Of a DNA stretch of 64,000 nucleotides, positions 1 through 64,000 are shown piece by piece. The position numbers were made by a program, and so were the translations under genes. Within the stretch, counting starts at the first letter, position 1; every line of letters starts with the position of its first letter. The DNA lies in NCBI GenBank assembly GCA_965198065.1, contig CBDAON010000004.1, positions 1,760,001 to 1,824,000 of the forward strand, given 5' to 3'. The stretch comes from Longimicrobiales bacterium (lineage in GTDB: Bacteria; Gemmatimonadota; Gemmatimonadetes; Longimicrobiales; Gaopeijiaceae). Under the pieces are notes generated by a model, which saw nothing but the letters and a program-made list of their open reading frames with translations, was not told the origin of the DNA and made no database searches.

Positions 1-779
1 CCTCCTCCGACCCCACCGGGGAAGAGGTGGATGCCCCAGGAGACCCACGCCTCCGCGGGAATCGTCCGGCACGTGCCCTCAGGAAGGATCTCACCGAACT
101 TGCCCATCGCGTACTCGGTCGAGCGACCTGCGCTCTCGTACGTGCCGTCCTCCAGCAGGAGCTGGAACGTCGAGTTGGCGTGGTGGACGACCGACTTCGC
201 GTTGCCGACCCCGGGCTTCACCTGCAGTGCCTTGATGCAGCGCTCCTCCGCGAGGTTCGTCGGCATCATCGGCGAATACCACATGTCGTTCCCGGCCGCC
301 GGCACCTCGATCCCCGGCGTGCCGATCACGAGGTCCGGAGGTCCGAACTCGGCGGCCATCCTCCACTCATCCGCGCTCGCAAGCTGGATCGGCGGAGGCA
401 GGTTCGCCGGATCGCCCAGCGCCGCGCCCTGATCGACCCAGGCCACGATCGTCGCGATATCTTCCTCGGAAAGCCGCCAGTCCTGCTGCAGATCCTGGAT
501 GCCTACGTCCCTGTCATACGCGTAGGGAGGCATCTGGTGGCTGGCGACCCTCTCGCGGATCATCGGAGCCCACGGACGGATCTCCTCATAGCTCCTGAGC
601 GCCATCGGCCCAATCCCACCCGGCTGGTGGCAGATCTGGCAGTTCTCCTGGATGATGGAGGCGACGTCCTCCGCAAACGTGACCTGCCCGTCGGTCATCT
701 GCGCGGAGAGGTTCCCTCCGAGCATGACCGCCGCCGCGAGCGCGAGCGCTCCCGTCCACCAGTGTAAACGCGTTTTCAT
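1..779 (-). CDS. Secreted c-type cytochrome / copper-monooxygenase-like protein (runs off the window edge)
   Basis: Not in the ORF track because it has no stop inside the window. Manual translation from ATG 779 gives a signal peptide (MKTRLHWWTGALALAAAVMLGG), a CQICH heme motif, QMPP and VVHHA. Confidence 0.7.
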   Translation of the reverse strand, partial: MKTRLHWWTGALALAAAVMLGGNLSAQMTDGQVTFAEDVASIIQENCQICHQPGGIGPMALRSYEEIRPWAPMIRERVASHQMPPYAYDRDVGIQDLQQDWRLSEEDIATIVAWVDQGAALGDPANLPPPIQLASADEWRMAAEFGPPDLVIGTPGIEVPAAGNDMWYSPMMPTNLAEERCIKALQVKPGVGNAKSVVHHANSTFQLLLEDGTYESAGRSTEYAMGKFGEILPEGTCRTIPAEAWVSWGIHLFPGGVGG

Positions 780-901
780 GAGTCGAGACTCCTCACTTTG
801 GGCGAACGGTGAACAGACCTGCCAACATCAGGACATTATGCGCTAGGGAGCGCCCGCCCCGCAAGGAGGTAACGGAGGGCGGGGGGGATAGTCCTACCCG
901 G

Positions 902-1024
902 AGACTGTGCCAAAAACTGCGCCGACAGGGGCCGACTATGGCACAGTCTGACGGACGCACGATCCAGCAGCCCCAACGTTTTCCGACCCCCACCGACACC
1001 AGAAAGGGGCTTGCAAAGCAGGCG
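902..1024. repeat. 123-bp att-like unit, copy 1
   Basis: Begins agactgtgccaaaaactgcgcc and ends ccagaaaggggcttgcaaagcaggcg. Contains the internal inverted repeat agactgtgcca/tggcacagtct. A same-length copy is at 13408-13530. Confidence 0.85.
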
Positions 1025-1048
1025 CTCTCCCAACTGAGCTATGGCCCC
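1009..1048 (-). tRNA. tRNA-Ala(TGC) 5' fragment, about 40 nt, no T-arm or 3' acceptor strand
   Basis: Reverse complement reads GGGGCCATAGCTCAGTTGGGAGAGCGCCTGCTTTGCAAGC, then non-tRNA sequence CCCTTTCTGG. Confidence 0.9.
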
Positions 1049-1181
1049 GTCAGCTTCCGGACCTGTTTGGGGGTCCTGGTTATGCGGCGCAATCTGAAAT
1101 GGCGCCACAGGGCCCATCACTTGGAGTTTTGGTCGTGATGGGGTCTCCTTACCGAGCGACTGTGACTCGCGTCACAGCGGG

Positions 1182-1215
1182 CGCGTAACGTGCATCACCG
1201 CGTAACGTGCATCAC
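1182..1215. repeat. 17-bp perfect tandem repeat next to a hairpin
   Basis: cgcgtaacgtgcatcac x2, preceded by ctgtgac-tcgc-gtcacag at 1160-1177. Confidence 0.85.
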
Positions 1216-1232
1216 AGTGAAGCGGTTTAAAA

Positions 1233-1855
1233 GGTGATTATAGGGAATACTTGATTTCCGCACAAGATCATGTTAACTTTCAGGTACGATAAGATTAGCA
1301 CTGACAGGAGGTTACATGACTCGCCAGGCACCCGGAAAAAGCTATCGGAAGGGGATCAGCCTGATGGAGCTGGCCGATATGTTTCCGACCGAGGAAGCGG
1401 CGGTGAAGTGGTTCGAGGCGTGGCACTGGCCGGATGGCGAGATCGCTTGCATGAGGTGCGGGAGCCTGAACGCCTACCGTGTGAAAAGCGGTCGTCCGCT
1501 GCCGTATCGGTGCCGGGACTGCAAGCGGTACTTCTCGCTGAAGACGAACACGGCGATGGAGGCCAGCAACCTTCCGCTTCGGAAGTGGGCCTACGCGATC
1601 TACCTGGAGATCACGAGCCTGAAGGGTGTGTCGAGCGTGAAGTTGCACCGCGACCTGAAAATCGCGCAGTCGTCCGCGTGGTTCATGAAGCACCGAATCC
1701 GCGAGGGGCTAGCGGCGGAGTGCCGGGAAGTGTTTACCGGGCCGGTCGAAGTTGACGAGACGTACATCGGCGGCAAGGAGAAGAACAAGCATGCCAGCAA
1801 GAAGGCGAACCTCGGGTGCGGCCCGAAGAAACCGGTCAGTGGAATACGCCTGTGA
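1233..1855 (+). mobile_element. IS1595-family element, transposase truncated
   Basis: ORF 1316-1855 has a Zn ribbon (CMRCGS...YRCRDC), an HTH region and VEVDETYIGG. The rest of the DDE domain is missing. Probable left end ggtgattata follows an AT-rich stretch. Confidence 0.85.
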
Positions 1856-1867
1856 ACATGGAAATTC

Positions 1868-3300
1868 GAGTGAGTCCCATCTTTAGTTGAAATTGAAGCG
1901 GCCTCCAACCTCAGGTAACGTGGGTGTGCGACCACACCACGGGATCACAAGAGAGGAAGGAGGCCACCGATGGGAAGGATGCCAAGGCTCGTCGAGCGGG
2001 GCAAGAAGGACCGGCGGCTCGGGGAACCGAGGGAGGTGAGTTGGGAGGAGATCGAGGCGCTGGAGCTGGACCCTCGGGTGGAGCTGATCCGGCAGCTGAT
2101 TCCGCTGGGACTGGCGGAGGTGGGCCGGATGCTCGAGGAGGAAGTGGAGCAACTGGCGGGGCAACGTCACGCCAGGAAGACCGAGGACGATCGACATTGC
2201 CGGCATGGGCATAACCCAGGGTCGGTGCGGTTGGGCGGCCAGCGGCATCCGGTGCGAGTACCGCGGGTGCGAGGCCCGGCCGGAGAGTCGAGGCTGGCGG
2301 CGTATGAGCAGCTGCATGGCTCGCCCGGCGAGATGGACGAGGGGCTGTTTCGGAAGGTGCTGCTCGGGATCTCGTGCCGGGACTACGAGGCAGCGGTCGA
2401 GGCGGTGCCTGGAGCCATCGGGCTGTCGAAGTCGACGGTCTCGCGGGAGTTCAAGAAGGCCACGGCCGCGAAGCTGAAGGAGTTTCAGGAGCGGGACCTC
2501 TCGGGTTACGACGTGGGGTGGCACTCGTCCTGGACGGCAAGAGCTTTGCCGAGGACGAGATGGTCGTCGCGCTCGGGGTGACGACCAAGGGGGACAAGGT
2601 CTTCCTCGGGTTCGTCCAGACCGACACGGAGAACGCCGTGGTGATCCGATCCTTCCTTCGGAGTCTGAAGGACCGAGGTCTCGACCTGTCGGCCGGAGCG
2701 CTCGTGGTGATCGATGGAGCCCGCGGTCTCCGGAGCGGCGTCCTGGCGGTCTTCAAGGGACAGGTGCTCATCCAGCGGTGCCAGTGGCACAAGCGGGAGA
2801 ACGTGATCTCGTATCTGCCGAGAGCGGAGCAGAAGGGCTGGCGCCAGCGTCTGCAGCGCGCCTACCAGCGGCCCACGTACGAAGAGGCCGTCAAGGACCT
2901 CAAGGCCCTGCGCCAGGAGCTCGCGGGGGTGAACCAGTCCGCGGCGGCCAGTCTCGATGAGGGGTTCGAGGAGACCCTCACCCTCCACCGGTTGGGAGTC
3001 TTCCCCCTGGTCGGCCAGTCGCTCAAGACCACCAACGTGCTCGAGTCCGTGAACGCCCTGGCCGAGCAGAGGTGCGGACGCGTGGACCACTGGAAGAACT
3101 CGAGCCAGAAGCACCGATGGCTCGCGACCACGCTCCTGGAGATCTAGTCACGGCTCCGGAGGTTGCTCGGGTACCGACACCTCCCGCTCCTCAGGGCCGC
3201 GATCCAGAAGGACCTCGGGATCACCCTTCCCGAGAGCCGTTCACATGCTGTCGCCTGAGACGGAGGCCGCTCCAGTTTCAACTAACTTTGGGATTGACTC
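1868..3300 (+). mobile_element. IS256-family element, inactive
   Basis: Terminal IRs: left gagtgagtcccatctttagttgaaattgaagcggcctcc; reverse complement of the right end gagtcaatcccaaagttagttgaaactggagcggcctcc. Transposase motifs LVLDG, VIDGARGL, QRCQWHK, TTNVLES. Frameshift near 2515 and in-frame TAG at 3145. Confidence 0.9.
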
Positions 3301-3987
3301 GGGAATCCCGGTGAATGCTGCGCCTGCTACGAATATTGATCCTTTACGAAGAGGCGATGACAGGGAACCATGGATTACTCCAGACGGGAATACCATCTAT
3401 TTCAAGTCCGACAGGCTTGCTACTACCACTCCTCGTAACGCCAGCGATGTTTTCGTCACCCATAAGGTTGAGGGGGGATGGACTGAGCCGGAGTTAGTTC
3501 CATATCCGATAAGCACAGACGCTGGAGACGAGCACTGCCCTATGTTGCTCCAGGATGGCCAGACCCTCTGTTTCGCCTCTTCGAGGGCTGGTGGCTACGG
3601 TGGTTCTGATATCTGGTGTTCACAGGAGGATGAAAACGGGAACTGGCAGGAACCGTGAATCAAGGCCCAAACATTAATACATCAGCTTCCGAATTCCACT
3701 TCATGGAAGACAAAGATGACTGGGTGTACTTTTCCTCAGGCAGACCTGGTGGATATGGCGGCATGGACATCTGGGCTTCCGAGCATCTGGGGCGTGGGAC
3801 GGGGGCTGATGCTTGGGGTCCTGCAGTGAACCTTGGGCCGTCAGTAAACACCGCGGACACCGATATATGCCCTGCTCTTCCGCCGGATGGTGAGACCATG
3901 GCCTGGTTCTCGAACAGAACGGATAACACTCTTGGTCTCTCTGATATCTTCTGGGTTTATAAGAAGGAAATGGGGGTAACCCCCTGA
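3301..3987 (+). pseudogene. PD40/TolB-like beta-propeller protein, IS-disrupted and frameshifted
   Basis: Repeats TPDGNTIYFKSDR, FASSRAGGYGGSDIW, YFSSGRPGGYGGMDIW, AVNLGPSVNT. Frameshift at about 3655. Confidence 0.8.
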
Positions 3988-4237
3988 CTCAATACCGGTC
4001 CTCTAAGGATCCTGAGCCACGGAAGGTTACGACGCGCTTGTCACGAACGGGCGCTTGACCTCCGCGTTTCATCGTGCGGTGTGGTTGGGGCCAAGGTCCG
4101 CCGAAGGTGAGGTGGAGGGTTGGGCCGCCGGGCACGAGGACGAAACCCCTATACTGCAAGGTCTTAGGCCCGTCTAGCGCTTCCCACCCGCCGCGCAACA
4201 GAAGTTCGCAGGAGACGTTAGGAAGCAGCGGCGGCCT

Positions 4238-4342
4238 CCGCGGATGCGCGCATTTCTCGAGGCCAAGCGCAGGTACGACCCCGGCGAGCTCTTCCAGAGT
4301 GACTGGTATCGCTGGCACAGGGACGTGTTCACGGCGAGCTGA
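4238..4342 (+). pseudogene. C-terminal relic of an FAD-linked oxidase, related to 11389-12786
   Basis: PRMRAFLEAKRRYDPGELFQSDWYRWHRDVF* aligns with PRFPDMLRLKRAYDPAELFQSTWYRHYREVF. Confidence 0.8.
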
Positions 4343-4367
4343 TCCGGTCCAGCTCATCCAAGGGCCC

Positions 4368-5153
4368 ATGAAGTCACGACTCCTCACCCTATACGTAGCG
4401 TGCTGGGTCGGAGCGCTGTGGATGCCTTCCTCCAGCGCTTCGGGTCAGGACGTGCGCGTTGGGCCGGACCCTGAACGGATCGAGCGCCCTCAGGCCCCCT
4501 CCGAGCGCGCAGCCCTGCTCGAGACATGGATCGAAGGCGAGCCGGCCCGCTACGACCTACGTTTGCAGGCTGCCCACGAGTACTCGCGAGCCTTCGAGCT
4601 CGAGACGGACGAAGCGCGGCGCAGAGAGCTTGGATACCGTGCGCGGGAGCACGCTCGAGCGGCGGCGTTTCTGGACCCCGTTGGCATCGAAGCGCACTAT
4701 TGGCTGGCGGCGGCCTCCGGCCAGCTCGCCGACATCGAGGGCGGACGAACCAAGATCCGTCTCGTGGAAGAGTCGTGGGACGAGGCGGGGTGGGTGCTCC
4801 GTGCCGACTCGCTGCATGTCGGCGCCCACTTCGTACGGGGTCGCATCAACGCCGGGGTGCAACGAGCGAGCGCGTTCCTCCGCTTCCTCGCGAGGGTTCT
4901 CCTGGGTGCCGATGCCATCGCCGAGACCTCCTGGGAGGCTGCGATCCATCACCTCGAGAAGGCCGCGGAACTCGAGCCCGAGACTCCGATGCACCACTTC
5001 GAGCTCGCACGGGCTTACAAAGACCGAGAACGTCCTGATGAGATGCGAAGGGCCCTCGAGGCGGCCGTAGCTGCCGCCGGCTCCGGCAACCCGGAGGTCG
5101 ACGAAGGATACCGGATCCGGGCAAGGGCCCTGCTGCGGGAGACCGTCGGTTGA
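4368..5153 (+). CDS. Secreted TPR-repeat protein
   Basis: Signal peptide from ATG 4368. TPR-like segments EAHYWLAAASG, HLEKAAELEP and HHFELARAY. Confidence 0.7.
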   Translation: MKSRLLTLYVACWVGALWMPSSSASGQDVRVGPDPERIERPQAPSERAALLETWIEGEPARYDLRLQAAHEYSRAFELETDEARRRELGYRAREHARAAAFLDPVGIEAHYWLAAASGQLADIEGGRTKIRLVEESWDEAGWVLRADSLHVGAHFVRGRINAGVQRASAFLRFLARVLLGADAIAETSWEAAIHHLEKAAELEPETPMHHFELARAYKDRERPDEMRRALEAAVAAAGSGNPEVDEGYRIRARALLRETVG

Positions 5154-5343
5154 ACGCCCTAAGGGCTCCTTACGTGGTCGGCGAACGCGTGTCACCTCAG
5201 CCAGTCAGGTGGCCCGCTCCAGCGCCCGAGATACGACAACGGCGCCCAGCGGGGGTAAGGGACCACGGGGGAACCCGGAAAATTTCTAGCATGATGGCAA
5301 CCGTTAAAGACTTCGCTCGATACCACCGCCTTCGGATCCGTCG

Positions 5344-6051
5344 ATGACCGGGAAGCGGTTTCTTCTGCTCAGAGTGCGGCGGGGGCAACGTCGCCTGCCC
5401 TTTCGAGGCGCCATCGGCCGGCTCCGGCTCCTCGTCTTTCCGATCCTGATTCTCTTCGTCGGGTGTGATTCGCTCTCAGGACCGGACGGAGACGAAGATG
5501 CCGGGGAGCCCTTCGACAATACGTGCCTTCTACCGCCGTTTGCCGCCGCGAGCATTACGCTCGATGGACTGGTCGACGATTGGGCGGGAGTGGATCCTTT
5601 GGCACTCGACGAACAGGGGGACGATTCGCCCTTGTTTACCGGAGATGATCTCCGGGCGGTGTACGTGGCGCAGAGTAGCCAAGATCTATTCGTGCGGGTG
5701 GATCTCTGGGAGACCGTCAATACCAACTTCGGAAACGGCCCTGTCGACGAAGAATACGGCAGATACAACATCGTGATCGAGAACGTCGGATCCTTCCCCA
5801 GGATCGACCTCGGGATAGCTTTTGACGTAGACGCCGGAGGGTGGAGCGTGGGTCACAACGGTGCGAGCTCACAGGTACCGGACGGCTTGGAAGGACCCAC
5901 GTTCGTTGCCGTTGTCGAGTCGGTGATAGAGTTCGGCGTACCCTTGGGCTTGATCGGCAACCCTTCAGGCTATACGGAGGTCCAGGCGGAGGCTCTGACT
6001 ACTGATGCCGTACAGCTGGACGAGGTGGGGCAGGCGTGCGTGGCCAGCTGA
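5344..6051 (+). CDS. Putative lipoprotein with a DOMON/CBM9-like domain
   Basis: Lipobox-like LFVGC. Motifs ITLDGLVDDW, DLRAVYVA...LFVRVDL and IEFGVPL. Confidence 0.55.
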   Translation: MTGKRFLLLRVRRGQRRLPFRGAIGRLRLLVFPILILFVGCDSLSGPDGDEDAGEPFDNTCLLPPFAAASITLDGLVDDWAGVDPLALDEQGDDSPLFTGDDLRAVYVAQSSQDLFVRVDLWETVNTNFGNGPVDEEYGRYNIVIENVGSFPRIDLGIAFDVDAGGWSVGHNGASSQVPDGLEGPTFVAVVESVIEFGVPLGLIGNPSGYTEVQAEALTTDAVQLDEVGQACVAS

Positions 6052-6584
6052 CGTCTGGTAGCGGCTGAGTCGTGGACGGCCGCGTCGTCAGCGGTCGAGG
6101 GTCAGACAACCGCCTCGGGCTCGGCCGCCGGCAGGAGCTGCCATCGGAGCTGAAGCACGAACGACAGGAGTGCCGCGAACGCCCCGATAAGGATCCCGAA
6201 GGTCGAGGTGAGCATCGCGCGCACCAGGGCGGGATCGTCTGCAAAGCGGAGATCCGCGGCGGATGGGATCGAGGCACGGGAGATCGGGGCCGAGCGGTGT
6301 GTCCTACACGGGACCCCCCGGGGGCTGTCCCCCTCCGGGGCTCGCTCCCTCCTCTCGTCTGGCTGGAGACGAGATGCTTCGAATCAATCCCGCCGACCTA
6401 GAAGCCGCATGGCTTGATCTGCGGGACATGGTCGATGCGCTCTTTGGAGAGGGCGCCTACAAGTGCCTCGGGACGTTCGCGTTTCGTCGCGTCTTCGTGG
6501 CCCCTGACGCTGCTCCCCGCGCTGAGGGAGACTAGAGCGAAAAACCGCACACTGTTTCCAACCTCTAGGCCGTTTGCCGCGAGT

Positions 6585-7821
6585 ATGAACCGTCGTGCGT
6601 TACCGCTCATAATGGGCCTGCTTCTTCTCCAACTGGGCTGCGGCCTCCTCGATCCAGACGCGCTCGTGGCTCTTCAGAGTGCCCCGATCGGTGCTCAGCA
6701 GACCCCGGATCCAACGGGCTGGGAGCTGACCGGGATTCCGGCGATCAATTACGACTCCGATGAGGGCTTCGGGTACGGGGTCCTCTTCGAGGCCTACAAC
6801 TATGGTGAAGGGGGATACGCCCCCTATCGGTTTACGCTCCAACCCACCGTGCTCTTGACGACCGGTGGGCGGCGTGACTTCACGGTCTTCTTCGATGCCC
6901 CGCACTTGCTTGCGGCCGGGTGGCGGCTTGATGCCTACCTCAGCAGTGAAAAGCAGATCGCGACCCCGTACTACGGAGTGGGCAACGCTACGCCGTACGA
7001 CGTGACCCTCGACGATGACGAGGGCCCTGACCCGTTCTACTACCGCTTCGGTCGCACACGGCGCAGCGCGACGTTCAACCTGCAGCGGAACGTTGCCGGG
7101 ACTCCCATGAGGTGGCTCGTTGGCGCCGGCCTGGTCCGCACTTCCGTCCTCCCTGTCCCCGAGAACGACGGCACCACGTTGTATGGGATGGATGTCAGCT
7201 CGACGGACCAGACGGCCTGGTCGAACTACGTTCGTGCTGGCCTCGTGTGGGACTCACGGGACCGGGAGACCGGACCTCGCAGCGGCGCGTGGACCGAGCT
7301 ACTAGTACAACGCGTAGACGACACCTTCGGCGCCGACGCGAGCTATACGCGGTGGACGTTTACGGATCGCCGCTATTTCTTCCTCGGTGAGCGAGTCGTT
7401 TTCGCGCACCGCTATCTGCTGCAGAGCGTAGGCGATGGGGCGCCCGTTCACGACCCTCTTTCAGGTGCAGACCTCGTTCAAGCAGCAGGAGGGGCTCGGA
7501 GGCTCCAAGACCGTCAGGGGCATCTTCAAGAACCGATTCGTGGGGCGGAGCATGCTCGTTTGGAATGCCGAACTGCGTTGGCACGCAGCCGACTTCCTTC
7601 TTTTTGGCAGGTCGTTCCACATGGTACTCTCGGCCTTCGTCGATCAGGGCCGTGTATGGGGCGGTGACGTCCGACTCGATGAGCTGCTGGCCGACCTCCA
7701 CCGCGGCTTCGGTGGCGGCGTACGGTTCGGCATGGGAGAGAACTTCATCGTGGCGGTCGACATGGGCCGGTCTGAGGAAGCCGGCATGCCGATGTACATA
7801 GGACTAGGGTATCTGTATTGA
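6585..7821 (+). pseudogene. Omp85/BamA-TamA family beta-barrel protein, frameshifted
   Basis: PAINYDSDEGFGYG, TVRGIFKNRF and a C-terminal YIGLGYLY. Split between two ORFs by a +1 shift near 7455. Confidence 0.8.
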
Positions 7822-8140
7822 TGGCGCCGGAAGTGCAGGTCGCCTCGGAGACGGCCGAAAGCGTGGGCTTCTGGCGCACCGTACTGACCAAGCCCGTCCT
7901 TTCGTGGGCGCTGTACGACCTGGCGAACACGATCTTCTCGATGAACATCGTGTCGCTGCCATCCTCGGTCCCGCGATGTTCGCCCTCGTCTCGGAGACGC
8001 TGGGCTGGGGCAGACGGGCGGCGATGGGAAGTCTCTTGCTGTCGATCGTGATCTCCTGGCTGATCCTACGTGGCGTGTCGGACGAGGAGTGTGAGTGGGG
8101 ACCGGAGGATCAGGTGGCACCCCAGGCCACAGCTCTCTAG
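7821..8140 (+). pseudogene. UMF1/Atg22-like MFS transporter with a large internal deletion
   Basis: N-terminal SWALYDLANTIFSMNIVS is joined directly to C-terminal AAILGPAMFALVS...GRRAAMGSL. Confidence 0.7.
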
Positions 8141-8169
8141 CCCAAGAACCAGTCGAGCGCCCGGCGCGC

Positions 8170-9561
8170 ATGAGTCAGCCCTCCGCCTTCGGCCGAATGG
8201 AACCCTTCATCTGGGATCAGAACGAGCTCTGGGGGGCGCTCGAACGGGAGTTCGTAGCGGCGAAGGGGCGAGGTGGCGAGGCGCTCACGGCCAGTATCGA
8301 TCGTTCCCTGACCTTCGTCAGCGAGCGTCTCGATGAGCTCCGCGCCTCGCGTCCACCAACCGACCCGGCGTTCCGCGAGATAGAGACCGCTTTCTTCGAG
8401 ATCGCTCCCAAGATCGCGGCGTGCCCGGATCGCGTGGGGGAATACGTCGACCTGTACAATCGCGTCCGCTCGTGGGTGAAGGACCAGTCCGTTCACTGGG
8501 ACTTCGATCGGCTCGAGGTTAGACAGACGCTGTACCGGCTCATCTACGGAGGACGCATGGGCCTGGAGGAGGTCATCCTTCAATCTCCGACGGACGCCCT
8601 CGCCTCCACGGTCCTCGTGCGCGATGAGCCGTCGTCGACTCCGTCGACCGTGCTCTACGGCGTTCGTCTCCACAGTGGCGACCTGCTTCTGTCCAGAGGG
8701 GGGACGTCAGCCTCGGCGTTCATCGCTCGCGCTCACGACTACCCCGGCAACTTCTCGCACGTGGCGGTCGTGCACGTGGACGAAGCCCGCGGCAAAGCCT
8801 CGATCATCGAGGCGGACATCAAGGGTGGCGTCCGAACCCGAACTCCGGATGAGTACGTGGCAGAAGACAAGCTGAGGATCATGGTGCTGCGCCCGAGGAG
8901 CGACCTCGGCGAAATCCGCCGTGATCCGCTACTGCCGCATCGAGCAGCCGCCTGGGCCCTCCGTCTGAGCAGATCCCGACGGATTCCCTATGACTTGGCG
9001 ATGGACCGCGAGGACCATTCGAGGATGTTCTGCTCCCAGGTTGCCTATGCCGCGTACAAGCCTCTCGGGCTCAGGCTCTGGACAGGGATGTCGTATATCT
9101 CACGGCCCGGGGTCGGTCGTTGGCTCGCTGCCGTGGGCGTGGAGAACTTCGAGACGCAGGAGCCGTCCGACCTCGAATACGATCCACAGCTCCGGGTGGT
9201 GGCCGAATGGAGGGATCAGAATCGCTTGCTCCACGATCACATGGACAACGCGATCATCGAGGTTCGACTGGACGAGGCGGACCGTGGTGAACCGTTGACG
9301 CTGGCCTTGTGGAAGCTGCCCTTCATGAAGCTCATCAAGGGCTACAGTGTCATCCTCAATGGGCTCGGTAGGGAAGGCCCGGTCCCCGAAGCCATGACGG
9401 CGAGGACGGCGTTGTTGTATATGCGCTTCGGGGAGGTGCACGAAGCAGTGAAGCGACTTGTTGTCCAGGACGTCGAGGACTTCAGGGAGAAGAACCGATA
9501 TCTGCCACCGTATTGGCAGTTGCTGGACATCATCCGCAGGCTGAGGGTGGATAAGCCATGA
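8170..9561 (+). CDS. YiiX/YebB-like permuted papain-like (NlpC/P60) cysteine hydrolase; start uncertain
   Basis: LHSGDLLLSRG, NFSHVAVV, PYD and MFCSQV, with His before Cys as expected for the permuted fold. Confidence 0.8.
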   Translation: MSQPSAFGRMEPFIWDQNELWGALEREFVAAKGRGGEALTASIDRSLTFVSERLDELRASRPPTDPAFREIETAFFEIAPKIAACPDRVGEYVDLYNRVRSWVKDQSVHWDFDRLEVRQTLYRLIYGGRMGLEEVILQSPTDALASTVLVRDEPSSTPSTVLYGVRLHSGDLLLSRGGTSASAFIARAHDYPGNFSHVAVVHVDEARGKASIIEADIKGGVRTRTPDEYVAEDKLRIMVLRPRSDLGEIRRDPLLPHRAAAWALRLSRSRRIPYDLAMDREDHSRMFCSQVAYAAYKPLGLRLWTGMSYISRPGVGRWLAAVGVENFETQEPSDLEYDPQLRVVAEWRDQNRLLHDHMDNAIIEVRLDEADRGEPLTLALWKLPFMKLIKGYSVILNGLGREGPVPEAMTARTALLYMRFGEVHEAVKRLVVQDVEDFREKNRYLPPYWQLLDIIRRLRVDKP

Positions 9562-9998
9562 CCTCGGCAACTTCCGCCCTGTTCCTCTGGGCCCTTCTCG
9601 GCCTTTTCGCCCTTCGCGTCGTCGGGCAGGTCATCGTGATGCTATGGGAGCCTCGTTGGCTGCCCCCACCGAAGCAGTGGTTCTCCGGCCTCGTCGCCTA
9701 TCCGTATCTCCTTCTTTTCCAGGTCCTCTTCCTGGCTCTCATGACGGCGATGATCCTGGGGCTCCACCCTGGCGTGGGACCGTTCGGCTCACCCGGGGCC
9801 GGCTTCTCGGCGTTCTGCGTGTCGTTCAGCGTCCCGTACTACGGGTTCATGATCTATCGATGGGTGTTCAGAGTGCTCAGGAATCCGTCGCGACGCTGGT
9901 TCGACACCCTCATTCCCATCCTCTTCCACTGTGTGCTCGCGACCTTCCTGCTGCTCTACGGTCTCGCTGGACTGCGCCTGGCGGATGGGATGCCCTGA
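9558..9998 (+). CDS. Hypothetical 4-TM membrane protein
   Basis: ATGA overlap with the upstream gene and several hydrophobic helices. Confidence 0.65.
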   Translation: MTSATSALFLWALLGLFALRVVGQVIVMLWEPRWLPPPKQWFSGLVAYPYLLLFQVLFLALMTAMILGLHPGVGPFGSPGAGFSAFCVSFSVPYYGFMIYRWVFRVLRNPSRRWFDTLIPILFHCVLATFLLLYGLAGLRLADGMP

Positions 9999-10011
9999 GC
10001 GGAATCCTCCG

Positions 10012-11184
10012 TCACGTCGACTCGGCCACGGCCCGGGCGGCTCGAGGCGCGTCTCGACGAATCGTGTGGATGGCGCCCGTAGGCCCGTAGACGTGCCCGA
10101 CGAAGTAGAGGTCGGGCTGATCGAGGCTTTGCACTCCGTCGCGCTGCGGAAAGCCCTCCGCGTCGAGTCGCACGAGTCCCTTGAGGAAGCCCACCGCGGG
10201 TCGGTAGCCCGTCGCCAAAAGCACCACGTCGAACCGTTCCTCGCTTCCGTCACGGAAGTGGACTGCTCCGGCGCTGACGCGCACCACTTCGCCTCTCAAC
10301 GTGACGGTACCGGAGCGGATCGCCGCCGGCAGACTGTCTCCGATGAGTGGTGGCTTCGCCAGAACCGGCCAGTCCGGCACCGGGACAGGCGGGCGGCCGC
10401 GAATCAGGCGCAGCGCTCGGTTGGCAGCACCGGCGATCACGCCCGGCAGCGGGTCCGGTAGCTTGCCGAGCAGGACAGACCAGTATTGCGACGGCACCCC
10501 GAGGATCTTCAGCGGCATGACGTGAGCTCCCGACCGTACGGACACCGCCGTCTCCGCCCGCGCCTCGCCGAGCTCGCCTGCGATCTCACCGGCCGAGTTG
10601 CCCACCCCGACGACCAGAACCTTCCGGCCGACGAAGGGGGCGGGGTCACGGTATTCCGAGCTGTGCAGGATCGTCCCCCCGAAGTGGTCCTCGCCCTCCA
10701 GCTGGGCCCGGCAGGGATTGGAGGCGATGCCCGTGGCCACCACCAGGGTGCGCGCCGAGAGCGTCTCGTCCCCCGTGTCGACGAGCCACCCTGAATCGCC
10801 GCGCCGGGCAGAGACGACGCTCGTTCCGGGCCGGATCGGCAGCTCGAAACGCGCGGCGTAGGTCTTGAGATACCGGACGAAGTGGTCCCGTGGCGGAAAG
10901 AGCGGCATGTCTTCGGGCATCACCATCCCGGGTAAGTGGGACAGGTGCTTCCCTGTGTGCAGGATTAGGCTGCGGTAGTAGCCTGCCCAGCTGGCACCGA
11001 CCGCGTCCCTCTCGAGAACGACGTGCTGGACTCCTCTGAGCTTCAACTCACGGGACACCGCGAGTCCCGCGGGCCCGGCCCCGACTACTATGGACGGAAG
11101 GTCGGCCCGAGTGGAGGAAGCGCTGTTCACCGTCCGGGCGAGGCTGTCTCTAAGCCACGGTCGAAGTGCACCGGCCGACGGCAC
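10012..11184 (-). CDS. Flavin-containing monooxygenase (FMO/YUCCA-like)
   Basis: GAGPAG, ILHSSEY, VVGVGNSAGE and LATGY motifs. Confidence 0.9.
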   Translation of the reverse strand: MPSAGALRPWLRDSLARTVNSASSTRADLPSIVVGAGPAGLAVSRELKLRGVQHVVLERDAVGASWAGYYRSLILHTGKHLSHLPGMVMPEDMPLFPPRDHFVRYLKTYAARFELPIRPGTSVVSARRGDSGWLVDTGDETLSARTLVVATGIASNPCRAQLEGEDHFGGTILHSSEYRDPAPFVGRKVLVVGVGNSAGEIAGELGEARAETAVSVRSGAHVMPLKILGVPSQYWSVLLGKLPDPLPGVIAGAANRALRLIRGRPPVPVPDWPVLAKPPLIGDSLPAAIRSGTVTLRGEVVRVSAGAVHFRDGSEERFDVVLLATGYRPAVGFLKGLVRLDAEGFPQRDGVQSLDQPDLYFVGHVYGPTGAIHTIRRDAPRAARAVAEST

Positions 11185-11388
11185 TCGACCCTTCAGCAGG
11201 GGATGCGGTCGAACATGCGACTAGAATGCCGGAGCGATGTTTGTGAGGCTAGGGGCCGGAGCACTGGCGACACCCCCCGCGATCCCTCATCCTGAGACCC
11301 GCAGGCGCCGGATCGCGAATGGGCCGTGTTTCGAGCCCAGCAAGGCCCGCAGGAGATTATCCGCAGTCCCACGATTAGGGAGGCGACT

Positions 11389-12786
11389 GTGAGTGGACCC
11401 AGTGAGCTGGACGTCAACGACTTCCAGTCCAGGCTTAACCCGACGAGAGTGGGACGCATCGAGGCTCCTACGTCCGCGGAGCGAGTCGCTGAGTTGGTCA
11501 GGGAGGCGGGCCAGAACGGGGCTCACGTATGCATAGCAGGCGGCAGGCACTCCATGGGGGGGCAGCAATTCGCGGAGGGTGCTCTCCTACTGGACATGCG
11601 TGAGCTCAACGGTGTGATCTCCCTCGACCGATCGAGCGGCCTGATGGAGGTCGAGGCCGGAATCCAGTGGCCGGACCTCATAGGCTACCTGCACGACGAA
11701 CAGTCGTCTGACGACGCGCCCTGGGCGATCCGACAGAAGCAGACAGGTGTCGACGATGTCACCGTAGGGGGCTCCCTGGCCGCCAACGGCCATGGCCGGG
11801 GTCTCACGCTCCCCCCGCTGGTGTCGGACGTCGAGTCATTCGCACTCATCGACGCCCAAGGGGAAGCTCGGCACTGTTCCCGCACCGAGAACGCGGAGTT
11901 GTTCTCACTCGCGATCGGAGGGTACGGGCTCTTCGGAGTGATGACGCGCGTGACGCTCCGCCTAGAGCCGCGAAAGAAGGTGCGCAGAGTCGTGTCGATC
12001 ATTCCCGTGCGGGACCTGATAGAGCGTGTCGGCGAGCGCATCGAGCGGGGCTTCCTCTATGGCGATTGCCAGTACTCCGTAGATCTCAGCGTCGAAGCCG
12101 GCTCGCACCCCGGTGTCTTTTCATGCTACCAAGAGGTCGACATCGACACGCCGATCCCTGAGGCCACCGCGCATCTCACGTCGGAAGACTGGGCCGGTCT
12201 GTATCGACTCGTGCGGGAGGACAAGGCTCGCGCGTTCCAGGCCTACTCGATGTACTACCTGGGCTCGTCCGGCCAAGTGTACTGGTCCGATACGCACCAG
12301 CTCTCCAGCGTCTTCGAGGGGTACGTCGGCGCCGTCGACGTCCAGGAAGGGACGGAGATGATCAGTGAGCTCTACGTGCGGCGAGAGGACCTCGTCCCCT
12401 TCCTGGCAGCCGCCAGGGCGGACCTCGTTCAGCACGAGGTCGATGTCACGTACGGGACCATCCGCCTGATCGAGCCGGATGAGGAAACGTTCCTGCCGTG
12501 GGCGACCGAGTCCTGGGCGTGCATCGTAATCAACCTTCACGTCACCCACACGGACGAGGGCATGCGAAGAGCGGCGGAGAACTTCCGACGCCTCATCGAC
12601 CGGGCGATCGAGCTCGGGGGGAGCTACTTCCTGACCTACCATCGCTGGGCTACTCGCGAGCAGGTGGAAGCGTGCTATCCGCGCTTCCCGGACATGCTCC
12701 GGCTCAAGAGAGCCTACGATCCCGCCGAGCTCTTCCAGAGCACGTGGTACCGGCACTACCGGGAGGTGTTCGCTGACCGCCTATAA
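11389..12786 (+). CDS. FAD-binding oxidoreductase (aldonolactone oxidase/DprE1-like)
   Basis: GGRHSMGGQ, VGGSLAANGHG, GGYGLFGV, GGSYFLTY and KRAYDP. GTG 11389 follows a GGGAGG RBS. Confidence 0.85.
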   Translation: MSGPSELDVNDFQSRLNPTRVGRIEAPTSAERVAELVREAGQNGAHVCIAGGRHSMGGQQFAEGALLLDMRELNGVISLDRSSGLMEVEAGIQWPDLIGYLHDEQSSDDAPWAIRQKQTGVDDVTVGGSLAANGHGRGLTLPPLVSDVESFALIDAQGEARHCSRTENAELFSLAIGGYGLFGVMTRVTLRLEPRKKVRRVVSIIPVRDLIERVGERIERGFLYGDCQYSVDLSVEAGSHPGVFSCYQEVDIDTPIPEATAHLTSEDWAGLYRLVREDKARAFQAYSMYYLGSSGQVYWSDTHQLSSVFEGYVGAVDVQEGTEMISELYVRREDLVPFLAAARADLVQHEVDVTYGTIRLIEPDEETFLPWATESWACIVINLHVTHTDEGMRRAAENFRRLIDRAIELGGSYFLTYHRWATREQVEACYPRFPDMLRLKRAYDPAELFQSTWYRHYREVFADRL

Positions 12787-13191
12787 CCCCGGTCCGAGGC
12801 GGAACGTCCAGCGCTTGAAGAGAACGAAGGCGACGGGGGTCACGATCAGCAGGGCGAGTGCTTGTCCGAGCGTCGGGTGCAGCCCTCCGACCTCGACGAG
12901 GAGCGCGAGTACCCCGACGGTTAGCACGGAGACGATCAGGCCTACAATCAAGTAGCGTAGGTAGGCGCTCCAAAAGCCTGCGTGCCCGAGCCGGAAAGTG
13001 AAGTAGCGGTTCCCCAGGTACATGAGGACGTTGGAGATGAAGTAGGCCACGACGGAGGCGACGATATAGGCCATGCCGGCCTCGTAGAGCGCTGCGAAGG
13101 CGGCGAGATTCACTACGTATCCGCCGGCGCCTACGAGCACGAACTTGGCAGGTTGGCCGACGAGAGCAGCGAGTCGGGGATGCGCCGTCAT
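12781..13191 (-). CDS. GtrA family protein
   Basis: KFVLVG, NRYFTF and KRWTF motifs; four TM segments. Confidence 0.85.
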   Translation of the reverse strand: MTAHPRLAALVGQPAKFVLVGAGGYVVNLAAFAALYEAGMAYIVASVVAYFISNVLMYLGNRYFTFRLGHAGFWSAYLRYLIVGLIVSVLTVGVLALLVEVGGLHPTLGQALALLIVTPVAFVLFKRWTFRLGPGL

Positions 13192-13407
13192 TCCTTCGGC
13201 CGCCTTCGTGTAGGGAGCGATCGAATAGGCCGTGACGGGCAGCGGAAACGCAAGCTGTCTTACTACCAGTCGTCAGACTCGTCCGAGTCTCCTGAGCATG
13301 GCTTCGATGCCACGATCGACCGCCGGGCCAAGCTCGGCCCTACCGGCTGCGCTGGCGGGTCCCGCCGCTCGCTAAAGCTTAGGTGAGGCCGTGTCGGCCC
13401 CGGATTT

Positions 13408-13530
13408 AGACTGTGCCAAAAACTGCGCCAACGCCCACCGACGCTGGCACACTCTGACCAACGCTCGATTCAACGATTCCAGCGCCTACGGACGCCCACC
13501 GACGCCAGAAAGGGGCTTGCAAAGCAGGCG
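13408..13530. repeat. 123-bp att-like unit, copy 2
   Basis: Same ends and length as 902-1024 with a diverged middle. Keeps only gcttgcaaagcaggcg of the tRNA-Ala sequence. Confidence 0.85.
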
Positions 13531-13549
13531 GAATGGTCCTTACCAGGTC

Positions 13550-13789
13550 CTAAGGATCCTCTGGCGCGTCCGAATCCCCAGCGTCTTCGAGCAGCGCCCT
13601 GGCCCGCTCTGCTTCGCTGCTATGGACCAATATCCGGGCCTGCCCGGATAAAGACAGGCCGGCATACATCCCACCTGCATCATCCGCAAGGAGCATCGCA
13701 TCGATTCCGGCCGCGCGGAGCGTTTCAAGCGTAAACTCCGCCTCAAGCCGGTACCTAAACGTAGCCACTACTACCGTCTCATCCGCCAT
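13550..13789 (-). CDS. DUF2007 (putative signal-transducing) protein
   Basis: VATFRYRLEAEF...LRAAGI...ARILVHSSEAERARALL. Confidence 0.8.
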   Translation of the reverse strand: MADETVVVATFRYRLEAEFTLETLRAAGIDAMLLADDAGGMYAGLSLSGQARILVHSSEAERARALLEDAGDSDAPEDP

Positions 13790-13878
13790 GAGCCAAGAGC
13801 CCTGAGGTGACTAAAAGCCCAAGAAACGACAGTCGTTAAGAACGCCTGGGCATGGAACTACCCTCGCAACCCGGGACA

Positions 13879-13995
13879 CTACCGGCACCAATATTGGAGC
13901 TTCCCCCGCTCCGCCACGACCCTTAACATAGTTTGGCGATCCACCTTGTCGTAGACCCGCCGGATCGTCTCTTCGCTCCTCCAGCCACCGACTTC
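13879..13995 (-). pseudogene. Tyrosine recombinase/integrase C-terminal relic
   Basis: Manual translation EVGGWRSEETIRRVYDKVDRQTMLRVVAERG matches box II G(H/W)...T..Y. An in-frame stop lies just upstream. Confidence 0.6.
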
Positions 13996-14243
13996 TGACC
14001 GCGTTAGTCATGCCAGCGCAGGCTTCCTTCCCGCTGAAATTCGGAGATGGACCCGTTATAGGCCATGGTTCCTTTCCCTATTGTGGGAACCCATTGTCCG
14101 AATATGGTGGACACACCGCGGCCAGAACGAAAGCTCTCCGTACAAGTGATGATTGGGGAATTCTGCGACTCTGGGAAGAGGGCCAGTGGTCGTCTTAGGA
14201 AGCGGGTGATTACTTCTGGAAGAGCTGATCGCTAGAAGGAGGG

Positions 14244-15247
14244 ATGATGAGCACGCACACACAGGCCATCAGAACGAGCGCCGGGGACGCGGGGTGCTCC
14301 GGTGGGCGGGTTCCGTCGGGCCCGAGACGGTCGCGCTGATCCTGCGCGTCGGCCTGGGGCTGGTCGTGCTTTCCGGCGGGGCGAGCAAGCTCTCGCAGCT
14401 CCTGGACCCGGAGCGCCAAGCGGCGATTCTCGAGCAGTACTGGGGTGCCAGCGGTTATGTGAACACCTTCTTCGACCAGTACCTGTTCGCGGGTGCGCTC
14501 GGCGACTTCCTGACCCCGTGGCTGTTCCTCACAACGCTGTCCGCGTTCGAGTTCATCTCGGGCGGCCTACTCTTGGCGGGCGCTTTGGTCCGGCCGCTCG
14601 CCCTCGTCTGGACCGTTCTCTTCTGGAGCTTCATGGCAGCCCTGCCCGTCGCGACCGCCGTGGGCGTGGATCCGGATCTGACGACCTATCGCACGCCGGC
14701 TCTGCTCGTCCTAATCCGCGACGCTGGCCTGTCGGGGCTCTTCGCCACGCTGTTCATGATCGGAGCGGGAAGGTACAGCTTGGACGAGCGATGGATCGGC
14801 CCGGACGCAACCCGACGGACCGTGAACCTCGATGCGATCGGGCTACTGGCGCGATTCTCGGTGGCACTCCCGCTCCTGGTTGGCGGCGCCTTCCACGGCT
14901 ACGGCAACATTCAGTCCTTCGGCATGCCCGCGTGGGTCCTGACCTTGGTGGCGTTGGCCCTCATCTTGAACGTAGGACCTCGCTTGGCCGGCGTCGCGAC
15001 GGTCGGGATCATGGCTTGGTTCGTGGTCAGCAACTTCGACCCGGGCCGGTCCCTAATCGCGAACATGAACGCGGTGAAGCGGGAGTATGCTTTCCTGGCC
15101 GCTGGCGCCGTCCTTGCGCTCTGGGGAGGAGGTCGCCTCTTCTCGGTGCTGGCGGGGCGGGCCGGTTGGTTGCGACTGCTTCGGCCTGGGCTGACCTTCG
15201 GGGCCGACCCGGTTGCTGCGAACGCCGAAGTTGCCCCACCGGCCTAG
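14244..15247 (+). CDS. DoxX-family membrane protein; possible 5' frameshift
   Basis: LILRVGLG...GASKL, EFISGGLLLAG and GAGRYSLD. The RBS and ATG at 14244 are out of frame with the ORF from 14294 across a G run. Confidence 0.75.
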
Positions 15248-15421
15248 GCGTGCGGGCCCACCTACGGTACGGGCACGGTGGCTCTCCAACCCGACATGGG
15301 TCGCGGCGCGCATCGCGAGCCGGACTCCGTTAGCCGAAACCGCGCCAGCGCATAGATTGAGGGCGTTAGCACCCAGCCCGGCAGACCGCCGGTCTGGTTC
15401 GAGTAACGCAGTAAACGGCGC

Positions 15422-16034
15422 GTGAACCTGAGAGAGGTGCTCGTGGACTCGGATGGTTCGGATTTCCTACCGCGATGGAGAGTTACCGCAGACCGCCTCT
15501 TGAGCGTCGCGGCAATCGTTATCAGCGTCGGCAGTCTCTTCACGATCGCCATACCAAGCGCACCTTACTCGCCAGGCGCAGCGCGCGTCGATGATGCCCT
15601 ACCTAATGGTTTCACTGAGCGCCAACGAGACGGGCGTGCACATCAGTACTACGAATAACGGCGTCGGCCCTGCATTGATCGAGGACGTTCGAATCCTCCA
15701 TGAGGGGCAGGACCTCGAGATGGGTCCATATGATTTCTACCTTGATGAGCGTCCGACCAACGGCATGGCTTTGAGTGTAAACAGGCTCATCCCGGGGATG
15801 CTCATTCCTGCGGGAGGGCGTGTCCAAATGCTAGGGGTGGAGGATTCAGCATCGTGGGACGGCTTCCTAGGAGAGCTCCTGCTCATGTTCGAAGTAGCTG
15901 AGGTCCCACGGAGCTGGTACGCGGACGTCGATGCCCTCGGCTCTCCGAAAGCGGTGATCTAAGTCACGTACTCGTCGGTGTATGGCGAGCGTTGGCGCAT
16001 TCGATCGGATGCGCTTGTTCCGGAAGAGTTGTGA
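15422..16034 (+). pseudogene. Membrane-anchored hypothetical protein, disrupted
   Basis: LLSVAAIVISVGSLFTIA, then a frameshift to YQAHLTRQAQRASMMPYL...NNGVGPA. In-frame TAA at 15960 is followed by VTYSSVYGERW. Confidence 0.65.
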
Positions 16035-16089
16035 TGAGCCACGTCCAGGGTTAGGGAGCAACCCTGCGCGGCTCCGATCACCCCTCCGT

Positions 16090-17374
16090 TGATCTACCCC
16101 CCTAAAACGAGACCGAGTCCAGTTTTAGAATCTGGACGGGGTCAAGACACGAAAGGGGAGGGCACAATGGCCGCACCAAAGAGGCTGAGTCCGGCACAGA
16201 TCATCAACCGGCTACGCAAGGCAGAGGTGGCCCTGGCGAACGGCAATACGACCAAAGAGGTGTGGCGAGACCTGGGGGTGAGCGAGCAGACGTACTACCG
16301 ATGGCGGCGGGAGTACGGGGGAATGAAGCTGGGCCAGGCGAAGCGTCTGAAGGAGCTCGAGAAGCAAAACCAACGCCTGAAGCAGGCGGTGGCGGATCTG
16401 ACGGTCGACAACCTGATTTTGAAGGAAGCCTCCGAGGGAAACTACTGAGCCCCGAGTGGCGCAGGCGGTGCGTGGTGCACGTGCGGCAGCGGCTTGGGGT
16501 GAGCGAAAGGAAGGCGTGCCGGGTGTTGGGCCAGGCGCGCTCGACGCAGCGTCGGATCCCGAAGCGGAGGGAGGACGAGGAGGCGCTGAGACAGGACGTG
16601 GTGAAGGTGGCCCGACGGTTTGGACGCTACGGGTACCGGATGGTGACGGGGATGCTGAGGACGGAGGGCTGGGCCGTGAACCACAAGCGGGTGGAGCGGA
16701 TCTGGAGACAGGAGGGGCTCAAGGTGCCAAGTAAGCAGCCGAAACGAGGGAAGGCTGTGGCTGACCGACGGTTCTTGTATCCGACTGCGGCCCCTGTACC
16801 GACACCATGTATGGGCGTATGACTTCGTGGCGGACCGGACGCATGATGGACGGCCGCTCAAGATGCTGACGGTGCTGGATGAGTACAGCCGGGAGTGCCT
16901 GGCGATCGTGGTGACTCGCAGGCTTCAGGCGGACGATGTTCTGCAGACGCTGAGCGAGCTGTTTGCCGAGCACGGTCCACCGGCGAATCTTCGCTCCGAC
17001 AACGGTCCGGAGTTCACGGCCCGAGTGGTTCGGCAGTGGCTCGGTGAGCTAGGCGTGAAGACGCTGTTCATCGAGCCGGGCAGCCCGTGGGAGAACGGCT
17101 ACAATGAGAGCTTTAACGGCACGCTCCGAAACGAGCTGCTGAAGCGCGAAATCTTCTGTTCGCTGGAGGAGGCGAAGGTGCTGATCGAGCAGTGGCGGCG
17201 CGAATACAACACGCATCGACCGCACAGCTCTCTGGGTTATCGACCCCCGGCCCCCGAAGCGATCCGGCCAGACCCAAAGCTGCTCAACCTACCTCTGCTT
17301 CTTGGACCACCCCCCAGCCAAAAGGAGGTGCTTGGACTAACACTCTAGGTGGTACCGCTTTTGGGGGCAGGTCA
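16090..17374 (+). mobile_element. IS3-family element (IS407-like) with an extra frameshift in orfB
   Basis: TG...CA ends with IRs tgatctaccccc / tgacctgccccc. orfA is 16167-16448 with a GGGAAAC slippery site. orfB has WAYDF, SDNGPEF, SPWENGYNESFN and RPHSSLGY. Confidence 0.92.
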
Positions 17375-18185
17375 CCATGCCAGGGTTACGCTGGCCAACA
17401 CTGCGCACACTCGGGTCACAACTCGGTTACGACTCATCGATTTTGTCTCAGGGAGCAAAAGGGAGTACCGATGCTATCCCGGACCAGGCTGCCACGGCTA
17501 CGTCCCCTTTGCTGCGTTAGATGAACTGGTACAGACGGGCTGCGTTTCGACCGATCGCGACCGAGGCCACCCTCTGGTTCAAGCGGTCCTCCAGGAGCGG
17601 TTCAAGAATCCGTTGGCGGAGCCCGATCCGCCTCTCGTACGTAGCCGGAACTCTAGGGACATCGCCTCTTTGCCCGTTGTTGACACCGCACGAAGCAGGC
17701 TCGTCAATGTACGGGTATGGAGATTTTTACGGCCCAGGGTTCCACGCGTCGGGCGACGAGTTTGTTTGGTGCACGGGAGCTAGCTTACCCAATGTGCGTA
17801 CATTGGGCTCTGGCGAGGGGGCACGGCGCTCCCCCTTCGAACCCCCGGCGGCGCGCGGCCCTGTCGTGCCGGCGGGCGGGCGGCTCAGCTCCCCGACAGA
17901 CACCCCTTGCCGGTGCGCGCTGATGGGCGAGCGCCGCACCGGCGAGAGCCGTCAGCCGCGTGTCGTCGGCGGAGCGCCGCCGACCAGCCAAGGTGCCCCC
18001 GTCGCGTGCGCGCGGCCGCAGTCCGGCCGGACACGTTGCTTCCGGCCGACGGTGGCGCGGTCGTCCCGGTGGCCGGCGCGCTCACGGTCTTGCCGCTGCT
18101 ATCATTGCTCCGCACAGATTGTCGCCGGGCGTCGACGCCCGCGCCTGACAGCCGCTACAGCGCCCTTCTGACGAACGACCGACCC

Positions 18186-18435
18186 GTGGCCGAAGGCAGC
18201 CTGACGAAGGCGGCGCTTGTCGAGGAGGTGGCCCACGTCGCCGGTCTCACGAAGAAGCGCACCGAGGTGATTGTCGAAACCATGTTCCGTAGCATCGCGG
18301 AGGCGGCTGCACCAAGGGAAGAAGGTCGAACCCCGCGGCTTCGGCAGTTTCCGTCTCCGGCGCCGTGGGCCGCACAGAGGCCGCAACCCCAGGACCGGCG
18401 ACCGGGTGGACGTGCCGTCGAAGCGCGTCGCTTAG
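18186..18435 (+). pseudogene. IHF/HU-family DNA-binding protein, frameshifted and truncated
   Basis: LTKAALVEEVA...IVETMF, then in another frame KVEPRGFGSFRLR...GRNPRTGDRVDVPSKRVA*. Confidence 0.85.
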
Positions 18436-18571
18436 GACTCTGACGGAAATTACCTTACCGCATCCCAAGCGGGCGCTGAAGCTGGCAAGTCTATATCGAT
18501 CGGTATCCTTGAAGGGTTCGGCCGGCGTGCCATTCAATTAAATCGATCACCGAATTGCGAAAGGTAGCCGA

Positions 18572-19780
18572 ATGCAGGCGATGTTGACGTGGCTCGACCT
18601 GACGGCGAGCGACCGGGACAAGATGCGGCGCGTGCTGGATCTGTTCAAGGAGCAGGGCACGCTCGACGAGATGGGGATCGGGAGCCTGCGGGACGTGCTG
18701 TCGGACGCGCTGTTTCCCGGCACGTCGTCTATCCAGACCCGACTGCGGTACGTGCTGTTCATCCCGTGGATCTATCGGCGGTTGGAAGATCGAAAGGTCC
18801 GGGCCGCCGAGGTGGAGCGAGCCGCTCGGAAGGCCGAGGTTGATCTCATCGGCCCGCTCGAACGGAACTCGGACAACGCGGGGATCATCGGCCAGAGGGC
18901 TCGGGGCTCGCTCGTACGGTTGCCGAGTTCCGTCTATTGGAGCGCGCTCACGCGGTGGGGCATATTTCAGCCCCAGCAGAGCCTGGGTTGGTACCACTCA
19001 CGCTTCGATGCGCTCGTGGATGGACGCGGCGTTGTCGGGCGAGCGGACGATCCGGGCGTGATCTGGAGCCAGCAGGCGCATTGGCATCCGCGGCTGCCCG
19101 AGCCGCCAGCGGGGTTCCCCTGGGAAGCGTCATTCGCGTTGACCCATGACGAGGCCGACTTCTTGCGCGGCCGCATGGAGGAACGGTGCGCGGGCACCCT
19201 GCTGGCATGGCTGGTGCGGAACGGATCGGATTCGCCGGCGGAGAACGTCTGGGAGGATCCCGATGCGCTGCGCGCCCCGGAGAGGATTCGAGACATCTTG
19301 GAACTGGCGCGGCGGTTCTCGCTCCACGTCGAGGGCATGCCGCTGCTCTACAACCTGCTTGTGGCGGAACGCCGGCGTGACGTCCTTGACTCAGACGAGG
19401 ACAAATCGATCGACGAATTCCGGGCAGGCCTCGCCGAGTGGGCAGCCGGGGAGGCCGACGAGGACCGCCCGTTCGAGCCTGATGCGCTTTGGCAACTGGT
19501 CGTCCAGCGTGGTGGACGCCTCCCGTATCCGCAACGCGTCTTCATCGAAAGCTGGTCGCGACGGATCGCCGAACTGGGTCCCGACAGGGTCGCCGATGAC
19601 AATCGGTTGCGGACGTTGGTCACCGAACGCGAGCTCTGCCTCAAGGGCGCACGGGCACGGCTGGCGAACCGGAACCGCCTGATGGACTGGATGCCAGGGG
19701 TCGGTGTCGGGCGGATGGACTTCCGCTGGTTTCGGGTCCGGCAGTTCATGATCGACCTGCACCGGGGGGTTGCCGCCTGA
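18572..19780 (+). CDS. DUF6361-family protein (Azaca-like component)
   Basis: LTWLD, GTLDEMGIGSLRD, LFPGTSSIQTRLRYVLFIPW and PSSVYW. Confidence 0.8.
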   Translation: MQAMLTWLDLTASDRDKMRRVLDLFKEQGTLDEMGIGSLRDVLSDALFPGTSSIQTRLRYVLFIPWIYRRLEDRKVRAAEVERAARKAEVDLIGPLERNSDNAGIIGQRARGSLVRLPSSVYWSALTRWGIFQPQQSLGWYHSRFDALVDGRGVVGRADDPGVIWSQQAHWHPRLPEPPAGFPWEASFALTHDEADFLRGRMEERCAGTLLAWLVRNGSDSPAENVWEDPDALRAPERIRDILELARRFSLHVEGMPLLYNLLVAERRRDVLDSDEDKSIDEFRAGLAEWAAGEADEDRPFEPDALWQLVVQRGGRLPYPQRVFIESWSRRIAELGPDRVADDNRLRTLVTERELCLKGARARLANRNRLMDWMPGVGVGRMDFRWFRVRQFMIDLHRGVAA

Positions 19781-21618
19781 TGCTCCCGCCGGACTCGCGC
19801 ACCACCGCTTTCGAGCTGATCCGCCCGCCGAGCGGATACCGCCTCGACTTCGCCGTGCTGACCACCTACACGCTCGATCTGGAAGCGCTGCTCGTGCTGC
19901 CCTTGTCGGTGCTCGTACACTCCGACAGAGGCTTGGAGGAGCTGCTGGCAGATCCGCTTCGGCTGCATCAGGCGATCCGGGACGCCGGCGATCGCGTGCA
20001 TGCCTTCGTCGACGAAAAGGGCATCGCGATTCCGCGTGGCGCGCGCTCGCTGTACTCGATGCTCGAGTCGAGCGTGCATCCCGTGCGCGCACCGAACCGC
20101 GGCGCCTTCCATCCCAAGGTGTGGGTGGCCCGGTTCATGGCGGTGGACGAAACGGCGGAGGACCTGCTGCGGGTGGCGGTCCTGTCGCGGAACCTGACCT
20201 TCGACCGTTCCTGGGACATCGCACTGGCGAGCGAGGCCCTGCTTCGGAGCAGGCGGCGCGTGGCCGCGAGCCGGCCGCTGCATGACTTCCTCGTGGCGCT
20301 GCCGCAACTGGCCACCAATCGCATCCCAGAGGGCATCGTGGAGCGTGTCGAGGAGCTCGCCGATCAGGTCACGCGAACCGCGTTTCCGGCCCCCGACGGC
20401 TTCGATTCGCCGATCGAGTTCCATGCGCTCGGATTGACACGCGGGCGTCGAACCTGGAGCCCGCCGTCGAGTGGCTATCGCACGCTCGCCGTAGCCCCGT
20501 TCGCCAACCAGACGGGGCTCGACGCGGTCAGCCGGCTGGGCGGAAACGACCGGATACTGGTGAGCCGGCAGGAGGAGCTCGACAAGCTGTCCAAAGACGT
20601 GCTCGCCGAATGGAACGAGGTATTCGTCCTGTCGGATACCGCCCAGGGCGAAGCCGAGGATGGTCCGGCCGAGACGGACGAGGACGATTCCGGGACGGGT
20701 GCAGACGCTCGCCCGTCGGGGCTGCACGCCAAGATGATCGCCGTGGAGCACGGTTGGGACGTGACGTGGTCTGTCGGCTCCGCGAACCTGACCTCGGCGG
20801 CGTTCGCCGGCAGCAACGTAGAGATGATGGCGTCCGTCACAGGCAAGAAGGGGCGCAAGGACGGCGCCAGCGGTTACGGCATAGATCGCTTCCTCGACGG
20901 CGGATTCCAGAAGCTGTGCGTGCCGTATCAGAGGGTCGAACCGGAGACGGTGGATCCGCGCGTGACCGACGCACGGGCGCGCCTCGAGGCGGCGCGCGAC
21001 GCCCTCGTGGACGCCGCTCTGCGAGTGACTTGCGTTTCCGAGAGTGATCTCTGGACGTTGACGATCGACAGCGTCGCTCTGCCCGCCGACGATGTCGAGG
21101 TTGCAGCCTGGCCCGTCTCGGTTCCGGAAGACCAGGCCTGCCGGCTGCCGGAACCGTTGCGCTGGAGGCTGCCGGTCGCGCGCCTGACCGCGTTCGTCGC
21201 CTTCAGGATGAGTGTCCCGGTACGGGGTGTGGACGACATCCGCATGACCCTGCGGCTTCCTGCCGAGGGAATGCCGGAGGACCGGATACATCAGTTACTC
21301 AGAACCTTGCTGGACAGCCCCGAGAAGTTCCTGCGGTTCCTGAGGGCGTTGCTGGGCGGGCTCGACGCCGTGCTCGGCTGGGCAAAGGATGTCGGAGAAG
21401 GGAACGGCAAGGGCGACTGGGGAGTCGGCGGCGGCGGCGAGACCCTGCTCGACGACCTTGTCCGCACCGCGTCCAGAGAACCGGAGCGCCTCGAGCCCGT
21501 CCGCCGCCTGATCGACGACCTGCGGAAGACGGATGAAGGGCGGCGTATCGTGCCGGACGAGCTGTTCGCTATCTGGATGGCTGTCGACGAGGCGCTCGCA
21601 CCGGAGCCACGTTCATAA
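19780..21618 (+). CDS. Phospholipase-D-family (PLD nuclease-like) protein
   Basis: TTYTLDL, FHPKVW...SRNLT and LHAK...GSANLT. TGATG overlap with the upstream gene. Confidence 0.85.
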   Translation: MLPPDSRTTAFELIRPPSGYRLDFAVLTTYTLDLEALLVLPLSVLVHSDRGLEELLADPLRLHQAIRDAGDRVHAFVDEKGIAIPRGARSLYSMLESSVHPVRAPNRGAFHPKVWVARFMAVDETAEDLLRVAVLSRNLTFDRSWDIALASEALLRSRRRVAASRPLHDFLVALPQLATNRIPEGIVERVEELADQVTRTAFPAPDGFDSPIEFHALGLTRGRRTWSPPSSGYRTLAVAPFANQTGLDAVSRLGGNDRILVSRQEELDKLSKDVLAEWNEVFVLSDTAQGEAEDGPAETDEDDSGTGADARPSGLHAKMIAVEHGWDVTWSVGSANLTSAAFAGSNVEMMASVTGKKGRKDGASGYGIDRFLDGGFQKLCVPYQRVEPETVDPRVTDARARLEAARDALVDAALRVTCVSESDLWTLTIDSVALPADDVEVAAWPVSVPEDQACRLPEPLRWRLPVARLTAFVAFRMSVPVRGVDDIRMTLRLPAEGMPEDRIHQLLRTLLDSPEKFLRFLRALLGGLDAVLGWAKDVGEGNGKGDWGVGGGGETLLDDLVRTASREPERLEPVRRLIDDLRKTDEGRRIVPDELFAIWMAVDEALAPEPRS

Positions 21619-23510
21619 AGCGACCATCCGTCGACGCGAGCCTCAAGCCTCTCAAGTCCTTTCAGCGCCGCACGGTGGAGCACGCCTTCCACCGTCTGTT
21701 CACAGCGGAGGACAGCACAGGGCGCTTTCTGGTGGCCGACGAGGTGGGCCTCGGCAAGACGCTGGTCGCCCGGGGCATCATCGCCCGCGCCATCGATCAC
21801 CTCTGGAACGACGTCGAACGGATCGACATCGTCTACATCTGCAGCAACGGCAGCATCGCGCGCGCCAATCTCCCCAAGCTGCAGGTGGACGGGGCAGAGC
21901 AACGGTCGTTCGCGTTGGCGACCCGGCTCACGATGCTGGCCACGGAGCTGGCGCATCGCGAAGGCGAATCCGGGCTCGCCGGCAGCAAGCTGAACTTCGT
22001 CAGCTTCACGCCGGGCACATCGTTCAAGATGGGGCACTCGGCCGGCCAGGGCCGGGAGCGGGAGGTGCTGTTTCAACTGCTCGACCCGTTGGTGGGTCCG
22101 CGTACAGCGCTCATGAATCTCCTGCAGGGATGGATCACCAAGAAGGAGAAATGGCGACGGCGGCTGGAGAACAATCCCCGGCCTATCGACGACACGATAC
22201 GGCAGAGCTTCGAGGCGGCGTTCCATGAGTGCCCGGACCTGCAGGGCAGGCTGCGCGAGATCCTCGACACGTGGTTCCGTCGCTACCGGTCGTGGCCAGC
22301 CGAAGCCCGGCAGCAGCGCGACCAGGTCATCTCCGAGTTGCGCCGCGTGCTGGCCGGCGCGTGCGTCAAGGCGCTCGAGCCCGATCTGGTCATCCTAGAC
22401 GAGTTCCAGCGCTTCAAGAAGCTGCTCGACACGCGCGAAACGGAACGAGATCCCGCGGCGGATCTGGCGCAGGAGCTGTTCCAGGCCGAGGCCCATGACG
22501 GCAAACGCGTACGCACGCTCCTGCTTTCCGCAACACCGTACAAGCTCTACACCGCGGACGCAGAGATCGAGCATGAGGAGCACTACAAGGATTTCCTAGG
22601 CACCACGCGGTTCCTGCTCGGCGACGATGAGGCCCGCGTCGAAGCCGTGAAGTACCAGCTCTCGCGTTTCGGGTCGGCACTGAGGCGCGTGGCCGCCGGA
22701 GACCCGGCGCAGGTGGAACGCGTAGAGCTGGCGAAGCGCGCGGTCGAAGGCTCCCTTCGGGACGTGATGGCGCGCACCGAGCGTGTTGCGGCCAGTGACG
22801 ATCGGGACGCGATGGTGACCGAGGACCGGCGCACAACGACCGTCACCTCCAGCGATGTGCGCCAGTACCTGGCCGCCGATGCGCTGTTCCGCGCGGTCGA
22901 TGGACACGATCCGATGCCGTTCTGGAAGTCGGCCCCGTACCTCGCGCACTTCATGCACGGCTACAAGTTCAACAAGCTCGTCGACGAGGCGATGAGCACG
23001 CCGGACAGAATGGTCGACGCGCTCCAGCGACATGACTCGGCGTTTCTGAAAGCGGCGACGCTGCGGTCGTGGGGAAGCATCGACCCCGGACACGCGAAGC
23101 TGAGGGAACTGGTGAGGGAGCTGATCGGCGAGGGGCTGTGGCGCCTGCTGTGGATGCCGCCCACGTTGCCGTACTGGCCGCTGGAAGGACCGTTCGAGGG
23201 CAAGGAACAAGCGACGAAGCGCCTGTTGTTCTCCGCTTGGAACATGGTGCCGGACGTGGTCAGCGCTGTCCTGAGCTACGAAGCGGAACGGCTGATGACG
23301 GGAGGCCGGCTCAAGTCATACGACAACCCCGACGAGCAGCAGAGGCCACTGCTGAGACTGACACAGTCGACGTCCGGTGTTCTATCCCGGCATCGTCTCC
23401 TCCTGCTGCTCCTGCCCTGCCTGCCGCTGGCGGATCAGATAGTGGCGTTGGTGCGGGCGGGGACGAGTGGACGTTGCGCCTCTTCGGGCCTGTTGGAGCA
23501 GCCACCATGA
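21615..23510 (+). pseudogene. SF2 helicase, C-terminally truncated
   Basis: FLVADEVGLGKT, ILDEFQRFK, LLLSATPY and KRLLFSAW. No helicase-C motifs V/VI before the stop. The expected start reads ATA at 21615. Confidence 0.8.
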
Positions 23511-23826
23511 CCCGTTGGTCTTCCGGCCAGTACGTCAAGGAAACACAGGAGATCCTAGACGGCGCGGCAGGCGCGAGATCGACCGCAGAGGTCTCTGCGG
23601 CCAAGGCCTCGACCGACTTCCGGCGGTGGCTCGCTGGAGTCCACAACCCATGTACAGCGAGCAGCAGGCGTGACGTCGGAGGTGAACACATTAGCGAGCT
23701 CCACCTCAGCGCGCTGCGGCAGTGGTGGCTCGAGTCCCAATCAACTCGGGCCACTGCAGCCTGCTTCGGTGTATCGTTGTGAGCCCACGATAGTCCCTTG
23801 CGCGGGCCCGGCTCGGGCGTTTCCCT

Positions 23827-23923
23827 TCATTCACTCATATCTGACGGCACCGTGATCAGCCATGATCGATAGCTCATTCACTCGTATCTGACGGCACCGT
23901 GATCAGCCATGATCGATAGCTCA
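23827..23923. repeat. 47-bp tandem duplication with one mismatch
   Basis: tcattcactc(a/g)tatctgacggcaccgtgatcagccatgatcgatagc x2, covering the next start codon. Confidence 0.92.
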
Positions 23924-24697
23924 ATCCTTCAGCGGGGCGTCGTCTTCGCCTGCCTGTTCGGACCGCCCCGTACACTCAGTCGCCAAGACGGGATGGAGGT
24001 TCACTCGCGGATCTGCGAGCGACTCGGGGTCGACGACGTCTCTTTCCGTTATTCAACAACGGGAGACGAGAATTCCCGCGGATTCTCGATCGCAATGGGA
24101 CGAGCGCAGGGGCGCGGTGGGCTCACGGTGACGATCGACAACAAGAGCATCAACGATCCCGTCCGGCTTCACGTAAGCTATACATGGCCTCCTTCCCGAG
24201 AGCATGTGTACGAGGATATCGATCTCGCCTCGGAAGCAACTTTTGATGCGATCGGTTCCGGGATGAACCGCGTGCTCGTCGAGGCTCGAATTCGTGCGCA
24301 GGTCGAAGCGCGTGGCGGATCTGCAGCAGACTACCTTGCCCGGAACGTGCTGAACCTCACTGACAGGGATTTCGAGGTCCTGCAAGCTCAGCCAAACTAC
24401 TTCGCCATCAAGTATGAAATCCCGGCGGAACATCCAAGCCCAGATAACCCTCTATCGAACCCCAAGAGGGACATGTCGATTGAGGCTCTTCGTGAGGATC
24501 CGAGAGTGCTCTATCTTGAACTCATGTCTCAATGGCCCCAGCTAGCGCCCTCGGGAACGCGTGGCGGGGCGATCGAGATCGACGTGAGCAAGCTCAGACC
24601 ACTCGGTGATGAGCCTCCAAGCGCCTATATCAAGGAGGCTATGGGGTACCTAACGAAGGTGGCCATACCGTTATTCAGCCGATCACAGCCCACCTAG
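23909..24697 (+). CDS. Hypothetical 262-aa protein, loosely TIGR04255-like
   Basis: Long intact ORF with lower GC3 than the core genes and an alpha/beta pattern. First gene of a tight three-gene unit. Confidence 0.65.
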   Translation: MIDSSILQRGVVFACLFGPPRTLSRQDGMEVHSRICERLGVDDVSFRYSTTGDENSRGFSIAMGRAQGRGGLTVTIDNKSINDPVRLHVSYTWPPSREHVYEDIDLASEATFDAIGSGMNRVLVEARIRAQVEARGGSAADYLARNVLNLTDRDFEVLQAQPNYFAIKYEIPAEHPSPDNPLSNPKRDMSIEALREDPRVLYLELMSQWPQLAPSGTRGGAIEIDVSKLRPLGDEPPSAYIKEAMGYLTKVAIPLFSRSQPT

Positions 24698-24724
24698 CGG
24701 CTCCCGGGAAGCAAAGGAGCGACC

Positions 24725-24949
24725 GTGACGACGACTACTACGACAGCCTACACTCTTAGTTCTCAGGTATATGGATCGGTGCCGGGGGAGTTGGACAACA
24801 GTGCGAATAATCCTGTTCCAGTGTGGGAGCCCGGCCTATTCACGCGGCCGAATGTCTCGCCCGCTGGGCAGGAGATTCCCGACGACGAGGCCTGGGCTGA
24901 TCTGGCCGCCGCTGCTAGAGCCCAGTGGGCGGAAGAGAATCCCTACTAG
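24725..24949 (+). CDS. Small acidic putative antitoxin
   Basis: AAAGGAG RBS, Thr-rich N-terminus, acidic C-terminal helix ending WAEENPY, 12 bp upstream of the toxin. Confidence 0.65.
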   Translation: MTTTTTTAYTLSSQVYGSVPGELDNSANNPVPVWEPGLFTRPNVSPAGQEIPDDEAWADLAAAARAQWAEENPY

Positions 24950-24961
24950 GGAGGACTCTGG

Positions 24962-25318
24962 TTGGTTGATCTCTTTCCAGGCGAAATCTACGAGGCCTTT
25001 GACCGAGTGGGGCGCCTTCGACCATTCGTGGTGATGTCTCGCCCCGAACTCAACAAGGGCGACTACTTCCTTGCCGCACCATTCACCACTGCGCGTTTGG
25101 AAGAGCGCCAGCATGTCAGGAGCTGTGTGTTCTTCTCACGTGGCTCCTTCGGTCTTGCCAAATCATGCGTCGCCCAGGCAGACGCGCTCACCGTTCTCCG
25201 CAAGACGGACCTTGTTGAACCTCCAACGCCGCTCGGCAAGTTGGACGCCGGAAAATGGAGGCAGCTTGTGCGTGCAATGGGGTTCGTGGTCCAAGCTGAG
25301 TGCCATCCCGCAGCCTGA
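24962..25318 (+). CDS. PemK/MazF-family endoribonuclease toxin
   Basis: PGEIY...RPFVVMS...APFTT...GLAKSCVAQAD...LGKL. GGAGG RBS with a TTG start. Confidence 0.85.
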   Translation: MVDLFPGEIYEAFDRVGRLRPFVVMSRPELNKGDYFLAAPFTTARLEERQHVRSCVFFSRGSFGLAKSCVAQADALTVLRKTDLVEPPTPLGKLDAGKWRQLVRAMGFVVQAECHPAA

Positions 25319-26598
25319 CTTCGGCGGCACCCAGAAGATGTTCTTGGTCACAGTCGCCGTCCCTGCGGGCGCGAAGGCAAAGATCATTGCTTCTACTGCC
25401 ACGATCAGACGCGGTGCACGAGCTCTGTGCCCGGGAAGTCAAGATATTCCCCACCGTCCGGCTTACGGGCTGGTGATTCCTTCTTCGTTCGCGAAGTTAA
25501 GATAGACGATCAGACGACTCAAAAATTCCCCACTCTCTAGTGCCCGGTGACCAGATCGGAGTGAGGATCTCCAGCACGTCGGCGCTCGTCACATCGGAGA
25601 GCCTTGAGGATAGCAAGGCGGCGACGGACGTGGAGGTGACAGGCTAGATCGTTACGTGATGTCAAGATTCCCACACCGCGACTTCCCCGTGGTGCGCCCC
25701 CGGCCGTGACGATTTAAGCGGACGCGACCTCCTGAGGGACTGGTAGGGAGACGCTCTGATGTGGACACGCCGCATTAACAAGGCGGTGCTGGGCCCGTCA
25801 GGACGCGGCTCGCTAACCATATGATGGAACGGATGTTGGGGAGAAGAGCCCCGGGTCTGCGAGATCGTGGCGAGTGTTGCGCCAGGTGTTCTAAAACGAA
25901 CACGGTTAGCGAACCAGCGCCACACATCGTGCTGTTCGCATCGCTCAACGGACGGAAATAGTCTGGCAAAGCTGCGTCAGGTAGCGCTACCGACACCGAG
26001 ATTATTGTTGACCGTGCCTTACTCGTTCCGAATGGAGTAGATGATGCCCCGAAGATCATCAGCACCACGGCCTCCCCGCCCTCCCAAGCCGCCAGACCGC
26101 CCTCAGAATCCTCAAACGCCGCGCCTCCCCGGTACGAACGAGTGGGTACGGGCACATTGGCGATGGGACTATACGTACCTCCGGTGGGAGTGGGTCCGAG
26201 GCCATTGGCGTAAGTGACCACAGAGCATCGGTCCATGCAACGGGACCTCTCTCATGCTCTGAGCTGTCGTGACCCGTGACAATTGCTCATTCACCTTCGT
26301 ACGTCTGGATACGGGACGAGATATCAGCGCCGATGATGCTGACCATGCAGCTCTGGCTGAGCAGCCTGGAGCATTACGTCTTCGCTCCCATCGGGAAGAT
26401 GTCGATTTCGGAGGTGACGAGCGCCCGGAGTTGCTATCGCTGTTGTTGACCTAGAGCCGCACTGCGACAACTGTCAGACAGTTGCCCGGATGCGTCCGGT
26501 TGCCGCCCCCGGGGGGATGCTATGTCCACACGAGAACGCAAGACTGGGCCTGGAACATCAGCGTCCGTTGGCAACCAGCTGCAAGAAGGTGACCACTA

Positions 26599-26961
26599 AT
26601 GAGGTACCTACACCTACTCGTGGCCGTGCTGCTCGCGGCACCATTGGCGGCTCAAGACCTTCCCGCACCCGGCGACCACAGGCAGGCCGTCGAGCGTGCT
26701 ACCGGACTCTACAGCGAAGCCATGGCCACTGTGTCGGAGTCGATTGAGGCTATCCAAGCAGATGACTTCTTGATGCTTCAGCTTGCCGTGGGACAGTATC
26801 GCCGCGTGATGACCTACTTGACGGTTTGGCATGGACGCGCGTGCTGGAAGGCCGACTACGAAGGAGCCAACGTTGCCTACCCGCAACAGGCTGTCATGGG
26901 AGAAGTGCTCGCCACATGGGGCGTGGCCCGAGACCTCACAACCGGAACCAACGGGATATAA
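26599..26961 (+). CDS. Hypothetical secreted protein, possibly truncated
   Basis: Signal peptide MRYLHLLVAVLLAAPLAA and a GAAGG RBS. Confidence 0.5.
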   Translation: MRYLHLLVAVLLAAPLAAQDLPAPGDHRQAVERATGLYSEAMATVSESIEAIQADDFLMLQLAVGQYRRVMTYLTVWHGRACWKADYEGANVAYPQQAVMGEVLATWGVARDLTTGTNGI

Positions 26962-27121
26962 TCCCCATAAGTTACTACGAGTCATATAGTTACGACGACG
27001 CAGGACCATCGTATATAGCCGATGATCCGTCCGGCCTCGGGCCCTCTATCATTCGGCGCGTCCGGATATTGTCCGAGTTCTCCGTCCTGACGGCCCTACG
27101 GGCCCCCTGCGCGCGACGTTC

Positions 27122-29188
27122 ATGAACCCAGGTGTTGGTTGGCTCGCGGCCGTCGGCCGCGTGGCGCTCCTCGGGGCCGTCGCGCTCTCCTCGCCGGCCC
27201 TGGCCGCCCAGTCCCCCGACGAGGTCACGCCCGATCTGCTCCAGCGCGTCTTCCCGGACACCGAGCGGTTCGGCGAGAGGGAGGGTGATCCGCCGGTCTA
27301 TCGGGCGTACGGAACGGACCCGGCCACCGGAACCGAGCGGTTGATCGGCTTCGTCTTCCATACCGCGGACATCCCACCCGAGACGAATGGATACTCGGCT
27401 CCGATCCGGGTGCTGCTCGGCATGGACCTCACTGGGGCGATCACGAGCGTCCACGTGACCTCGTACCGGGAGTCCCTCCGGAGCAGCCGCGGTGACTTTA
27501 TTTCGCGCTCGGGGGTCTCTACTCAGTTCTCCGGAAAGATGTTGACTGACCCGTTTCGCGTACGCCAGGACGTCGAGACGATCTCGGGCGCGACGATGAC
27601 CGCGAAGGCGATGGCCCTCGGGATCCGTAACGCGGCTCGCCGCGTCGCGGCGGCATACATGATGGATCAGCGTCGAGCGCCGTCGGAGCCTGTTCCCAGG
27701 CTCGGCACCATCACGCTCGAGGAGCTGGACCGCCTCACGTGGCCGGAGATGATGAGCCTAGGCCTCGTTCGGGAGATCACGGCCGACGAGGGGGGCTCGG
27801 ACCTCCTGCGCATCACGGTCGGTTATCTGCGGGACGAGGCCATGGCCGAAGCGATTATCGGGCCCACTCGCTTTGCGTACGGCATGCCGCGGATCAGAGA
27901 GAGATCTCCGGACGAGCACATGATCTTTCTGGGTTTGAATGGGCCCGACATCCTCTTCTTCCGAACGCGGTCCATCTCGTTCGCCCAGGCCGGCGACACG
28001 ATCCGGACGGTCACTGAGGACTTCCAGGCCACGGGCCTTCTTCCGGACGGGAAGGCCATGGGGGAGTTCCGCCGTACCGGCGTGCTGTCCGTGGATCGCG
28101 AGCGCCTCGACCCGACACGGCCGTTCACGACCCTCGTGGACCTGGAGGACGGCCGCACCATTTCCGCCGAGTACCAGGCCTACGACAGCCCGGGGGCCGT
28201 GGCGAGCGCGGTAGCCGCCGGAGGGGGAGCCGGCGGGGCCGGGTCCGATCCGGGCGCGGAGCCCGCGTTTCAGCTCGAGTTCACCGAGGAGCAGCTGGCC
28301 GAGCTCCTCCTCGAGGAGGAGCTGGAAGAGGGATCCGCACTCGCCCGGACCCTCTCCCAGACGTCGTGGGCTCGGGTGGCCTGGCTCGTCGCCCTCCTGG
28401 CCCTCGTCACGTGGGCATTCGTGGCCAAGCGTGCTGCAGCCGTCCGCTGGGCGGCCCTTGCGGGCACGCTCGGATTCCTGGGCTTCGCGGACCGGGGCTT
28501 CCTGTCAGTGTCACACATTCTCTCGGGGATCTCGGCGGGGCCGGAGGTCTACCTGGGAGACATGTCGCTCCTGATCCTCGGCTCCTTCACCCTCGTCACG
28601 ACGTTCTTCTGGGGACGGGTCTTCTGCGGATTCCTGTGCCCGTTCGGCGTGCTCCAGGACGTGCTCGAGCGGGTCGTTCCCAAGCGCTTCAAGCGAGAGC
28701 TCCCGCGAAACGTCCACGAGAAGGCCCTCTTCGCGAAATACGGGGTCCTCGCCGTAGTCCTCGCGCCGGCGGTCTTGGGCCTGTCCATGACGGTCTACCA
28801 CTTCTTCGAGCCGTTCGGAACGGTCTTCTACTGGAGCCCCTCGGTGCTACTCTGGTCCATCACGGGAGGCTTCCTGGTGGCGTCCGCGATCGTTCCGCGC
28901 TTCTACTGCCGCTATGTGTGCCCGCTCGGCGCGGCACTCGCGATCGGCTCGCTCCTGTCCCCCTTCCGGATCCGGCGGGTCGAGCAGTGCTCGGTCTGCA
29001 AGGTGTGCGAGCAGAAGTGTCCCACCGGAGCGATTAACGGACCCGACATCGACTTCAAGGAGTGCGTGCGCTGCAACGAGTGTGAGATCCAGCTCATCCA
29101 TAAGACGGGTGTGTGCGGGCACGACATGGAGGTGATCCGGCCGCGGCTCGTGCGGCTGAAGACGGCCGGCTCCAGGAGCGCGGCGTGA
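27122..29188 (+). CDS. NosR/NirI-like membrane protein with FMN-binding and 4Fe-4S domains
   Basis: GYSAPI, flavinylation motif ISGATMT, FCGFLCPFG, YCRYVCPLG and two ferredoxin Cys clusters. Confidence 0.88.
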   Translation: MNPGVGWLAAVGRVALLGAVALSSPALAAQSPDEVTPDLLQRVFPDTERFGEREGDPPVYRAYGTDPATGTERLIGFVFHTADIPPETNGYSAPIRVLLGMDLTGAITSVHVTSYRESLRSSRGDFISRSGVSTQFSGKMLTDPFRVRQDVETISGATMTAKAMALGIRNAARRVAAAYMMDQRRAPSEPVPRLGTITLEELDRLTWPEMMSLGLVREITADEGGSDLLRITVGYLRDEAMAEAIIGPTRFAYGMPRIRERSPDEHMIFLGLNGPDILFFRTRSISFAQAGDTIRTVTEDFQATGLLPDGKAMGEFRRTGVLSVDRERLDPTRPFTTLVDLEDGRTISAEYQAYDSPGAVASAVAAGGGAGGAGSDPGAEPAFQLEFTEEQLAELLLEEELEEGSALARTLSQTSWARVAWLVALLALVTWAFVAKRAAAVRWAALAGTLGFLGFADRGFLSVSHILSGISAGPEVYLGDMSLLILGSFTLVTTFFWGRVFCGFLCPFGVLQDVLERVVPKRFKRELPRNVHEKALFAKYGVLAVVLAPAVLGLSMTVYHFFEPFGTVFYWSPSVLLWSITGGFLVASAIVPRFYCRYVCPLGAALAIGSLLSPFRIRRVEQCSVCKVCEQKCPTGAINGPDIDFKECVRCNECEIQLIHKTGVCGHDMEVIRPRLVRLKTAGSRSAA

Positions 29189-30201
29189 GCGATCGCATCT
29201 CTCGCCGACAGGCGCTCCGGATCACGGCGGCCGCCGGTGTCTCCCTGGCCCTGGGGGGCGGGCTCGCCTACGAGCTGGTGCGGCGGGCTCGCATCCATCG
29301 CGCCAGCGAGACCCGAACGCAGATGGGGACGCTGGTCACCGTGACCGTGCTCCATCCCGACGCAGACCGGGCCCGAGCCATGGTCTCCGATGCGTTCCTC
29401 GAGATCGAGCGGCTGGAGGCTCTCCTCAGCCGGCACCGCGCCGACACCCCCGTCGGCCGGCTGTCCCGGGAAGGCATCGTGCGCGACGCCCCTCCGGAGC
29501 TCACGGCCGTGCTCAGGCGCGCACTCGAGTACTCGGCCCTAACTGGGGGAGCGTTCGACATCACCGTAGCCCCCCTCCTAGATGTCTATCGGAGTCGACT
29601 GGGAAGCGGGGAGTCCCTCCGGCCCGGCGAGGTGGAAGCGGCACTCTCCCTCGTGGACTATCGAAGGGTACGGATGGAGGGGACCGTGATCTCGCTAGAG
29701 CGCCCGGGCATGGCGATTACGCTCGATGGAATCGCGAAGGGATACGTCGTGGACCGGGCCGTCGCCCGGCTCGCGGCGTCCGGAGCCGAGCGTGTTCTGG
29801 TCGAGGCGGGGGGAGACCTGGCCGCTGCAGGCAACGGGGCAGACGAGCAGGACTGGCGGGTGGCCATCCAGAATCCACACGATGCCCGCGGTTCCCTGGG
29901 TGTCCTCCACCTTAGGGGCGAGGGGGTCGCGAGCTCGGGCGATTACATTCAGGCCTTCACCGAGGACCGGCGGCTCCACCACATCCTGGATCCCAGGACG
30001 GGTAGCTCGCCGGAGCACACAAGTGGGGTGACGGTCGTGGCCCGGACTGCGATGGACGCGGACGCGCTCTCCACGTCCGCATTCGTGATGGGGCCGGAGG
30101 AGGGGCTGGCACTCCTGGAAGGTCTGGACGGGGTCGAAGGGCTCATCGTGACGAAGGACGGCACGGAGCTCGCCACTCGAGGGTTCGAGCGAACGGCCTG
30201 A
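29185..30201 (+). CDS. apbE: FAD:protein FMN transferase
   Basis: Tat motif SRRQAL, MGT, GAFDITV, DGIAKGY, SSGDY, HHILDPRTG and ADALST. Confidence 0.93.
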   Translation: MSDRISRRQALRITAAAGVSLALGGGLAYELVRRARIHRASETRTQMGTLVTVTVLHPDADRARAMVSDAFLEIERLEALLSRHRADTPVGRLSREGIVRDAPPELTAVLRRALEYSALTGGAFDITVAPLLDVYRSRLGSGESLRPGEVEAALSLVDYRRVRMEGTVISLERPGMAITLDGIAKGYVVDRAVARLAASGAERVLVEAGGDLAAAGNGADEQDWRVAIQNPHDARGSLGVLHLRGEGVASSGDYIQAFTEDRRLHHILDPRTGSSPEHTSGVTVVARTAMDADALSTSAFVMGPEEGLALLEGLDGVEGLIVTKDGTELATRGFERTA

Positions 30202-30277
30202 GGGTCGGCCTCGGCCCGTCCCACCGACGGCGCGCGCGCCCGGAGGCCCGTCGCGCCGCCCCCCTCTCAAGAACGGC

Positions 30278-33200
30278 TCACCGCGATCTAGGCGTCACCC
30301 GGCGGTCCACGATCGCCGATGCGACCCCGTCGTGCACCGCCCGTCGGAACGCCGTGACGCGGTCGTTTTCCCGCGACGGGTTCACCCGGTTGGTGAGGAG
30401 CACGACGAAAAGATCGAGCTCCGGATCCACCCAGATCGACGTGCCGGTGAAGCCGGTATGCCCGAACGACCCGGCCGAGAGCAGGTCCCCCGCGGACGAC
30501 CGGCCCTGGGGCGTGTCCCACCCCAGGGCGCGGCTCACGCCCGTCTCCGCCCGGGTGGTGAAGAGATCCACGGTCGCGTCCTGGAGGAGCCGGTTCGCGA
30601 TCGGCACGCTCCGCGCTGCGCACGGAAGGCCGCTCGCCGGCTGGAAATCGCACGGTCTCGCCATCCCCCCGCTCGCGAGCATGCCGGCGAACACGGCCAG
30701 GTCCTGGGCGGACGAGAACAGACCGGCGTGCCCGGCCACGCCCCCCATCGCGTGCGCGTTCTCGTCGTGCACCTCGCCCCAAACGTGGTATCCCCGCCAG
30801 GCCCGATCCACCTCCGTAGGGGCGATCCGCGCCCGATCCGCGGCGTCGGGCAGGAAGCCGGTGTGCTCCATTCCCAGGGGACGGAAGGCACGACGTTCCA
30901 GGAACGAGTCCAGAGTCTGGCCGGTGACGGCCTCCACCACCCAGCCTAGGGTCATGAATCCCAGGTCCGAATAGACGGTAGCCTCACCGGGAGGGGCCTC
31001 CAGCAGAAGGTCGGAGATCTCCTCAAGAAACGACGAGGGTTCCGAGAGCTCACTGTAGAACGGTCGGAACGCGGGGAGACCGCTCCTGTGGAGCAGCAGA
31101 TCCCGAACCGTGACCCCGGCCTTCCGCGGATCCCCACGTGCGAACTCCGGGAGGTGGCGCGTGACCGGATCGTCGAGCCCCAGTCGTCCGTCCTCGATCA
31201 GGAGCATCACGGCCGTCGTCGTCCCCACCACCTTGGTGAGTGACGCCAGGTCGTAGAGGGAAAACGGAGTAACGCCCTCGCTCGCCGGGTCCCAGTCCAG
31301 GCGTCCGTATCCCCGGAGACGGACCAGCTGGCCTCGCCGGCCCACCGCGAGTGCGGCCCCCGGGGAGACGGAGTCCTCGAGGGCCCGGAGGATGTACGCG
31401 TCCAGAGCCTCGAGCTGGACTGGATCCATCCCGGTGGAGGCCGGATCCACCTCCAGGGGCGAGATGCGAAGGTTCCGCCACGCCTGCGGAGCCGCGACGC
31501 CCTCGGGCAGGGCCGGGATTCCCGCGAGCGGGCCCCCCGGCTGGTCTCCCGGGGCGCGCTCGAGACCCTCGCCACGCTCGTGGAGTCCGGGAAGGCCGAT
31601 CGGGAGTCGCCCTTGAATCGCCTCGACCCCAGCTACCGCACGAGCGGCTGCCCTCTGGGAGACTTCCCGATCGCCCCAGGCTACGAGATACGTGCCCACT
31701 TCCGGGACGACCCCGAGGAGATAGGGATTCCCGAACGAGAGGAGCGCGGTCGGATGGCGCTCCGAGACCGCCCGCACGAACTCGACGACCGGTCCCGGGA
31801 GCGCGACTGAGCCCGCCCCCGCCCGGGGCGGGACGTAGGCACTCACGAACACGACGTCGAAGCTTCGCGCCTCTTCCAGCATCTCCTCGAGCTCGTCCTC
31901 ACGGGCCGTGGGTCCGATCCGTGCGCTCCGGACCTCCGGAACGAGCCCGCGGAGGGTCGCGTCGAACTCCCGCCCCGCTGGAAGGTCCTCCAGGGCACCG
32001 TACGTCACGCTCAGGACGCGACGCACGCGCTCGGCCTCGAGCGGGATCAAGCCGTCCCGATCTCGAGGGAGCGTGATGGAGCGCGACGCGACCCGGTCCG
32101 CAACGGCCCGGTGCTCGGCGGTCCCCACCACCCCCGTCACGGCGTCGAGCGAGACGGTGCGCCCGCGGTGGAGGCCCACCTTCGCCTTCGCCCGGAGGAT
32201 ACGGCGCACCGACTCGTCGATCCTCTCCCGGGACACCCGCCCTTCCCTCACCGCCGACAGGACCGCTTCGATCGCCTCCGGTACGGAGGCGGGGATCAGA
32301 AGGACATCGGCACCCGCCTCGAGCGCGAGCACCGCGGCCTCGCCGGCCCCGAACCCCGTGGTGATCGCCCCCATGCTGAGCGCGTCGGTGAAGATGATCC
32401 CCTCGAAGCCGAGATCGTCCCGAAGGAGCCGCGTCAAGATCTCCGGAGCGAGGGTCGCGGGGGGGCCCTCCGGACCCAGGATCGACGGCACGGACACGTG
32501 CGCCGTCATCACGGCGTCCACGCCTTCCTCCACCGCCGCGCGAAACGGAACGAGCTCGATCCGATCCAGGCGTTCGAGATCCGCCGTCACTTCCGGCAGG
32601 TTCAGGTGCGAGTCCGTGCCCGTGTCGCCGTGCCCGGGGAAGTGCTTCGCGGTGGTGAGCAGCCCTCCGGCCCGCGCGCCCCTTAAGTAGGCCCTACCGA
32701 GCCGCGCCACCTCGGCCGGGTCCTCGCCGAACGAGCGCGTATTGATGATAGGATTCTCGGGGTTCGAGTTCACGTCCAGGACGGGCGCGAACGTCATGTG
32801 GACGCCGACGGCTCGCGCCTCGAGGCCCGTGATCCTCGCGAGCTCGCGGACCTCCGCCTCGTCGCCGATGGCCCCAAACCCCATCGTGGGCGGGAAGCTC
32901 GTTCCACCTCCCTGCGGAAGGAGGGACGGGAGCGCATACGTGTGGTTGATCCGCATCCCCGGGCCGCCGTTCTCGAAGTCCGATGCGACGAGGAGGGGGA
33001 CGTCCGCCCGGAGCTGGAGCGCGTTCAGCTTGGCCGCGTAGCCGTGAGGGGTTCCGATCGAGATCGCGAGACCGCCGATTCGCCTCCGCTCCACCCACTC
33101 CAGCGCCTCCACGAACTCCGGGTCGTCCTCCGAGGTATAGCCGCCGCTCATCCAGGGAAAGACGAGCTGGCCCACCGCCTCCTCGAGGGAGAGCGTCGCG

Positions 33201-33379
33201 AGCGTCTCGTCGATCCACTCCCGGGCCTCGTCGTTCAGCACGTCGGCGTAGTAGGGGCGCGGCACGCCGCCCGAGGACGCGCCGGCGGACCCGGCCGGCG
33301 CGCATCCCGCCCCCGGCCCGCCCACCGCTGCCGCGACGACGAGCGCGACGGCCGCCCGATCGAGCGGCCTCGCCCTCAT
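30278..33379 (-). CDS. GH3 beta-N-acetylglucosaminidase fused to a beta-lactamase-fold serine hydrolase
   Basis: NTRSFGED, KHFPGHG and TDALSM, then ASLTK, YSDLG and GHTGFTG. Start at the ATGA overlap 33379. Confidence 0.9.
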   Translation of the reverse strand: MRARPLDRAAVALVVAAAVGGPGAGCAPAGSAGASSGGVPRPYYADVLNDEAREWIDETLATLSLEEAVGQLVFPWMSGGYTSEDDPEFVEALEWVERRRIGGLAISIGTPHGYAAKLNALQLRADVPLLVASDFENGGPGMRINHTYALPSLLPQGGGTSFPPTMGFGAIGDEAEVRELARITGLEARAVGVHMTFAPVLDVNSNPENPIINTRSFGEDPAEVARLGRAYLRGARAGGLLTTAKHFPGHGDTGTDSHLNLPEVTADLERLDRIELVPFRAAVEEGVDAVMTAHVSVPSILGPEGPPATLAPEILTRLLRDDLGFEGIIFTDALSMGAITTGFGAGEAAVLALEAGADVLLIPASVPEAIEAVLSAVREGRVSRERIDESVRRILRAKAKVGLHRGRTVSLDAVTGVVGTAEHRAVADRVASRSITLPRDRDGLIPLEAERVRRVLSVTYGALEDLPAGREFDATLRGLVPEVRSARIGPTAREDELEEMLEEARSFDVVFVSAYVPPRAGAGSVALPGPVVEFVRAVSERHPTALLSFGNPYLLGVVPEVGTYLVAWGDREVSQRAAARAVAGVEAIQGRLPIGLPGLHERGEGLERAPGDQPGGPLAGIPALPEGVAAPQAWRNLRISPLEVDPASTGMDPVQLEALDAYILRALEDSVSPGAALAVGRRGQLVRLRGYGRLDWDPASEGVTPFSLYDLASLTKVVGTTTAVMLLIEDGRLGLDDPVTRHLPEFARGDPRKAGVTVRDLLLHRSGLPAFRPFYSELSEPSSFLEEISDLLLEAPPGEATVYSDLGFMTLGWVVEAVTGQTLDSFLERRAFRPLGMEHTGFLPDAADRARIAPTEVDRAWRGYHVWGEVHDENAHAMGGVAGHAGLFSSAQDLAVFAGMLASGGMARPCDFQPASGLPCAARSVPIANRLLQDATVDLFTTRAETGVSRALGWDTPQGRSSAGDLLSAGSFGHTGFTGTSIWVDPELDLFVVLLTNRVNPSRENDRVTAFRRAVHDGVASAIVDRRVTPRSR

Positions 33380-35481
33380 CCGCACGCCCCGCGCGCGGGC
33401 AGTGTGGCCCCGTTCCTCGCCGGGAGCTGGATCCCGTCCCCGATCCCGTACTCGGGCGGGATCCGGGTGGGGGTGCGGCCCACGATCGGGAGGTCTCCGA
33501 AGAGCGCCCGTGCCGCCGCCCGCTGGCTCACCTCGGCTCCGCTCCATGCCAGGAGATACGCCTGAACGTCCGGAAAGTCGCTCAGCAGGTAGGGGTTCCC
33601 GAACGAGATGACGACATGGGGCCGCCCGGAGGCGCTCAGCGTCTGGAGGAACTCGACGAGCTCGGGAGGCGCCGCGACCGTCCCCGCAGACGACACGGCC
33701 GTGATGTGGAGCGACACCACCACTAGGTCCATCCCGCGGGCGCGCTCGAGGAGCCGCTCGTACTCGTCCGTCCCGGTGTCGGGCTCGACGGTCGCCGTCC
33801 GGAGCCGCGGGTAGGTCTCCCGGAGGCGCGCGTTGAAGGCACGCCCCGCGAGCAGATCGGTGGTCCGTCGATAGGTGACGGAGATCACGTCTGCCGTCCG
33901 GGTCCCCGCGAGGGGAAGGAGGCCCCGCTCGTTACGAAGGAGCGTCAGGGACCTGTCGGCGACCTCCTGCGCGATCTCCAGGTGCTCCGGAATCCCCACC
34001 CGTCGAAGGACCCCCTCCAGGTCCACCGCCCGCTCACGATGGAGACCCAACTCCGCCTTGAGCGCCAGGATCCGACCGACGGACTCGTCGATGCGCTCCT
34101 CGGGGATCCGTCCGGAAAGCACGGCCGTCATGACCCCCCGGATCGCGGCGTCCAAGTCCGGCGGCATGAGGAGAACGTCCGCTCCGGCCTCCACTGCGCG
34201 TGCCGCGGCCTCCTCTCTCGTGAACGAGCGACCGATCGCTTCCATGTCCATGGCGTCCGTGAAGACGAGCCCATCGAACCCGATGTCGCTCCGGAGGAGC
34301 CCCGTCAGCACGGCGGATGACAGCGTGGCCGGAACGCCCAGATCGCCCGTGAGCTCCGGAATGGACACGTGCGCGGTCATCACGGCTCCCATCCCCACCG
34401 CCACCACCTCGCGGAAGGGCACGAGCTCCGTCTCCTCCAGCTGATCGATCGTGAGCGGGATGACCGGGAGCGAGAGGTGCGAGTCGGTGTTCGTGTTCCC
34501 GTGCCCCGGGAAGTGCTTCCCGGTGGCTACGGCTCCGTAGTCCTGGATGCCCCGGACCAGGCAGCTCCCCAGCGCGGACACGAGCAGCGGATCCTCGCCG
34601 AAGGAACGCGTGTTGATGATCGGGTTGTCTGGATTGTTGTTCACGTCCAGCACCGGCGCGAACGAGACATGGATCCCCACGGCGCGGGCTTCCTCCGCCG
34701 TGACCCTTCCGGTCTCGTACGCCAGAAAGCGATCCCCGGCGGCTCCGAGCGCCATGAGCGACGGGAACTCGGTCGCGCCACCGAGATCGGTTCCTCCGGG
34801 AAGGAAGGTGGCCCCTCGCATCCGGAAGCCCGCCCCCCTCTCCAGGTCCGCCGCCACGAGCAGGGGGATCCGGGGGCTCCGCTGGAGCACGTTGAGCTTC
34901 GCCGCCACATCCATGGGAGTGCCCGCGGACACGATGAATCCTCCGACCTGCTGCTCGTCGATCCGCTGGACGGCCAGCTCGTAGCCCGCGGACCCCTCGG
35001 GCGAGAAGTCCCCGGGGACCCGCGGCATGAGCATCTGACCGACCTTCTGTCGGAGCGTGAGGCTCTCGAGCGTCTCCCGCACCCAGGCTCGCCGCTCCTC
35101 GTCCACGGCCCACTCGTTGGGAGCCCCCACAGGCGCGCGAAGATCGGAGTCTAGGAGAAGGTCGGCAGAGCCGGCACCGGGGGCCGCCCCGCGGTCGCTC
35201 GCGGCGGCCGGGGCGTCGCTCCCTGTGCGGCCACCCAGCCCCCCGCCAGCCCCGCCGGGGGCTGGATTCCGGGCAGGATCGTCGGTCGGCCCTTCGGCGG
35301 CCACCGCCCCCGACTCCTCCACGGGGCCGGGTTCAGGGCCCGGGTCGGGCCACCACGGGAGGCGCAGGGAAGAGCAGCCGACGAGAAGCAGGCCGCCGAG
35401 CGCGAAGATCGTGACAGCCTTCAGCGCACTGATCTGGACGGTCTTCTTGTGGGGCCGGACCATCGGAGGAAGTGGGGCCAT
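33376..35481 (-). CDS. GH3 beta-N-acetylglucosaminidase lipoprotein (NagZ-like)
   Basis: LLVGC lipobox, DLERG, KHFPGHG, TDAMDM and SFGNPY. Start uncertain. Confidence 0.9.
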   Translation of the reverse strand: MAPLPPMVRPHKKTVQISALKAVTIFALGGLLLVGCSSLRLPWWPDPGPEPGPVEESGAVAAEGPTDDPARNPAPGGAGGGLGGRTGSDAPAAASDRGAAPGAGSADLLLDSDLRAPVGAPNEWAVDEERRAWVRETLESLTLRQKVGQMLMPRVPGDFSPEGSAGYELAVQRIDEQQVGGFIVSAGTPMDVAAKLNVLQRSPRIPLLVAADLERGAGFRMRGATFLPGGTDLGGATEFPSLMALGAAGDRFLAYETGRVTAEEARAVGIHVSFAPVLDVNNNPDNPIINTRSFGEDPLLVSALGSCLVRGIQDYGAVATGKHFPGHGNTNTDSHLSLPVIPLTIDQLEETELVPFREVVAVGMGAVMTAHVSIPELTGDLGVPATLSSAVLTGLLRSDIGFDGLVFTDAMDMEAIGRSFTREEAAARAVEAGADVLLMPPDLDAAIRGVMTAVLSGRIPEERIDESVGRILALKAELGLHRERAVDLEGVLRRVGIPEHLEIAQEVADRSLTLLRNERGLLPLAGTRTADVISVTYRRTTDLLAGRAFNARLRETYPRLRTATVEPDTGTDEYERLLERARGMDLVVVSLHITAVSSAGTVAAPPELVEFLQTLSASGRPHVVISFGNPYLLSDFPDVQAYLLAWSGAEVSQRAAARALFGDLPIVGRTPTRIPPEYGIGDGIQLPARNGATLPARGACG

Positions 35482-35658
35482 CGAGCCGGGTCCCGGGCGT
35501 GGAGTCGAGCCGGTGAATCAAGAGAACGGGCGCCCGCGTTGACCTGGTCCGCCCGATCGCCGATGTTCGGGACCGAACCCCGTGCGACACCTGGCTGGAC
35601 GCCGCCTGGACACGGCCAAGGTAGGAGAAACCCCACACCGCGACAATCCGGGGACACC

Positions 35659-36978
35659 GTGAGATTCCCGACATCCGGACGCCGCGTCGGGGCGCCTCCT
35701 AGCGGGGTCGCCGCGGCCCTCTGTCTGATCGTCGTCGGCTGCGCGCCCGGCGACGCCTCCGACCCTTCGGCCGACGCCGATGCACGGGCCGACGCCCTGG
35801 CGGGATCCGGCGCACCCTCGGTGCCGAGCGTCCGCCCCGGGATCGAAGTGCTCCTCTCGGACTCCCTGCACCTCGTTCGCGGGCAGAGCGTGGGCCTCAT
35901 CACGAACCACACCGGGGTCGATGCGTCCGGGAACTCGTCGATCGATCGGCTCTACACACACTCGGAAGCCGATCTCGTGGCGCTCTTCTCCCCGGAGCAC
36001 GGTATTCGGGGCACGGCCGGGGCCGGGGCGACGGTCGACCAGGAGATCGATTCCGGCACCGGCCTTCTGGTCCACTCCCTTTACGGAGCGACGTTGAGGC
36101 CGACGCCCCAGATGCTCCAGGACGTCGAGGTCCTCCTCTTCGACATCCAGGACATCGGGACGCGCTATTACACGTACATCTCTACGATGGCCCTGGCGAT
36201 GGAGGCCGCCGGAGAGCAGGGAATCCCGTTCGTGGTCCTCGACCGCCCAAACCCGATCGGGGGAGTGCAGGTCCAGGGGAACGTGCTGGATCCGGCGTTC
36301 GCTTCGTTCGTGGGGCGCTACCCAATTCCGACGCGGCACGGCATGACCCCCGGAGAGCTGGCCCGTCTCTTCGCTGGCGAGTTCGGGGTGAGCGTCGAGC
36401 TCCACGTGGTCCCCATGGACGGATGGCGTCGGGGCATGCTCTTTACCGACACGGGTCTCCCCTGGCTCCCGCCGTCTCCGAACATGCCCGACCTAGAGAG
36501 CGCGCTGCACTATCCGGGTACCTGTCTCTTCGAGGGCACCGACCTCTCCGTGGGCCGGGGCACGGAGCGACCCTTCCAGTGGGTCGGCGCCCCGTGGTTG
36601 GACGGGGATGAGCTGGCCCGCCGGATGACGGCCCGGTCGATTCCCGGCGTTGCCTTCCACCCCGCCGTCTTCACCCCGAGCGCACCCGGCGACGGGAAGT
36701 TCGACGGAGCGGAGGTCCATGGCGTCCGACTGGAGGTGACCGACCCCGATCTCTACGACCCGGTCCACGCCGGAATCGCTCTTCTGGTCGAGGCGAGGCG
36801 TATGTCGGGAGACCGGTGGAGATGGAACGTGGAGCACTTCGACCGATTGGCTGGGACCAATCGGGTCCGCTTGGGGGTCGAAGAGGGCAGGAACGTGCCG
36901 GAGCTGACCCAGGGGTGGGCGGGAGAGCTCCGGGCTTTCGAGGCCCGGCGCCAGAGAAGCGTCCTGTACGGACCGTGA
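35659..36978 (+). CDS. namZ: Exo-beta-N-acetylmuramidase NamZ (DUF1343)
   Basis: GLITNHTG, SPEHG, DIQDIGTRYYTY, LDRPNP, RHGMT and SVGRGT. Confidence 0.9.
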   Translation: MRFPTSGRRVGAPPSGVAAALCLIVVGCAPGDASDPSADADARADALAGSGAPSVPSVRPGIEVLLSDSLHLVRGQSVGLITNHTGVDASGNSSIDRLYTHSEADLVALFSPEHGIRGTAGAGATVDQEIDSGTGLLVHSLYGATLRPTPQMLQDVEVLLFDIQDIGTRYYTYISTMALAMEAAGEQGIPFVVLDRPNPIGGVQVQGNVLDPAFASFVGRYPIPTRHGMTPGELARLFAGEFGVSVELHVVPMDGWRRGMLFTDTGLPWLPPSPNMPDLESALHYPGTCLFEGTDLSVGRGTERPFQWVGAPWLDGDELARRMTARSIPGVAFHPAVFTPSAPGDGKFDGAEVHGVRLEVTDPDLYDPVHAGIALLVEARRMSGDRWRWNVEHFDRLAGTNRVRLGVEEGRNVPELTQGWAGELRAFEARRQRSVLYGP

Positions 36979-37007
36979 GTCCGTCACCGGGAACGGGTGA
37001 ACCTGCC

Positions 37008-37904
37008 ATGACCCAGTCTCGTGCGTCTAGATCCGCTCCGCCGCGGCGCGGCGGGCAGGCCCGGATCCTTCCCGGCGGCCACCTGCTTGCCAGCGGGCGG
37101 ACCTGGATCCTCCTCGGCGGCCTCGCGGTTGGCGGCGTGATACCCGCGGCTCTCGCCGGACAGCCGAGGGCGGGGCCGCCGGCTCTCCCCACACCCGTCG
37201 CGATCCAGAGCGCCGTTGCGCCGGTCCCCTTCGGGCCCGGCGAGAGCGCCCAGTACGAGGTGAGGCTCGGGCGCCTGTCCATCGGACGCGGGTCGATGGA
37301 GATCCTGGGCGTGGAGGCCGTACGGGGCCGGTCCTCCTATCACGTGTCGTGGCGCATCGAGGGCGGCCTGCCCCTCCTTCGTGTGCGCGACCACTTCCAG
37401 ACCTGGATGGACGTGACGACCCTGGCGACCCGCCGCTTCATCCAGGACATCGACGAGGTCCGCTACGAGAGGCTCCGCCACTACGAAATCTATCCCGAGG
37501 AGAAGCGCTGGGAGCTCCTGGGGACGGGCGACGCCGAGACGTTTACCACAGACCGGCCGCTGGACGACATCTCGTTCATCTACTACGTCCGGACCCTTCC
37601 GACCCTCGAGGTGGGTCGTACGTACACCCTACACCAGTACTTCCGGGAGGACCGGAATCCCGTAATCCTGAACGTCCTCCGGACGGAGCGGATCGACGTG
37701 CCCGCCGGAACGTTCGACACGATCGTGATCCAGCCCATCATCCGGTCCGGGGGGCTCTTCGGTGAGGGAGGCAATGCCGAGCTCTACTTCACCGACGACG
37801 AGGAGCGCCTCCTCGTCCGCATGGTGACCCGAGGCATCCCCCTCCTCGGAAACCTTTCCCTCCATCTCACGAGCGTCGAGCCGGGCGGTTCGCTGAACGA
37901 CTGA
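37008..37904 (+). CDS. DUF3108 domain protein
   Basis: PFGPGE..Y, LDDISFIYYVR and ERIDVPAGTF. Confidence 0.8.
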   Translation: MTQSRASRSAPPRRGGQARILPGGHLLASGRTWILLGGLAVGGVIPAALAGQPRAGPPALPTPVAIQSAVAPVPFGPGESAQYEVRLGRLSIGRGSMEILGVEAVRGRSSYHVSWRIEGGLPLLRVRDHFQTWMDVTTLATRRFIQDIDEVRYERLRHYEIYPEEKRWELLGTGDAETFTTDRPLDDISFIYYVRTLPTLEVGRTYTLHQYFREDRNPVILNVLRTERIDVPAGTFDTIVIQPIIRSGGLFGEGGNAELYFTDDEERLLVRMVTRGIPLLGNLSLHLTSVEPGGSLND

Positions 37905-37959
37905 ACGGGGGCGGGCGGTTTCAGGCGCGGCGGGGTGGCGCTGCGGACGCCCGGGGCGG

Positions 37960-38907
37960 CTACGTAGCTGCCCGGACGCGTGCCGGGCATTCGCGGGCGA
38001 CGACCTCCAGGAACGCCCGCTGGAGGTCTCGGGTGACGGGCCCTACCGCCCCGTCGCCGACCGGGCGGCCGTCAATGCGCACAATGGGACGCACCTCGGT
38101 CAGGCTCCCCGTGAGGAAGACCTCCGACGCCGCCCTGAGGGCATCGGACGAAGTCGGCCGCTCCTCCACGTCGTAACCCAGGTTCCGGGCCAGCTCCAGC
38201 ACCACGCTCCGGGTGATCCCCGAAAGGATCTGGTGGGAGGCGGAGTGCGTGCGAATGCCCCGACCGAACACGACGAAGAGGTTGCTGTGCGCCGCTTCGA
38301 TCGCTATCCCGTCCCGGACGAAGATCGAGTCCGTGACCCCGGCCTCCCGCGCCGCTTCCTGCGCGAGCACGTTGGGAAGGAGCTGGACGGTCTTGAGGTC
38401 CACACGCGCCCACCGCCGGTCGGGGAGGCTCACGGCCCCGAAACCCTCATTCCACGCGACGGAACTCGCTCGCGCCCAGGAGACCGCGTAGGCGTAGACC
38501 GTCGGTCTGGTCCCCTCCGGCGGGAAGTGATGAATGCGGGGAGCGGCTCCCCGAGTAACCTGAAGGTAGACCATCGAGGTGGGAGCCTCGGAGAGCCCGT
38601 TCCGCTCCACGAGCTCGGAGAGGATCGGCCCGAGCTCCTCCGGATCGAAGTCGATCCCGAGCTCACGGAGGCCACGGGAAAGTCGGTGCTGGTGCGCCGC
38701 GAGTCGGAGGGGCGCTCCCCCGTACACCGGAACGACCTCGTACACGCCGTCCCCGAACAGGAAGCCCCGCTCCTCGACCGAGAGACGCGCTTCCGACTTG
38801 GGCAGGTATGCTCCGTTCAGGTAGACAGTGTCCATCCCCGGTGGTGCTCCGTGGCCGGCGGGTGGCGACGGGGGGTCCTGGGAGGAGGCCTCAGGAACGA
38901 GCGTCAT
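37960..38907 (-). CDS. dat: D-amino-acid aminotransferase (PLP class IV)
   Basis: ERGFLFGDGVYE, YLQVTRG, DLKTVQLLPN and ILSGIT. Start is 38907 or 38835. Confidence 0.85.
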   Translation of the reverse strand: MTLVPEASSQDPPSPPAGHGAPPGMDTVYLNGAYLPKSEARLSVEERGFLFGDGVYEVVPVYGGAPLRLAAHQHRLSRGLRELGIDFDPEELGPILSELVERNGLSEAPTSMVYLQVTRGAAPRIHHFPPEGTRPTVYAYAVSWARASSVAWNEGFGAVSLPDRRWARVDLKTVQLLPNVLAQEAAREAGVTDSIFVRDGIAIEAAHSNLFVVFGRGIRTHSASHQILSGITRSVVLELARNLGYDVEERPTSSDALRAASEVFLTGSLTEVRPIVRIDGRPVGDGAVGPVTRDLQRAFLEVVARECPARVRAAT

Positions 38908-39721
38908 TCTGCTCGAGACGGTCGAACTCCTCCAGGAGCTCGGCCTCTCGGATCTGCCCATCCGGCTTCGAGTCGCCCTCGACCTCTTCCTCCTCCTCCG
39001 CGTTCTGGTCTCCGGACGTGATCTGGCGCCTCTCCTCACTCCCCGCCCCGACGAGCCCCATCTCGCGCTTCAACGCCAGGAGTCGCTCGTCCGCGTCGTC
39101 CACGCTCTCGAGCAGATGGAACTCTTTCTCGAGGCTGTCTCCAGCCAGCGACTCCGTGACCTCCGCGGTCGCAATGTTCCTCCGCTCCTCCTCCTCGATC
39201 CGCTCCGCCATCCGATTGAACGTGTCGAAGGCGGACGTGTCGGAGATGCCCGCTAGCGTCTCGTGGATCCGTTTCTGCGCCTGGGCCCGCTTCTGCTTCG
39301 CGATGAGGAGGTTCTTCTTCCGCTTCGCCTCCTCGATGCGCTCGTTCAGCTGCCGGAGAGACGTCTTGAGCTTATCGGTCTCGACCGCCTGAGCTTCCCA
39401 CGTGTTCTTCAGCGTCGCGGCCCGCTCGGCATATTCCCCTTGCCGGAGAAGGGCCTGTTTGGCCAGGTCGTCCCGACTCTCCTGGACAGCGAGCACGGCC
39501 CGCTTCTGCCAATCGCGCGCATGCCTCATCTCGTCTTCGACCTGGACACGGAGCTTGCGCTCGTCGGCGATGGCGGCCGCCACCTCCCGCTTGGCGTTGG
39601 ACAGCTGCTCGCGCATGTCGTGGATAATCTGGTTCAACATCTTCTCCGGGTCTTCGGCCCGGGCGATCAGGTCGTTGATGTTGGACCGGAACAGGGTCGA
39701 CAGCCTCTGAAAGATGCTCAT
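38891..39721 (-). CDS. pspA: PspA/IM30 family protein
   Basis: MSIFQRL...AEDPEKML followed by a long coiled coil. Confidence 0.9.
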   Translation of the reverse strand: MSIFQRLSTLFRSNINDLIARAEDPEKMLNQIIHDMREQLSNAKREVAAAIADERKLRVQVEDEMRHARDWQKRAVLAVQESRDDLAKQALLRQGEYAERAATLKNTWEAQAVETDKLKTSLRQLNERIEEAKRKKNLLIAKQKRAQAQKRIHETLAGISDTSAFDTFNRMAERIEEEERRNIATAEVTESLAGDSLEKEFHLLESVDDADERLLALKREMGLVGAGSEERRQITSGDQNAEEEEEVEGDSKPDGQIREAELLEEFDRLEQNDARS

Positions 39722-39725
39722 GCGA

Positions 39726-40127
39726 TCAGCCCTCCACCGGCGCTGCCGCAAGCGCCCGGATCCGCTCCATGTGACTGGAAGCGGCCAGCATGATGCTCTC
39801 CAGCGCATCCTGCAGCTCGGCGAAGTCCATGGTTTCCAGCTGGAGCGTCTCGGTCAGAACGAGCTCGTTCTCTTCCAGGCCGTAGGCGCCATGGATCACG
39901 TCGTTGGCATTGAGCTCGAGCAAGGTCCGGAAGAGCTCTTCTCGGCTGCCGGTGCCCGGCTCCAGATCCATGACCTTCAGGCGGAGCACGAGCAGAGGGG
40001 AAGAGTGGTTCGCGACGACGGTCAGGCCCTCGGATCTGCCGCGGACGAGGTAGATCCCTTCCGCGATCTCCTCGTACTCGGCATCCATCCGGATGAAGTA
40101 GCTCTCCAGATCCTCGCGGCTCACCAT
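39726..40127 (-). CDS. YbjN/CesT-like chaperone-fold protein
   Basis: LFRTLLELNA..VIHGAYGL; GGAGG RBS. Confidence 0.75.
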   Translation of the reverse strand: MVSREDLESYFIRMDAEYEEIAEGIYLVRGRSEGLTVVANHSSPLLVLRLKVMDLEPGTGSREELFRTLLELNANDVIHGAYGLEENELVLTETLQLETMDFAELQDALESIMLAASSHMERIRALAAAPVEG

Positions 40128-40418
40128 GTTCCCTCCATGCAGGTTGCTGCGGCGTGGGGCGGCCGGAGGGCTGCCCTCTCTCTGATACGGGTGCCTCTCC
40201 CAGAGGGTCCGCCGGAGCCAGAGCCTCGAGGAGCGCTCATGTGTGGAAAGCCTTACGGCGGCCCTCACGGAAAGATTCAGGGGACAGGCGAAACCCACGC
40301 CCGGTCGCGTTACGCGCGCTCGACGTTCCTCAGTTACAGGACACTAGCTTAGAGGGGCACCCCACCGGGAGCAATGATGGGCACGCTCAGAGGAGGGAGA
40401 CCGCCGCCCGACGCTCCC

Positions 40419-43316
40419 CTACACCTCCACGCCCATCCCCACCAGCGCGCGAGCCAGGTACTCGCCCGTCGGCGATCCCTCCGTCCCGGCGACGGCCTCG
40501 GGGGTTCCTTCCGCCACGATGCGACCGCCCCCGCTACCACCCTCGGGTCCCAGATCGATGATCCAGTCTGCCGTCTTCACGACCTCGAGGTTGTGCTCGA
40601 TCACGATCACAGTGTTCCCGAGGTGCACGAGCCGGTGGAGCACGTTGAGAAGGAGCTTCACGTCATGGAAGTGGAGCCCCGTGGTCGGCTCGTCCAGGAT
40701 GTAGAGGGTCTTCCCGGTTGCCCGCTTCGAGAGCTCAGCGGAGAGCTTGATCCGTTGCGCCTCACCCCCGGAAAGCGTCGTCGCCGGCTGGCCCAGGTGG
40801 ACGTATCCCAACCCCACGTCGGAGATCGTCTGGAGCTTCCCGCGGATCTTCGGCACCGCCTGGAAGAACTCGAGGGCTTCGTCCACGGTCATCTCCAGGA
40901 GGTCCGCGATGGTCCTACCGCGATAGTGGACCTCCAGCGTCTCCCGATTGTATCGCTTCCCCCGGCAAACGTCGCAGGGCACGTATACGTCGGGGAGGAA
41001 ATGCATCTCGATCTTGACCATGCCGTCCCCCGTACAGGCCTCGCATCGTCCGCCCTTCACGTTGAAGGAGAACCGCCCGGGGTCGTATCCCCTAATCTGC
41101 GCTTCGGGAAGCTCCGCGAAGAGCTTCCGGATGGGCGTGAACACCCCGGTGTACGTGGCCGGGTTCGATCGTGGGGTCCGTCCGATGGGCGATGGATCCA
41201 CCTCGATCACCTTGTCCACGTGCTCAAGCCCTTCCACCCCGTTGTGCGCGAGCGGCAGCTCCCTGGCGCCGTGGAAGTGCCTCGCCAGCGCCCGGTAGAG
41301 CGTCTCGTTCACGAGCGTCGACTTGCCGGACCCGGACACGCCCGTCACGGCCACGAAGCACCCGAGCGGAAACGATGCGTCGATCCCGGCCAGGTTGTGG
41401 CCCCGCGCTCCATACAGCTGGAGCATGCGCTCGGTGTCCGCGGCACGTCGTGATTCGGGCAGCTCGATTCGCTGTCCCCTTCGGAGGTACGCGCCGGTGA
41501 GGGATTCCCGGCTCGTCATTACGTCCTCGAGGGTCCCGGAGCCCACGACGCGCCCTCCCCGACGCCCCGCCCCGGGGCCTAGGTCCACGAGGTAGTCCGC
41601 TCGGCGCATTGTCTCCTCATCGTGCTCCACGACGAGGACGGTGTTGCCCAGGTCCCGGAGGGCCTCGAGCGTGTCGAGCAACCGCGCATTGTCTCGTTGG
41701 TGGAGCCCGACCGACGGCTCGTCCAGCACGTACAGCACTCCGACCAGACGGCTGCCGATCTGCGTGGCCAGTCGGATCCGTTGGCCCTCTCCACCCGACA
41801 GGCTATCCGCCGACCTCCCGAGCGTGAGGTACCGGAGCCCGACGTCCTCGAGGAATCCGAGCCGCTCGCGGACCTCCTTCAGGATCGGCGTCGCGACCTC
41901 GGCCGGGAGCGCCGGGGGTCCCGACCTCGCGGACGCGGCTCGTTTGCCCCTCTCGCCGGCGATCGGGAGCGACTCGAAGAAGGTGCGCGCCTCACCGACG
42001 GACATGGCCACGACCTCGGCGATCCCCCGCCCCCCGATCGTTACCGCACGGGACTCGGGCCTGAGGCGCGACCCCTCACAAGCCGCGCACGGCCGCGCCG
42101 TCATGTACTGGGAGAGCTGCTCCCGCACGGAATCGGACGACGTCTCCCGATAGCGTCGGAGAACCCCTTCCACGACACCGGCCCAGGGCTCCGAGTAGCT
42201 GTGGTCCCTGCCGCTTCTGCGGTAGGGAAAACGGATCTTCATCCTGCCGGATCCAAGCATCACCGCGTCCCGCGCCTCCTGGGACAGCTCCCGCCACGGA
42301 GCCGCGGGGTCGAACTCGTACGCTTCGGCCAGCCCGGGGAGCACCGAGCGCCGCAGGTGCCCGCGGAGTTCTCCCCACGGAAGGATCACGCCCTCGAGGA
42401 TGGAGAGCTCCGGAGCCCCGATCATGAGCTCAGGGCTCACCTCGTGCCGGCTCCCTAGTCCGTCGCACTCGGAGCATGCCCCGTGGGGCGAGTTGAACGA
42501 GAACTGACGAGGCTCAAGCTCCGCCAGGCTCACGCCGCAATAGACGCAGGCGTACTGCTCGCTGAAGAGATGCGACTCGGGGTCCCCACCGCCCGCCCGA
42601 TGCCCGAGCACCTCGACGATCCCGCCGGCCGTCCTCAGCGCGACCTCGACCGAATCCGCGAGACGGTCTCGATCCTTCTTAGCCACGATGAGTCGGTCCA
42701 CGACCACGGCGACGTCATGGTTCTCGTACCGATTGAGGGCCGGAGGCCTTGCCAGGTCATGCATCTCGCCGTCCACGCGCACCCGGACGAACCCCTCCTT
42801 CCGCGCTTTCTCGAACAGCTCCCTGAACTCCCCCTTTCGCCCCCGCACCAGGGGGGCAAGCACCTGGATCCGGGTGCCGTCACCCAGCTCGAGGACGCGA
42901 TCCACGATCTGCGTGGCCGACTGGCGGAACACGGGGCGGCCGCACTCCGGGCAGTGGGGAGTGCCGAGCCTCGCCCACAGCAGGCGCATGTAATCGTAGA
43001 TCTCGGTGACCGTGCCGACCGTCGAGCGTGGGTTACGGGAGATCGTCTTCTGCTCGATCGAAATCGCGGGCGAGAGGCCCTCGATCGAATCGACGTCCGG
43101 CTTCTCCATGAGCCCCACGAACTGGCGGGCGTAGGCGGAGAGGGACTCGACGTAGCGGCGCTGTCCCTCGGCGTAAATCGTGTCGAACGCGAGCGAGCTC
43201 TTCCCCGAGCCCGACACCCCCGTAATGACGACGAGGCGCTCGCGGGGGATCTCCAGCGAGATGTTCTGGAGATTGTGCTCCCGGGCACCTCGGACCGTCA
43301 GCGAACCACGGCTCAT
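40419..43316 (-). CDS. uvrA: Excinuclease ABC subunit A
   Basis: GAREHNL, two GVSGSGKS Walker A motifs, two LSGGE motifs and Zn fingers. Confidence 0.97.
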
Positions 43317-44152
43317 AGCGCCATGAGGCGCGCGATTCGTTCCTCCGTCGGAGGGTGGGTGCGGAAAAGGCCGAGGAACGCCCCACCGCGCACCCCGGCC
43401 AGTGGGTTCACGATCGCGAGCTGCGCGCCGGCCGGGTTCACCTGCATGGGGATCTTCTTGGAGTACGCCTCGAGCCGCCGGAGCGCGCTCGCCAGCCCCT
43501 GCGGGGATCCCGAGATGAGCGCCCCGGTGCGGTCGGCCTGGAACTCGTTTGCGCGGCTGATTCCCATCTGGACGATCATCGCGGCCAGGGGCGCCACGAT
43601 CGACATGACGATGAGCCCCATCAGATTCCGATCGCCATCCCGCCCGCCGAACCCGAAGATCGCGCCCCAGCGCGCGATCGTCGCGAGCATGGCGATCGCG
43701 CCCGCCATGGTGGCGGCCACGGTCGACACCAGCATGTGGTAGTGCTTGATGTGGGCGAGCTCGTGGGCGATGACGCCCTCCAGCTCCTCGCGATCCACCA
43801 GCTTGAGGAGCCCGGCCGTCACACACACGACCGCCTTCTCGTGGTTCCGGCCCGTCGCAAAGGCATTCGGCTGCTCGGACGGCGCGACGGCCAGGGTCGG
43901 CATCGGGAGGTCGGCTCGCTGCCGCAGCTCGTCCACCATGCGATAAAGCTCGGGCGCGTCGTCGGGCCCGATAATCCTGGCCCGGTACATCCGGAGGACG
44001 GCCCTATCGCTGAACCAGAACATCCCGAAGTTCATAACGGCCGCCAGCGCGAAGAAAAGGATGGCGCCCTGCTGGCCACCGAAGTAGCCACCGAGCACCA
44101 CCAACAGCGCGGTGAGCCCCGCCATCAACAAGAAGACCTTCAGTTGCTGCAT
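43313..44152 (-). CDS. htpX: Zinc metalloprotease HtpX
   Basis: PNAFATG, HELAH and THPP. Confidence 0.95.
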
Positions 44153-44365
44153 GCTCCTCTCCTCAGGTAGCCGGGCGTGGGGCGGTCGCGTGACCGTCTG
44201 ATCCCGGAGCCCGCTGAACGTTCGACACGATCGCCGCCGGTCGGGGCGAGCCCCGCGGGCCGCGGTCGAGTACGCTCCTACCCCGCGGTGCTCTGAGGGG
44301 TGCCGGACGGCGACACGCTTCGAGGGGTGCCTGGCCGCAACCCCTTTTGGTTCGTCGGCAACCCG

Positions 44366-47300
44366 TCAATACCCCCACTCCCGGTAGAGGGAAAGGCCCA
44401 ACACCTTCGAGAGCCTGACCCCAAGCGTTCCGAACCCAGTCGTCGCCTCGCGCGCAAAGCGGTCCTCGACGAAGCCCTCCACGGACCAGGTGTCCGTGAA
44501 CCTCCACTCAACCCGAGCACCGGGGAACGTCTGGCTCACGGCTCCAAACCCTGAGAGAGGGCGCACGACGAGCGCGAGGAAGAGGTCCTGGCCGAGGTAG
44601 CGGCCGACCTCGATCTGCGTGTACGCAAGCGATCCGGAAAGGCCCGCCGTCGATTCCACTGCCGCGCCGTCCTGCAGCTGCGTGATCGAGAAGTAGTCGA
44701 ACCCGACCTCGCGACCGACCAGCTGGCCGAGGCTCGAGGCCACCGCACCCACCCCGAGGGTCACCCCGGCACCGGCGGCCCGCCGGAGGACGCTCGTCTC
44801 CGCCGAGGCCAGCGCGTACGAGGGCCTCCCGAAGATGAGGTAGCTGACGAGGTCGGACTCGGCGATCGGGGGCTGGGTGTCCGAGGCAAGGGTGACCCGT
44901 GGGCTCACGAGCGTGCCCTCGACGTTGGCCGTGATGTCGAGCAGCTCGCCAGCCTCGCGCCGGAGACGGGTCACCGCCTGGATGGCCAGGGTCGGGTTGA
45001 TCCCGGCGGTGCCCAGGAACTGGACGGTCCCGGACGTGACCTGGAACTGTTTCCCGACCACGTCGTAAGTGCCGCGGATCGGTTCGAGATCGCCGACGAG
45101 GAAGACCTCCCGATCGGACCGGGCGTGCTCCACGTCCAGGTTGCCCCCGATCTCGATGTTCATCTCGCGGCTCCGGAGCCAGAAGTCGCCCTGGAGGGCG
45201 AGACCGACCTGCACCCGGAAGTTCTGAAGGAAGGGGTTGCGCGCGGCGTCCACCGCCGGTCTCACGCCCACGAAGGTCGTGTCCAGGACCTCGAGGAGGG
45301 AGGGGTCCGTGAGATCGATCACCTCGGTCGTCCGCGCGAACTCATCGAGGAAGAGCTCTCCCTGCTCGACCTGGACGGTCCCGCTGACCTCCGGGGCGGA
45401 GTACCGCCCGGCGAGACGTACGTCGCCGCCCAGCCGTACCACCATGTCCCGGCGGCTCACGGTCTGAAACCCCGCCGCCGTCACCATCAGGGACTCGAAC
45501 ACCGGATCGGAGACGTCGGCTACGTCGATCGTGCCCGACACCCGAGCCGTTCCCACTGAAGTGACGGCGCCCTCCACGTCCACCAGGCCCTCCTCGCGGA
45601 GGGTGAGACTCATGACGATGTCCTCGGGGCGGATCCCCAGCTCCGAGAGGAGCACGCGGCCGCCGGACATCCGAACCTCCCCGCTGGGACGGAGGTCCGT
45701 CGGAGTCCCTCGGAGCCGGATCTGCCCGTTGACGTTCCCCTCGACCTCCTCCAGAACGTCGAGAAAGGCCAGCGCCGTCGCGGCGGGGAGGGAGTCCACG
45801 GAAATCGTGACGTCCATCTCCCGGTCGAGGAGCCGTCGGTCCACGGCACGGAGAGACAGATCCGCCGGAACGCGGCCTTCCACGTCCAGACGTGTGCTCC
45901 CGGACAGGATTCCGACGAGCCGGCCTTGAAGGAGCTGATCCCCGTACTCCACAGTGCCTTCGACCCGCGAGAGCCCCGCGCCACCGGACGAAAAGTCGTC
46001 GATCGCGACGGCGGCAGTCATTCGGGGCGACGACGCCGGGCCCGTGACGTCGAGGGAGAGGTCCACGATTCCGGCCGGAAGCCGATCGGTCTGGAGGATC
46101 CCGGCGAGGAGGTCGATATTGACGCCCTCGAGCCGTACGCTCAGGTCCGACTCCTCGTCCAGGTCCAGGAGGCCGTTCGCCTCGATCCGCGCCGCCCTCC
46201 CGGCCCCGCCCTCCGGTCGCGCCACCCGAAAGCTGTCCACACGCACCAGGGATCCCGAGACCATGACCCGAGTCGGCGCAGCGAGGGACCACTCCGACGC
46301 GTCGATGTCGAGGACCAACGTCTCGAGGGCCACGTCCACCGCCACCGAGTCGTGCGTGAGGGAACCGCGAGCGCGATACGCTTCGTTCCCGTCCTTCCTG
46401 ATATCCACACGAAAGGCCCCGCGGCCCGGCCCGTACTGGAGCTCCCCGCTCGCCGACTCGAGCGTGAAGCCATCGCCCGAGAAGGCCTCGATGTCTACGA
46501 CGCCCTCCGCGCTCCAATCCCCGTCCCGCTGCCAGCTGCCGAGGAAATCGGCGCGACCGGATCCCACGGACGTCGCGCCGTAAATCAGATCGGCCACCTC
46601 GACGAACCCGTCCGCGGACAGGCTCGCCGCGGAGCCGACGAGTCGGATCTCACCTTCCGCGCTCCCGTCGAGCTCGATGCGGCTCAGTGCCGACAGGGTG
46701 TCCGGATCCACCCCCTCGAGCACCAGGAGATCGCGCTCTAGCTGGGACAACGTGTCCGCCGCGATGGGGTCGGGCCCGAACAGCGCGGGCCGGAGGGCGG
46801 CGAGCGAAGACGTCGAGAAGAGGACGAAGACCTCCCCGTCCGGCGCTCCCTCCTGGAGCGGCAGGCTTCCTGAGCCCGAGAGCTCGAGTACGGGCGAGCG
46901 CAGATCGAGGGCGTCGAGGGTGATTCTCCCCTCCAAGGCCACGACCCGGCCCTCGAGCAGCTCCAGCTCGACGCCGGCGATCCGAGACTGCCGGAGGCTC
47001 ACGAACCCGTTCCCGGAGAGCGACTCGATATCGTGCCCGGCGCCCTGGAGCCGGAAGTCGCCGGTCACCACGGTAGGGTCCGGGAGTCGCGGAACGAGCG
47101 CGTGCAACCGGAACTCCTCGACCGACCCCTCCACGGCATACGCCCTCGACGGATCGCGGGCGTCGAACCGGCCCGACGCCTCGACAAAGCCGGCCGGAGT
47201 GACCACGCGGCCGGAGACCGACAGCTCCGAGAGGTTGCCCTCCGCACGGACTTCTCCCGACATCATCCCCGAGACGGGAAGGTCCCGAGCGAGTGCCTGC

Positions 47301-48844
47301 CCAAGGCCATCCAACGAGAGCAGATCCAGGGTCCCGTCCAGCTCGAGCGCGAGATCATCCGCCTCTTCTCGCAGGGTCCCGCGCACCGCGACCCGAGAGC
47401 GCGGTGACTCCGGCGTCCAGTGCTCGATCTCCCCATCGATCGCGAGGCCCGTTCCGAGGCTTCCGCTCAGCGTCGCCTCCGCGCGTCCGTCGCCCGTCAG
47501 ATCGAGCTCGGGGAACACCTGCGCGAGAGACTCGTAGCGGAAGGGGTCCAAGGTGAGAGAGAGCCCGGACGTTCGAATACCGTCATCGAGTCCGACCCCT
47601 CCGTCGAATCGAGCGGCCCAACCGGGCCACCTCCCTTCCGGGTCCTCGTACGTCACGTCGCCGCTCGCCTGGAGGCTCCCGAGCTCACCGCTCACGGAAA
47701 CGTGGCCGCGGACCCGCCCTTCTCTCGACAGGGACTCGGGGAGCCAGGGCTCCACGTCGGCCAGGTCGAGCGGAAGTAACTCCACCTCCGAGGGGAGCAG
47801 CGTGACGGCGCCGCCGAGACGAAGGCCCGCGCTCCCGCTCACTCGACTCGCCCCGACCCGAAATCCGCTCGACGAGACGCGCCACTCACTCACCCCGAGC
47901 GGTCCCGTCGCACGGACTACTACCGGTCCCGCTCCGTCCGGGAGGCGAGGCTCGAGCCAACGCAGATCCGCGAGCCGAAGCTCTTCCGACTCGAGTTCGG
48001 CCTCGACGGTGGTCTCGCCGTCGGGGCCACCCCACCGGATAGCCCCCTGGCCCGCCAGCCGCGACCCCCCCAACCCCACCCGCTCGGCGACGAGGGTCAC
48101 CTCGGAACCCTCCCGCGTCACGGTGCCGCGGAGCTCCGTCACGTCAAAGGGCACGTCCAGGATGTGTGCAGTAAGAACGAGGTCTTCGATCGATACGCGC
48201 TGGCCCCCTCCCGGTGTGCCCACGAGCAGGGCTTCCGACACCCGACCCTCCATGCCCTCCAGACGCACGACCCGCACAGGACGGTCCCACCCGGGAAGGG
48301 TCTCGATCACCGCTCGCGACGGGCCGGCGGGTTGGGTGACCGGGAGGCCCACGACGACCTCGCCCTCGTGGATCTCGACGTCCCGAAGTACGACTGAGAA
48401 GCCGGAGCTCTCGTCCGGTGGCCCGCCCGCCGGACCGCGTGCCCTGAACAACGTCTCAATGTTGCTCGGGACGCCCTGCTCGCCCCACTCGATCGTGAGG
48501 CGCGGAGCCCAGATGCGGGCCGGTACAAGAACGATGTTCCTTCGGATCAGGTCCGGGAACGAATATCTGACGTCGAGCGAGTCAGCCTCGATGACCGGGC
48601 GTCCGCCGGCATCCCGGATGGTCAGGCCGTGGAGCCGGAATCCGCTCAAGATGCTTCCCGCCTGGACTCCCCCGACGTCGACCTGCCCGTTCACCTCCCC
48701 AGAAAGTTGCCGGACGGCCACTCTCAACAGGTACTCGTGGCCGGGCTGCGTGCGCACGAGGAGGAGGATCCCGACCGCCAGGACCGTGCCCGGGGCGAGG
48801 ACCGCGGCGACCAGCCAGCCGAAGCCCCTCACGAACCGCCGCAT
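44366..48844 (-). CDS. tamB: Translocation/assembly module TamB-like protein
   Basis: N-terminal anchor, long beta-rich body and a DUF490-like C-terminus. Confidence 0.85.
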   Translation of the reverse strand: MRRFVRGFGWLVAAVLAPGTVLAVGILLLVRTQPGHEYLLRVAVRQLSGEVNGQVDVGGVQAGSILSGFRLHGLTIRDAGGRPVIEADSLDVRYSFPDLIRRNIVLVPARIWAPRLTIEWGEQGVPSNIETLFRARGPAGGPPDESSGFSVVLRDVEIHEGEVVVGLPVTQPAGPSRAVIETLPGWDRPVRVVRLEGMEGRVSEALLVGTPGGGQRVSIEDLVLTAHILDVPFDVTELRGTVTREGSEVTLVAERVGLGGSRLAGQGAIRWGGPDGETTVEAELESEELRLADLRWLEPRLPDGAGPVVVRATGPLGVSEWRVSSSGFRVGASRVSGSAGLRLGGAVTLLPSEVELLPLDLADVEPWLPESLSREGRVRGHVSVSGELGSLQASGDVTYEDPEGRWPGWAARFDGGVGLDDGIRTSGLSLTLDPFRYESLAQVFPELDLTGDGRAEATLSGSLGTGLAIDGEIEHWTPESPRSRVAVRGTLREEADDLALELDGTLDLLSLDGLGQALARDLPVSGMMSGEVRAEGNLSELSVSGRVVTPAGFVEASGRFDARDPSRAYAVEGSVEEFRLHALVPRLPDPTVVTGDFRLQGAGHDIESLSGNGFVSLRQSRIAGVELELLEGRVVALEGRITLDALDLRSPVLELSGSGSLPLQEGAPDGEVFVLFSTSSLAALRPALFGPDPIAADTLSQLERDLLVLEGVDPDTLSALSRIELDGSAEGEIRLVGSAASLSADGFVEVADLIYGATSVGSGRADFLGSWQRDGDWSAEGVVDIEAFSGDGFTLESASGELQYGPGRGAFRVDIRKDGNEAYRARGSLTHDSVAVDVALETLVLDIDASEWSLAAPTRVMVSGSLVRVDSFRVARPEGGAGRAARIEANGLLDLDEESDLSVRLEGVNIDLLAGILQTDRLPAGIVDLSLDVTGPASSPRMTAAVAIDDFSSGGAGLSRVEGTVEYGDQLLQGRLVGILSGSTRLDVEGRVPADLSLRAVDRRLLDREMDVTISVDSLPAATALAFLDVLEEVEGNVNGQIRLRGTPTDLRPSGEVRMSGGRVLLSELGIRPEDIVMSLTLREEGLVDVEGAVTSVGTARVSGTIDVADVSDPVFESLMVTAAGFQTVSRRDMVVRLGGDVRLAGRYSAPEVSGTVQVEQGELFLDEFARTTEVIDLTDPSLLEVLDTTFVGVRPAVDAARNPFLQNFRVQVGLALQGDFWLRSREMNIEIGGNLDVEHARSDREVFLVGDLEPIRGTYDVVGKQFQVTSGTVQFLGTAGINPTLAIQAVTRLRREAGELLDITANVEGTLVSPRVTLASDTQPPIAESDLVSYLIFGRPSYALASAETSVLRRAAGAGVTLGVGAVASSLGQLVGREVGFDYFSITQLQDGAAVESTAGLSGSLAYTQIEVGRYLGQDLFLALVVRPLSGFGAVSQTFPGARVEWRFTDTWSVEGFVEDRFAREATTGFGTLGVRLSKVLGLSLYREWGY

Positions 48845-48846
48845 GC

Positions 48847-51144
48847 TCAGAAAGCCTGGCCGATGGAGACGTGAAGCTGGAGGCGGTTCCAGATCGATCC
48901 TCCCCCTTCCTCGAACGCGACGAGCGGCCCGAGCGGAGCGAGGTCCTCTCGGCGCACCCAGTCGATCACGTTCCCGTCGGGCCCCTGGAGCCGATCCGAC
49001 GGGGCGTCACGTCCAGGCTCGTAGGGACAGAGCTGCGAGGTCACCACCGGCCGCCTCGAGATCTCCCGCCCCCGGTAGGCGAGGTCGATCCTCACCGGAC
49101 CGACCGGCGTGCCATAGCGGAGCCCGACGCCCGGCCCCAGCACGAGGCCATCGAAGGTGAAGCGCCCGCCCCCGTCCCACACCTGTCCGAAGTCCAGAAA
49201 CGCAGCACCCGAGATTCGCGGTCCCCACATGGGGAAGCGCAGCTCAACGCTTCCCTCCACGTGACGGCTCCCACCCGTCGGCCGCGCGACGAAGGCACCG
49301 GCGACGAGTGGTGACGCGTCACACGTGAGCGCGAGGACCTCCTCCGGATCACACGCGGCTTCCACGCCCTCCAGGGTGGGAAAGAGGAGGTCCTCCAACC
49401 GGACCGACGCCACCTGCGGCCCGAGCTGGTTCTGGGGATATGCGCGAACCGAGTTCGAGCCCCCCGCGTAAAACCGCTTCTGGGGGTGAGCGACCTCGCG
49501 GCCACCGCTCAAGTCGGCCCCGGTCAGGCCCTCAAAGGCCCCGGCATCGAGCCAACCCCCTCGGAGCCGGCCCGCCAGGACGACCTCGCCGCCGAGCCCC
49601 CAGAAAGCCGTCGCCTCGGTGAGCCCCCGCCGATACGCGAAGTCAGAGCCGTTCCAGGAGGCCGCCACCTCCAGATCGGCCAGGAACGTGTAGCCTCCCG
49701 TGGGCGCCAGGGCCCGGTTCGTACGGTCCCGTAAGAAGGAGAGCCCCATGGGCACGAGCCAGTTCGAGGCCTGAAGGATGTCGATGTCGAGGGGGTTGCA
49801 GACGAGGACGCTCGTGCAGAAGAAGATCTCCGCCGCGTCGAGCCGGGCCAGCTGGGGACGGTACGAGAGGGTGAGGGGACTCGCCCTCCCGAGGCTTCGG
49901 ATCAGGTTCAGATTCAGTCCAAGGGCCTCGCGAACGAACACATCCTGGAGGCTCTGTCGTTCCGCGAATATGGACGCGGAGAAGGAATGCCGCGGGGTGA
50001 AGACGAACGGCTGCGTGAAATCGGCCGACACGACCCAGTTCGGGTCCCCGTACACGTCGGTGCCGGCTCCCGCGCAAACCGACTCCTCGAGCGCGTGGGT
50101 CAGGACGTTCGACACCCGGCCGCGCACGACCAGGTTCCGGGCCCCGCCGAAGAAGTTGAAGCTGGACCACTGCGACTCGGCGCTGAAGCACTCGGCCGTG
50201 CTCCACGCGCCGCCGGCGCGCACCTGGTGGCGATCACCCTCGTTCACCGTGACGGTGAGCGGGACGACGCTGTCGGGCTCGTTCGCCAGGTCCTCCAGGA
50301 TCGATGCGTGCGAGAGGATCTGCAGGCTGTAGAGGTTCCGCTGTCCCTCGAAGAGGAGTTCGCGGTTGTAGAGCGTGCCTTCGGCAAAGGGGAGCATCCA
50401 CCGGATCAGGGTGTCGTCTAGTGCCCCGCCCCCGTCGTCCGGCCCGCGAACGATGGCGATCTGCCCGAAGCGGGCCGGCGGGCCCGTGTAGACGCTGAAC
50501 TCGACCTCGGCCTCCCTCGATCCTGCAGGGATGAAGAGGTTCCGGAGCACCTCCACGTGCGCGTACCCCCGGTTCCGGAGCCGCCGCCCGAGGCTGGCGC
50601 GCGCCACCTCGAGGAGGAGCTGGTTCAGGGGATCGCCGACAGATACCGGCAGGTTCTCGGCCAGGGAAGGATCGTCGATGTCCTCGAGCCCGAAGACGTC
50701 GAGGGAGGCGATGCGGTAGGGCTCCCCCTCCTCGATACGGAAGGTGATCCGCGCGCGATTCCCGTCCTCCCGTACGACCGTCGTGTCGACCTGAGCCTCA
50801 CGGAAGCCGCGCCGTGCGTAGAGGACGAGAAGCCTCCGGTAATCGTCCTCGAACTCCCGGGGGTTCAGGTACGACCGGTCGAACGCGAACTCGGCCCCCG
50901 TCCAGCAGAGGAATCGGAGCGGCACGAGGACGAGGGCGCCGAATCGGCACGTCGTGGGGCGGGTGAGGATCCCCGCGGCGAGAACCTCGTCAGCCACCGC
51001 CTCGTTGCCCTCGAACGCGAGCGACAGGACCTCCGGGCGCGTCGGAGTCTGGGCTTCGAGAGGTCCCCGGCCCGCTCCCCAAGGTCCGGCCAGCTCCCCG
51101 ACGCCCGCGAGAACGAGCAGGACCGCCGCGGCCCGACCCCTCAT
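48847..51144 (-). CDS. TamA/BamA-family Omp85 protein
   Basis: POTRA-like segments, FYAGGSNSVRAY, TPVGPVRID and HVSIGQAF. Confidence 0.88.
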   Translation of the reverse strand: MRGRAAAVLLVLAGVGELAGPWGAGRGPLEAQTPTRPEVLSLAFEGNEAVADEVLAAGILTRPTTCRFGALVLVPLRFLCWTGAEFAFDRSYLNPREFEDDYRRLLVLYARRGFREAQVDTTVVREDGNRARITFRIEEGEPYRIASLDVFGLEDIDDPSLAENLPVSVGDPLNQLLLEVARASLGRRLRNRGYAHVEVLRNLFIPAGSREAEVEFSVYTGPPARFGQIAIVRGPDDGGGALDDTLIRWMLPFAEGTLYNRELLFEGQRNLYSLQILSHASILEDLANEPDSVVPLTVTVNEGDRHQVRAGGAWSTAECFSAESQWSSFNFFGGARNLVVRGRVSNVLTHALEESVCAGAGTDVYGDPNWVVSADFTQPFVFTPRHSFSASIFAERQSLQDVFVREALGLNLNLIRSLGRASPLTLSYRPQLARLDAAEIFFCTSVLVCNPLDIDILQASNWLVPMGLSFLRDRTNRALAPTGGYTFLADLEVAASWNGSDFAYRRGLTEATAFWGLGGEVVLAGRLRGGWLDAGAFEGLTGADLSGGREVAHPQKRFYAGGSNSVRAYPQNQLGPQVASVRLEDLLFPTLEGVEAACDPEEVLALTCDASPLVAGAFVARPTGGSRHVEGSVELRFPMWGPRISGAAFLDFGQVWDGGGRFTFDGLVLGPGVGLRYGTPVGPVRIDLAYRGREISRRPVVTSQLCPYEPGRDAPSDRLQGPDGNVIDWVRREDLAPLGPLVAFEEGGGSIWNRLQLHVSIGQAF

Positions 51145-52073
51145 CGCACCCCCTCCCTCGTGGCCTGTCCATCTCGCTCCCCGCTTCCCGCGCTCTGCTC
51201 CACGTGCTGCTCCCCACCCTTGGCGGCCCCGGGGAGCACGCCGTCCCCGAACCAACGATGTGGCGCGCGCGGGAAGGAGTGAACGCTCAAGGGAGCGAAC
51301 CCGCCTACCTCCTCGAAGCGCATGAAGTGGGTCACCTCGACGGAACGCCCGTCCACGCGGATCCTGTTGAAGGAGCACTTCGCCCGCTCCCGGGCGCGGC
51401 CGCGTCTGGAGGTCGTCGTACCGCTTTGCACGATTACGATGCCCGGATCCGAGCTCGCGCCCGGATGCACGTCCAGCGAGTTCCCGATGTACGCCCGGTG
51501 GACGTGGCCCCCCATCACGAGCTCGACGCCCATCGCCTGGAGCGCCTCCAAGATCTCCCGCCCGTGCGGGAGGGCCTTGTCCCCCTCGTAATCGGGGGCG
51601 GGCGCCAGGTGATGGTGAGCCACAAGCGCCTTCAGATCCCCTGCGGGAGCGGATTCGAACGCTGCGCGCGCGAAGGCGAGCTGACCGGGCCCGATCCGGC
51701 CGTTCACGATCGACCGGTACGGCTCCGCGGAATTGAGGCTCACGACGGTGATACCCGGAAGGCGCGTAACGGTATCGAGCTCGTCCCGGATGAAGGCCCG
51801 GTAGTTCCGATAGGGTGCGAAGAGCCGCTCCACCACCCGGTAGAGCGGTACGTCGTGGTTTCCGGGTGTCACGACGAGAGGAACGGCCGGGAAGCGCTTC
51901 AGATAGTCACTGGCCGCCCGGTACTCCCGGACCTTGGCCCTCTGGGTGAGGTCACCCGACAGAACGATGAGGTCGGGACGGAGGTCGCGCGCTGCAATCA
52001 GGAAGGTGAGCGCCACGGCCGGGTCGTGGGGCTTACCGAAGTGGAGGTCGGAGCCATGAATGATCGTCAGCAT
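51141..52073 (-). CDS. Metallophosphoesterase (CpdA/Icc-like)
   Basis: DLHFG, GDLT, GNHD, HHH and GHVH. Confidence 0.9.
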   Translation of the reverse strand: MLTIIHGSDLHFGKPHDPAVALTFLIAARDLRPDLIVLSGDLTQRAKVREYRAASDYLKRFPAVPLVVTPGNHDVPLYRVVERLFAPYRNYRAFIRDELDTVTRLPGITVVSLNSAEPYRSIVNGRIGPGQLAFARAAFESAPAGDLKALVAHHHLAPAPDYEGDKALPHGREILEALQAMGVELVMGGHVHRAYIGNSLDVHPGASSDPGIVIVQSGTTTSRRGRARERAKCSFNRIRVDGRSVEVTHFMRFEEVGGFAPLSVHSFPRAPHRWFGDGVLPGAAKGGEQHVEQSAGSGERDGQATREGVR

Positions 52074-52093
52074 GGGTGCCGCCCCTGTGCCGC

Positions 52094-53137
52094 CTAAGCA
52101 GAGAGGCCCGGAAACGGCAGCCCCGCGTCCGCGCTCACGCCCGGATCTCCCACCTCGCCCCTCGCAAGTCGAAAGGCCGCGGCCCTGGCGACCATGGCGC
52201 CGTTGTCGAGGGCGAGCCGAGGGGACGAGTGGAAGAGGCGTCCGTCCGGCCCCAGGCGACCGCGGATCTCGTCGCGGAGCGCCCGGTTCGCGGACACGCC
52301 CCCACCGAGCAGCACGCGGCGGCACCCCGTGAGATCGACGGCCCGTAGGGTCTTGGCCGACAGCGTCTCGACGACCGCCCCCTGGAAGGCGGCAGCCAGA
52401 TCGGCGCGCTCCTCCGGGAGGCGCCCGGCCTCTTTCACGTCGGCCACGCGCTCGCCCACGGCGGTCTTCAAGCCAGAGAACGAGAAGTCGAGGTAGTCCG
52501 GATCCCCCGGCTCGTCTTCACTCCTGAGCATGGGCCTCGGGAGGTCGAAGCGAGTCGGATCACCGTCCCGGGCCGAGGCCTCGATACGGGGCCCCCCGGG
52601 GTACGGAAGATCGAGCATCCTGGCCGCCTTGTCGAAGGCCTCGCCCGCCGCGTCGTCCCGGGTCTGCCCCAGGAGGCTGTACCGCCCCCACGCCTCGGCG
52701 TGGAGGAGGAGCGTGTGCCCGCCCGAGACGAGGAGGGCAACGAAGGGCGGCTCGGCCTCGGGATCCTCGAGGGACGGGGCGAAGAGGTGGGCCTCCATGT
52801 GATGCACCGGAACCAGGGGCCGCCCCAGCCCGAAGGCCGCTCCCTTCGCCCAGCAGACGCCCACAAGCAACGCCCCGATCAGCCCGGGCCCGGCGGTCAC
52901 GCCGAGCGCTGTCACGTCGTCCAGCGAAGCGTCGGCCCTGCCCAGCGCCTCCGCGACCACGTCGTCCAGCACTGCGAGGTGCGCCCTCGCGGCGAGCTCG
53001 GGTACGACTCCTCCGTAGATCTCGTGGACGTCCTGCGAGAGGATGACGTGCGCCACAAGGTCGCGGCCGTCCCGAAGCAGGGCGGCGGCGGTCTCGTCGC
53101 AAGACGTCTCGATGCCGAGGATCAGCTCCGGCGTCAC
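52094..53137 (-). CDS. tsaD: tRNA N6-threonylcarbamoyltransferase
   Basis: GIETSCDET, HHMEAH, SGGHT, GEAFDK and DNGAM. Confidence 0.97.
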   Translation of the reverse strand: MTPELILGIETSCDETAAALLRDGRDLVAHVILSQDVHEIYGGVVPELAARAHLAVLDDVVAEALGRADASLDDVTALGVTAGPGLIGALLVGVCWAKGAAFGLGRPLVPVHHMEAHLFAPSLEDPEAEPPFVALLVSGGHTLLLHAEAWGRYSLLGQTRDDAAGEAFDKAARMLDLPYPGGPRIEASARDGDPTRFDLPRPMLRSEDEPGDPDYLDFSFSGLKTAVGERVADVKEAGRLPEERADLAAAFQGAVVETLSAKTLRAVDLTGCRRVLLGGGVSANRALRDEIRGRLGPDGRLFHSSPRLALDNGAMVARAAAFRLARGEVGDPGVSADAGLPFPGLSA

Positions 53138-54099
53138 CGGGGCGGTTCCCCACCGTTCCGCACGACGGCCATGCCCTGCCGCGGCGCGCCGGTGAGGAGC
53201 GGTGGAACCCCGGTGAGCGAGAGCGGGAATTCCCCCTCCGTGCCGGCCGGCGGAATCTCATCGGAGTCGATCTGCACCACGAGGGCAAGGCCGCTCAGGG
53301 CGTCGGATCCTTCCAGGAGCGGACGGGCCCCGCGCAGCACTACGGTGCCGGTCGTCTGCTGGACTTGGAGCCAGGTGCTCGACTGCAGCGCGGAGGGCAG
53401 GAGGACAGGGACGCCGCTCACCTCGGAGTCGACCCGCTCGGCCAACTCGAGCCGGACGCGCACCTCCCACGGAAGCACCTGGAGCCCCCGAACGGCGGAG
53501 GAGTCCACGGGCACCTGGACGGAGCCCGCCTCCGAGATCCCGGACAGGTACAGGGGAGCCAGCGGCACGGACGTGAGTGCGGCAACCCGGCTCCTCGGCC
53601 CGATGACCCCGACCACGTCCGGCTCGACGATCGGCGGAGCGGAGAGGGCCAGCCGCCCCGGCAGCTCGCCGCGGAGATCGAGGGTGGGAGCTAACGTTCT
53701 CCGCTCGACGGGCTCGAGCGTGAGCCGCACCGACGAAGGCTGGATGTCCTCCGCCACGACGCCCTGGCGATCCCCGATCTGCACCCACGCGGTGCTGAGC
53801 TGGACAACGGTGTCGCCCTGGGCGACCTCCTCCAGCGGGATCAGGACCGTGGGCCGGTCGAAGGCCATGCTGATCAGCTGACGGGACGGACCCCCGAACC
53901 GCACGGTTACCGAGGGGGGGATGGGCTCGCTCACGAGCGCCCAGGCCGAGTCGCCGACCATCACCTGCACCGCGACCCCGCTGATCTCCTGACGGTTGGG
54001 GGATTCGGCCCGAACGGCGACCCAGAGGAGGAGGGCAAACCCGAACGCCGAAAGCTTCAGCGTCCAGTTGCGGATCAGGAAGCCCGAAGGGGAGCCCAC
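53134..54099 (-). CDS. CdaR/YbbR-like protein
   Basis: NWTLKLSAFGFALLLW anchor followed by YbbR-like repeats. Confidence 0.8.
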   Translation of the reverse strand: MGSPSGFLIRNWTLKLSAFGFALLLWVAVRAESPNRQEISGVAVQVMVGDSAWALVSEPIPPSVTVRFGGPSRQLISMAFDRPTVLIPLEEVAQGDTVVQLSTAWVQIGDRQGVVAEDIQPSSVRLTLEPVERRTLAPTLDLRGELPGRLALSAPPIVEPDVVGVIGPRSRVAALTSVPLAPLYLSGISEAGSVQVPVDSSAVRGLQVLPWEVRVRLELAERVDSEVSGVPVLLPSALQSSTWLQVQQTTGTVVLRGARPLLEGSDALSGLALVVQIDSDEIPPAGTEGEFPLSLTGVPPLLTGAPRQGMAVVRNGGEPPR

Positions 54100-54105
54100 G
54101 GTTCG

Positions 54106-54669
54106 CTAGGCTCCGCCGCCCACGAGCCGCCGAATGAACGCGACGTTCGCGGGGTGGTCCCACTCCACCGCACCGACCTGCTTCCTGTAGATGATCCCGT
54201 CCCGACCGATCACGAACGACTCAGGTACGCCCGTCGTCTGGTATGTGCGCTGGATCTGTCCCTGAGGGTCGTGCAGGATCGGGAACGTGAGCCCGTACTC
54301 TCTGGCGAAGGCGCCGATGTTCCCCCCGGGCCGTCCTGCCACGTCGGTCTGGCCCATTCGGGCGTCCACGCTCACGGCCACGACCTCGAAGCCCTCGTCA
54401 TGGAGCTGGTCGTAGAGCCGCTGCATGGAGGGCATCTCCTCCTCGCAGGGAACGCACCAAGTGGCCCAGACGTTCAGGAGGACGACGTTTCCCCCAAAGT
54501 CGGCGAGCGATGCTGGTCGCCCGTCCAACGTCAGGGCCTCGAAGTTCGGCGCCTCGTCCCCCGCGGTCACAGTCGGGATCCGGTCGCGGGCGACCCACGC
54601 CGCCACGATCACCGCGAGCGCTACGCTCGACGCGATCACGTAAGGTAGGTTGGAGGGCTTCCTGGTCAT
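54106..54669 (-). CDS. TlpA/ResA-family thiol-disulfide oxidoreductase
   Basis: NVWATWCVPC and GVPES. Confidence 0.92.
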   Translation of the reverse strand: MTRKPSNLPYVIASSVALAVIVAAWVARDRIPTVTAGDEAPNFEALTLDGRPASLADFGGNVVLLNVWATWCVPCEEEMPSMQRLYDQLHDEGFEVVAVSVDARMGQTDVAGRPGGNIGAFAREYGLTFPILHDPQGQIQRTYQTTGVPESFVIGRDGIIYRKQVGAVEWDHPANVAFIRRLVGGGA

Positions 54670-54672
54670 GCG

Positions 54673-55485
54673 TCAGAATCCTCGTCCGATCACGATCCAC
54701 ACCGCCGCCCCCGGCGGCACCAGCACGTCCGAGAGGGGGTACTGCTCGAGTACCTCTCCCCCACGGATGAGCGTCAACCGTCGGCCGACGTACGCCACCT
54801 CGAGCCCGAGGGAGTCCAGGACGAGCAGGGCCTCCTCCTCATCGAGCCCCACGAGGTACGGCATCGGGAACGCCGGCGGACCAAGGCTCACAGTGAGCCG
54901 CACGCGGGCCGGGAGAGCGACCTCCGCGCCAGGCACCGGGAAAGTCAGGGCCACCCGTCCCTCGGGAACCTCGGCCTCGAGCGAGTCCACCGCGACGTCG
55001 AAACCCGACGTCTGGAGGAGCGCCACGGCCCGATCGGGTCGCATGCCCAGCACGTCGGGCACCGAACGGTACTCCGGACCCGTGCTCAGCGCGACCTCCA
55101 CCCGCCCGGAGGGAACGGCGAGCTGCCCCGGAAAGGGATCCTGTCCCACCACCTCTCCGCGCACGCGCCACGGGTGGCTGACCGAATCGACGATCCCCAG
55201 GAGGAGCCCCGCTTCGCGGAGCCCGGCCTCCGCCTCCGAGAGAGTCATCCCCCTCAGATCGGGCACACCGCGATACTCCTCGGTCCGGCCCTCGGGGAGG
55301 GGGAAGGTGACGTGTGTGGCATAGACGTACCCGACACTGGACCCGGCCAGGAGCACGACGCCTAAGAGGAGGACGAGGCGCCCGCCCCCGTGCCACGGGC
55401 CCCTCCCCGTCCTCGAAGCCGGCGGCGCGCCAAAGCGGGAGCCGGTGGACGACCGGTTTCGCCTGAGCGACCCTCCCAGTCTCAC
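54673..55485 (-). CDS. PASTA-domain protein
   Basis: One TM segment and three repeats starting VPDLRG, VPDVLG and MPYLVG. Confidence 0.88.
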   Translation of the reverse strand: MRLGGSLRRNRSSTGSRFGAPPASRTGRGPWHGGGRLVLLLGVVLLAGSSVGYVYATHVTFPLPEGRTEEYRGVPDLRGMTLSEAEAGLREAGLLLGIVDSVSHPWRVRGEVVGQDPFPGQLAVPSGRVEVALSTGPEYRSVPDVLGMRPDRAVALLQTSGFDVAVDSLEAEVPEGRVALTFPVPGAEVALPARVRLTVSLGPPAFPMPYLVGLDEEEALLVLDSLGLEVAYVGRRLTLIRGGEVLEQYPLSDVLVPPGAAVWIVIGRGF

Positions 55486-56753
55486 TCGCTTCTCCTGAAT
55501 CGGGCGGCGAACGCCCCGTCCGTGCTCAGCTCGCCAGGGATTACCCGAAGTATCGCCGTCTCTCCTTCGAGCGAAAAGTCCAGTCGTCTGGCCAGGAACG
55601 CTTCAACAGCCCCCTCGTTCTCCTCGGTCTCGAGCGTGCACGTCGCATAGATGAGGGCCCCGCCCGGGCGCACGACCCCGGCGGCCCCGTCCAGGATGTG
55701 CGCCTGCACCTCCGCCAGTCGAGCCGGGTCGCCGGGTCGGAGCCGCCACCGCGCGTCCGGGTGGCGAGCGAACGTTGCCGTCCCCGTGCACGGTACGTCG
55801 ACCAGCACCGCGTCCACCTCGGCGAACGGGGGAAGCTCCGCCCGCCCGGCCACCAGTCGCTCGGGAAGGCCGAGCCGGCGAAGCGCCTCCCTCATCTTTA
55901 CGAGTCGGGCGCGAGAGAGGTCCATGGCAAATACCTCGGCCCCGAGGTCCATGAGGGCAATCCCCTTCCCACCGGGCGCGGCGCAGAGGTCGAGGACGCT
56001 CTCTCCCCTCTGCACGGCCGCGTGCTCCACAACGCAGGAGGCGGCGGGATCCTGGACGATGGCGGGAACGGCGCTCAGGGCCCGAGCCGGGTCGCTGCCG
56101 GCTGCCAGCTTGAGCGTCGCCGAGCTGGATGGCCCTACCTCGGCCGGGAGACCCTCCAGGGCGAGGCGCTCGCGAGCACCGGCCAGCGGTACGCCCAGCG
56201 GTCTCAGGAAGAGCTCGGGAGTGCGATTCCCCGCCTCGACCACGTCCCGGGCGCGAGCCGCCCCGAGTCGCTCCACCCATCGCTCGACCAGCCACCGGGG
56301 GTGGGAGCCCCACGTGGCCAGGTGCGCGACCGGGTCTTCTCTGAGAGAGGGGAACCGCTCTAGCCCGCCGCCGGCGTCCGCGAGGACACGGAGCACGGCG
56401 TTTGCGACTCCCGCCCCCTTCGCCCCTCCAACGTCTCGAGCCTGCGCCGCGCTCTGCGAGACGGCGGCGTACGTGGGGACAGACCCCATGGCGAGCAGCT
56501 GATACGACCCCACCCTCAGGACCTGTAGAAGGGGAACGGGCAGCGATTCCAACTCGCGATGGAGGTGGAGGCTCAGGAGAAAATCGAGGCGCCCCCTCAG
56601 CCGGAAGACCCCGTAGATCAGCTCGTGCGCCCATGCCCGATCCACGGGGGGAAGCTCCGGCGCGGCCGCCCCCCAGGCGAGGTCGAGCCGGCGCCCTCGA
56701 TCCACCTCGCGCACGACGGAGAGCGCGACCCTCCGCGCCGAGGTGACGGTCAG
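55482..56753 (-). CDS. rsmB: 16S rRNA m5C967 methyltransferase
   Basis: NusB-like N-terminus, SHPRWL, DLCAAPGGK, DVPCTG and YATC. The frame extends to CTG 56753; the first standard start is GTG 56714. Confidence 0.92.
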   Translation of the reverse strand: MTVTSARRVALSVVREVDRGRRLDLAWGAAAPELPPVDRAWAHELIYGVFRLRGRLDFLLSLHLHRELESLPVPLLQVLRVGSYQLLAMGSVPTYAAVSQSAAQARDVGGAKGAGVANAVLRVLADAGGGLERFPSLREDPVAHLATWGSHPRWLVERWVERLGAARARDVVEAGNRTPELFLRPLGVPLAGARERLALEGLPAEVGPSSSATLKLAAGSDPARALSAVPAIVQDPAASCVVEHAAVQRGESVLDLCAAPGGKGIALMDLGAEVFAMDLSRARLVKMREALRRLGLPERLVAGRAELPPFAEVDAVLVDVPCTGTATFARHPDARWRLRPGDPARLAEVQAHILDGAAGVVRPGGALIYATCTLETEENEGAVEAFLARRLDFSLEGETAILRVIPGELSTDGAFAARFRRSE

Positions 56754-57577
56754 TCGAGCATCCCCCCGGTGGGAGAGCTGGGGACGGCCACCTCACGGGC
56801 CGGCATCCGGCCGGCGAGGTACGCCAGACGCCCCGAGCGGACGGCGAGACGCATGGCGTGTGCCATCGCCACCGGATCGTCGGCGGCGGCGATCGCCGTG
56901 TTCATCAGGACGCCGTCCACTCCCTGCTCCATCGTGGCGCAGGCGTCCGAGGCCGTCCCTACCCCGGCGTCCACAATCACGGGCGCCCTGAGGCGGGCCT
57001 TGATCTCCCGGATGTAATACGGGTTGATGAGCCCGAGCCCGCTCCCGATCGGGCTCGCGAGCGGCATCACGGCCACGCACCCTGCGTCCTCGAGGCGGAG
57101 CGCCGTGACGAGATCGTCGTTCGTGTACGCGAGGACCTTGAACCCCTCCGCCACGAGGGTCCGCGCGGCGTCGAGAGTGGCCTGCACGTCCGGAAGGAGC
57201 GTGGACTCGTCTCCGATGACCTCGAGCTTCACCCAGTCGCTCAGCCCCGCCGCTCGGCCGAGCCGGGCGTAGCGGAGCGCGTCTTCGGCCGTGTAGCACC
57301 CGGCTGTGTTCGGAAGCAGGAAGAACTCCTCGGGGGTCAGGTGGTGCAGGATCGACTCCTCCTTCGAGCGGTCCAAATCCACCCGCCGGACGGCGACCGT
57401 CACCACATCGGCTCCGCTCGCCCGGATCGCCCGCACCATCGTTTCGTTGTCCCGGTACTTGCCCGTCCCGAGGATCAGCCGGGACTCGAACGTCCGGCCT
57501 CCGATCACGAGCCCTGGGTCACGCGGATCCTCGACCGCTGCGGCCGCGCGCTCGCTCGTCTGCGCTCTCGTCGTCAT
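56750..57577 (-). CDS. thiG: Thiazole synthase
   Basis: [25 protein letters not shown] and [10 protein letters not shown]. Confidence 0.97.
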
Positions 57578-57816
57578 CGATGCGTCCCTCCCCCCACGAA
57601 GTGCACGAGCTCCAAGCTGTCGCCGTCCGCGAGGGTCGTCCGCTCGTAGCTCTTCCGCTCGACGATCTCTCGATTCCTCTCCACGACCACGAGCGCCGGC
57701 TCGAGATCGAGCTGCTCAAGCAGACCGGTGATGGTGGTGCCCTCCCGAACCCACCGCTTCCTACCGTTCACCTGGAGCCAGATCTGGGTTCCGCCGTCAC
57801 ACTTCCCTTCCGACAC
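57574..57816 (-). CDS. thiS: Sulfur carrier protein
   Basis: VNG...VERNREIV...[13 protein letters not shown], followed by a short THR tail. Confidence 0.93.
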
Positions 57817-58483
57817 GCGTCCCCCCCTCGGCTGCCCCCGCTTCGGCCGCCGCCTCGATGCCGGCCAGGAGCTCCCGGACGGCCAGCACCGGCTCGCTCA
57901 CCCCCCACACAGCCCTCACCACCGCGATCCCGTGCGCCCCGGTCCGGACGAGCGCACCAGCCGTGTCCGGGGTGACGCCTCCAATGGCGAGAACGGGCGT
58001 CTCTCCCGCCCCCTCCAGCAAGACACGGAAGCCCGAGACCCCGTGGCCCGACTGCCCCGGGTGGGAAGGGGTCGGAAAGACCGTCCCAACGTGCAGGTAG
58101 TCCACGTCCGGCGCGAGCTCCCGCACCTCAGTCGTGTCGTGCGCGGAGCGCCCGAGGAGGGAGCCGGGCCCCAGGATGGCGCGCGTCGCCTCGGGCGGAA
58201 GGCTCCGGCTCCCCAGGTGGACGCCGGAAGCTCCGAGCGCCAGGGCCAGGTCGATGCGGTCGTTCACCAGAAGGGGGACCTGGTGCTCCCGGGCCGCAGG
58301 CAGGAGCCCCATCCCGAGCTCCCAGAGGCGCCGCCCGGTCGCCCCGGGGCCCCTCAGGTGGAAGGCGATGCGCCCTCGTCCCGCCTCGATCACCCCACGG
58401 GCGCGCTCGCCGAACCGATCCCCAGCGAGGACCCGGTCGTCGGTCACGACGTGGAGGCGCGGAACCGCCGCTCGCGACGTCAC
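57797..58483 (-). CDS. thiE: Thiamine phosphate synthase / TenI family
   Basis: VNDRID, GVHL, SAH, FPTPSHP and AIGG. Confidence 0.8.
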
Positions 58484-59418
58484 GTAAAGCGAGCGCCGGA
58501 GAGGGGCTCGCGCCCTCGCAGCCAGGCAGCCGAACCCATTCGCCTCCGACCCGCGGGCTGGACCTCGTCCAGGCGGAGCCTCCCACCCTGTCCGGTCGCC
58601 ACCTGGAGCTCCCCGGCGGGGGCTGGCTCGAGGAGCGTCCCTGGCGCCGCGTCCGTCGTGCCGTCCAGAACGGCGGGGGAAAAGAGCTTAATGGGCTCGC
58701 CGTCCAGCGTCGTCCACGCCCCGGGAACGGCGTCCATCCCGCGGACGTGGTTGGCCACGTCCACCGGTGGCCGCGACCAGTCGATCCGGGCAATCTCGCG
58801 GCTCACTTTCGGGGCATAGGTGGCCAGGGCGTCTTTCTGGGGGCGAGGTTCGAGCGCCCCCGACTCCAGGAGCGCGAGCGCCTCGACGAGGGCCTCCGCG
58901 CCTAGCTCGGCCAGCCTCAGGTAGAGCCCCAACGCGGTGTCGCTCTCCAGGATGGGGAGCTCTCGCTGGAGCAGGATTGGCCCCTCGTCCATGCCCTCGG
59001 TCATCTGCATGACCGTCACGCCCGTGCGCTCGAGGCCTCGCACCAGCGCCCAGTGGACGGGCGCGGCGCCCCGAAGCTCGGGGAGGAGGGAGGCGTGCAC
59101 GTTCAGCGAGCCGCGCTCGGGCGCTTCCAGCAGCGCAAGCGGCAGAATGTGGCCGTACGCAACGACCACCGACACCTCGGGCTCTAGGGCCCGGATCTCG
59201 TCCGCGAATCGGGCATCGGCCCTGGGACGCTCGGGCGTGAGCACCGGGAGCTCTTCCTCGAGCGCGACCGTCTTCACCTCCGAGGCCTTGGGCTTCCGAC
59301 CCCGTCCCGCCTCGCGATCGGGTCGGGTCACGACGCCCACCACATCGTGCCCCTCGCCGACGAGCGCCAGCAGGGACGGCACCGCGAAGCTGGGAGTGCC
59401 CCAGAAGAGAATCCTCAG
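58480..59418 (-). CDS. fmt: Methionyl-tRNA formyltransferase
   Basis: RILFWGTPSFA, VVAYG, NVHASLLP..RGAAP and MDEG. The conserved N-terminus begins at CTG 59418. Confidence 0.96.
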   Translation of the reverse strand: MRILFWGTPSFAVPSLLALVGEGHDVVGVVTRPDREAGRGRKPKASEVKTVALEEELPVLTPERPRADARFADEIRALEPEVSVVVAYGHILPLALLEAPERGSLNVHASLLPELRGAAPVHWALVRGLERTGVTVMQMTEGMDEGPILLQRELPILESDTALGLYLRLAELGAEALVEALALLESGALEPRPQKDALATYAPKVSREIARIDWSRPPVDVANHVRGMDAVPGAWTTLDGEPIKLFSPAVLDGTTDAAPGTLLEPAPAGELQVATGQGGRLRLDEVQPAGRRRMGSAAWLRGREPLSGARFT

Positions 59419-59927
59419 CGCTTCGCCTCCAGATTCCGGTACTTCTGGAGCAGGATACTTCGCTTGAGGGGTGAGAGCCGATCGATGAAGAGGACGCCGT
59501 TCACGTGGTCCACCTCGTGCTGGAGGACCCGGGCGAGGAGCCCCTCGGCCTCTACCTGCACCGGCTTCCCGTCCGGGTCGAGTCCCTCGATGGTCACGCG
59601 TGCCGGGCGCGCGACAATCTCGCTCACGCCCGGAACGCTCAAGCAGCCCTCCGATCCGCGATCGATTTCGTCGCTCTGCTCGACGAGCTCAGGGTTCGCG
59701 AGCGCGAGCCGGACCGGCGTGGCGCCCTCCTCTTCCGCCACCTCCACGACGATCACGCGGCGGCGCACGCCCACCTGGGGAGCCGCGAGTCCCGCTCCCT
59801 CGGCGACGTACATGGTGTCAAACATGTCCCGGACGAGGTCTCGGAGCTCGTCGTCGAAGAGCTCCACGGGCTCCGCCCGCTCCCGAAGGATCGGGTCGCC
59901 AAGGAGGACGACCTCACGTACCGACAT
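59415..59927 (-). CDS. def: Peptide deformylase
   Basis: GAGLAAPQ, EGCLS and QHEVDH. Confidence 0.97.
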   Translation of the reverse strand: MSVREVVLLGDPILRERAEPVELFDDELRDLVRDMFDTMYVAEGAGLAAPQVGVRRRVIVVEVAEEEGATPVRLALANPELVEQSDEIDRGSEGCLSVPGVSEIVARPARVTIEGLDPDGKPVQVEAEGLLARVLQHEVDHVNGVLFIDRLSPLKRSILLQKYRNLEAKR

Positions 59928-60237
59928 CGTCCGCGACCATCATACGGCTCACCTTGCCTCGCTCGATCACGACACGGGTGTTTTCCGCCGTCTTCAAGGT
60001 CAGCCGATCTCCGTCCACGTGCACGATCGTTCCGATGATCCCTCCCACGGTAGCGATCTCGTCCCCCTTCTTCAGCGCCGCGATCATCGCGGCCTGCCGC
60101 TGGCGCTCCTTGCGCTGCGGCCGAATGAGGAGCCAGTAGAAGATGAGGCCGATCAGGAGCAGCTGAACCAGCAGGAAGGAAAGCGGATTCCCACCATCCG
60201 CCTGGACCACCATGAGGCCATACGAGAGGTACATCAC
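59914..60237 (-). CDS. yajC: Preprotein translocase subunit
   Basis: LLIRPQRK...LKKGDEIATVGGIIG. Confidence 0.95.
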   Translation of the reverse strand: MMYLSYGLMVVQADGGNPLSFLLVQLLLIGLIFYWLLIRPQRKERQRQAAMIAALKKGDEIATVGGIIGTIVHVDGDRLTLKTAENTRVVIERGKVSRMMVADDVGT

Positions 60238-60316
60238 CTGCGGCTCCCTCCGCGTTCGCGTGACGGCCGACGCGCTACACTCCCCCTGGGCACACGGCGG
60301 CCGCCCGGGAGAGTGA

Positions 60317-61471
60317 TTACCCCCGCCCGGCCCGGTACCGTTCCAGCCACTCGCCGGACCAGGCCCTGAACTCCCCCGCCCGAATCTTCCGTCGGGACTC
60401 CTCCGCGAGCCGGAGCAGGAAGCGAAGGTTGTGGATCGAGAGGAGCCGATGCGCGAAGGCTTCGCCCACCACGGTCAGGTGTCGGAGGTAAGCCCGGTCA
60501 AACGTCCGGCAGCAAGCCGCGTCGCAATGCGGGTCCAACGGCCCCCCGTCGAGTCGGAAGCGCTGGGACTTGAGGTTCACCTGCCCCTCCTCGGTGACCC
60601 AGGCCGTCCCGTGTCGAGCGTTCCGAGTGGGGGCGACGCAGTCGAAGAGATCGCACCCTCGAGCGATGGCCTCGAGGAGGTCGTCCGGATACCCCACCCC
60701 CATCAGATATCGGGGGACGTCACTCGGAAGCTCGTCGTCCAGGAGCTCGAGGATCTCCCACATCCGATCCTTTTCCTCACCTACCGAAAGCCCCCCGATC
60801 CCGTACCCGTGCCACGCCCCGGCAGCCCGCACGGAGCGCGCATGCTCCCGTCGGAGCTCGTGATAGACGTTACCCTGAAGGACGGGCATGAGGCTCTGCC
60901 GGGGCAGGCCGTCGAGCTCGGAGAGCGCCTCGAAACGCTTCAGGCAGCGCTCGAGCCACCGGAGGGTGCGGGCGTTAGCGGCCCGAGCCACGTCGGCAGC
61001 GCACCCGCCGGGCGGGCACTCGTCCAGCGCCATTATCACGTCGGCCCCGAGCCGTCTCTGGATGTCCACAACCTTTTCGGGCGTGAAAAGGTGTCGGGAC
61101 CCGTCCAAGTGGTTCTGGAAATCGACCCCGTCGTCACGAATCTCCCGGATGCTCGCCAGAGAGAAGACCTGGTAGCCACCCGAATCGGTAAGGATCGGCC
61201 CGTTCCACCGCATGAACGCGTGGAGACCGCCGAGCTCTCCCACCTCCTCGTGTCCGGGTCTCAGGTACAGGTGGTAGGTGTTCGCGAGGACCATCGTGGC
61301 GCCCACCGCAACGACTTCGTCCGGAGAGAGGGTCTTCACGGCCCCGAGCGTCCCCACCGGCATGAACTGGGGTGTCTCGACCGGCCCGTGGGGCGTCCAG
61401 AACGTGCCGGCTCGGGCCGCCCCGTCCGTGGCCGTCAGCTGGAATGAGAAAGGCTCGCGCGAGGACGTCAC
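60317..61471 (-). CDS. tgt: tRNA-guanine transglycosylase
   Basis: TPQFMPVGT, TDSGGYQV, GGLSVGE and FDCV. Confidence 0.97.
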   Translation of the reverse strand: MTSSREPFSFQLTATDGAARAGTFWTPHGPVETPQFMPVGTLGAVKTLSPDEVVAVGATMVLANTYHLYLRPGHEEVGELGGLHAFMRWNGPILTDSGGYQVFSLASIREIRDDGVDFQNHLDGSRHLFTPEKVVDIQRRLGADVIMALDECPPGGCAADVARAANARTLRWLERCLKRFEALSELDGLPRQSLMPVLQGNVYHELRREHARSVRAAGAWHGYGIGGLSVGEEKDRMWEILELLDDELPSDVPRYLMGVGYPDDLLEAIARGCDLFDCVAPTRNARHGTAWVTEEGQVNLKSQRFRLDGGPLDPHCDAACCRTFDRAYLRHLTVVGEAFAHRLLSIHNLRFLLRLAEESRRKIRAGEFRAWSGEWLERYRAGRG

Positions 61472-62676
61472 CGCCCGCCCGGGCTCGAAGGGGTCGTGGC
61501 TCCGGTGTCCCCCGGCGGCGTCACGACCATCGCGTCGCCGTACGAGTAAAAACGGTATCCGGACGCGACCGCGTGCCCGTACGCCGCGAACGTTGTCCGA
61601 TATCCGGCAAACGCTGCGACGAGCATGAGGAGCGTGGACCTGGGCAGGTGGAAGTTCGTGACCAGCCCGTCCACGACACGGAAACGGAATCCGGGAGCGA
61701 CGAACAGGTCGGTCTCTCCCTCCCCGGCCCGGACGCCGCCGTCCCCGTCCGCGGCGCTCTCGAGCGTTCGGACCACCGTCGTCCCGACGGCCCAGACCCG
61801 CCCCGCGTGCCCTCGTGCCTCGGCGACCGCCAGGGCCGCCTCCTTGGGCACCCTCCAGTGCTCACGGTCCATCCGATGCTCGTCGATCCTAGCGGCCGAC
61901 ACCGGGCGGAAGCTCCCGGGTCCTATATGGAGCGTTACGCTCGCCATCCCCACGCCCCGGGCGCGGATCCGCTCCAGAAGCTCCCGCGTGAAGTGGAGCC
62001 CGGCCGTAGGGGCCGCGACCGATCCCGGGGTGCCGGAGTAGACGGTCTGGTAGCGCTCGCGGTCGAGCGGCTCGTCCTCCCGATCGATGTATGGGGGCAA
62101 GGGGATCCGACCGTTCCGCTCGAGCGCCTCCCTCAAGGGGACCGAGCTCTCGAGGCGGACCACCCGGGACCCGTCTGCGAACCCCTCCTCCACGATGACC
62201 TCCAGCTCGGGCGAGACGACGACCCTCCGGCCCGGCTTGAGCTTCGAGCCAGGTCGAACGAGCGCCTCCCACGTGGCGGCGCCAAGCGGATCGCCGCCCT
62301 TCTCCACGGGCCGGAGCAGGAGCACCTCACACTCCGCTCCCGTAGGCTTCCGGCCCAGGAGCCGCACCGGGAGGACTCGGCTCTCGTTCACGACGAGGAG
62401 GTCGCCGGCCCGAAGGAGCGAGGGAAGTTCGGCAAAGGTGAGGTCCAGGAACGAGCCGGAGGGGGACGTGTCGGAGACGACACCCGGATCTACGCCATGC
62501 GCGCTGCCGGAGCGCACGTCCCGGGAGGCCTCAAGCCCCTCCCTGGCCACGGCGAGCAGCCGGCTCCCGTCTCGGCGCTCCGCCGGGTAGCGCGCGACGC
62601 GCCCGGGCGGGAGCACGTACTCGTACGCGTCCGTCCGAAGCAAGTCCGGCGGAGGGGGCGGAGCGGAGCGCGTCAC
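61468..62676 (-). CDS. queA: SAM:tRNA ribosyltransferase-isomerase
   Basis: [28 protein letters not shown] and FYSYGD. Confidence 0.97.
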
Positions 62677-63719
62677 TCGTCGGGAGTATGGAAGAGAGAC
62701 GCCTGGTCCCGGAGCGCGTCAGGGGGACTGAAGCCGAACCGTCGATAGGCGCGGGGTGTGGCGATGCGACCGCGCGGGGTCCTCATCAGGAACCCCTCCT
62801 GGATGAGGAAGGGCTCGTACACCTCCTCGAGGGTCCCCGTGTCCTCCCCCACGGCGACGCCGAGGGAGCCCAGCCCAACAGGTCCTCCCTCGAACTTCTC
62901 CAGGATCGTCTTGAGGATCCGGGCATCCATCTCGTCCAGACCGTACTCGTCCACGTCCAGTAGCTCCAGCGCGGCGTTCGCCACCTCGCTGTCGATCGAC
63001 CCCGACGCCCGGACCTCCGCGTAGTCCCGGACTCTCCGGAGGAGGCGATTCGCGACCCGCGGGGTGCCTCGCGAGCGACGGGCCAGCTCTTCGGCCCCCT
63101 CCCCCGTGACCTCGATACCGAGGATTCGCGCGCTCCGCCGGATGATCCTGTCCAGATCGGAGGGCGGGTAATAGTTCAGCCGCTGCACGATCCCGAACCG
63201 CGCGCGCATGGGCGCGGTGAGGAGGCCGAACCGGGTGGTCGCGCCCACCAGCGTGAAGGGCGCAATCTCAAGCGTCATCGTCTGGGCCTTGGGTCCTTCC
63301 GAGATCCGGATCTCCACCCGGTGGTCCTCCATCGCCGGGTACAGGAACTCCTCGATAATGGGGCGGAGCCGGTGGATCTCGTCGATGAAGAGAACGTCGC
63401 CCCGCTTCTGGTTCGTGAGGATCCCCACGAGATCGGCGGGCTTCTCCAGGACCGGCCCCGACGTGGTCTTGATCTGAGCGCCCATCTCCGTCGAGAGCAG
63501 CGCGGCGAGCGTCGTCTTTCCCAGCCCGGGCGGGCCGTGGAAGAGAACGTGGTCGAGCGGCTCGCGCCGCCGCCTCGCCGCCTCGACCGCGATCCCGAGC
63601 GCGTCCCGGAGCTTGTCCTGCCCGATGAACTCGCCGAGCCGGCGGGGGCGGAGATCCTTCTCGACCACGCGGTCCTCGCCGAGCTCCTCCGGTGTCGTGA
63701 CCTGGTGCTCGGCGCTCAT
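62673..63719 (-). CDS. ruvB: Holliday junction branch-migration helicase
   Basis: [19 protein letters not shown] and RGTPR. Confidence 0.98.
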
Positions 63720-64000
63720 CGACCTGCTAACGCCCTTCGGACCAGCTCGTTCGTGTCCGCGGGCACACCATCCTCCTCCAGCGCGTCACGGACCGCCACC
63801 TCGGCCTCCCCGTACGACATTCCGAGGGCGACGAGGGCCCGCACGGCCGCCTGCGCGTGCTGCGCCTGGCCGGAGGGCTCCGCTCCGTCCACGGCGAGGT
63901 CTCCCACGCGATCCGCGAGCTCCACCACGAGCTTCTCCGCCTTCTTCTTCCCGATCCCGGGCACCTGGACGAGCGCGCCCACGTCCCTCTCGGCGAGGGC
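63716..64000 (-). CDS. ruvA: Holliday junction protein RuvA (3' part only)
   Basis: [11 protein letters not shown]...ALVALG; directly upstream of ruvB. Confidence 0.92.

Follow-up and report, generated by a model that had tools for sequence, protein, structure and literature searches.

Probable origin of a 123-bp repeat pair in a Longimicrobiales genome by serial insertion into the 5' half of tRNA-Ala(TGC)

Background

Elements of the kind considered here are already known: islands marked by a 5' tRNA fragment, tandem arrays of such islands and remnants that lack an integrase are all in print. In the available part of the Islander survey, a 5' fragment accompanies 159 of 3919 islands, and tandems number 125 (Hudson, Lau and Williams, PMC4383910). 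Cis-mobilizable elements (CIMEs), as the accessible portion of their description has it, have lost their integration and transfer genes but keep their att ends, and they pile up as further elements enter the site they occupy (PMC5704250). The corresponding portion on the ssrA islands of Dehalococcoides gives 15 without an integration module and 16 with one (PMC3146451), and in the accessible part of the work on Tycheposons and the tRNA-seeded islands of Prochlorococcus the integrases cluster by target tRNA (bioRxiv 10.1101/2020.12.28.424599).

The locus described here lies in a 64,000-nucleotide stretch of a Longimicrobiales genome (the window). Its two repeats are probably the left ends of integrative elements that were inserted one after another into tRNA-Ala(TGC) by a clade of tyrosine integrases and later carried away from that gene by a rearrangement. 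Features are collected in Table 1.

Table 1. Features of the window, with strand (a point where none applies)
Feature	Position	Strand	Remarks
Cytochrome c-like gene start, cargo following the copy 1 arm	3..779	-	
Copy 1 arm (putative P' arm of att site)	902..1008	-	Terminal arm motif 904-920; partial inverted copy of motif 939-949
tRNA-Ala(TGC) positions 1-40	1009..1048	-	Identical to intact gene C4:2098473; putative crossover in anticodon loop
Sequence upstream of copy 1	1049..1315	.	Not the partner (P) arm; unique in genome; 17-bp tandem repeat 1182-1215
IS1595-family transposase fragment	1316..1855	+	
IS256 (Mutator-family) copy	1855..3306	+	Multi-copy in genome
Mixed cargo without integrase	3245..13191	.	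PD40 pieces, TPR protein, split Omp85-like gene, C92 peptidase, flavin monooxygenase, FAD-linked oxidase, GtrA
MotA/TolQ/ExbB-family gene, 3' remnant	6101..6218	-	Runs across 6147/6148
Stretch absent from sister strain	6148..13532	.	Run X8, one contig, depth 4.8; read as derived deletion
Copy 2 arm (putative P' arm)	13408..13514	-	105/108 identical to arm at C4:2093657 near intact tRNA
tRNA-Ala(TGC) positions 25-40 only	13515..13530	-	Anticodon stem 5' side, loop and 2 bases
DUF2007 gene	13550..13789	-	Ends 19 bases before copy 2
IS3-family copy	16090..17376	+	Inverted relatives C4:2082956 and 2088253 beside tRNA-Ala array
D-amino-acid transaminase-like core gene	37960..38835	-	Synteny marker for the rearrangement

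Anatomy of the repeats

The copies at 902-1024 and 13408-13530 are 123-bp direct repeats of equal length, as an earlier sequence-only reading had claimed, and align ungapped with 98 of 123 bases identical (BLAST E = 8e-25). They agree throughout the first 22 bases, the common start already pointed out, and the last 26, and at 50 of the 75 positions between. The CCGAC/CCAAC motifs said to recur are found five times in copy 1 and four times in copy 2, while the inverted repeat ascribed to both is a perfect 11 bp in copy 1 (902-912 with 939-949) and reaches only 7 bp in copy 2. Read on the minus strand, each copy is a piece of the 5' half of tRNA-Ala(TGC) joined to an arm of fixed length, about 107 bp; since the tRNA lies on that strand the arm is downstream of the tRNA half, which refines the orientation first given. 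That the repeat ends inside the anticodon arm, and that copy 1 runs on into a 40-nt tRNA 5' half, is borne out by identity to the intact gene. ARAGORN reported no tRNA in the window, and an Rfam scan of 1-30000 returned a single match at chance level.

Copy 2 is covered, with zero differences, by a contig from a second study (X4, 13181-13706); position 1009 is bridged by no contig among those listed. Misassembly at 1009, which the sequence-only reading had named as fatal to its case, is nevertheless unlikely, because the same tRNA/arm junction recurs at C4:2089377 and 2093619 and in relatives.

Arms elsewhere in the genome

The proposed whole-genome search for further copies and an intact tRNA-Ala yielded five arms, four of which carry tRNA-Ala positions up to 40, and a sole intact tRNA-Ala(TGC). 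Two arms stand in tandem directly upstream of that gene and on its strand; the window copies lie 325-337 kb away on the other. The 3.05-Mb genome has six occurrences of a 13-mer from the arm end: one in each of the five arms, and a sixth immediately before the intact tRNA. With the BLAST score above, this confinement shows that the repeat is not due to chance. As to the contrary case that had been envisaged, a dispersed unit with no link to tRNA-Ala or integrases, the link to tRNA-Ala is present. The arm end motif just upstream of the intact tRNA corresponds to the P arm, and the 4.9-kb block that ends at this gene keeps both attL and attR. The two blocks next to the intact gene yielded no tyrosine integrase; the integrase adjoining this gene lies downstream and falls outside the 5'-type clade described below. 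A promoter search of the P arm preceding the intact tRNA gave no sigma-70-like match (0.0 expected).

Arm family and integrases in relatives

The arm is matched in 12 of the 301 genomes from this order, this one (G000) included, where it is joined to 5' halves of tRNA-Pro(TGG), Ala(TGC), Arg(CCT), Val(TAC) and Thr(TGT). Over 14 aligned sites with these five tRNA types the arm length is fixed, and tRNA identity stops at about positions 38-41. The fixed length fits the earlier suggestion that conserved ends around a diverged middle are protein-binding sites, but the family alignment shows that the middle also carries conserved motifs, at 10-bp spacing; the inverted repeat is absent from most Pro-type arms.

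Relatives also have a partner arm, which precedes the rebuilt tRNA and lies beside tyrosine integrases of one clade. A pattern for this P arm matched 31 places in 25 of the 301 family genomes, against 5 matches for the reversed control, and none of 48 matches on viral contigs passed the tRNA filter. Seven of the nine integrases closest to the arm-adjacent seed lie directly upstream of a P arm and tRNA start, the other two having no tRNA in the DNA retrieved. In a quick tree of 37 rows, the 11 rows of 5' type make up one side of a branch (SH-aLRT 99) that sets them apart from the 13 of 3' type. G280 has a complete 24-kb element with its integrase at tRNA-Ala(TGC); the L135 integrase points away from the tRNA; and the autonomous relatives look phage- or satellite-like. 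The integrase family of opposite polarity that had been postulated is thus found in relatives, by adjacency to P arm and tRNA, and its assignment as the cognate enzyme, made through other genomes, is probable. No member was found in this genome (completeness 87.6%), whose best match is 37-45% identical and groups with the 3' type, or in the single-contig genome G010. One of five integrase queries (L107) was translated from the wrong strand in part of these searches, with no effect on the counts. Because the relatives carry the arm on five tRNA 5' halves and the partner arm beside this clade, the mechanism of the sequence-only reading (5' polarity and tandem stacking, with a putative crossover in the anticodon loop) holds.

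Many of the related sites carry no integrase of this clade nearby. None occurs in the 1.5 kb upstream of 23 of 30 P-arm sites (two of the 23 offered only 600 and 11 bases to inspect), and a home-built HMM that was positive in three autonomous controls detected no tyrosine integrase in nine blocks of 1.1 to 29 kb between tRNA halves. Some integrase-free units are no more than one or two genes flanked by two complete arms. Two pairs of MAGs, each pair from different genera, share cargo and arm at 98-99% identity, on short contigs that may reflect binning errors, and the cytochrome c-like gene behind the copy 1 arm has a 96.8% copy before the P arm just upstream of tRNA-Pro(TGG) in this same genome. 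These observations would suit small cassettes, kept for a purpose with both their arms and moved in trans by a visiting integrase of the clade, the tRNA acting like an integron platform. We consider this unlikely. Integrase remnants persist at 2 of the 30 sites and one more is interrupted by an IS, which points to decay; the window's own ends are damaged; no integrase of the clade was found in the two genomes just named; and integrase-less tandem islands are already described, in the available parts of the published accounts, as cis-mobilizable remnants.

The block between the copies

Copies 1 and 2 are same-side (attL-type) ends. The DNA upstream of copy 1 (1049-1315), which has no match among 60 relatives, scores -9.4 on the P-arm model, below the random 95th percentile of -4.9 and far from the 5.1 to 29.2 of 29 true arms; the model was applied at tRNA halves only, AT-rich DNA without one scoring up to 15.5. 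Positions 1-27000 hold no tyrosine integrase detectable by the HMM, and a Pfam scan together with that HMM found no integration or transfer genes in the block. A 94.6% duplicate of the cytochrome c-like cargo, with a shorter copy of the arm, lies left of the window at C4:1757547-1759228.

The proposal that 1049-13530 is one intact unit, brought in by a single integration and excisable between the copies, is largely refuted and now very unlikely. The block does lie between two successive scars of the right polarity, and 3430 to 13944 was contiguous before the deletion in the X8 lineage. Against this, its right end has no P arm, its left end keeps only 16 tRNA bases, no integrase is present, and IS1595 and IS256 sequences adjoin copy 1 with several gene fragments further inside.

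Two junctions were considered and rejected as traces of excision. The X8 join 6147/13533, seen in one contig of depth 4.8, is read not as an empty site but as a derived deletion, since it cuts the conserved end of an ExbB/TolQ-type gene, unbroken in all 5 homologs examined, and since the P-arm model found no arm at 6148. The window's own contig accounts for the joint 9364 to 13642 (IS3 end to copy 2). No excision junction was seen in the contigs of 6 runs; contigs drop rare variants and cannot show absence. Runs with a small share of words, those labelled sponge metagenome included, were set aside as evidence of habitat.

Separation from the tRNA gene

Two synteny markers were compared, the window's transaminase-like gene and a gene that lies 11 kb beyond the intact tRNA. 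Eight relatives have them co-oriented at a spacing of 9-14 kb, and a ninth at 44 kb; in this genome they are opposed and 311 kb apart. Elsewhere among the genomes compared they lie on different contigs or are missing, and in the complete genome G006 they are far apart. Likewise apbE, about 4 kb from lysC in G001 of the same genus, is split from it here. The fourfold-site skew is -0.023 in 74 genes at C4:1787-1891 kb and +0.029 in 476 flanking genes (p = 2e-6), and three orphan tRNA-Arg(CCG) 3' fragments mark the other end of the segment. Gene order in relatives, the inverted skew and the orphan fragments together point to an earlier position of the window's segment next to the intact tRNA-Ala(TGC). 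Since that tRNA is not between the markers in five relatives examined, it would itself have moved there by a separate, earlier step. IS flanks gave no rearrangement breakpoints, no swapped flanks being seen, and the loci around tRNA-Ala in relatives, which are short, yielded no usable gene order. We rejected a scenario of one inversion between IS3 copies, since 1897-2054 kb retains normal skew.

Distance and opposite strand could also mean that the window copies arose by integration at secondary, non-tRNA sites. The 16 bases that copy 2 retains around the core would suit this, as would similar truncated halves in G251 and G218; but copy 1 has the full 40-base tRNA half with no P arm, 6148, the sole candidate for a far end, has none either, and synteny, skew and the Arg fragments place the segment by the tRNA array, which makes such an origin highly improbable. 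Equally remote is the chance that the displacement is an assembly error, with a 135-kb segment misplaced and misoriented at IS repeats and the array contiguous in the cell. Near-identical IS3 and IS256 copies crowd both regions, and short-read contigs, which break at every repeat, cannot test long-range order; the genome is nevertheless in four contigs, one of 2.87 Mb, its local joins match contigs from two studies, and setting the order right would take more than one misjoin.

Proposed history

Under the favored reading of serial insertion, we infer the crossover point, the function of the arm sites and the order of events as follows. An incoming circle would carry a P arm, a tRNA 5' half and a P' arm. 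Crossover in the anticodon loop of tRNA-Ala(TGC) would fuse the old 5' half to P' upstream and rebuild the gene downstream, behind the P arm, so that every new arrival would shift older blocks further upstream. The blocks would then lose their integrase and decay through IS insertion and deletion. Later a segment of about 135 kb, with three of the five ends, would have been inverted and displaced to about 330 kb from tRNA-Ala.

A wider reading, which we put forward as doubtful, is of a tRNA-anchored cassette system in the Longimicrobiales, in which one integrase clade that had flipped to 5' polarity, with a single arm design, might serve five tRNAs sharing a CTGC anticodon-stem strand, retarget by swapping the attP tRNA half, and move small integrase-free cassettes in trans between tRNA loci and genera, the window being a stranded array end. 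Should cargo-only units prove able to move in trans, the clade would collect genes much as integrons do; if retargeting through the attP tRNA half is true, its integrases would be candidate tools for site-specific insertion in Gemmatimonadota. More immediately, the locus is a well-resolved case of a minority class (5' fragments mark 4% of the Islander islands, in the part of that survey available), it puts names to arms and a probable integrase clade in a little-studied order, and its orphan tRNA halves, which island finders would discard, record a 135-kb rearrangement.

Comparison with known systems

These comparisons extend to the available portions of the sources cited. The 5'-fragment islands of Islander have an anticodon-centred att site, a tyrosine integrase, a split and restored tRNA, the 5' fragment displaced upstream and tandem arrays (PMC4383910). 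As in these, a tDNA fragment (1009-1048, positions 1-40) is cognate to an intact tDNA on the same replicon. Islander also looks for the fragment upstream in the same orientation at 2-200 kb, which describes C4:2089377 and 2093619, and for a tyrosine integrase inside the island, which the 24-kb element of G280 has; the window copies, with no integrase, in opposite orientation and more than 200 kb from the gene, would be filtered out. Islander lists might hold members of this clade, of which no description was found in the literature covered, most subscription journals lying outside it. Integrons have a resident integrase platform next to the array; no clade integrase was found in this genome to serve as one.

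Like CIMEs, the window block is without integration or transfer genes (PMC5704250). CIMEs derive from ICEs or IMEs at 3' ends of genes; here the polarity is 5', the autonomous relatives are phage- or satellite-like, and the block lacks an intact right end, with no P arm upstream of copy 1. The Dehalococcoides ssrA islands are likewise tandem at a tDNA, some without an integration module, but differ in their serine recombinase, tmRNA target, downstream stacking and 20-bp repeats in place of long arms (PMC3146451). Tycheposons share the accumulation of cargo at a tRNA by repeated visits, with partial tRNAs and degenerate elements left behind; they belong to a different host and probably to another integrase group, and here many cargo blocks keep both arms and a single clade, with a single arm design, covers five tRNA types (bioRxiv 10.1101/2020.12.28.424599). 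This clade-level arm, traced across those five types, is also what goes beyond the Islander islands (PMC4383910).

Repeats and tRNA halves

The direct repeats (copies 1 and 2) noticed in the sequence-only reading are real, with 98 of 123 bases identical in a gap-free alignment and identical ends of 22 and 26 bases. The cargo to the left of each copy is headed by its arm -- GtrA and oxidases at copy 2, a cytochrome c-like gene at copy 1. Copy 2 is spanned with zero differences by one contig of a second study; none of the contigs listed bridges position 1009. At position 961 the window has G, and contigs of sequencing runs X1, X2 and X8 as well as the duplicate left of the window have A; misassembly or strain variation may account for the G. 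A short palindrome and a 17-bp tandem repeat upstream of copy 1, with no match in 60 relatives, possibly represent the arm of another integrase family.

Coordinates of features in the window (bare positions) and elsewhere on contig CBDAON010000004.1 (C4)
Feature	Position	Strand	Content
Copy 1	902-1024 region	minus	tRNA-Ala(TGC) positions 1-40, then ~107-bp arm
Copy 2	13408-13530	minus	tRNA-Ala(TGC) positions 25-40 only, plus arm
Palindrome; 17-bp tandem repeat	1161-1176; 1182-1215		
Further arms	C4:2089377; C4:2093619		
Intact tRNA-Ala(TGC)	C4:2098473-2098545		
tRNA-Ala 3' fragment	C4:1219083-1219124		
5' halves of tRNA-Val(TAC) (two), tRNA-Gln(TTG)	C4:534770, 2444063, 929053		
tRNA gene cluster	C4:1710874-1713237		
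Inverted skew	C4:1787-1891 kb		
tRNA-Arg(CCG) 3' fragments; intact gene	C4:1880213-1891923; 2066624		
Cytochrome c-like gene copies	3-779; C4:117974-119541, 1757547-1759092, 2779596-2785308		tRNA-Pro locus, behind Ala arms, tandem group
Gene row	18572-23510		DUF6361 gene, 612-aa gene without family match, helicase-like gene
Tandem duplication	23827-23920		47 bp, 98% identical, at low-GC island edge

Five arms occur in the genome under study, G000 (3.05 Mb, 4 contigs, 87.6% complete, 34 tyrosine-integrase matches). Two are those of the window, a third stands in a tandem duplicate 1.8 kb left of it, and the other two lie 9.1 and 4.9 kb upstream, on the same strand, of the sole intact tRNA-Ala(TGC) gene. 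The terminal 13-mer of the arm occurs six times in G000, in these five arms and just upstream of that gene. Copy 2 is identical to the arm at 2093657 in 105 of 108 bases; copy 1, its duplicate set aside, matches the remaining three arms in 78-83 of 108. Because element arms flank the intact gene on both sides, both of its halves may be element-derived. The tRNA-Ala 3' fragment, some 880 kb away, is nearer in sequence to the gene of G001 (same genus), and the genes beside it are the tRNA-Ala neighbours in G001; the G000 gene seems no longer to occupy its ancestral site. Elsewhere in G000, 5' halves of tRNA-Val(TAC) and tRNA-Gln(TTG) are joined to other sequences, and further 5'-type integrase families seem active; 18 tRNA genes within 2.4 kb adjoin the island region that precedes the window.

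Arms and integrases in relatives

Of 301 genomes in the order, 12 gave a match to the arm query, with arms fused behind 5' halves of tRNA-Pro(TGG), Ala(TGC), Arg(CCT), Val(TAC) and Thr(TGT); the alignment of 14 sites has no internal gaps. Common to the five tRNA types (13 of 14 rows) is the anticodon-stem sequence CTGC (5' strand), a plausible core-binding site. A second arm, which shares the terminal motif, precedes the tRNA start at 31 places, spread over 25 of 301 family genomes; the control gave 5 matches. A 4.7-kb contig of G017 carries an arm together with an integrase and an HTH_17 gene; seven of the nine nearest homologs of this integrase lie directly upstream of a second arm, pointing away from the tRNA, and remoter homologs lie downstream of intact tRNAs. 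A clade of tyrosine integrases adjoins the second arm and tRNA start in relatives; the 11 rows with a 5'-type label make up one side of a branch with support 99 in a quick tree. The complete 24-kb element at tRNA-Ala(TGC) in G280 runs from 5' half and arm to the integrase, which is followed by the second arm and the intact gene. A further group of sites, in metagenome loci L158, L167, L173, L198, L200, L201 and others, has the same motif farther upstream of tRNA starts that differ in sequence (tRNA-Ala(TGC), Arg(TCT), Val(TAC)); an integrase, directed toward the tRNA and ending at the motif, is found at 5 of 39 distinct sites.

Lambda-type integration is an established model. Applied here, attP would comprise P arm, tRNA 5' half and P' arm; a crossover, which we infer to lie in the anticodon loop with both arms functional in recombination, would leave the old 5' half and P' upstream and rebuild the gene behind the P arm, and repeated arrivals would give P + half + P' junctions. 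Such junctions are present in G300, G403, G408, G218 and one metagenome contig. In this scheme the window repeats are P'-side ends. The mechanism first proposed, anticodon-loop crossover of 5' polarity with tandem stacking, largely holds; the proposal that 1049-13530 is one intact integrated unit does not, for it has no proximal P arm, no integrase and IS pieces (IS1595 and IS256) adjoining copy 1. Since it lies between two successive scars, it is what is left of one block or several.

The P-arm model, built from 29 arms and scoring bases outside the search pattern (leave-one-out 5.1 to 29.2; random 95th percentile -4.9), gives 10.8 for the sequence preceding the intact tRNA and 18.2 at 2093619, and finds no P arm before copy 1 (-9.4), before copy 2 (-10.4 to -12.5) or at 2089377 (-10.7). 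No integrase was detected in window 1-27000, and the best G000 match to the clade, 37-45% identical, groups with 3'-type enzymes. The stretch 6148-13532 is absent from a sister strain; this was rejected as an empty site, since the join cuts a conserved gene end, and the loss is therefore a later deletion.

Probable displacement from the tRNA gene

Three of the five arms lie in a segment that appears inverted and moved from tRNA-Ala. Fourfold-site skew is reversed at C4:1787-1891 kb (74 genes, -0.023, vs 476 flanking genes, +0.029; p = 2e-6), also in minus-strand genes alone. The segment's left end holds three orphan tRNA-Ala arms, its right end three orphan 3' fragments of tRNA-Arg(CCG), whose orientation is opposite to that of the intact gene; flipping the segment into the 2067-2089 kb gap would place both sets in order, behind or before their own genes. 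In 10 of 40 relatives searched, one contig holds both a window gene and a gene that lies 11 kb past the tRNA: eight have the two co-oriented at 9-14 kb, one has them at 44 kb, and in G006 they are widely separated; in G001 apbE is about 4 kb from lysC. Counting against a tidy rearrangement, tRNA-Ala is absent from the marker interval in all five relatives examined, and the IS flanks revealed no breakpoint. A misjoin, though improbable, would go undetected in the short-read contigs.

Cargo without integrase

Among 30 P-arm sites fetched, a clade integrase or remnant lies within 1.5 kb upstream in 7 and none in 23, two of which offered little sequence for inspection. Of 13 distinct metagenome sites of similar kind whose upstream DNA extends at least 1.5 kb, 3 have one. 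No integrase occurs in nine blocks, 1.1 to 29 kb long, and some consist of one or two genes flanked by complete arms. Decay after accretion explains such cargo, and is described for CIMEs (PMC5704250), Dehalococcoides ssrA islands (PMC3146451) and tycheposon islands (bioRxiv 10.1101/2020.12.28.424599). That small integrase-free units are instead moved in trans by the clade integrase seems unlikely. In its favour, the gene behind copy 1 also stands before the P arm of tRNA-Pro(TGG) in G000, and cargo plus arm are 98-99% identical in two MAG pairs of different genera, though this identity could stem from binning errors. No excision junction was seen in the contigs examined. The pairs are L322/L323 (G351, G218; 98.4% over 8.5 kb) and L324/L325 (G404, G392; 98.9% over 3 kb), reflecting either transfer or misbinning.

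At tRNA-Pro(TGG) in G300, one 2818-aa GH94/glucoamylase-domain gene lies between complete att arms (L058:2275-11621). The cytochrome c-like gene (~430-450 aa) has at least six copies in G000, 93-97% identical. The row containing the DUF6361 gene looks like a defence module.

Relation to known systems

No account of this integrase clade was found in the literature searched. The lambda-type model for tDNA islands also appears in the Islander text (PMC4383910), whose counts include 159 of 3919 islands with a 5' fragment, and 125 tandems; the arrays described here therefore belong to a known class, that of 5'-fragment and tandem tDNA islands.

Follow-up and report, generated by a model that had tools for sequence, protein, structure and literature searches.

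A conserved three-gene unit with a predicted MazF-family toxin, a Trp-tailed putative antitoxin and a candidate antitoxin chaperone in a Longimicrobiales bacterium

What does a third gene do in front of a predicted MazF-family toxin and its putative antitoxin? We addressed this question for a locus in a Longimicrobiales bacterium, lying within the 64,000-nt stretch of DNA that was analyzed as a whole (hereafter, the window).

The locus and its setting

The three ORFs of the trio lie co-oriented on the + strand with intergenic gaps of 27 and 12 bp. Gene 1 (23909..24697, +) encodes a 262-aa protein with a pI of 5.4, gene 2 (24725..24949, +; GTG start) a likely antitoxin of 74 aa, and gene 3 (24962..25318, +; TTG start) a 118-aa protein of the PemK/MazF family, a predicted endoribonuclease. 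Shine-Dalgarno-like sequences precede gene 2 (AAGGAG, 24714..24719, +, 5 nt ahead of the start) and gene 3 (GGAGG, 24950..24954, +, 7 nt ahead of the start), and none was evident before gene 1 on inspection of the sequence. Most of the trio is covered by contigs from three of four public runs (X1, X4, and X12, from three studies), the best-matching of which may be the source sample of this genome, and no indels within the three ORFs occur among the contig matches listed. These observations agree with the preliminary description, which had reported intact, tightly spaced, co-oriented ORFs with ribosome-binding sites on genes 2 and 3. Two short contigs of an RNA run (X18) fall on genes 1 and 2; they make up a small share and were not counted as expression. 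No sigma-70 promoter was matched at the trio, terminator-like sites were at chance level, and no tRNA was found in the window. A 47-bp tandem duplication (23827..23920, +) spans the start of gene 1. Since it is present as a single copy in another strain (X12 contig), it was rejected as a functional element, and it is strain-variable and probably incidental.

The adjacent genes are decayed, as had been noted at the outset. Upstream lies an Azaca system (window positions 18572-23510, +) in which zacA and zacB were matched over their full length and zacC appears truncated, because its match is confined to profile positions 22-585 of 1019. Downstream (about 25540-25650, -) is a stop-riddled, decayed fragment of a many-copy gene, which gave no profile match and which we take to be an integrase. 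The GC content of the trio (0.58-0.60) is lower than that of zacABC (0.66-0.67) and of the genome (0.67), as is its GC3 (0.64-0.65 vs. 0.82-0.84 for zacABC), and from these values the trio probably arrived separately. We rejected the idea that the trio belongs to the Azaca system on the basis of this difference and of the lack of any Zac match in 136 neighbors scanned. The position behind Azaca had originally been taken to fit a defense hotspot. The trio does follow Azaca here, but the GC content differs, Azaca-like genes were not seen in the 15 trio loci, and a credible PADLOC neighbor was present at five of these 15 loci (two being the same organism) vs. two of eight loci with gene 1 alone, a comparison that uses heuristic gene calls and no background set. 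Close variants of the Azaca region are abundant in the public runs examined. Window GC is about 0.63 and rises to about 0.70 past position 27000, a step suggestive of an island on the left side of the window; ORFs that look by eye like IS transposases, some in pieces, occur at 1295-3147 and 16089-17348. Gene 1 is single-copy in its own genome, and a PemK-like match of an unrelated clade is found elsewhere (G000 C4:470794-471051).

The toxin, the antitoxin and its tail

Gene 3 scored 21.4 bits against PF02452, just below the Pfam cut-off of 23.1, and the family was matched by 21/21 gene-3 homologs (best E, 1.5e-11). A profile built from the gene-3 family matched Mycobacterium tuberculosis MazF9 at E 1.7e-7, and other MazF structures as well. 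These matches uphold the PemK/MazF identity given to gene 3 in the preliminary description, and by sequence it is a MazF-family toxin and predicted endoribonuclease. R20 is kept in 18/21 homologs (His in 3) and T42 in 21/21; presumably these two residues correspond to the catalytic Arg and Thr of MazF.

Gene 2 consists of a polar N-terminal tail (approximately residues 1-52), which its composition suggests is probably disordered, followed by a C-terminal segment of the form W57...W68-x-x-E-N-P-Y. In an alignment of 27 homologs, the conserved features are W34, which is invariant (27/27), one Thr, and the C-terminal W...W-x-x-E-N-P-F/Y, the rest being polar and variable. The preliminary description had noted a low-complexity N-terminus and an acidic helix ending in WAEENPY in this peptide, and its homologs do have a conserved tail motif. 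The codon of W34, part of a W-x-P motif, lies at 24824..24826 (+), and we propose this motif as the site that gene 1 would recognize. No meaningful family match to gene 2 was obtained in Pfam, NCBIfam, or PADLOC, and PDB sequence searches with genes 1 and 2 returned only globin noise. The earlier remark that gene 2 shows no AbrB or RHH DNA-binding pattern also stands, with no Pfam match to such a domain in 27/27 homologs and none in the PDB. The trio is similar to type II mazEF/pemIK systems in its toxin, which is of the PemK fold and has a conserved Arg and a conserved Thr, in the short acidic antitoxin-like ORF that precedes it, and in having M. tuberculosis MazF9 as the closest solved toxin. 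It differs in that the antitoxin has neither AbrB nor RHH and in the conserved third gene upstream, whereas the canonical operon has two genes.

What the tail may be for is suggested by the nearest toxins outside trios (L065 and L066), which fall within the gene-3 clade (support 96) and belong to two-gene toxin-antitoxin (TA) systems. Their antitoxins have a C-terminal segment like that of gene 2 but an ordinary-looking N-terminal domain and no upstream Trp; in trios, the polar tail with its invariant Trp stands where two-gene antitoxins have their usual folded N-terminal domain. Because these antitoxins share the segment and differ N-terminally, we infer that neutralization of the toxin falls to the C-terminal segment of gene 2 and that the tail is there for a different partner; and because the two-gene systems keep the helix without the Trp tail, the tail appears to go with gene 1. 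Across trios more generally, a Trp lies ahead of the toxin-facing part in 33/33 antitoxins, and W-x(1-3)-P occurs in 22/33, spanning all four antitoxin types, vs. 0/24 two-gene antitoxins; p-values for the motif are overstated, since it was defined post hoc and the rows of the window's class (class A) are related by kinship. Some N-terminal Trp is present in 11/24 of the two-gene controls. Three of 27 control ORFs were left out, namely L071, which represents another three-gene arrangement and has the motif, and two off-frame alternatives, one of them with the motif; for one control locus (L079) no ORF was obtained.

Gene 1, its relatives and their neighbors

Gene 1 has 48 close homologs and 129 cluster representatives, and it gave no Pfam match at E<=1 and no NCBIfam or PADLOC match. 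Its structural model is confident (pLDDT 92) and consists of two alpha/beta halves that make one long sheet, which we read as a predicted duplicated TBP-like alpha/beta fold. The best structure matches were to AdoMetDC (Z 9.5, rmsd 3.6, 116 residues aligned, N-terminal half), TBP (Z 8.1, rmsd 4.7, 167 aligned, whole chain), and McsB/arginine kinase (Z 6.7-6.8, rmsd about 5, 180 aligned), with START-like folds also among them; the C-terminal half alone reaches Z 5.7. Foldseek matches in PDB and BFVD had TM<0.5. On this predicted model, such matches fix the architecture of gene 1 and not its function. The preliminary description had called the protein not SecB-like, and no SecB match came to light, either by sequence (PF02556, for gene 1, 35 distant homologs, or a further set of gene-1 relatives) or among the best 50 VIA structure matches, which extend down to Z 6.0 for the full-length model and to Z 3.7 for the C-terminal half. 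Conserved residues include arginines R9, R25, R86, R127, and R129 and the strand residues E125, E192, and E204, and the protein is net acidic in 74/78 homologs.

The same description had called gene 1 loosely TIGR04255-like, and this held as a remote profile similarity and failed as membership. A distant relative of gene 1 leads to an Atlas cluster named TIGR04255. By hhalign, the close gene-1 family matched the distant set at 99.5%, and the distant set matched 26 true TIGR04255 proteins at a probability of 74% (E 2.7e-5, score 40.6), over the N-terminal half and in register; as controls, 15 column shuffles scored no higher than 16.9, and the reversed profile scored 14.5. A broad gene-1 alignment matched TIGR04255 at E 1.1e-3, and the close family alone gave no profile match. 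The TIGR04255.1 model (30-bit cut-off) did not match gene 1 in its own genome and missed all 113 homolog sequences scanned (46+35+32, with some overlap). Since the similarity is between profiles, runs via the distant set, and comes with no match to the family model, gene 1 is, as judged from these comparisons, a remote relative of TIGR04255 and not a member. The two are alike in length, in their N-terminal halves, and in heading a tight operon with a Trp-bearing second protein. Indeed, a coupled downstream ORF follows true TIGR04255 genes in 26/26 loci and has a Trp within its first 60 residues in 24/26, although several of these loci are related to one another and long ORFs are frequent at such a GC content. 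They differ in that inspection by eye of the loci listed showed no PemK-like gene in third position behind TIGR04255 genes.

Turning to conservation, 41 gene-1 loci were collected, of which five end too soon, leaving 36 that could be assessed (five pairs being near-duplicates). A small ORF (67-95 aa) and a PemK gene follow gene 1 in 28 of the 36, one toxin being frameshifted, and gene 1 stands alone in eight. The sources of these loci include Gemmatimonadota, Planctomycetota, Ca. Eisenbacteria, and one bin assigned to Gammaproteobacteria. Gaps range from -4 to +21 in the 27 class-A loci that were aligned, near-copies included, the exception being the gap of 27 in the window. Among 401 genomes of its own phylum, gene 1 was matched in 14 and the toxin (E<=1e-10) in seven, and all seven toxin matches have genes 1 and 2 upstream (four represent one genus). 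Among 401 genomes of Planctomycetota (the phylum of genome G407), the toxin was matched in 30; 30 of its 34 places were examined and comprised two trios, one cut by a contig end, and 27 without gene 1. The tail-type TA pair was never seen without gene 1 (0/9 toxin-first matches) and gene 1 was seen without the pair in 8/36, an asymmetry that is not significant (Fisher p 0.18). The proposal that homologs keep the three-gene order was supported, and the three ORFs are a real, intact, conserved three-gene unit.

A broader profile detected gene-1 relatives at 96 places in 95 of 401 Planctomycetota genomes; 95 of these places were examined (L107, at a contig end, was left out), and five of them have <600 nt downstream. 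A PemK gene lies within 700 bp at seven places: two are of the window's class, four (L098, L099, L103, and L108) have another MazF clade and another antitoxin C-terminus, and L100, whose toxin frame is in pieces, is of a third type. At L166, the gene-1 relative is followed by an ORF that we take to be HicB-like, from its position before the HicA match and a motif, and by a weak match to HicA (E 0.001) with an interrupted frame; the HicB-like protein had no PDB sequence match. Two of these loci are set among phage genes, the L099 trio (876-2199, -) between the small and large terminase genes and the L166 trio (785-2149, +) upstream of a prohead protease gene. The trio is a real and recurrent tripartite TA architecture.

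In 87 of the 95 places neither PemK nor HicA was seen (a subset was scanned, so that other toxin families may have escaped notice), and the gene sits mostly among housekeeping genes. In a gene-1 tree built by a quick method from 78 rows, with the truncated L166 row uncounted, support is 100 for a clade of the window's class and ten solo genes, 98 for a clade of the second class, and 99 for the placement of L100 with solo genes. The TA and solo states require seven changes on this tree, which is compatible with repeated recruitment and loss and leaves their direction unfixed. Solo gene 1 is under purifying selection (dN/dS 0.15-0.23, six pairs), and trio gene 1 gave values of 0.08-0.17 (seven pairs, some near saturation). 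The window's MazF type was absent from 10/10 solo genomes searched. That solo copies are kept under selection without this MazF, and that 87/95 places showed neither PemK nor HicA, argues that gene 1 has a toxin-independent role. About a quarter of the Planctomycetota genomes sampled have a stand-alone relative, nearly always a single one, and its immediate upstream neighbor is often a Helicase_C_3-domain gene, gltX, or cysS (L109, L114, L116, L119, L121, and L123 by Pfam; also L117, L130, and L135); the family is unannotated and possibly has a housekeeping role. In six Longimicrobiales loci (L001, L002, L003, L005, L007, and L008) an intact gene 1 without antitoxin or toxin is nested among trio-bearing relatives; such solo genes lie near trmD-rimM-ffh-like genes or an ABC transporter, as labeled by eye.

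A candidate role for gene 1 and its alternatives

To our knowledge, toxin-antitoxin-chaperone (TAC) systems are the one class whose chaperone has the double task of stabilizing an antitoxin and sensing phage, and in the systems described so far this chaperone is SecB-like. The trio has several features in common with TAC systems such as HigBAC, CmdTAC, and MqsRAC, including three genes, a polar, probably disordered antitoxin extension whose conserved aromatics lie toward the third gene, interchangeable toxins that target translation, and a third gene with stand-alone relatives, as is also the case for SecB. The tails of known TAC systems are disordered sequences with aromatic residues (Mets et al., 10.1101/2024.02.24.581848). 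Unlike TAC systems, the trio has the order third gene-antitoxin-toxin; its tail is N-terminal, in contrast to the C-terminal disordered ChAD; its third protein is about 260 aa in length with a duplicated TBP-like predicted fold and no SecB profile or structure match found; and its toxin is MazF (once HicA). As far as sequence goes, the trio therefore resembles TAC and falls outside it on both the SecB sequence and the C-terminal ChAD.

Our preferred reading, which we put at about an even chance, is that the trio is a mirror-image TAC system whose chaperone or sensor is a protein other than SecB. Under such a mechanism, gene 1 would be made first and would bind the antitoxin tail at its Trp motif while the antitoxin is being synthesized, thereby stabilizing the antitoxin and keeping it available, while the C-terminal helix of gene 2 would block the MazF RNase. 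If gene 1 were then diverted or titrated away, perhaps by a phage protein, the RNase would be freed. Neutralization by the helix, tail binding by gene 1, and addiction are what we infer from the comparisons above, and phage sensing by gene 1 is speculative. A chaperone or sensor of the antitoxin tail is the candidate role for gene 1, a shared fold in itself showing no function. In favor of the chaperone reading, the gene-1 family is repeatedly paired with different toxins (a second MazF clade, a third, and HicA/HicB-like genes) with Trp tails throughout; synteny, the tail motif, and the lack of tail-type TAs without gene 1 point the same way, as do the trios among phage genes, the acidic character of gene 1, and the Trp-bearing ORFs coupled to TIGR04255. 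Against it stand the non-significant asymmetry, the post hoc motif, the Trp in almost half of the control antitoxins, the retention of gene 1 without a MazF of the window's type, the modest defense context, and the lack of any match to gene-1 relatives in viral contigs, plasmids, and phage records. A simple picture is also countered by the two-gene TAs without gene 1 that share the gene-3 toxin clade and the antitoxin helix. An anti-phage role of the trio has, in our view, about even odds.

The motif and the synteny fit equally well if gene 1 binds the tail but activates the system, as a protease adaptor or trap that would remove the antitoxin under stress or infection, and a few stand-alone relatives do follow a clpP-like gene (L160 by Pfam; L183 with a similar C-terminus). 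We consider this unlikely, since no harm would be expected from losing an activator, yet none of the nine tail-type TAs lacked gene 1 (the difference not being significant), and most stand-alone relatives have other neighbors. Tripartite TAs of the omega-epsilon-zeta type have a separate regulator gene, and by analogy gene 1 could be a nucleic-acid-binding regulator replacing the DNA-binding domain that is missing from the antitoxin. The whole-chain match to TBP, the five conserved arginines, and the absence of a recognized DNA-binding domain from gene 2 would suit such a regulator, but its net acidic charge and the conserved strand glutamates would not, the Trp tail is left unexplained, and one TIGR04255-coupled protein combines a tail with weak repressor-HTH similarity (E about 0.12); a regulator is therefore improbable in our judgment. 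Equally doubtful is an enzyme that would chemically modify the toxin or antitoxin, and so neutralize or mark it, in the manner of type VII systems: the predicted sheet carries invariant charged residues (R9, E125, R127, E192, and E204) and matches arginine kinase and McsB topologically, but Z-scores of this size are usual for common arrangements, distant relatives vary at E125 and R127, and there was no enzyme-family match. Finally, an ordinary two-gene mazEF-type TA traveling with a functionally unrelated gene would account for gene 1 being usually toxin-free and conserved alone and for the two-gene TAs in the toxin clade, and it is just as improbable given the tight coupling, the repeated pairing with four antitoxin types, all Trp-tailed, and tail-type antitoxins that were seen only behind gene 1.

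Returning to the chaperone or sensor reading, a mirror-image TAC built on another fold would mean that the chaperone-addiction logic had evolved convergently, and it would supply a modular N-terminal tag plus sensor. It would also give a first testable function to TIGR04255-like proteins and to a gene present in about a quarter of the sampled Planctomycetota genomes, and with a module of 1.4 kb and a single residue, W34, the model is directly testable. It is possible, although we hold this only tentatively and think it rather less likely than not to be correct, that the gene-1/TIGR04255 superfamily constitutes a second class of antitoxin chaperones and phage sensors that is independent of SecB, having been recruited time and again from a protein that stood alone, recognizing an N-terminal Trp degron on unrelated antitoxins, and arming MazF, HicA, and other toxins. 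If true, a widespread orphan family would gain a function and the known chaperone-addiction logic would be doubled.

As anticipated in the preliminary description, the trio matched no named system. PADLOC 2.0 (2023 library, older than newer systems) gave no match at E<=1 for genes 1-3, and no description of the trio was found in the literature, including the accessible parts of PMC13069673, PMC10440598, and the DefensePredictor preprint, in a search that mostly stopped short of subscription papers and bioRxiv supplements. In their accessible parts, PMC10865869 has no mention of SecB or a chaperone and PMC13586616 no term match on the trio. TIGR04255 appeared in no main text of the literature searched; in the DefensePredictor supplements, as far as accessible, TIGR04255 proteins are listed as putative novel defense genes and DS-42 as an MBL hydrolase with two hypothetical proteins (PMC13092281).

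Two further arrangements were observed. In the taxonomic class to which this bacterium belongs, TIGR04255 genes head coupled operons (L193-L222), and the second protein encoded there begins with a polar stretch that bears a Trp. Several of the third genes in these operons are presumably ADP-ribosyltransferase-like, a label given by eye from a motif and backed by no match, and the third-gene protein of L210 had no PDB sequence match. At L071 (969-1842, +), a different three-gene set is made up of a 103-aa protein, which we take to resemble DUF3467, a 72-aa ORF, and a divergent PemK.
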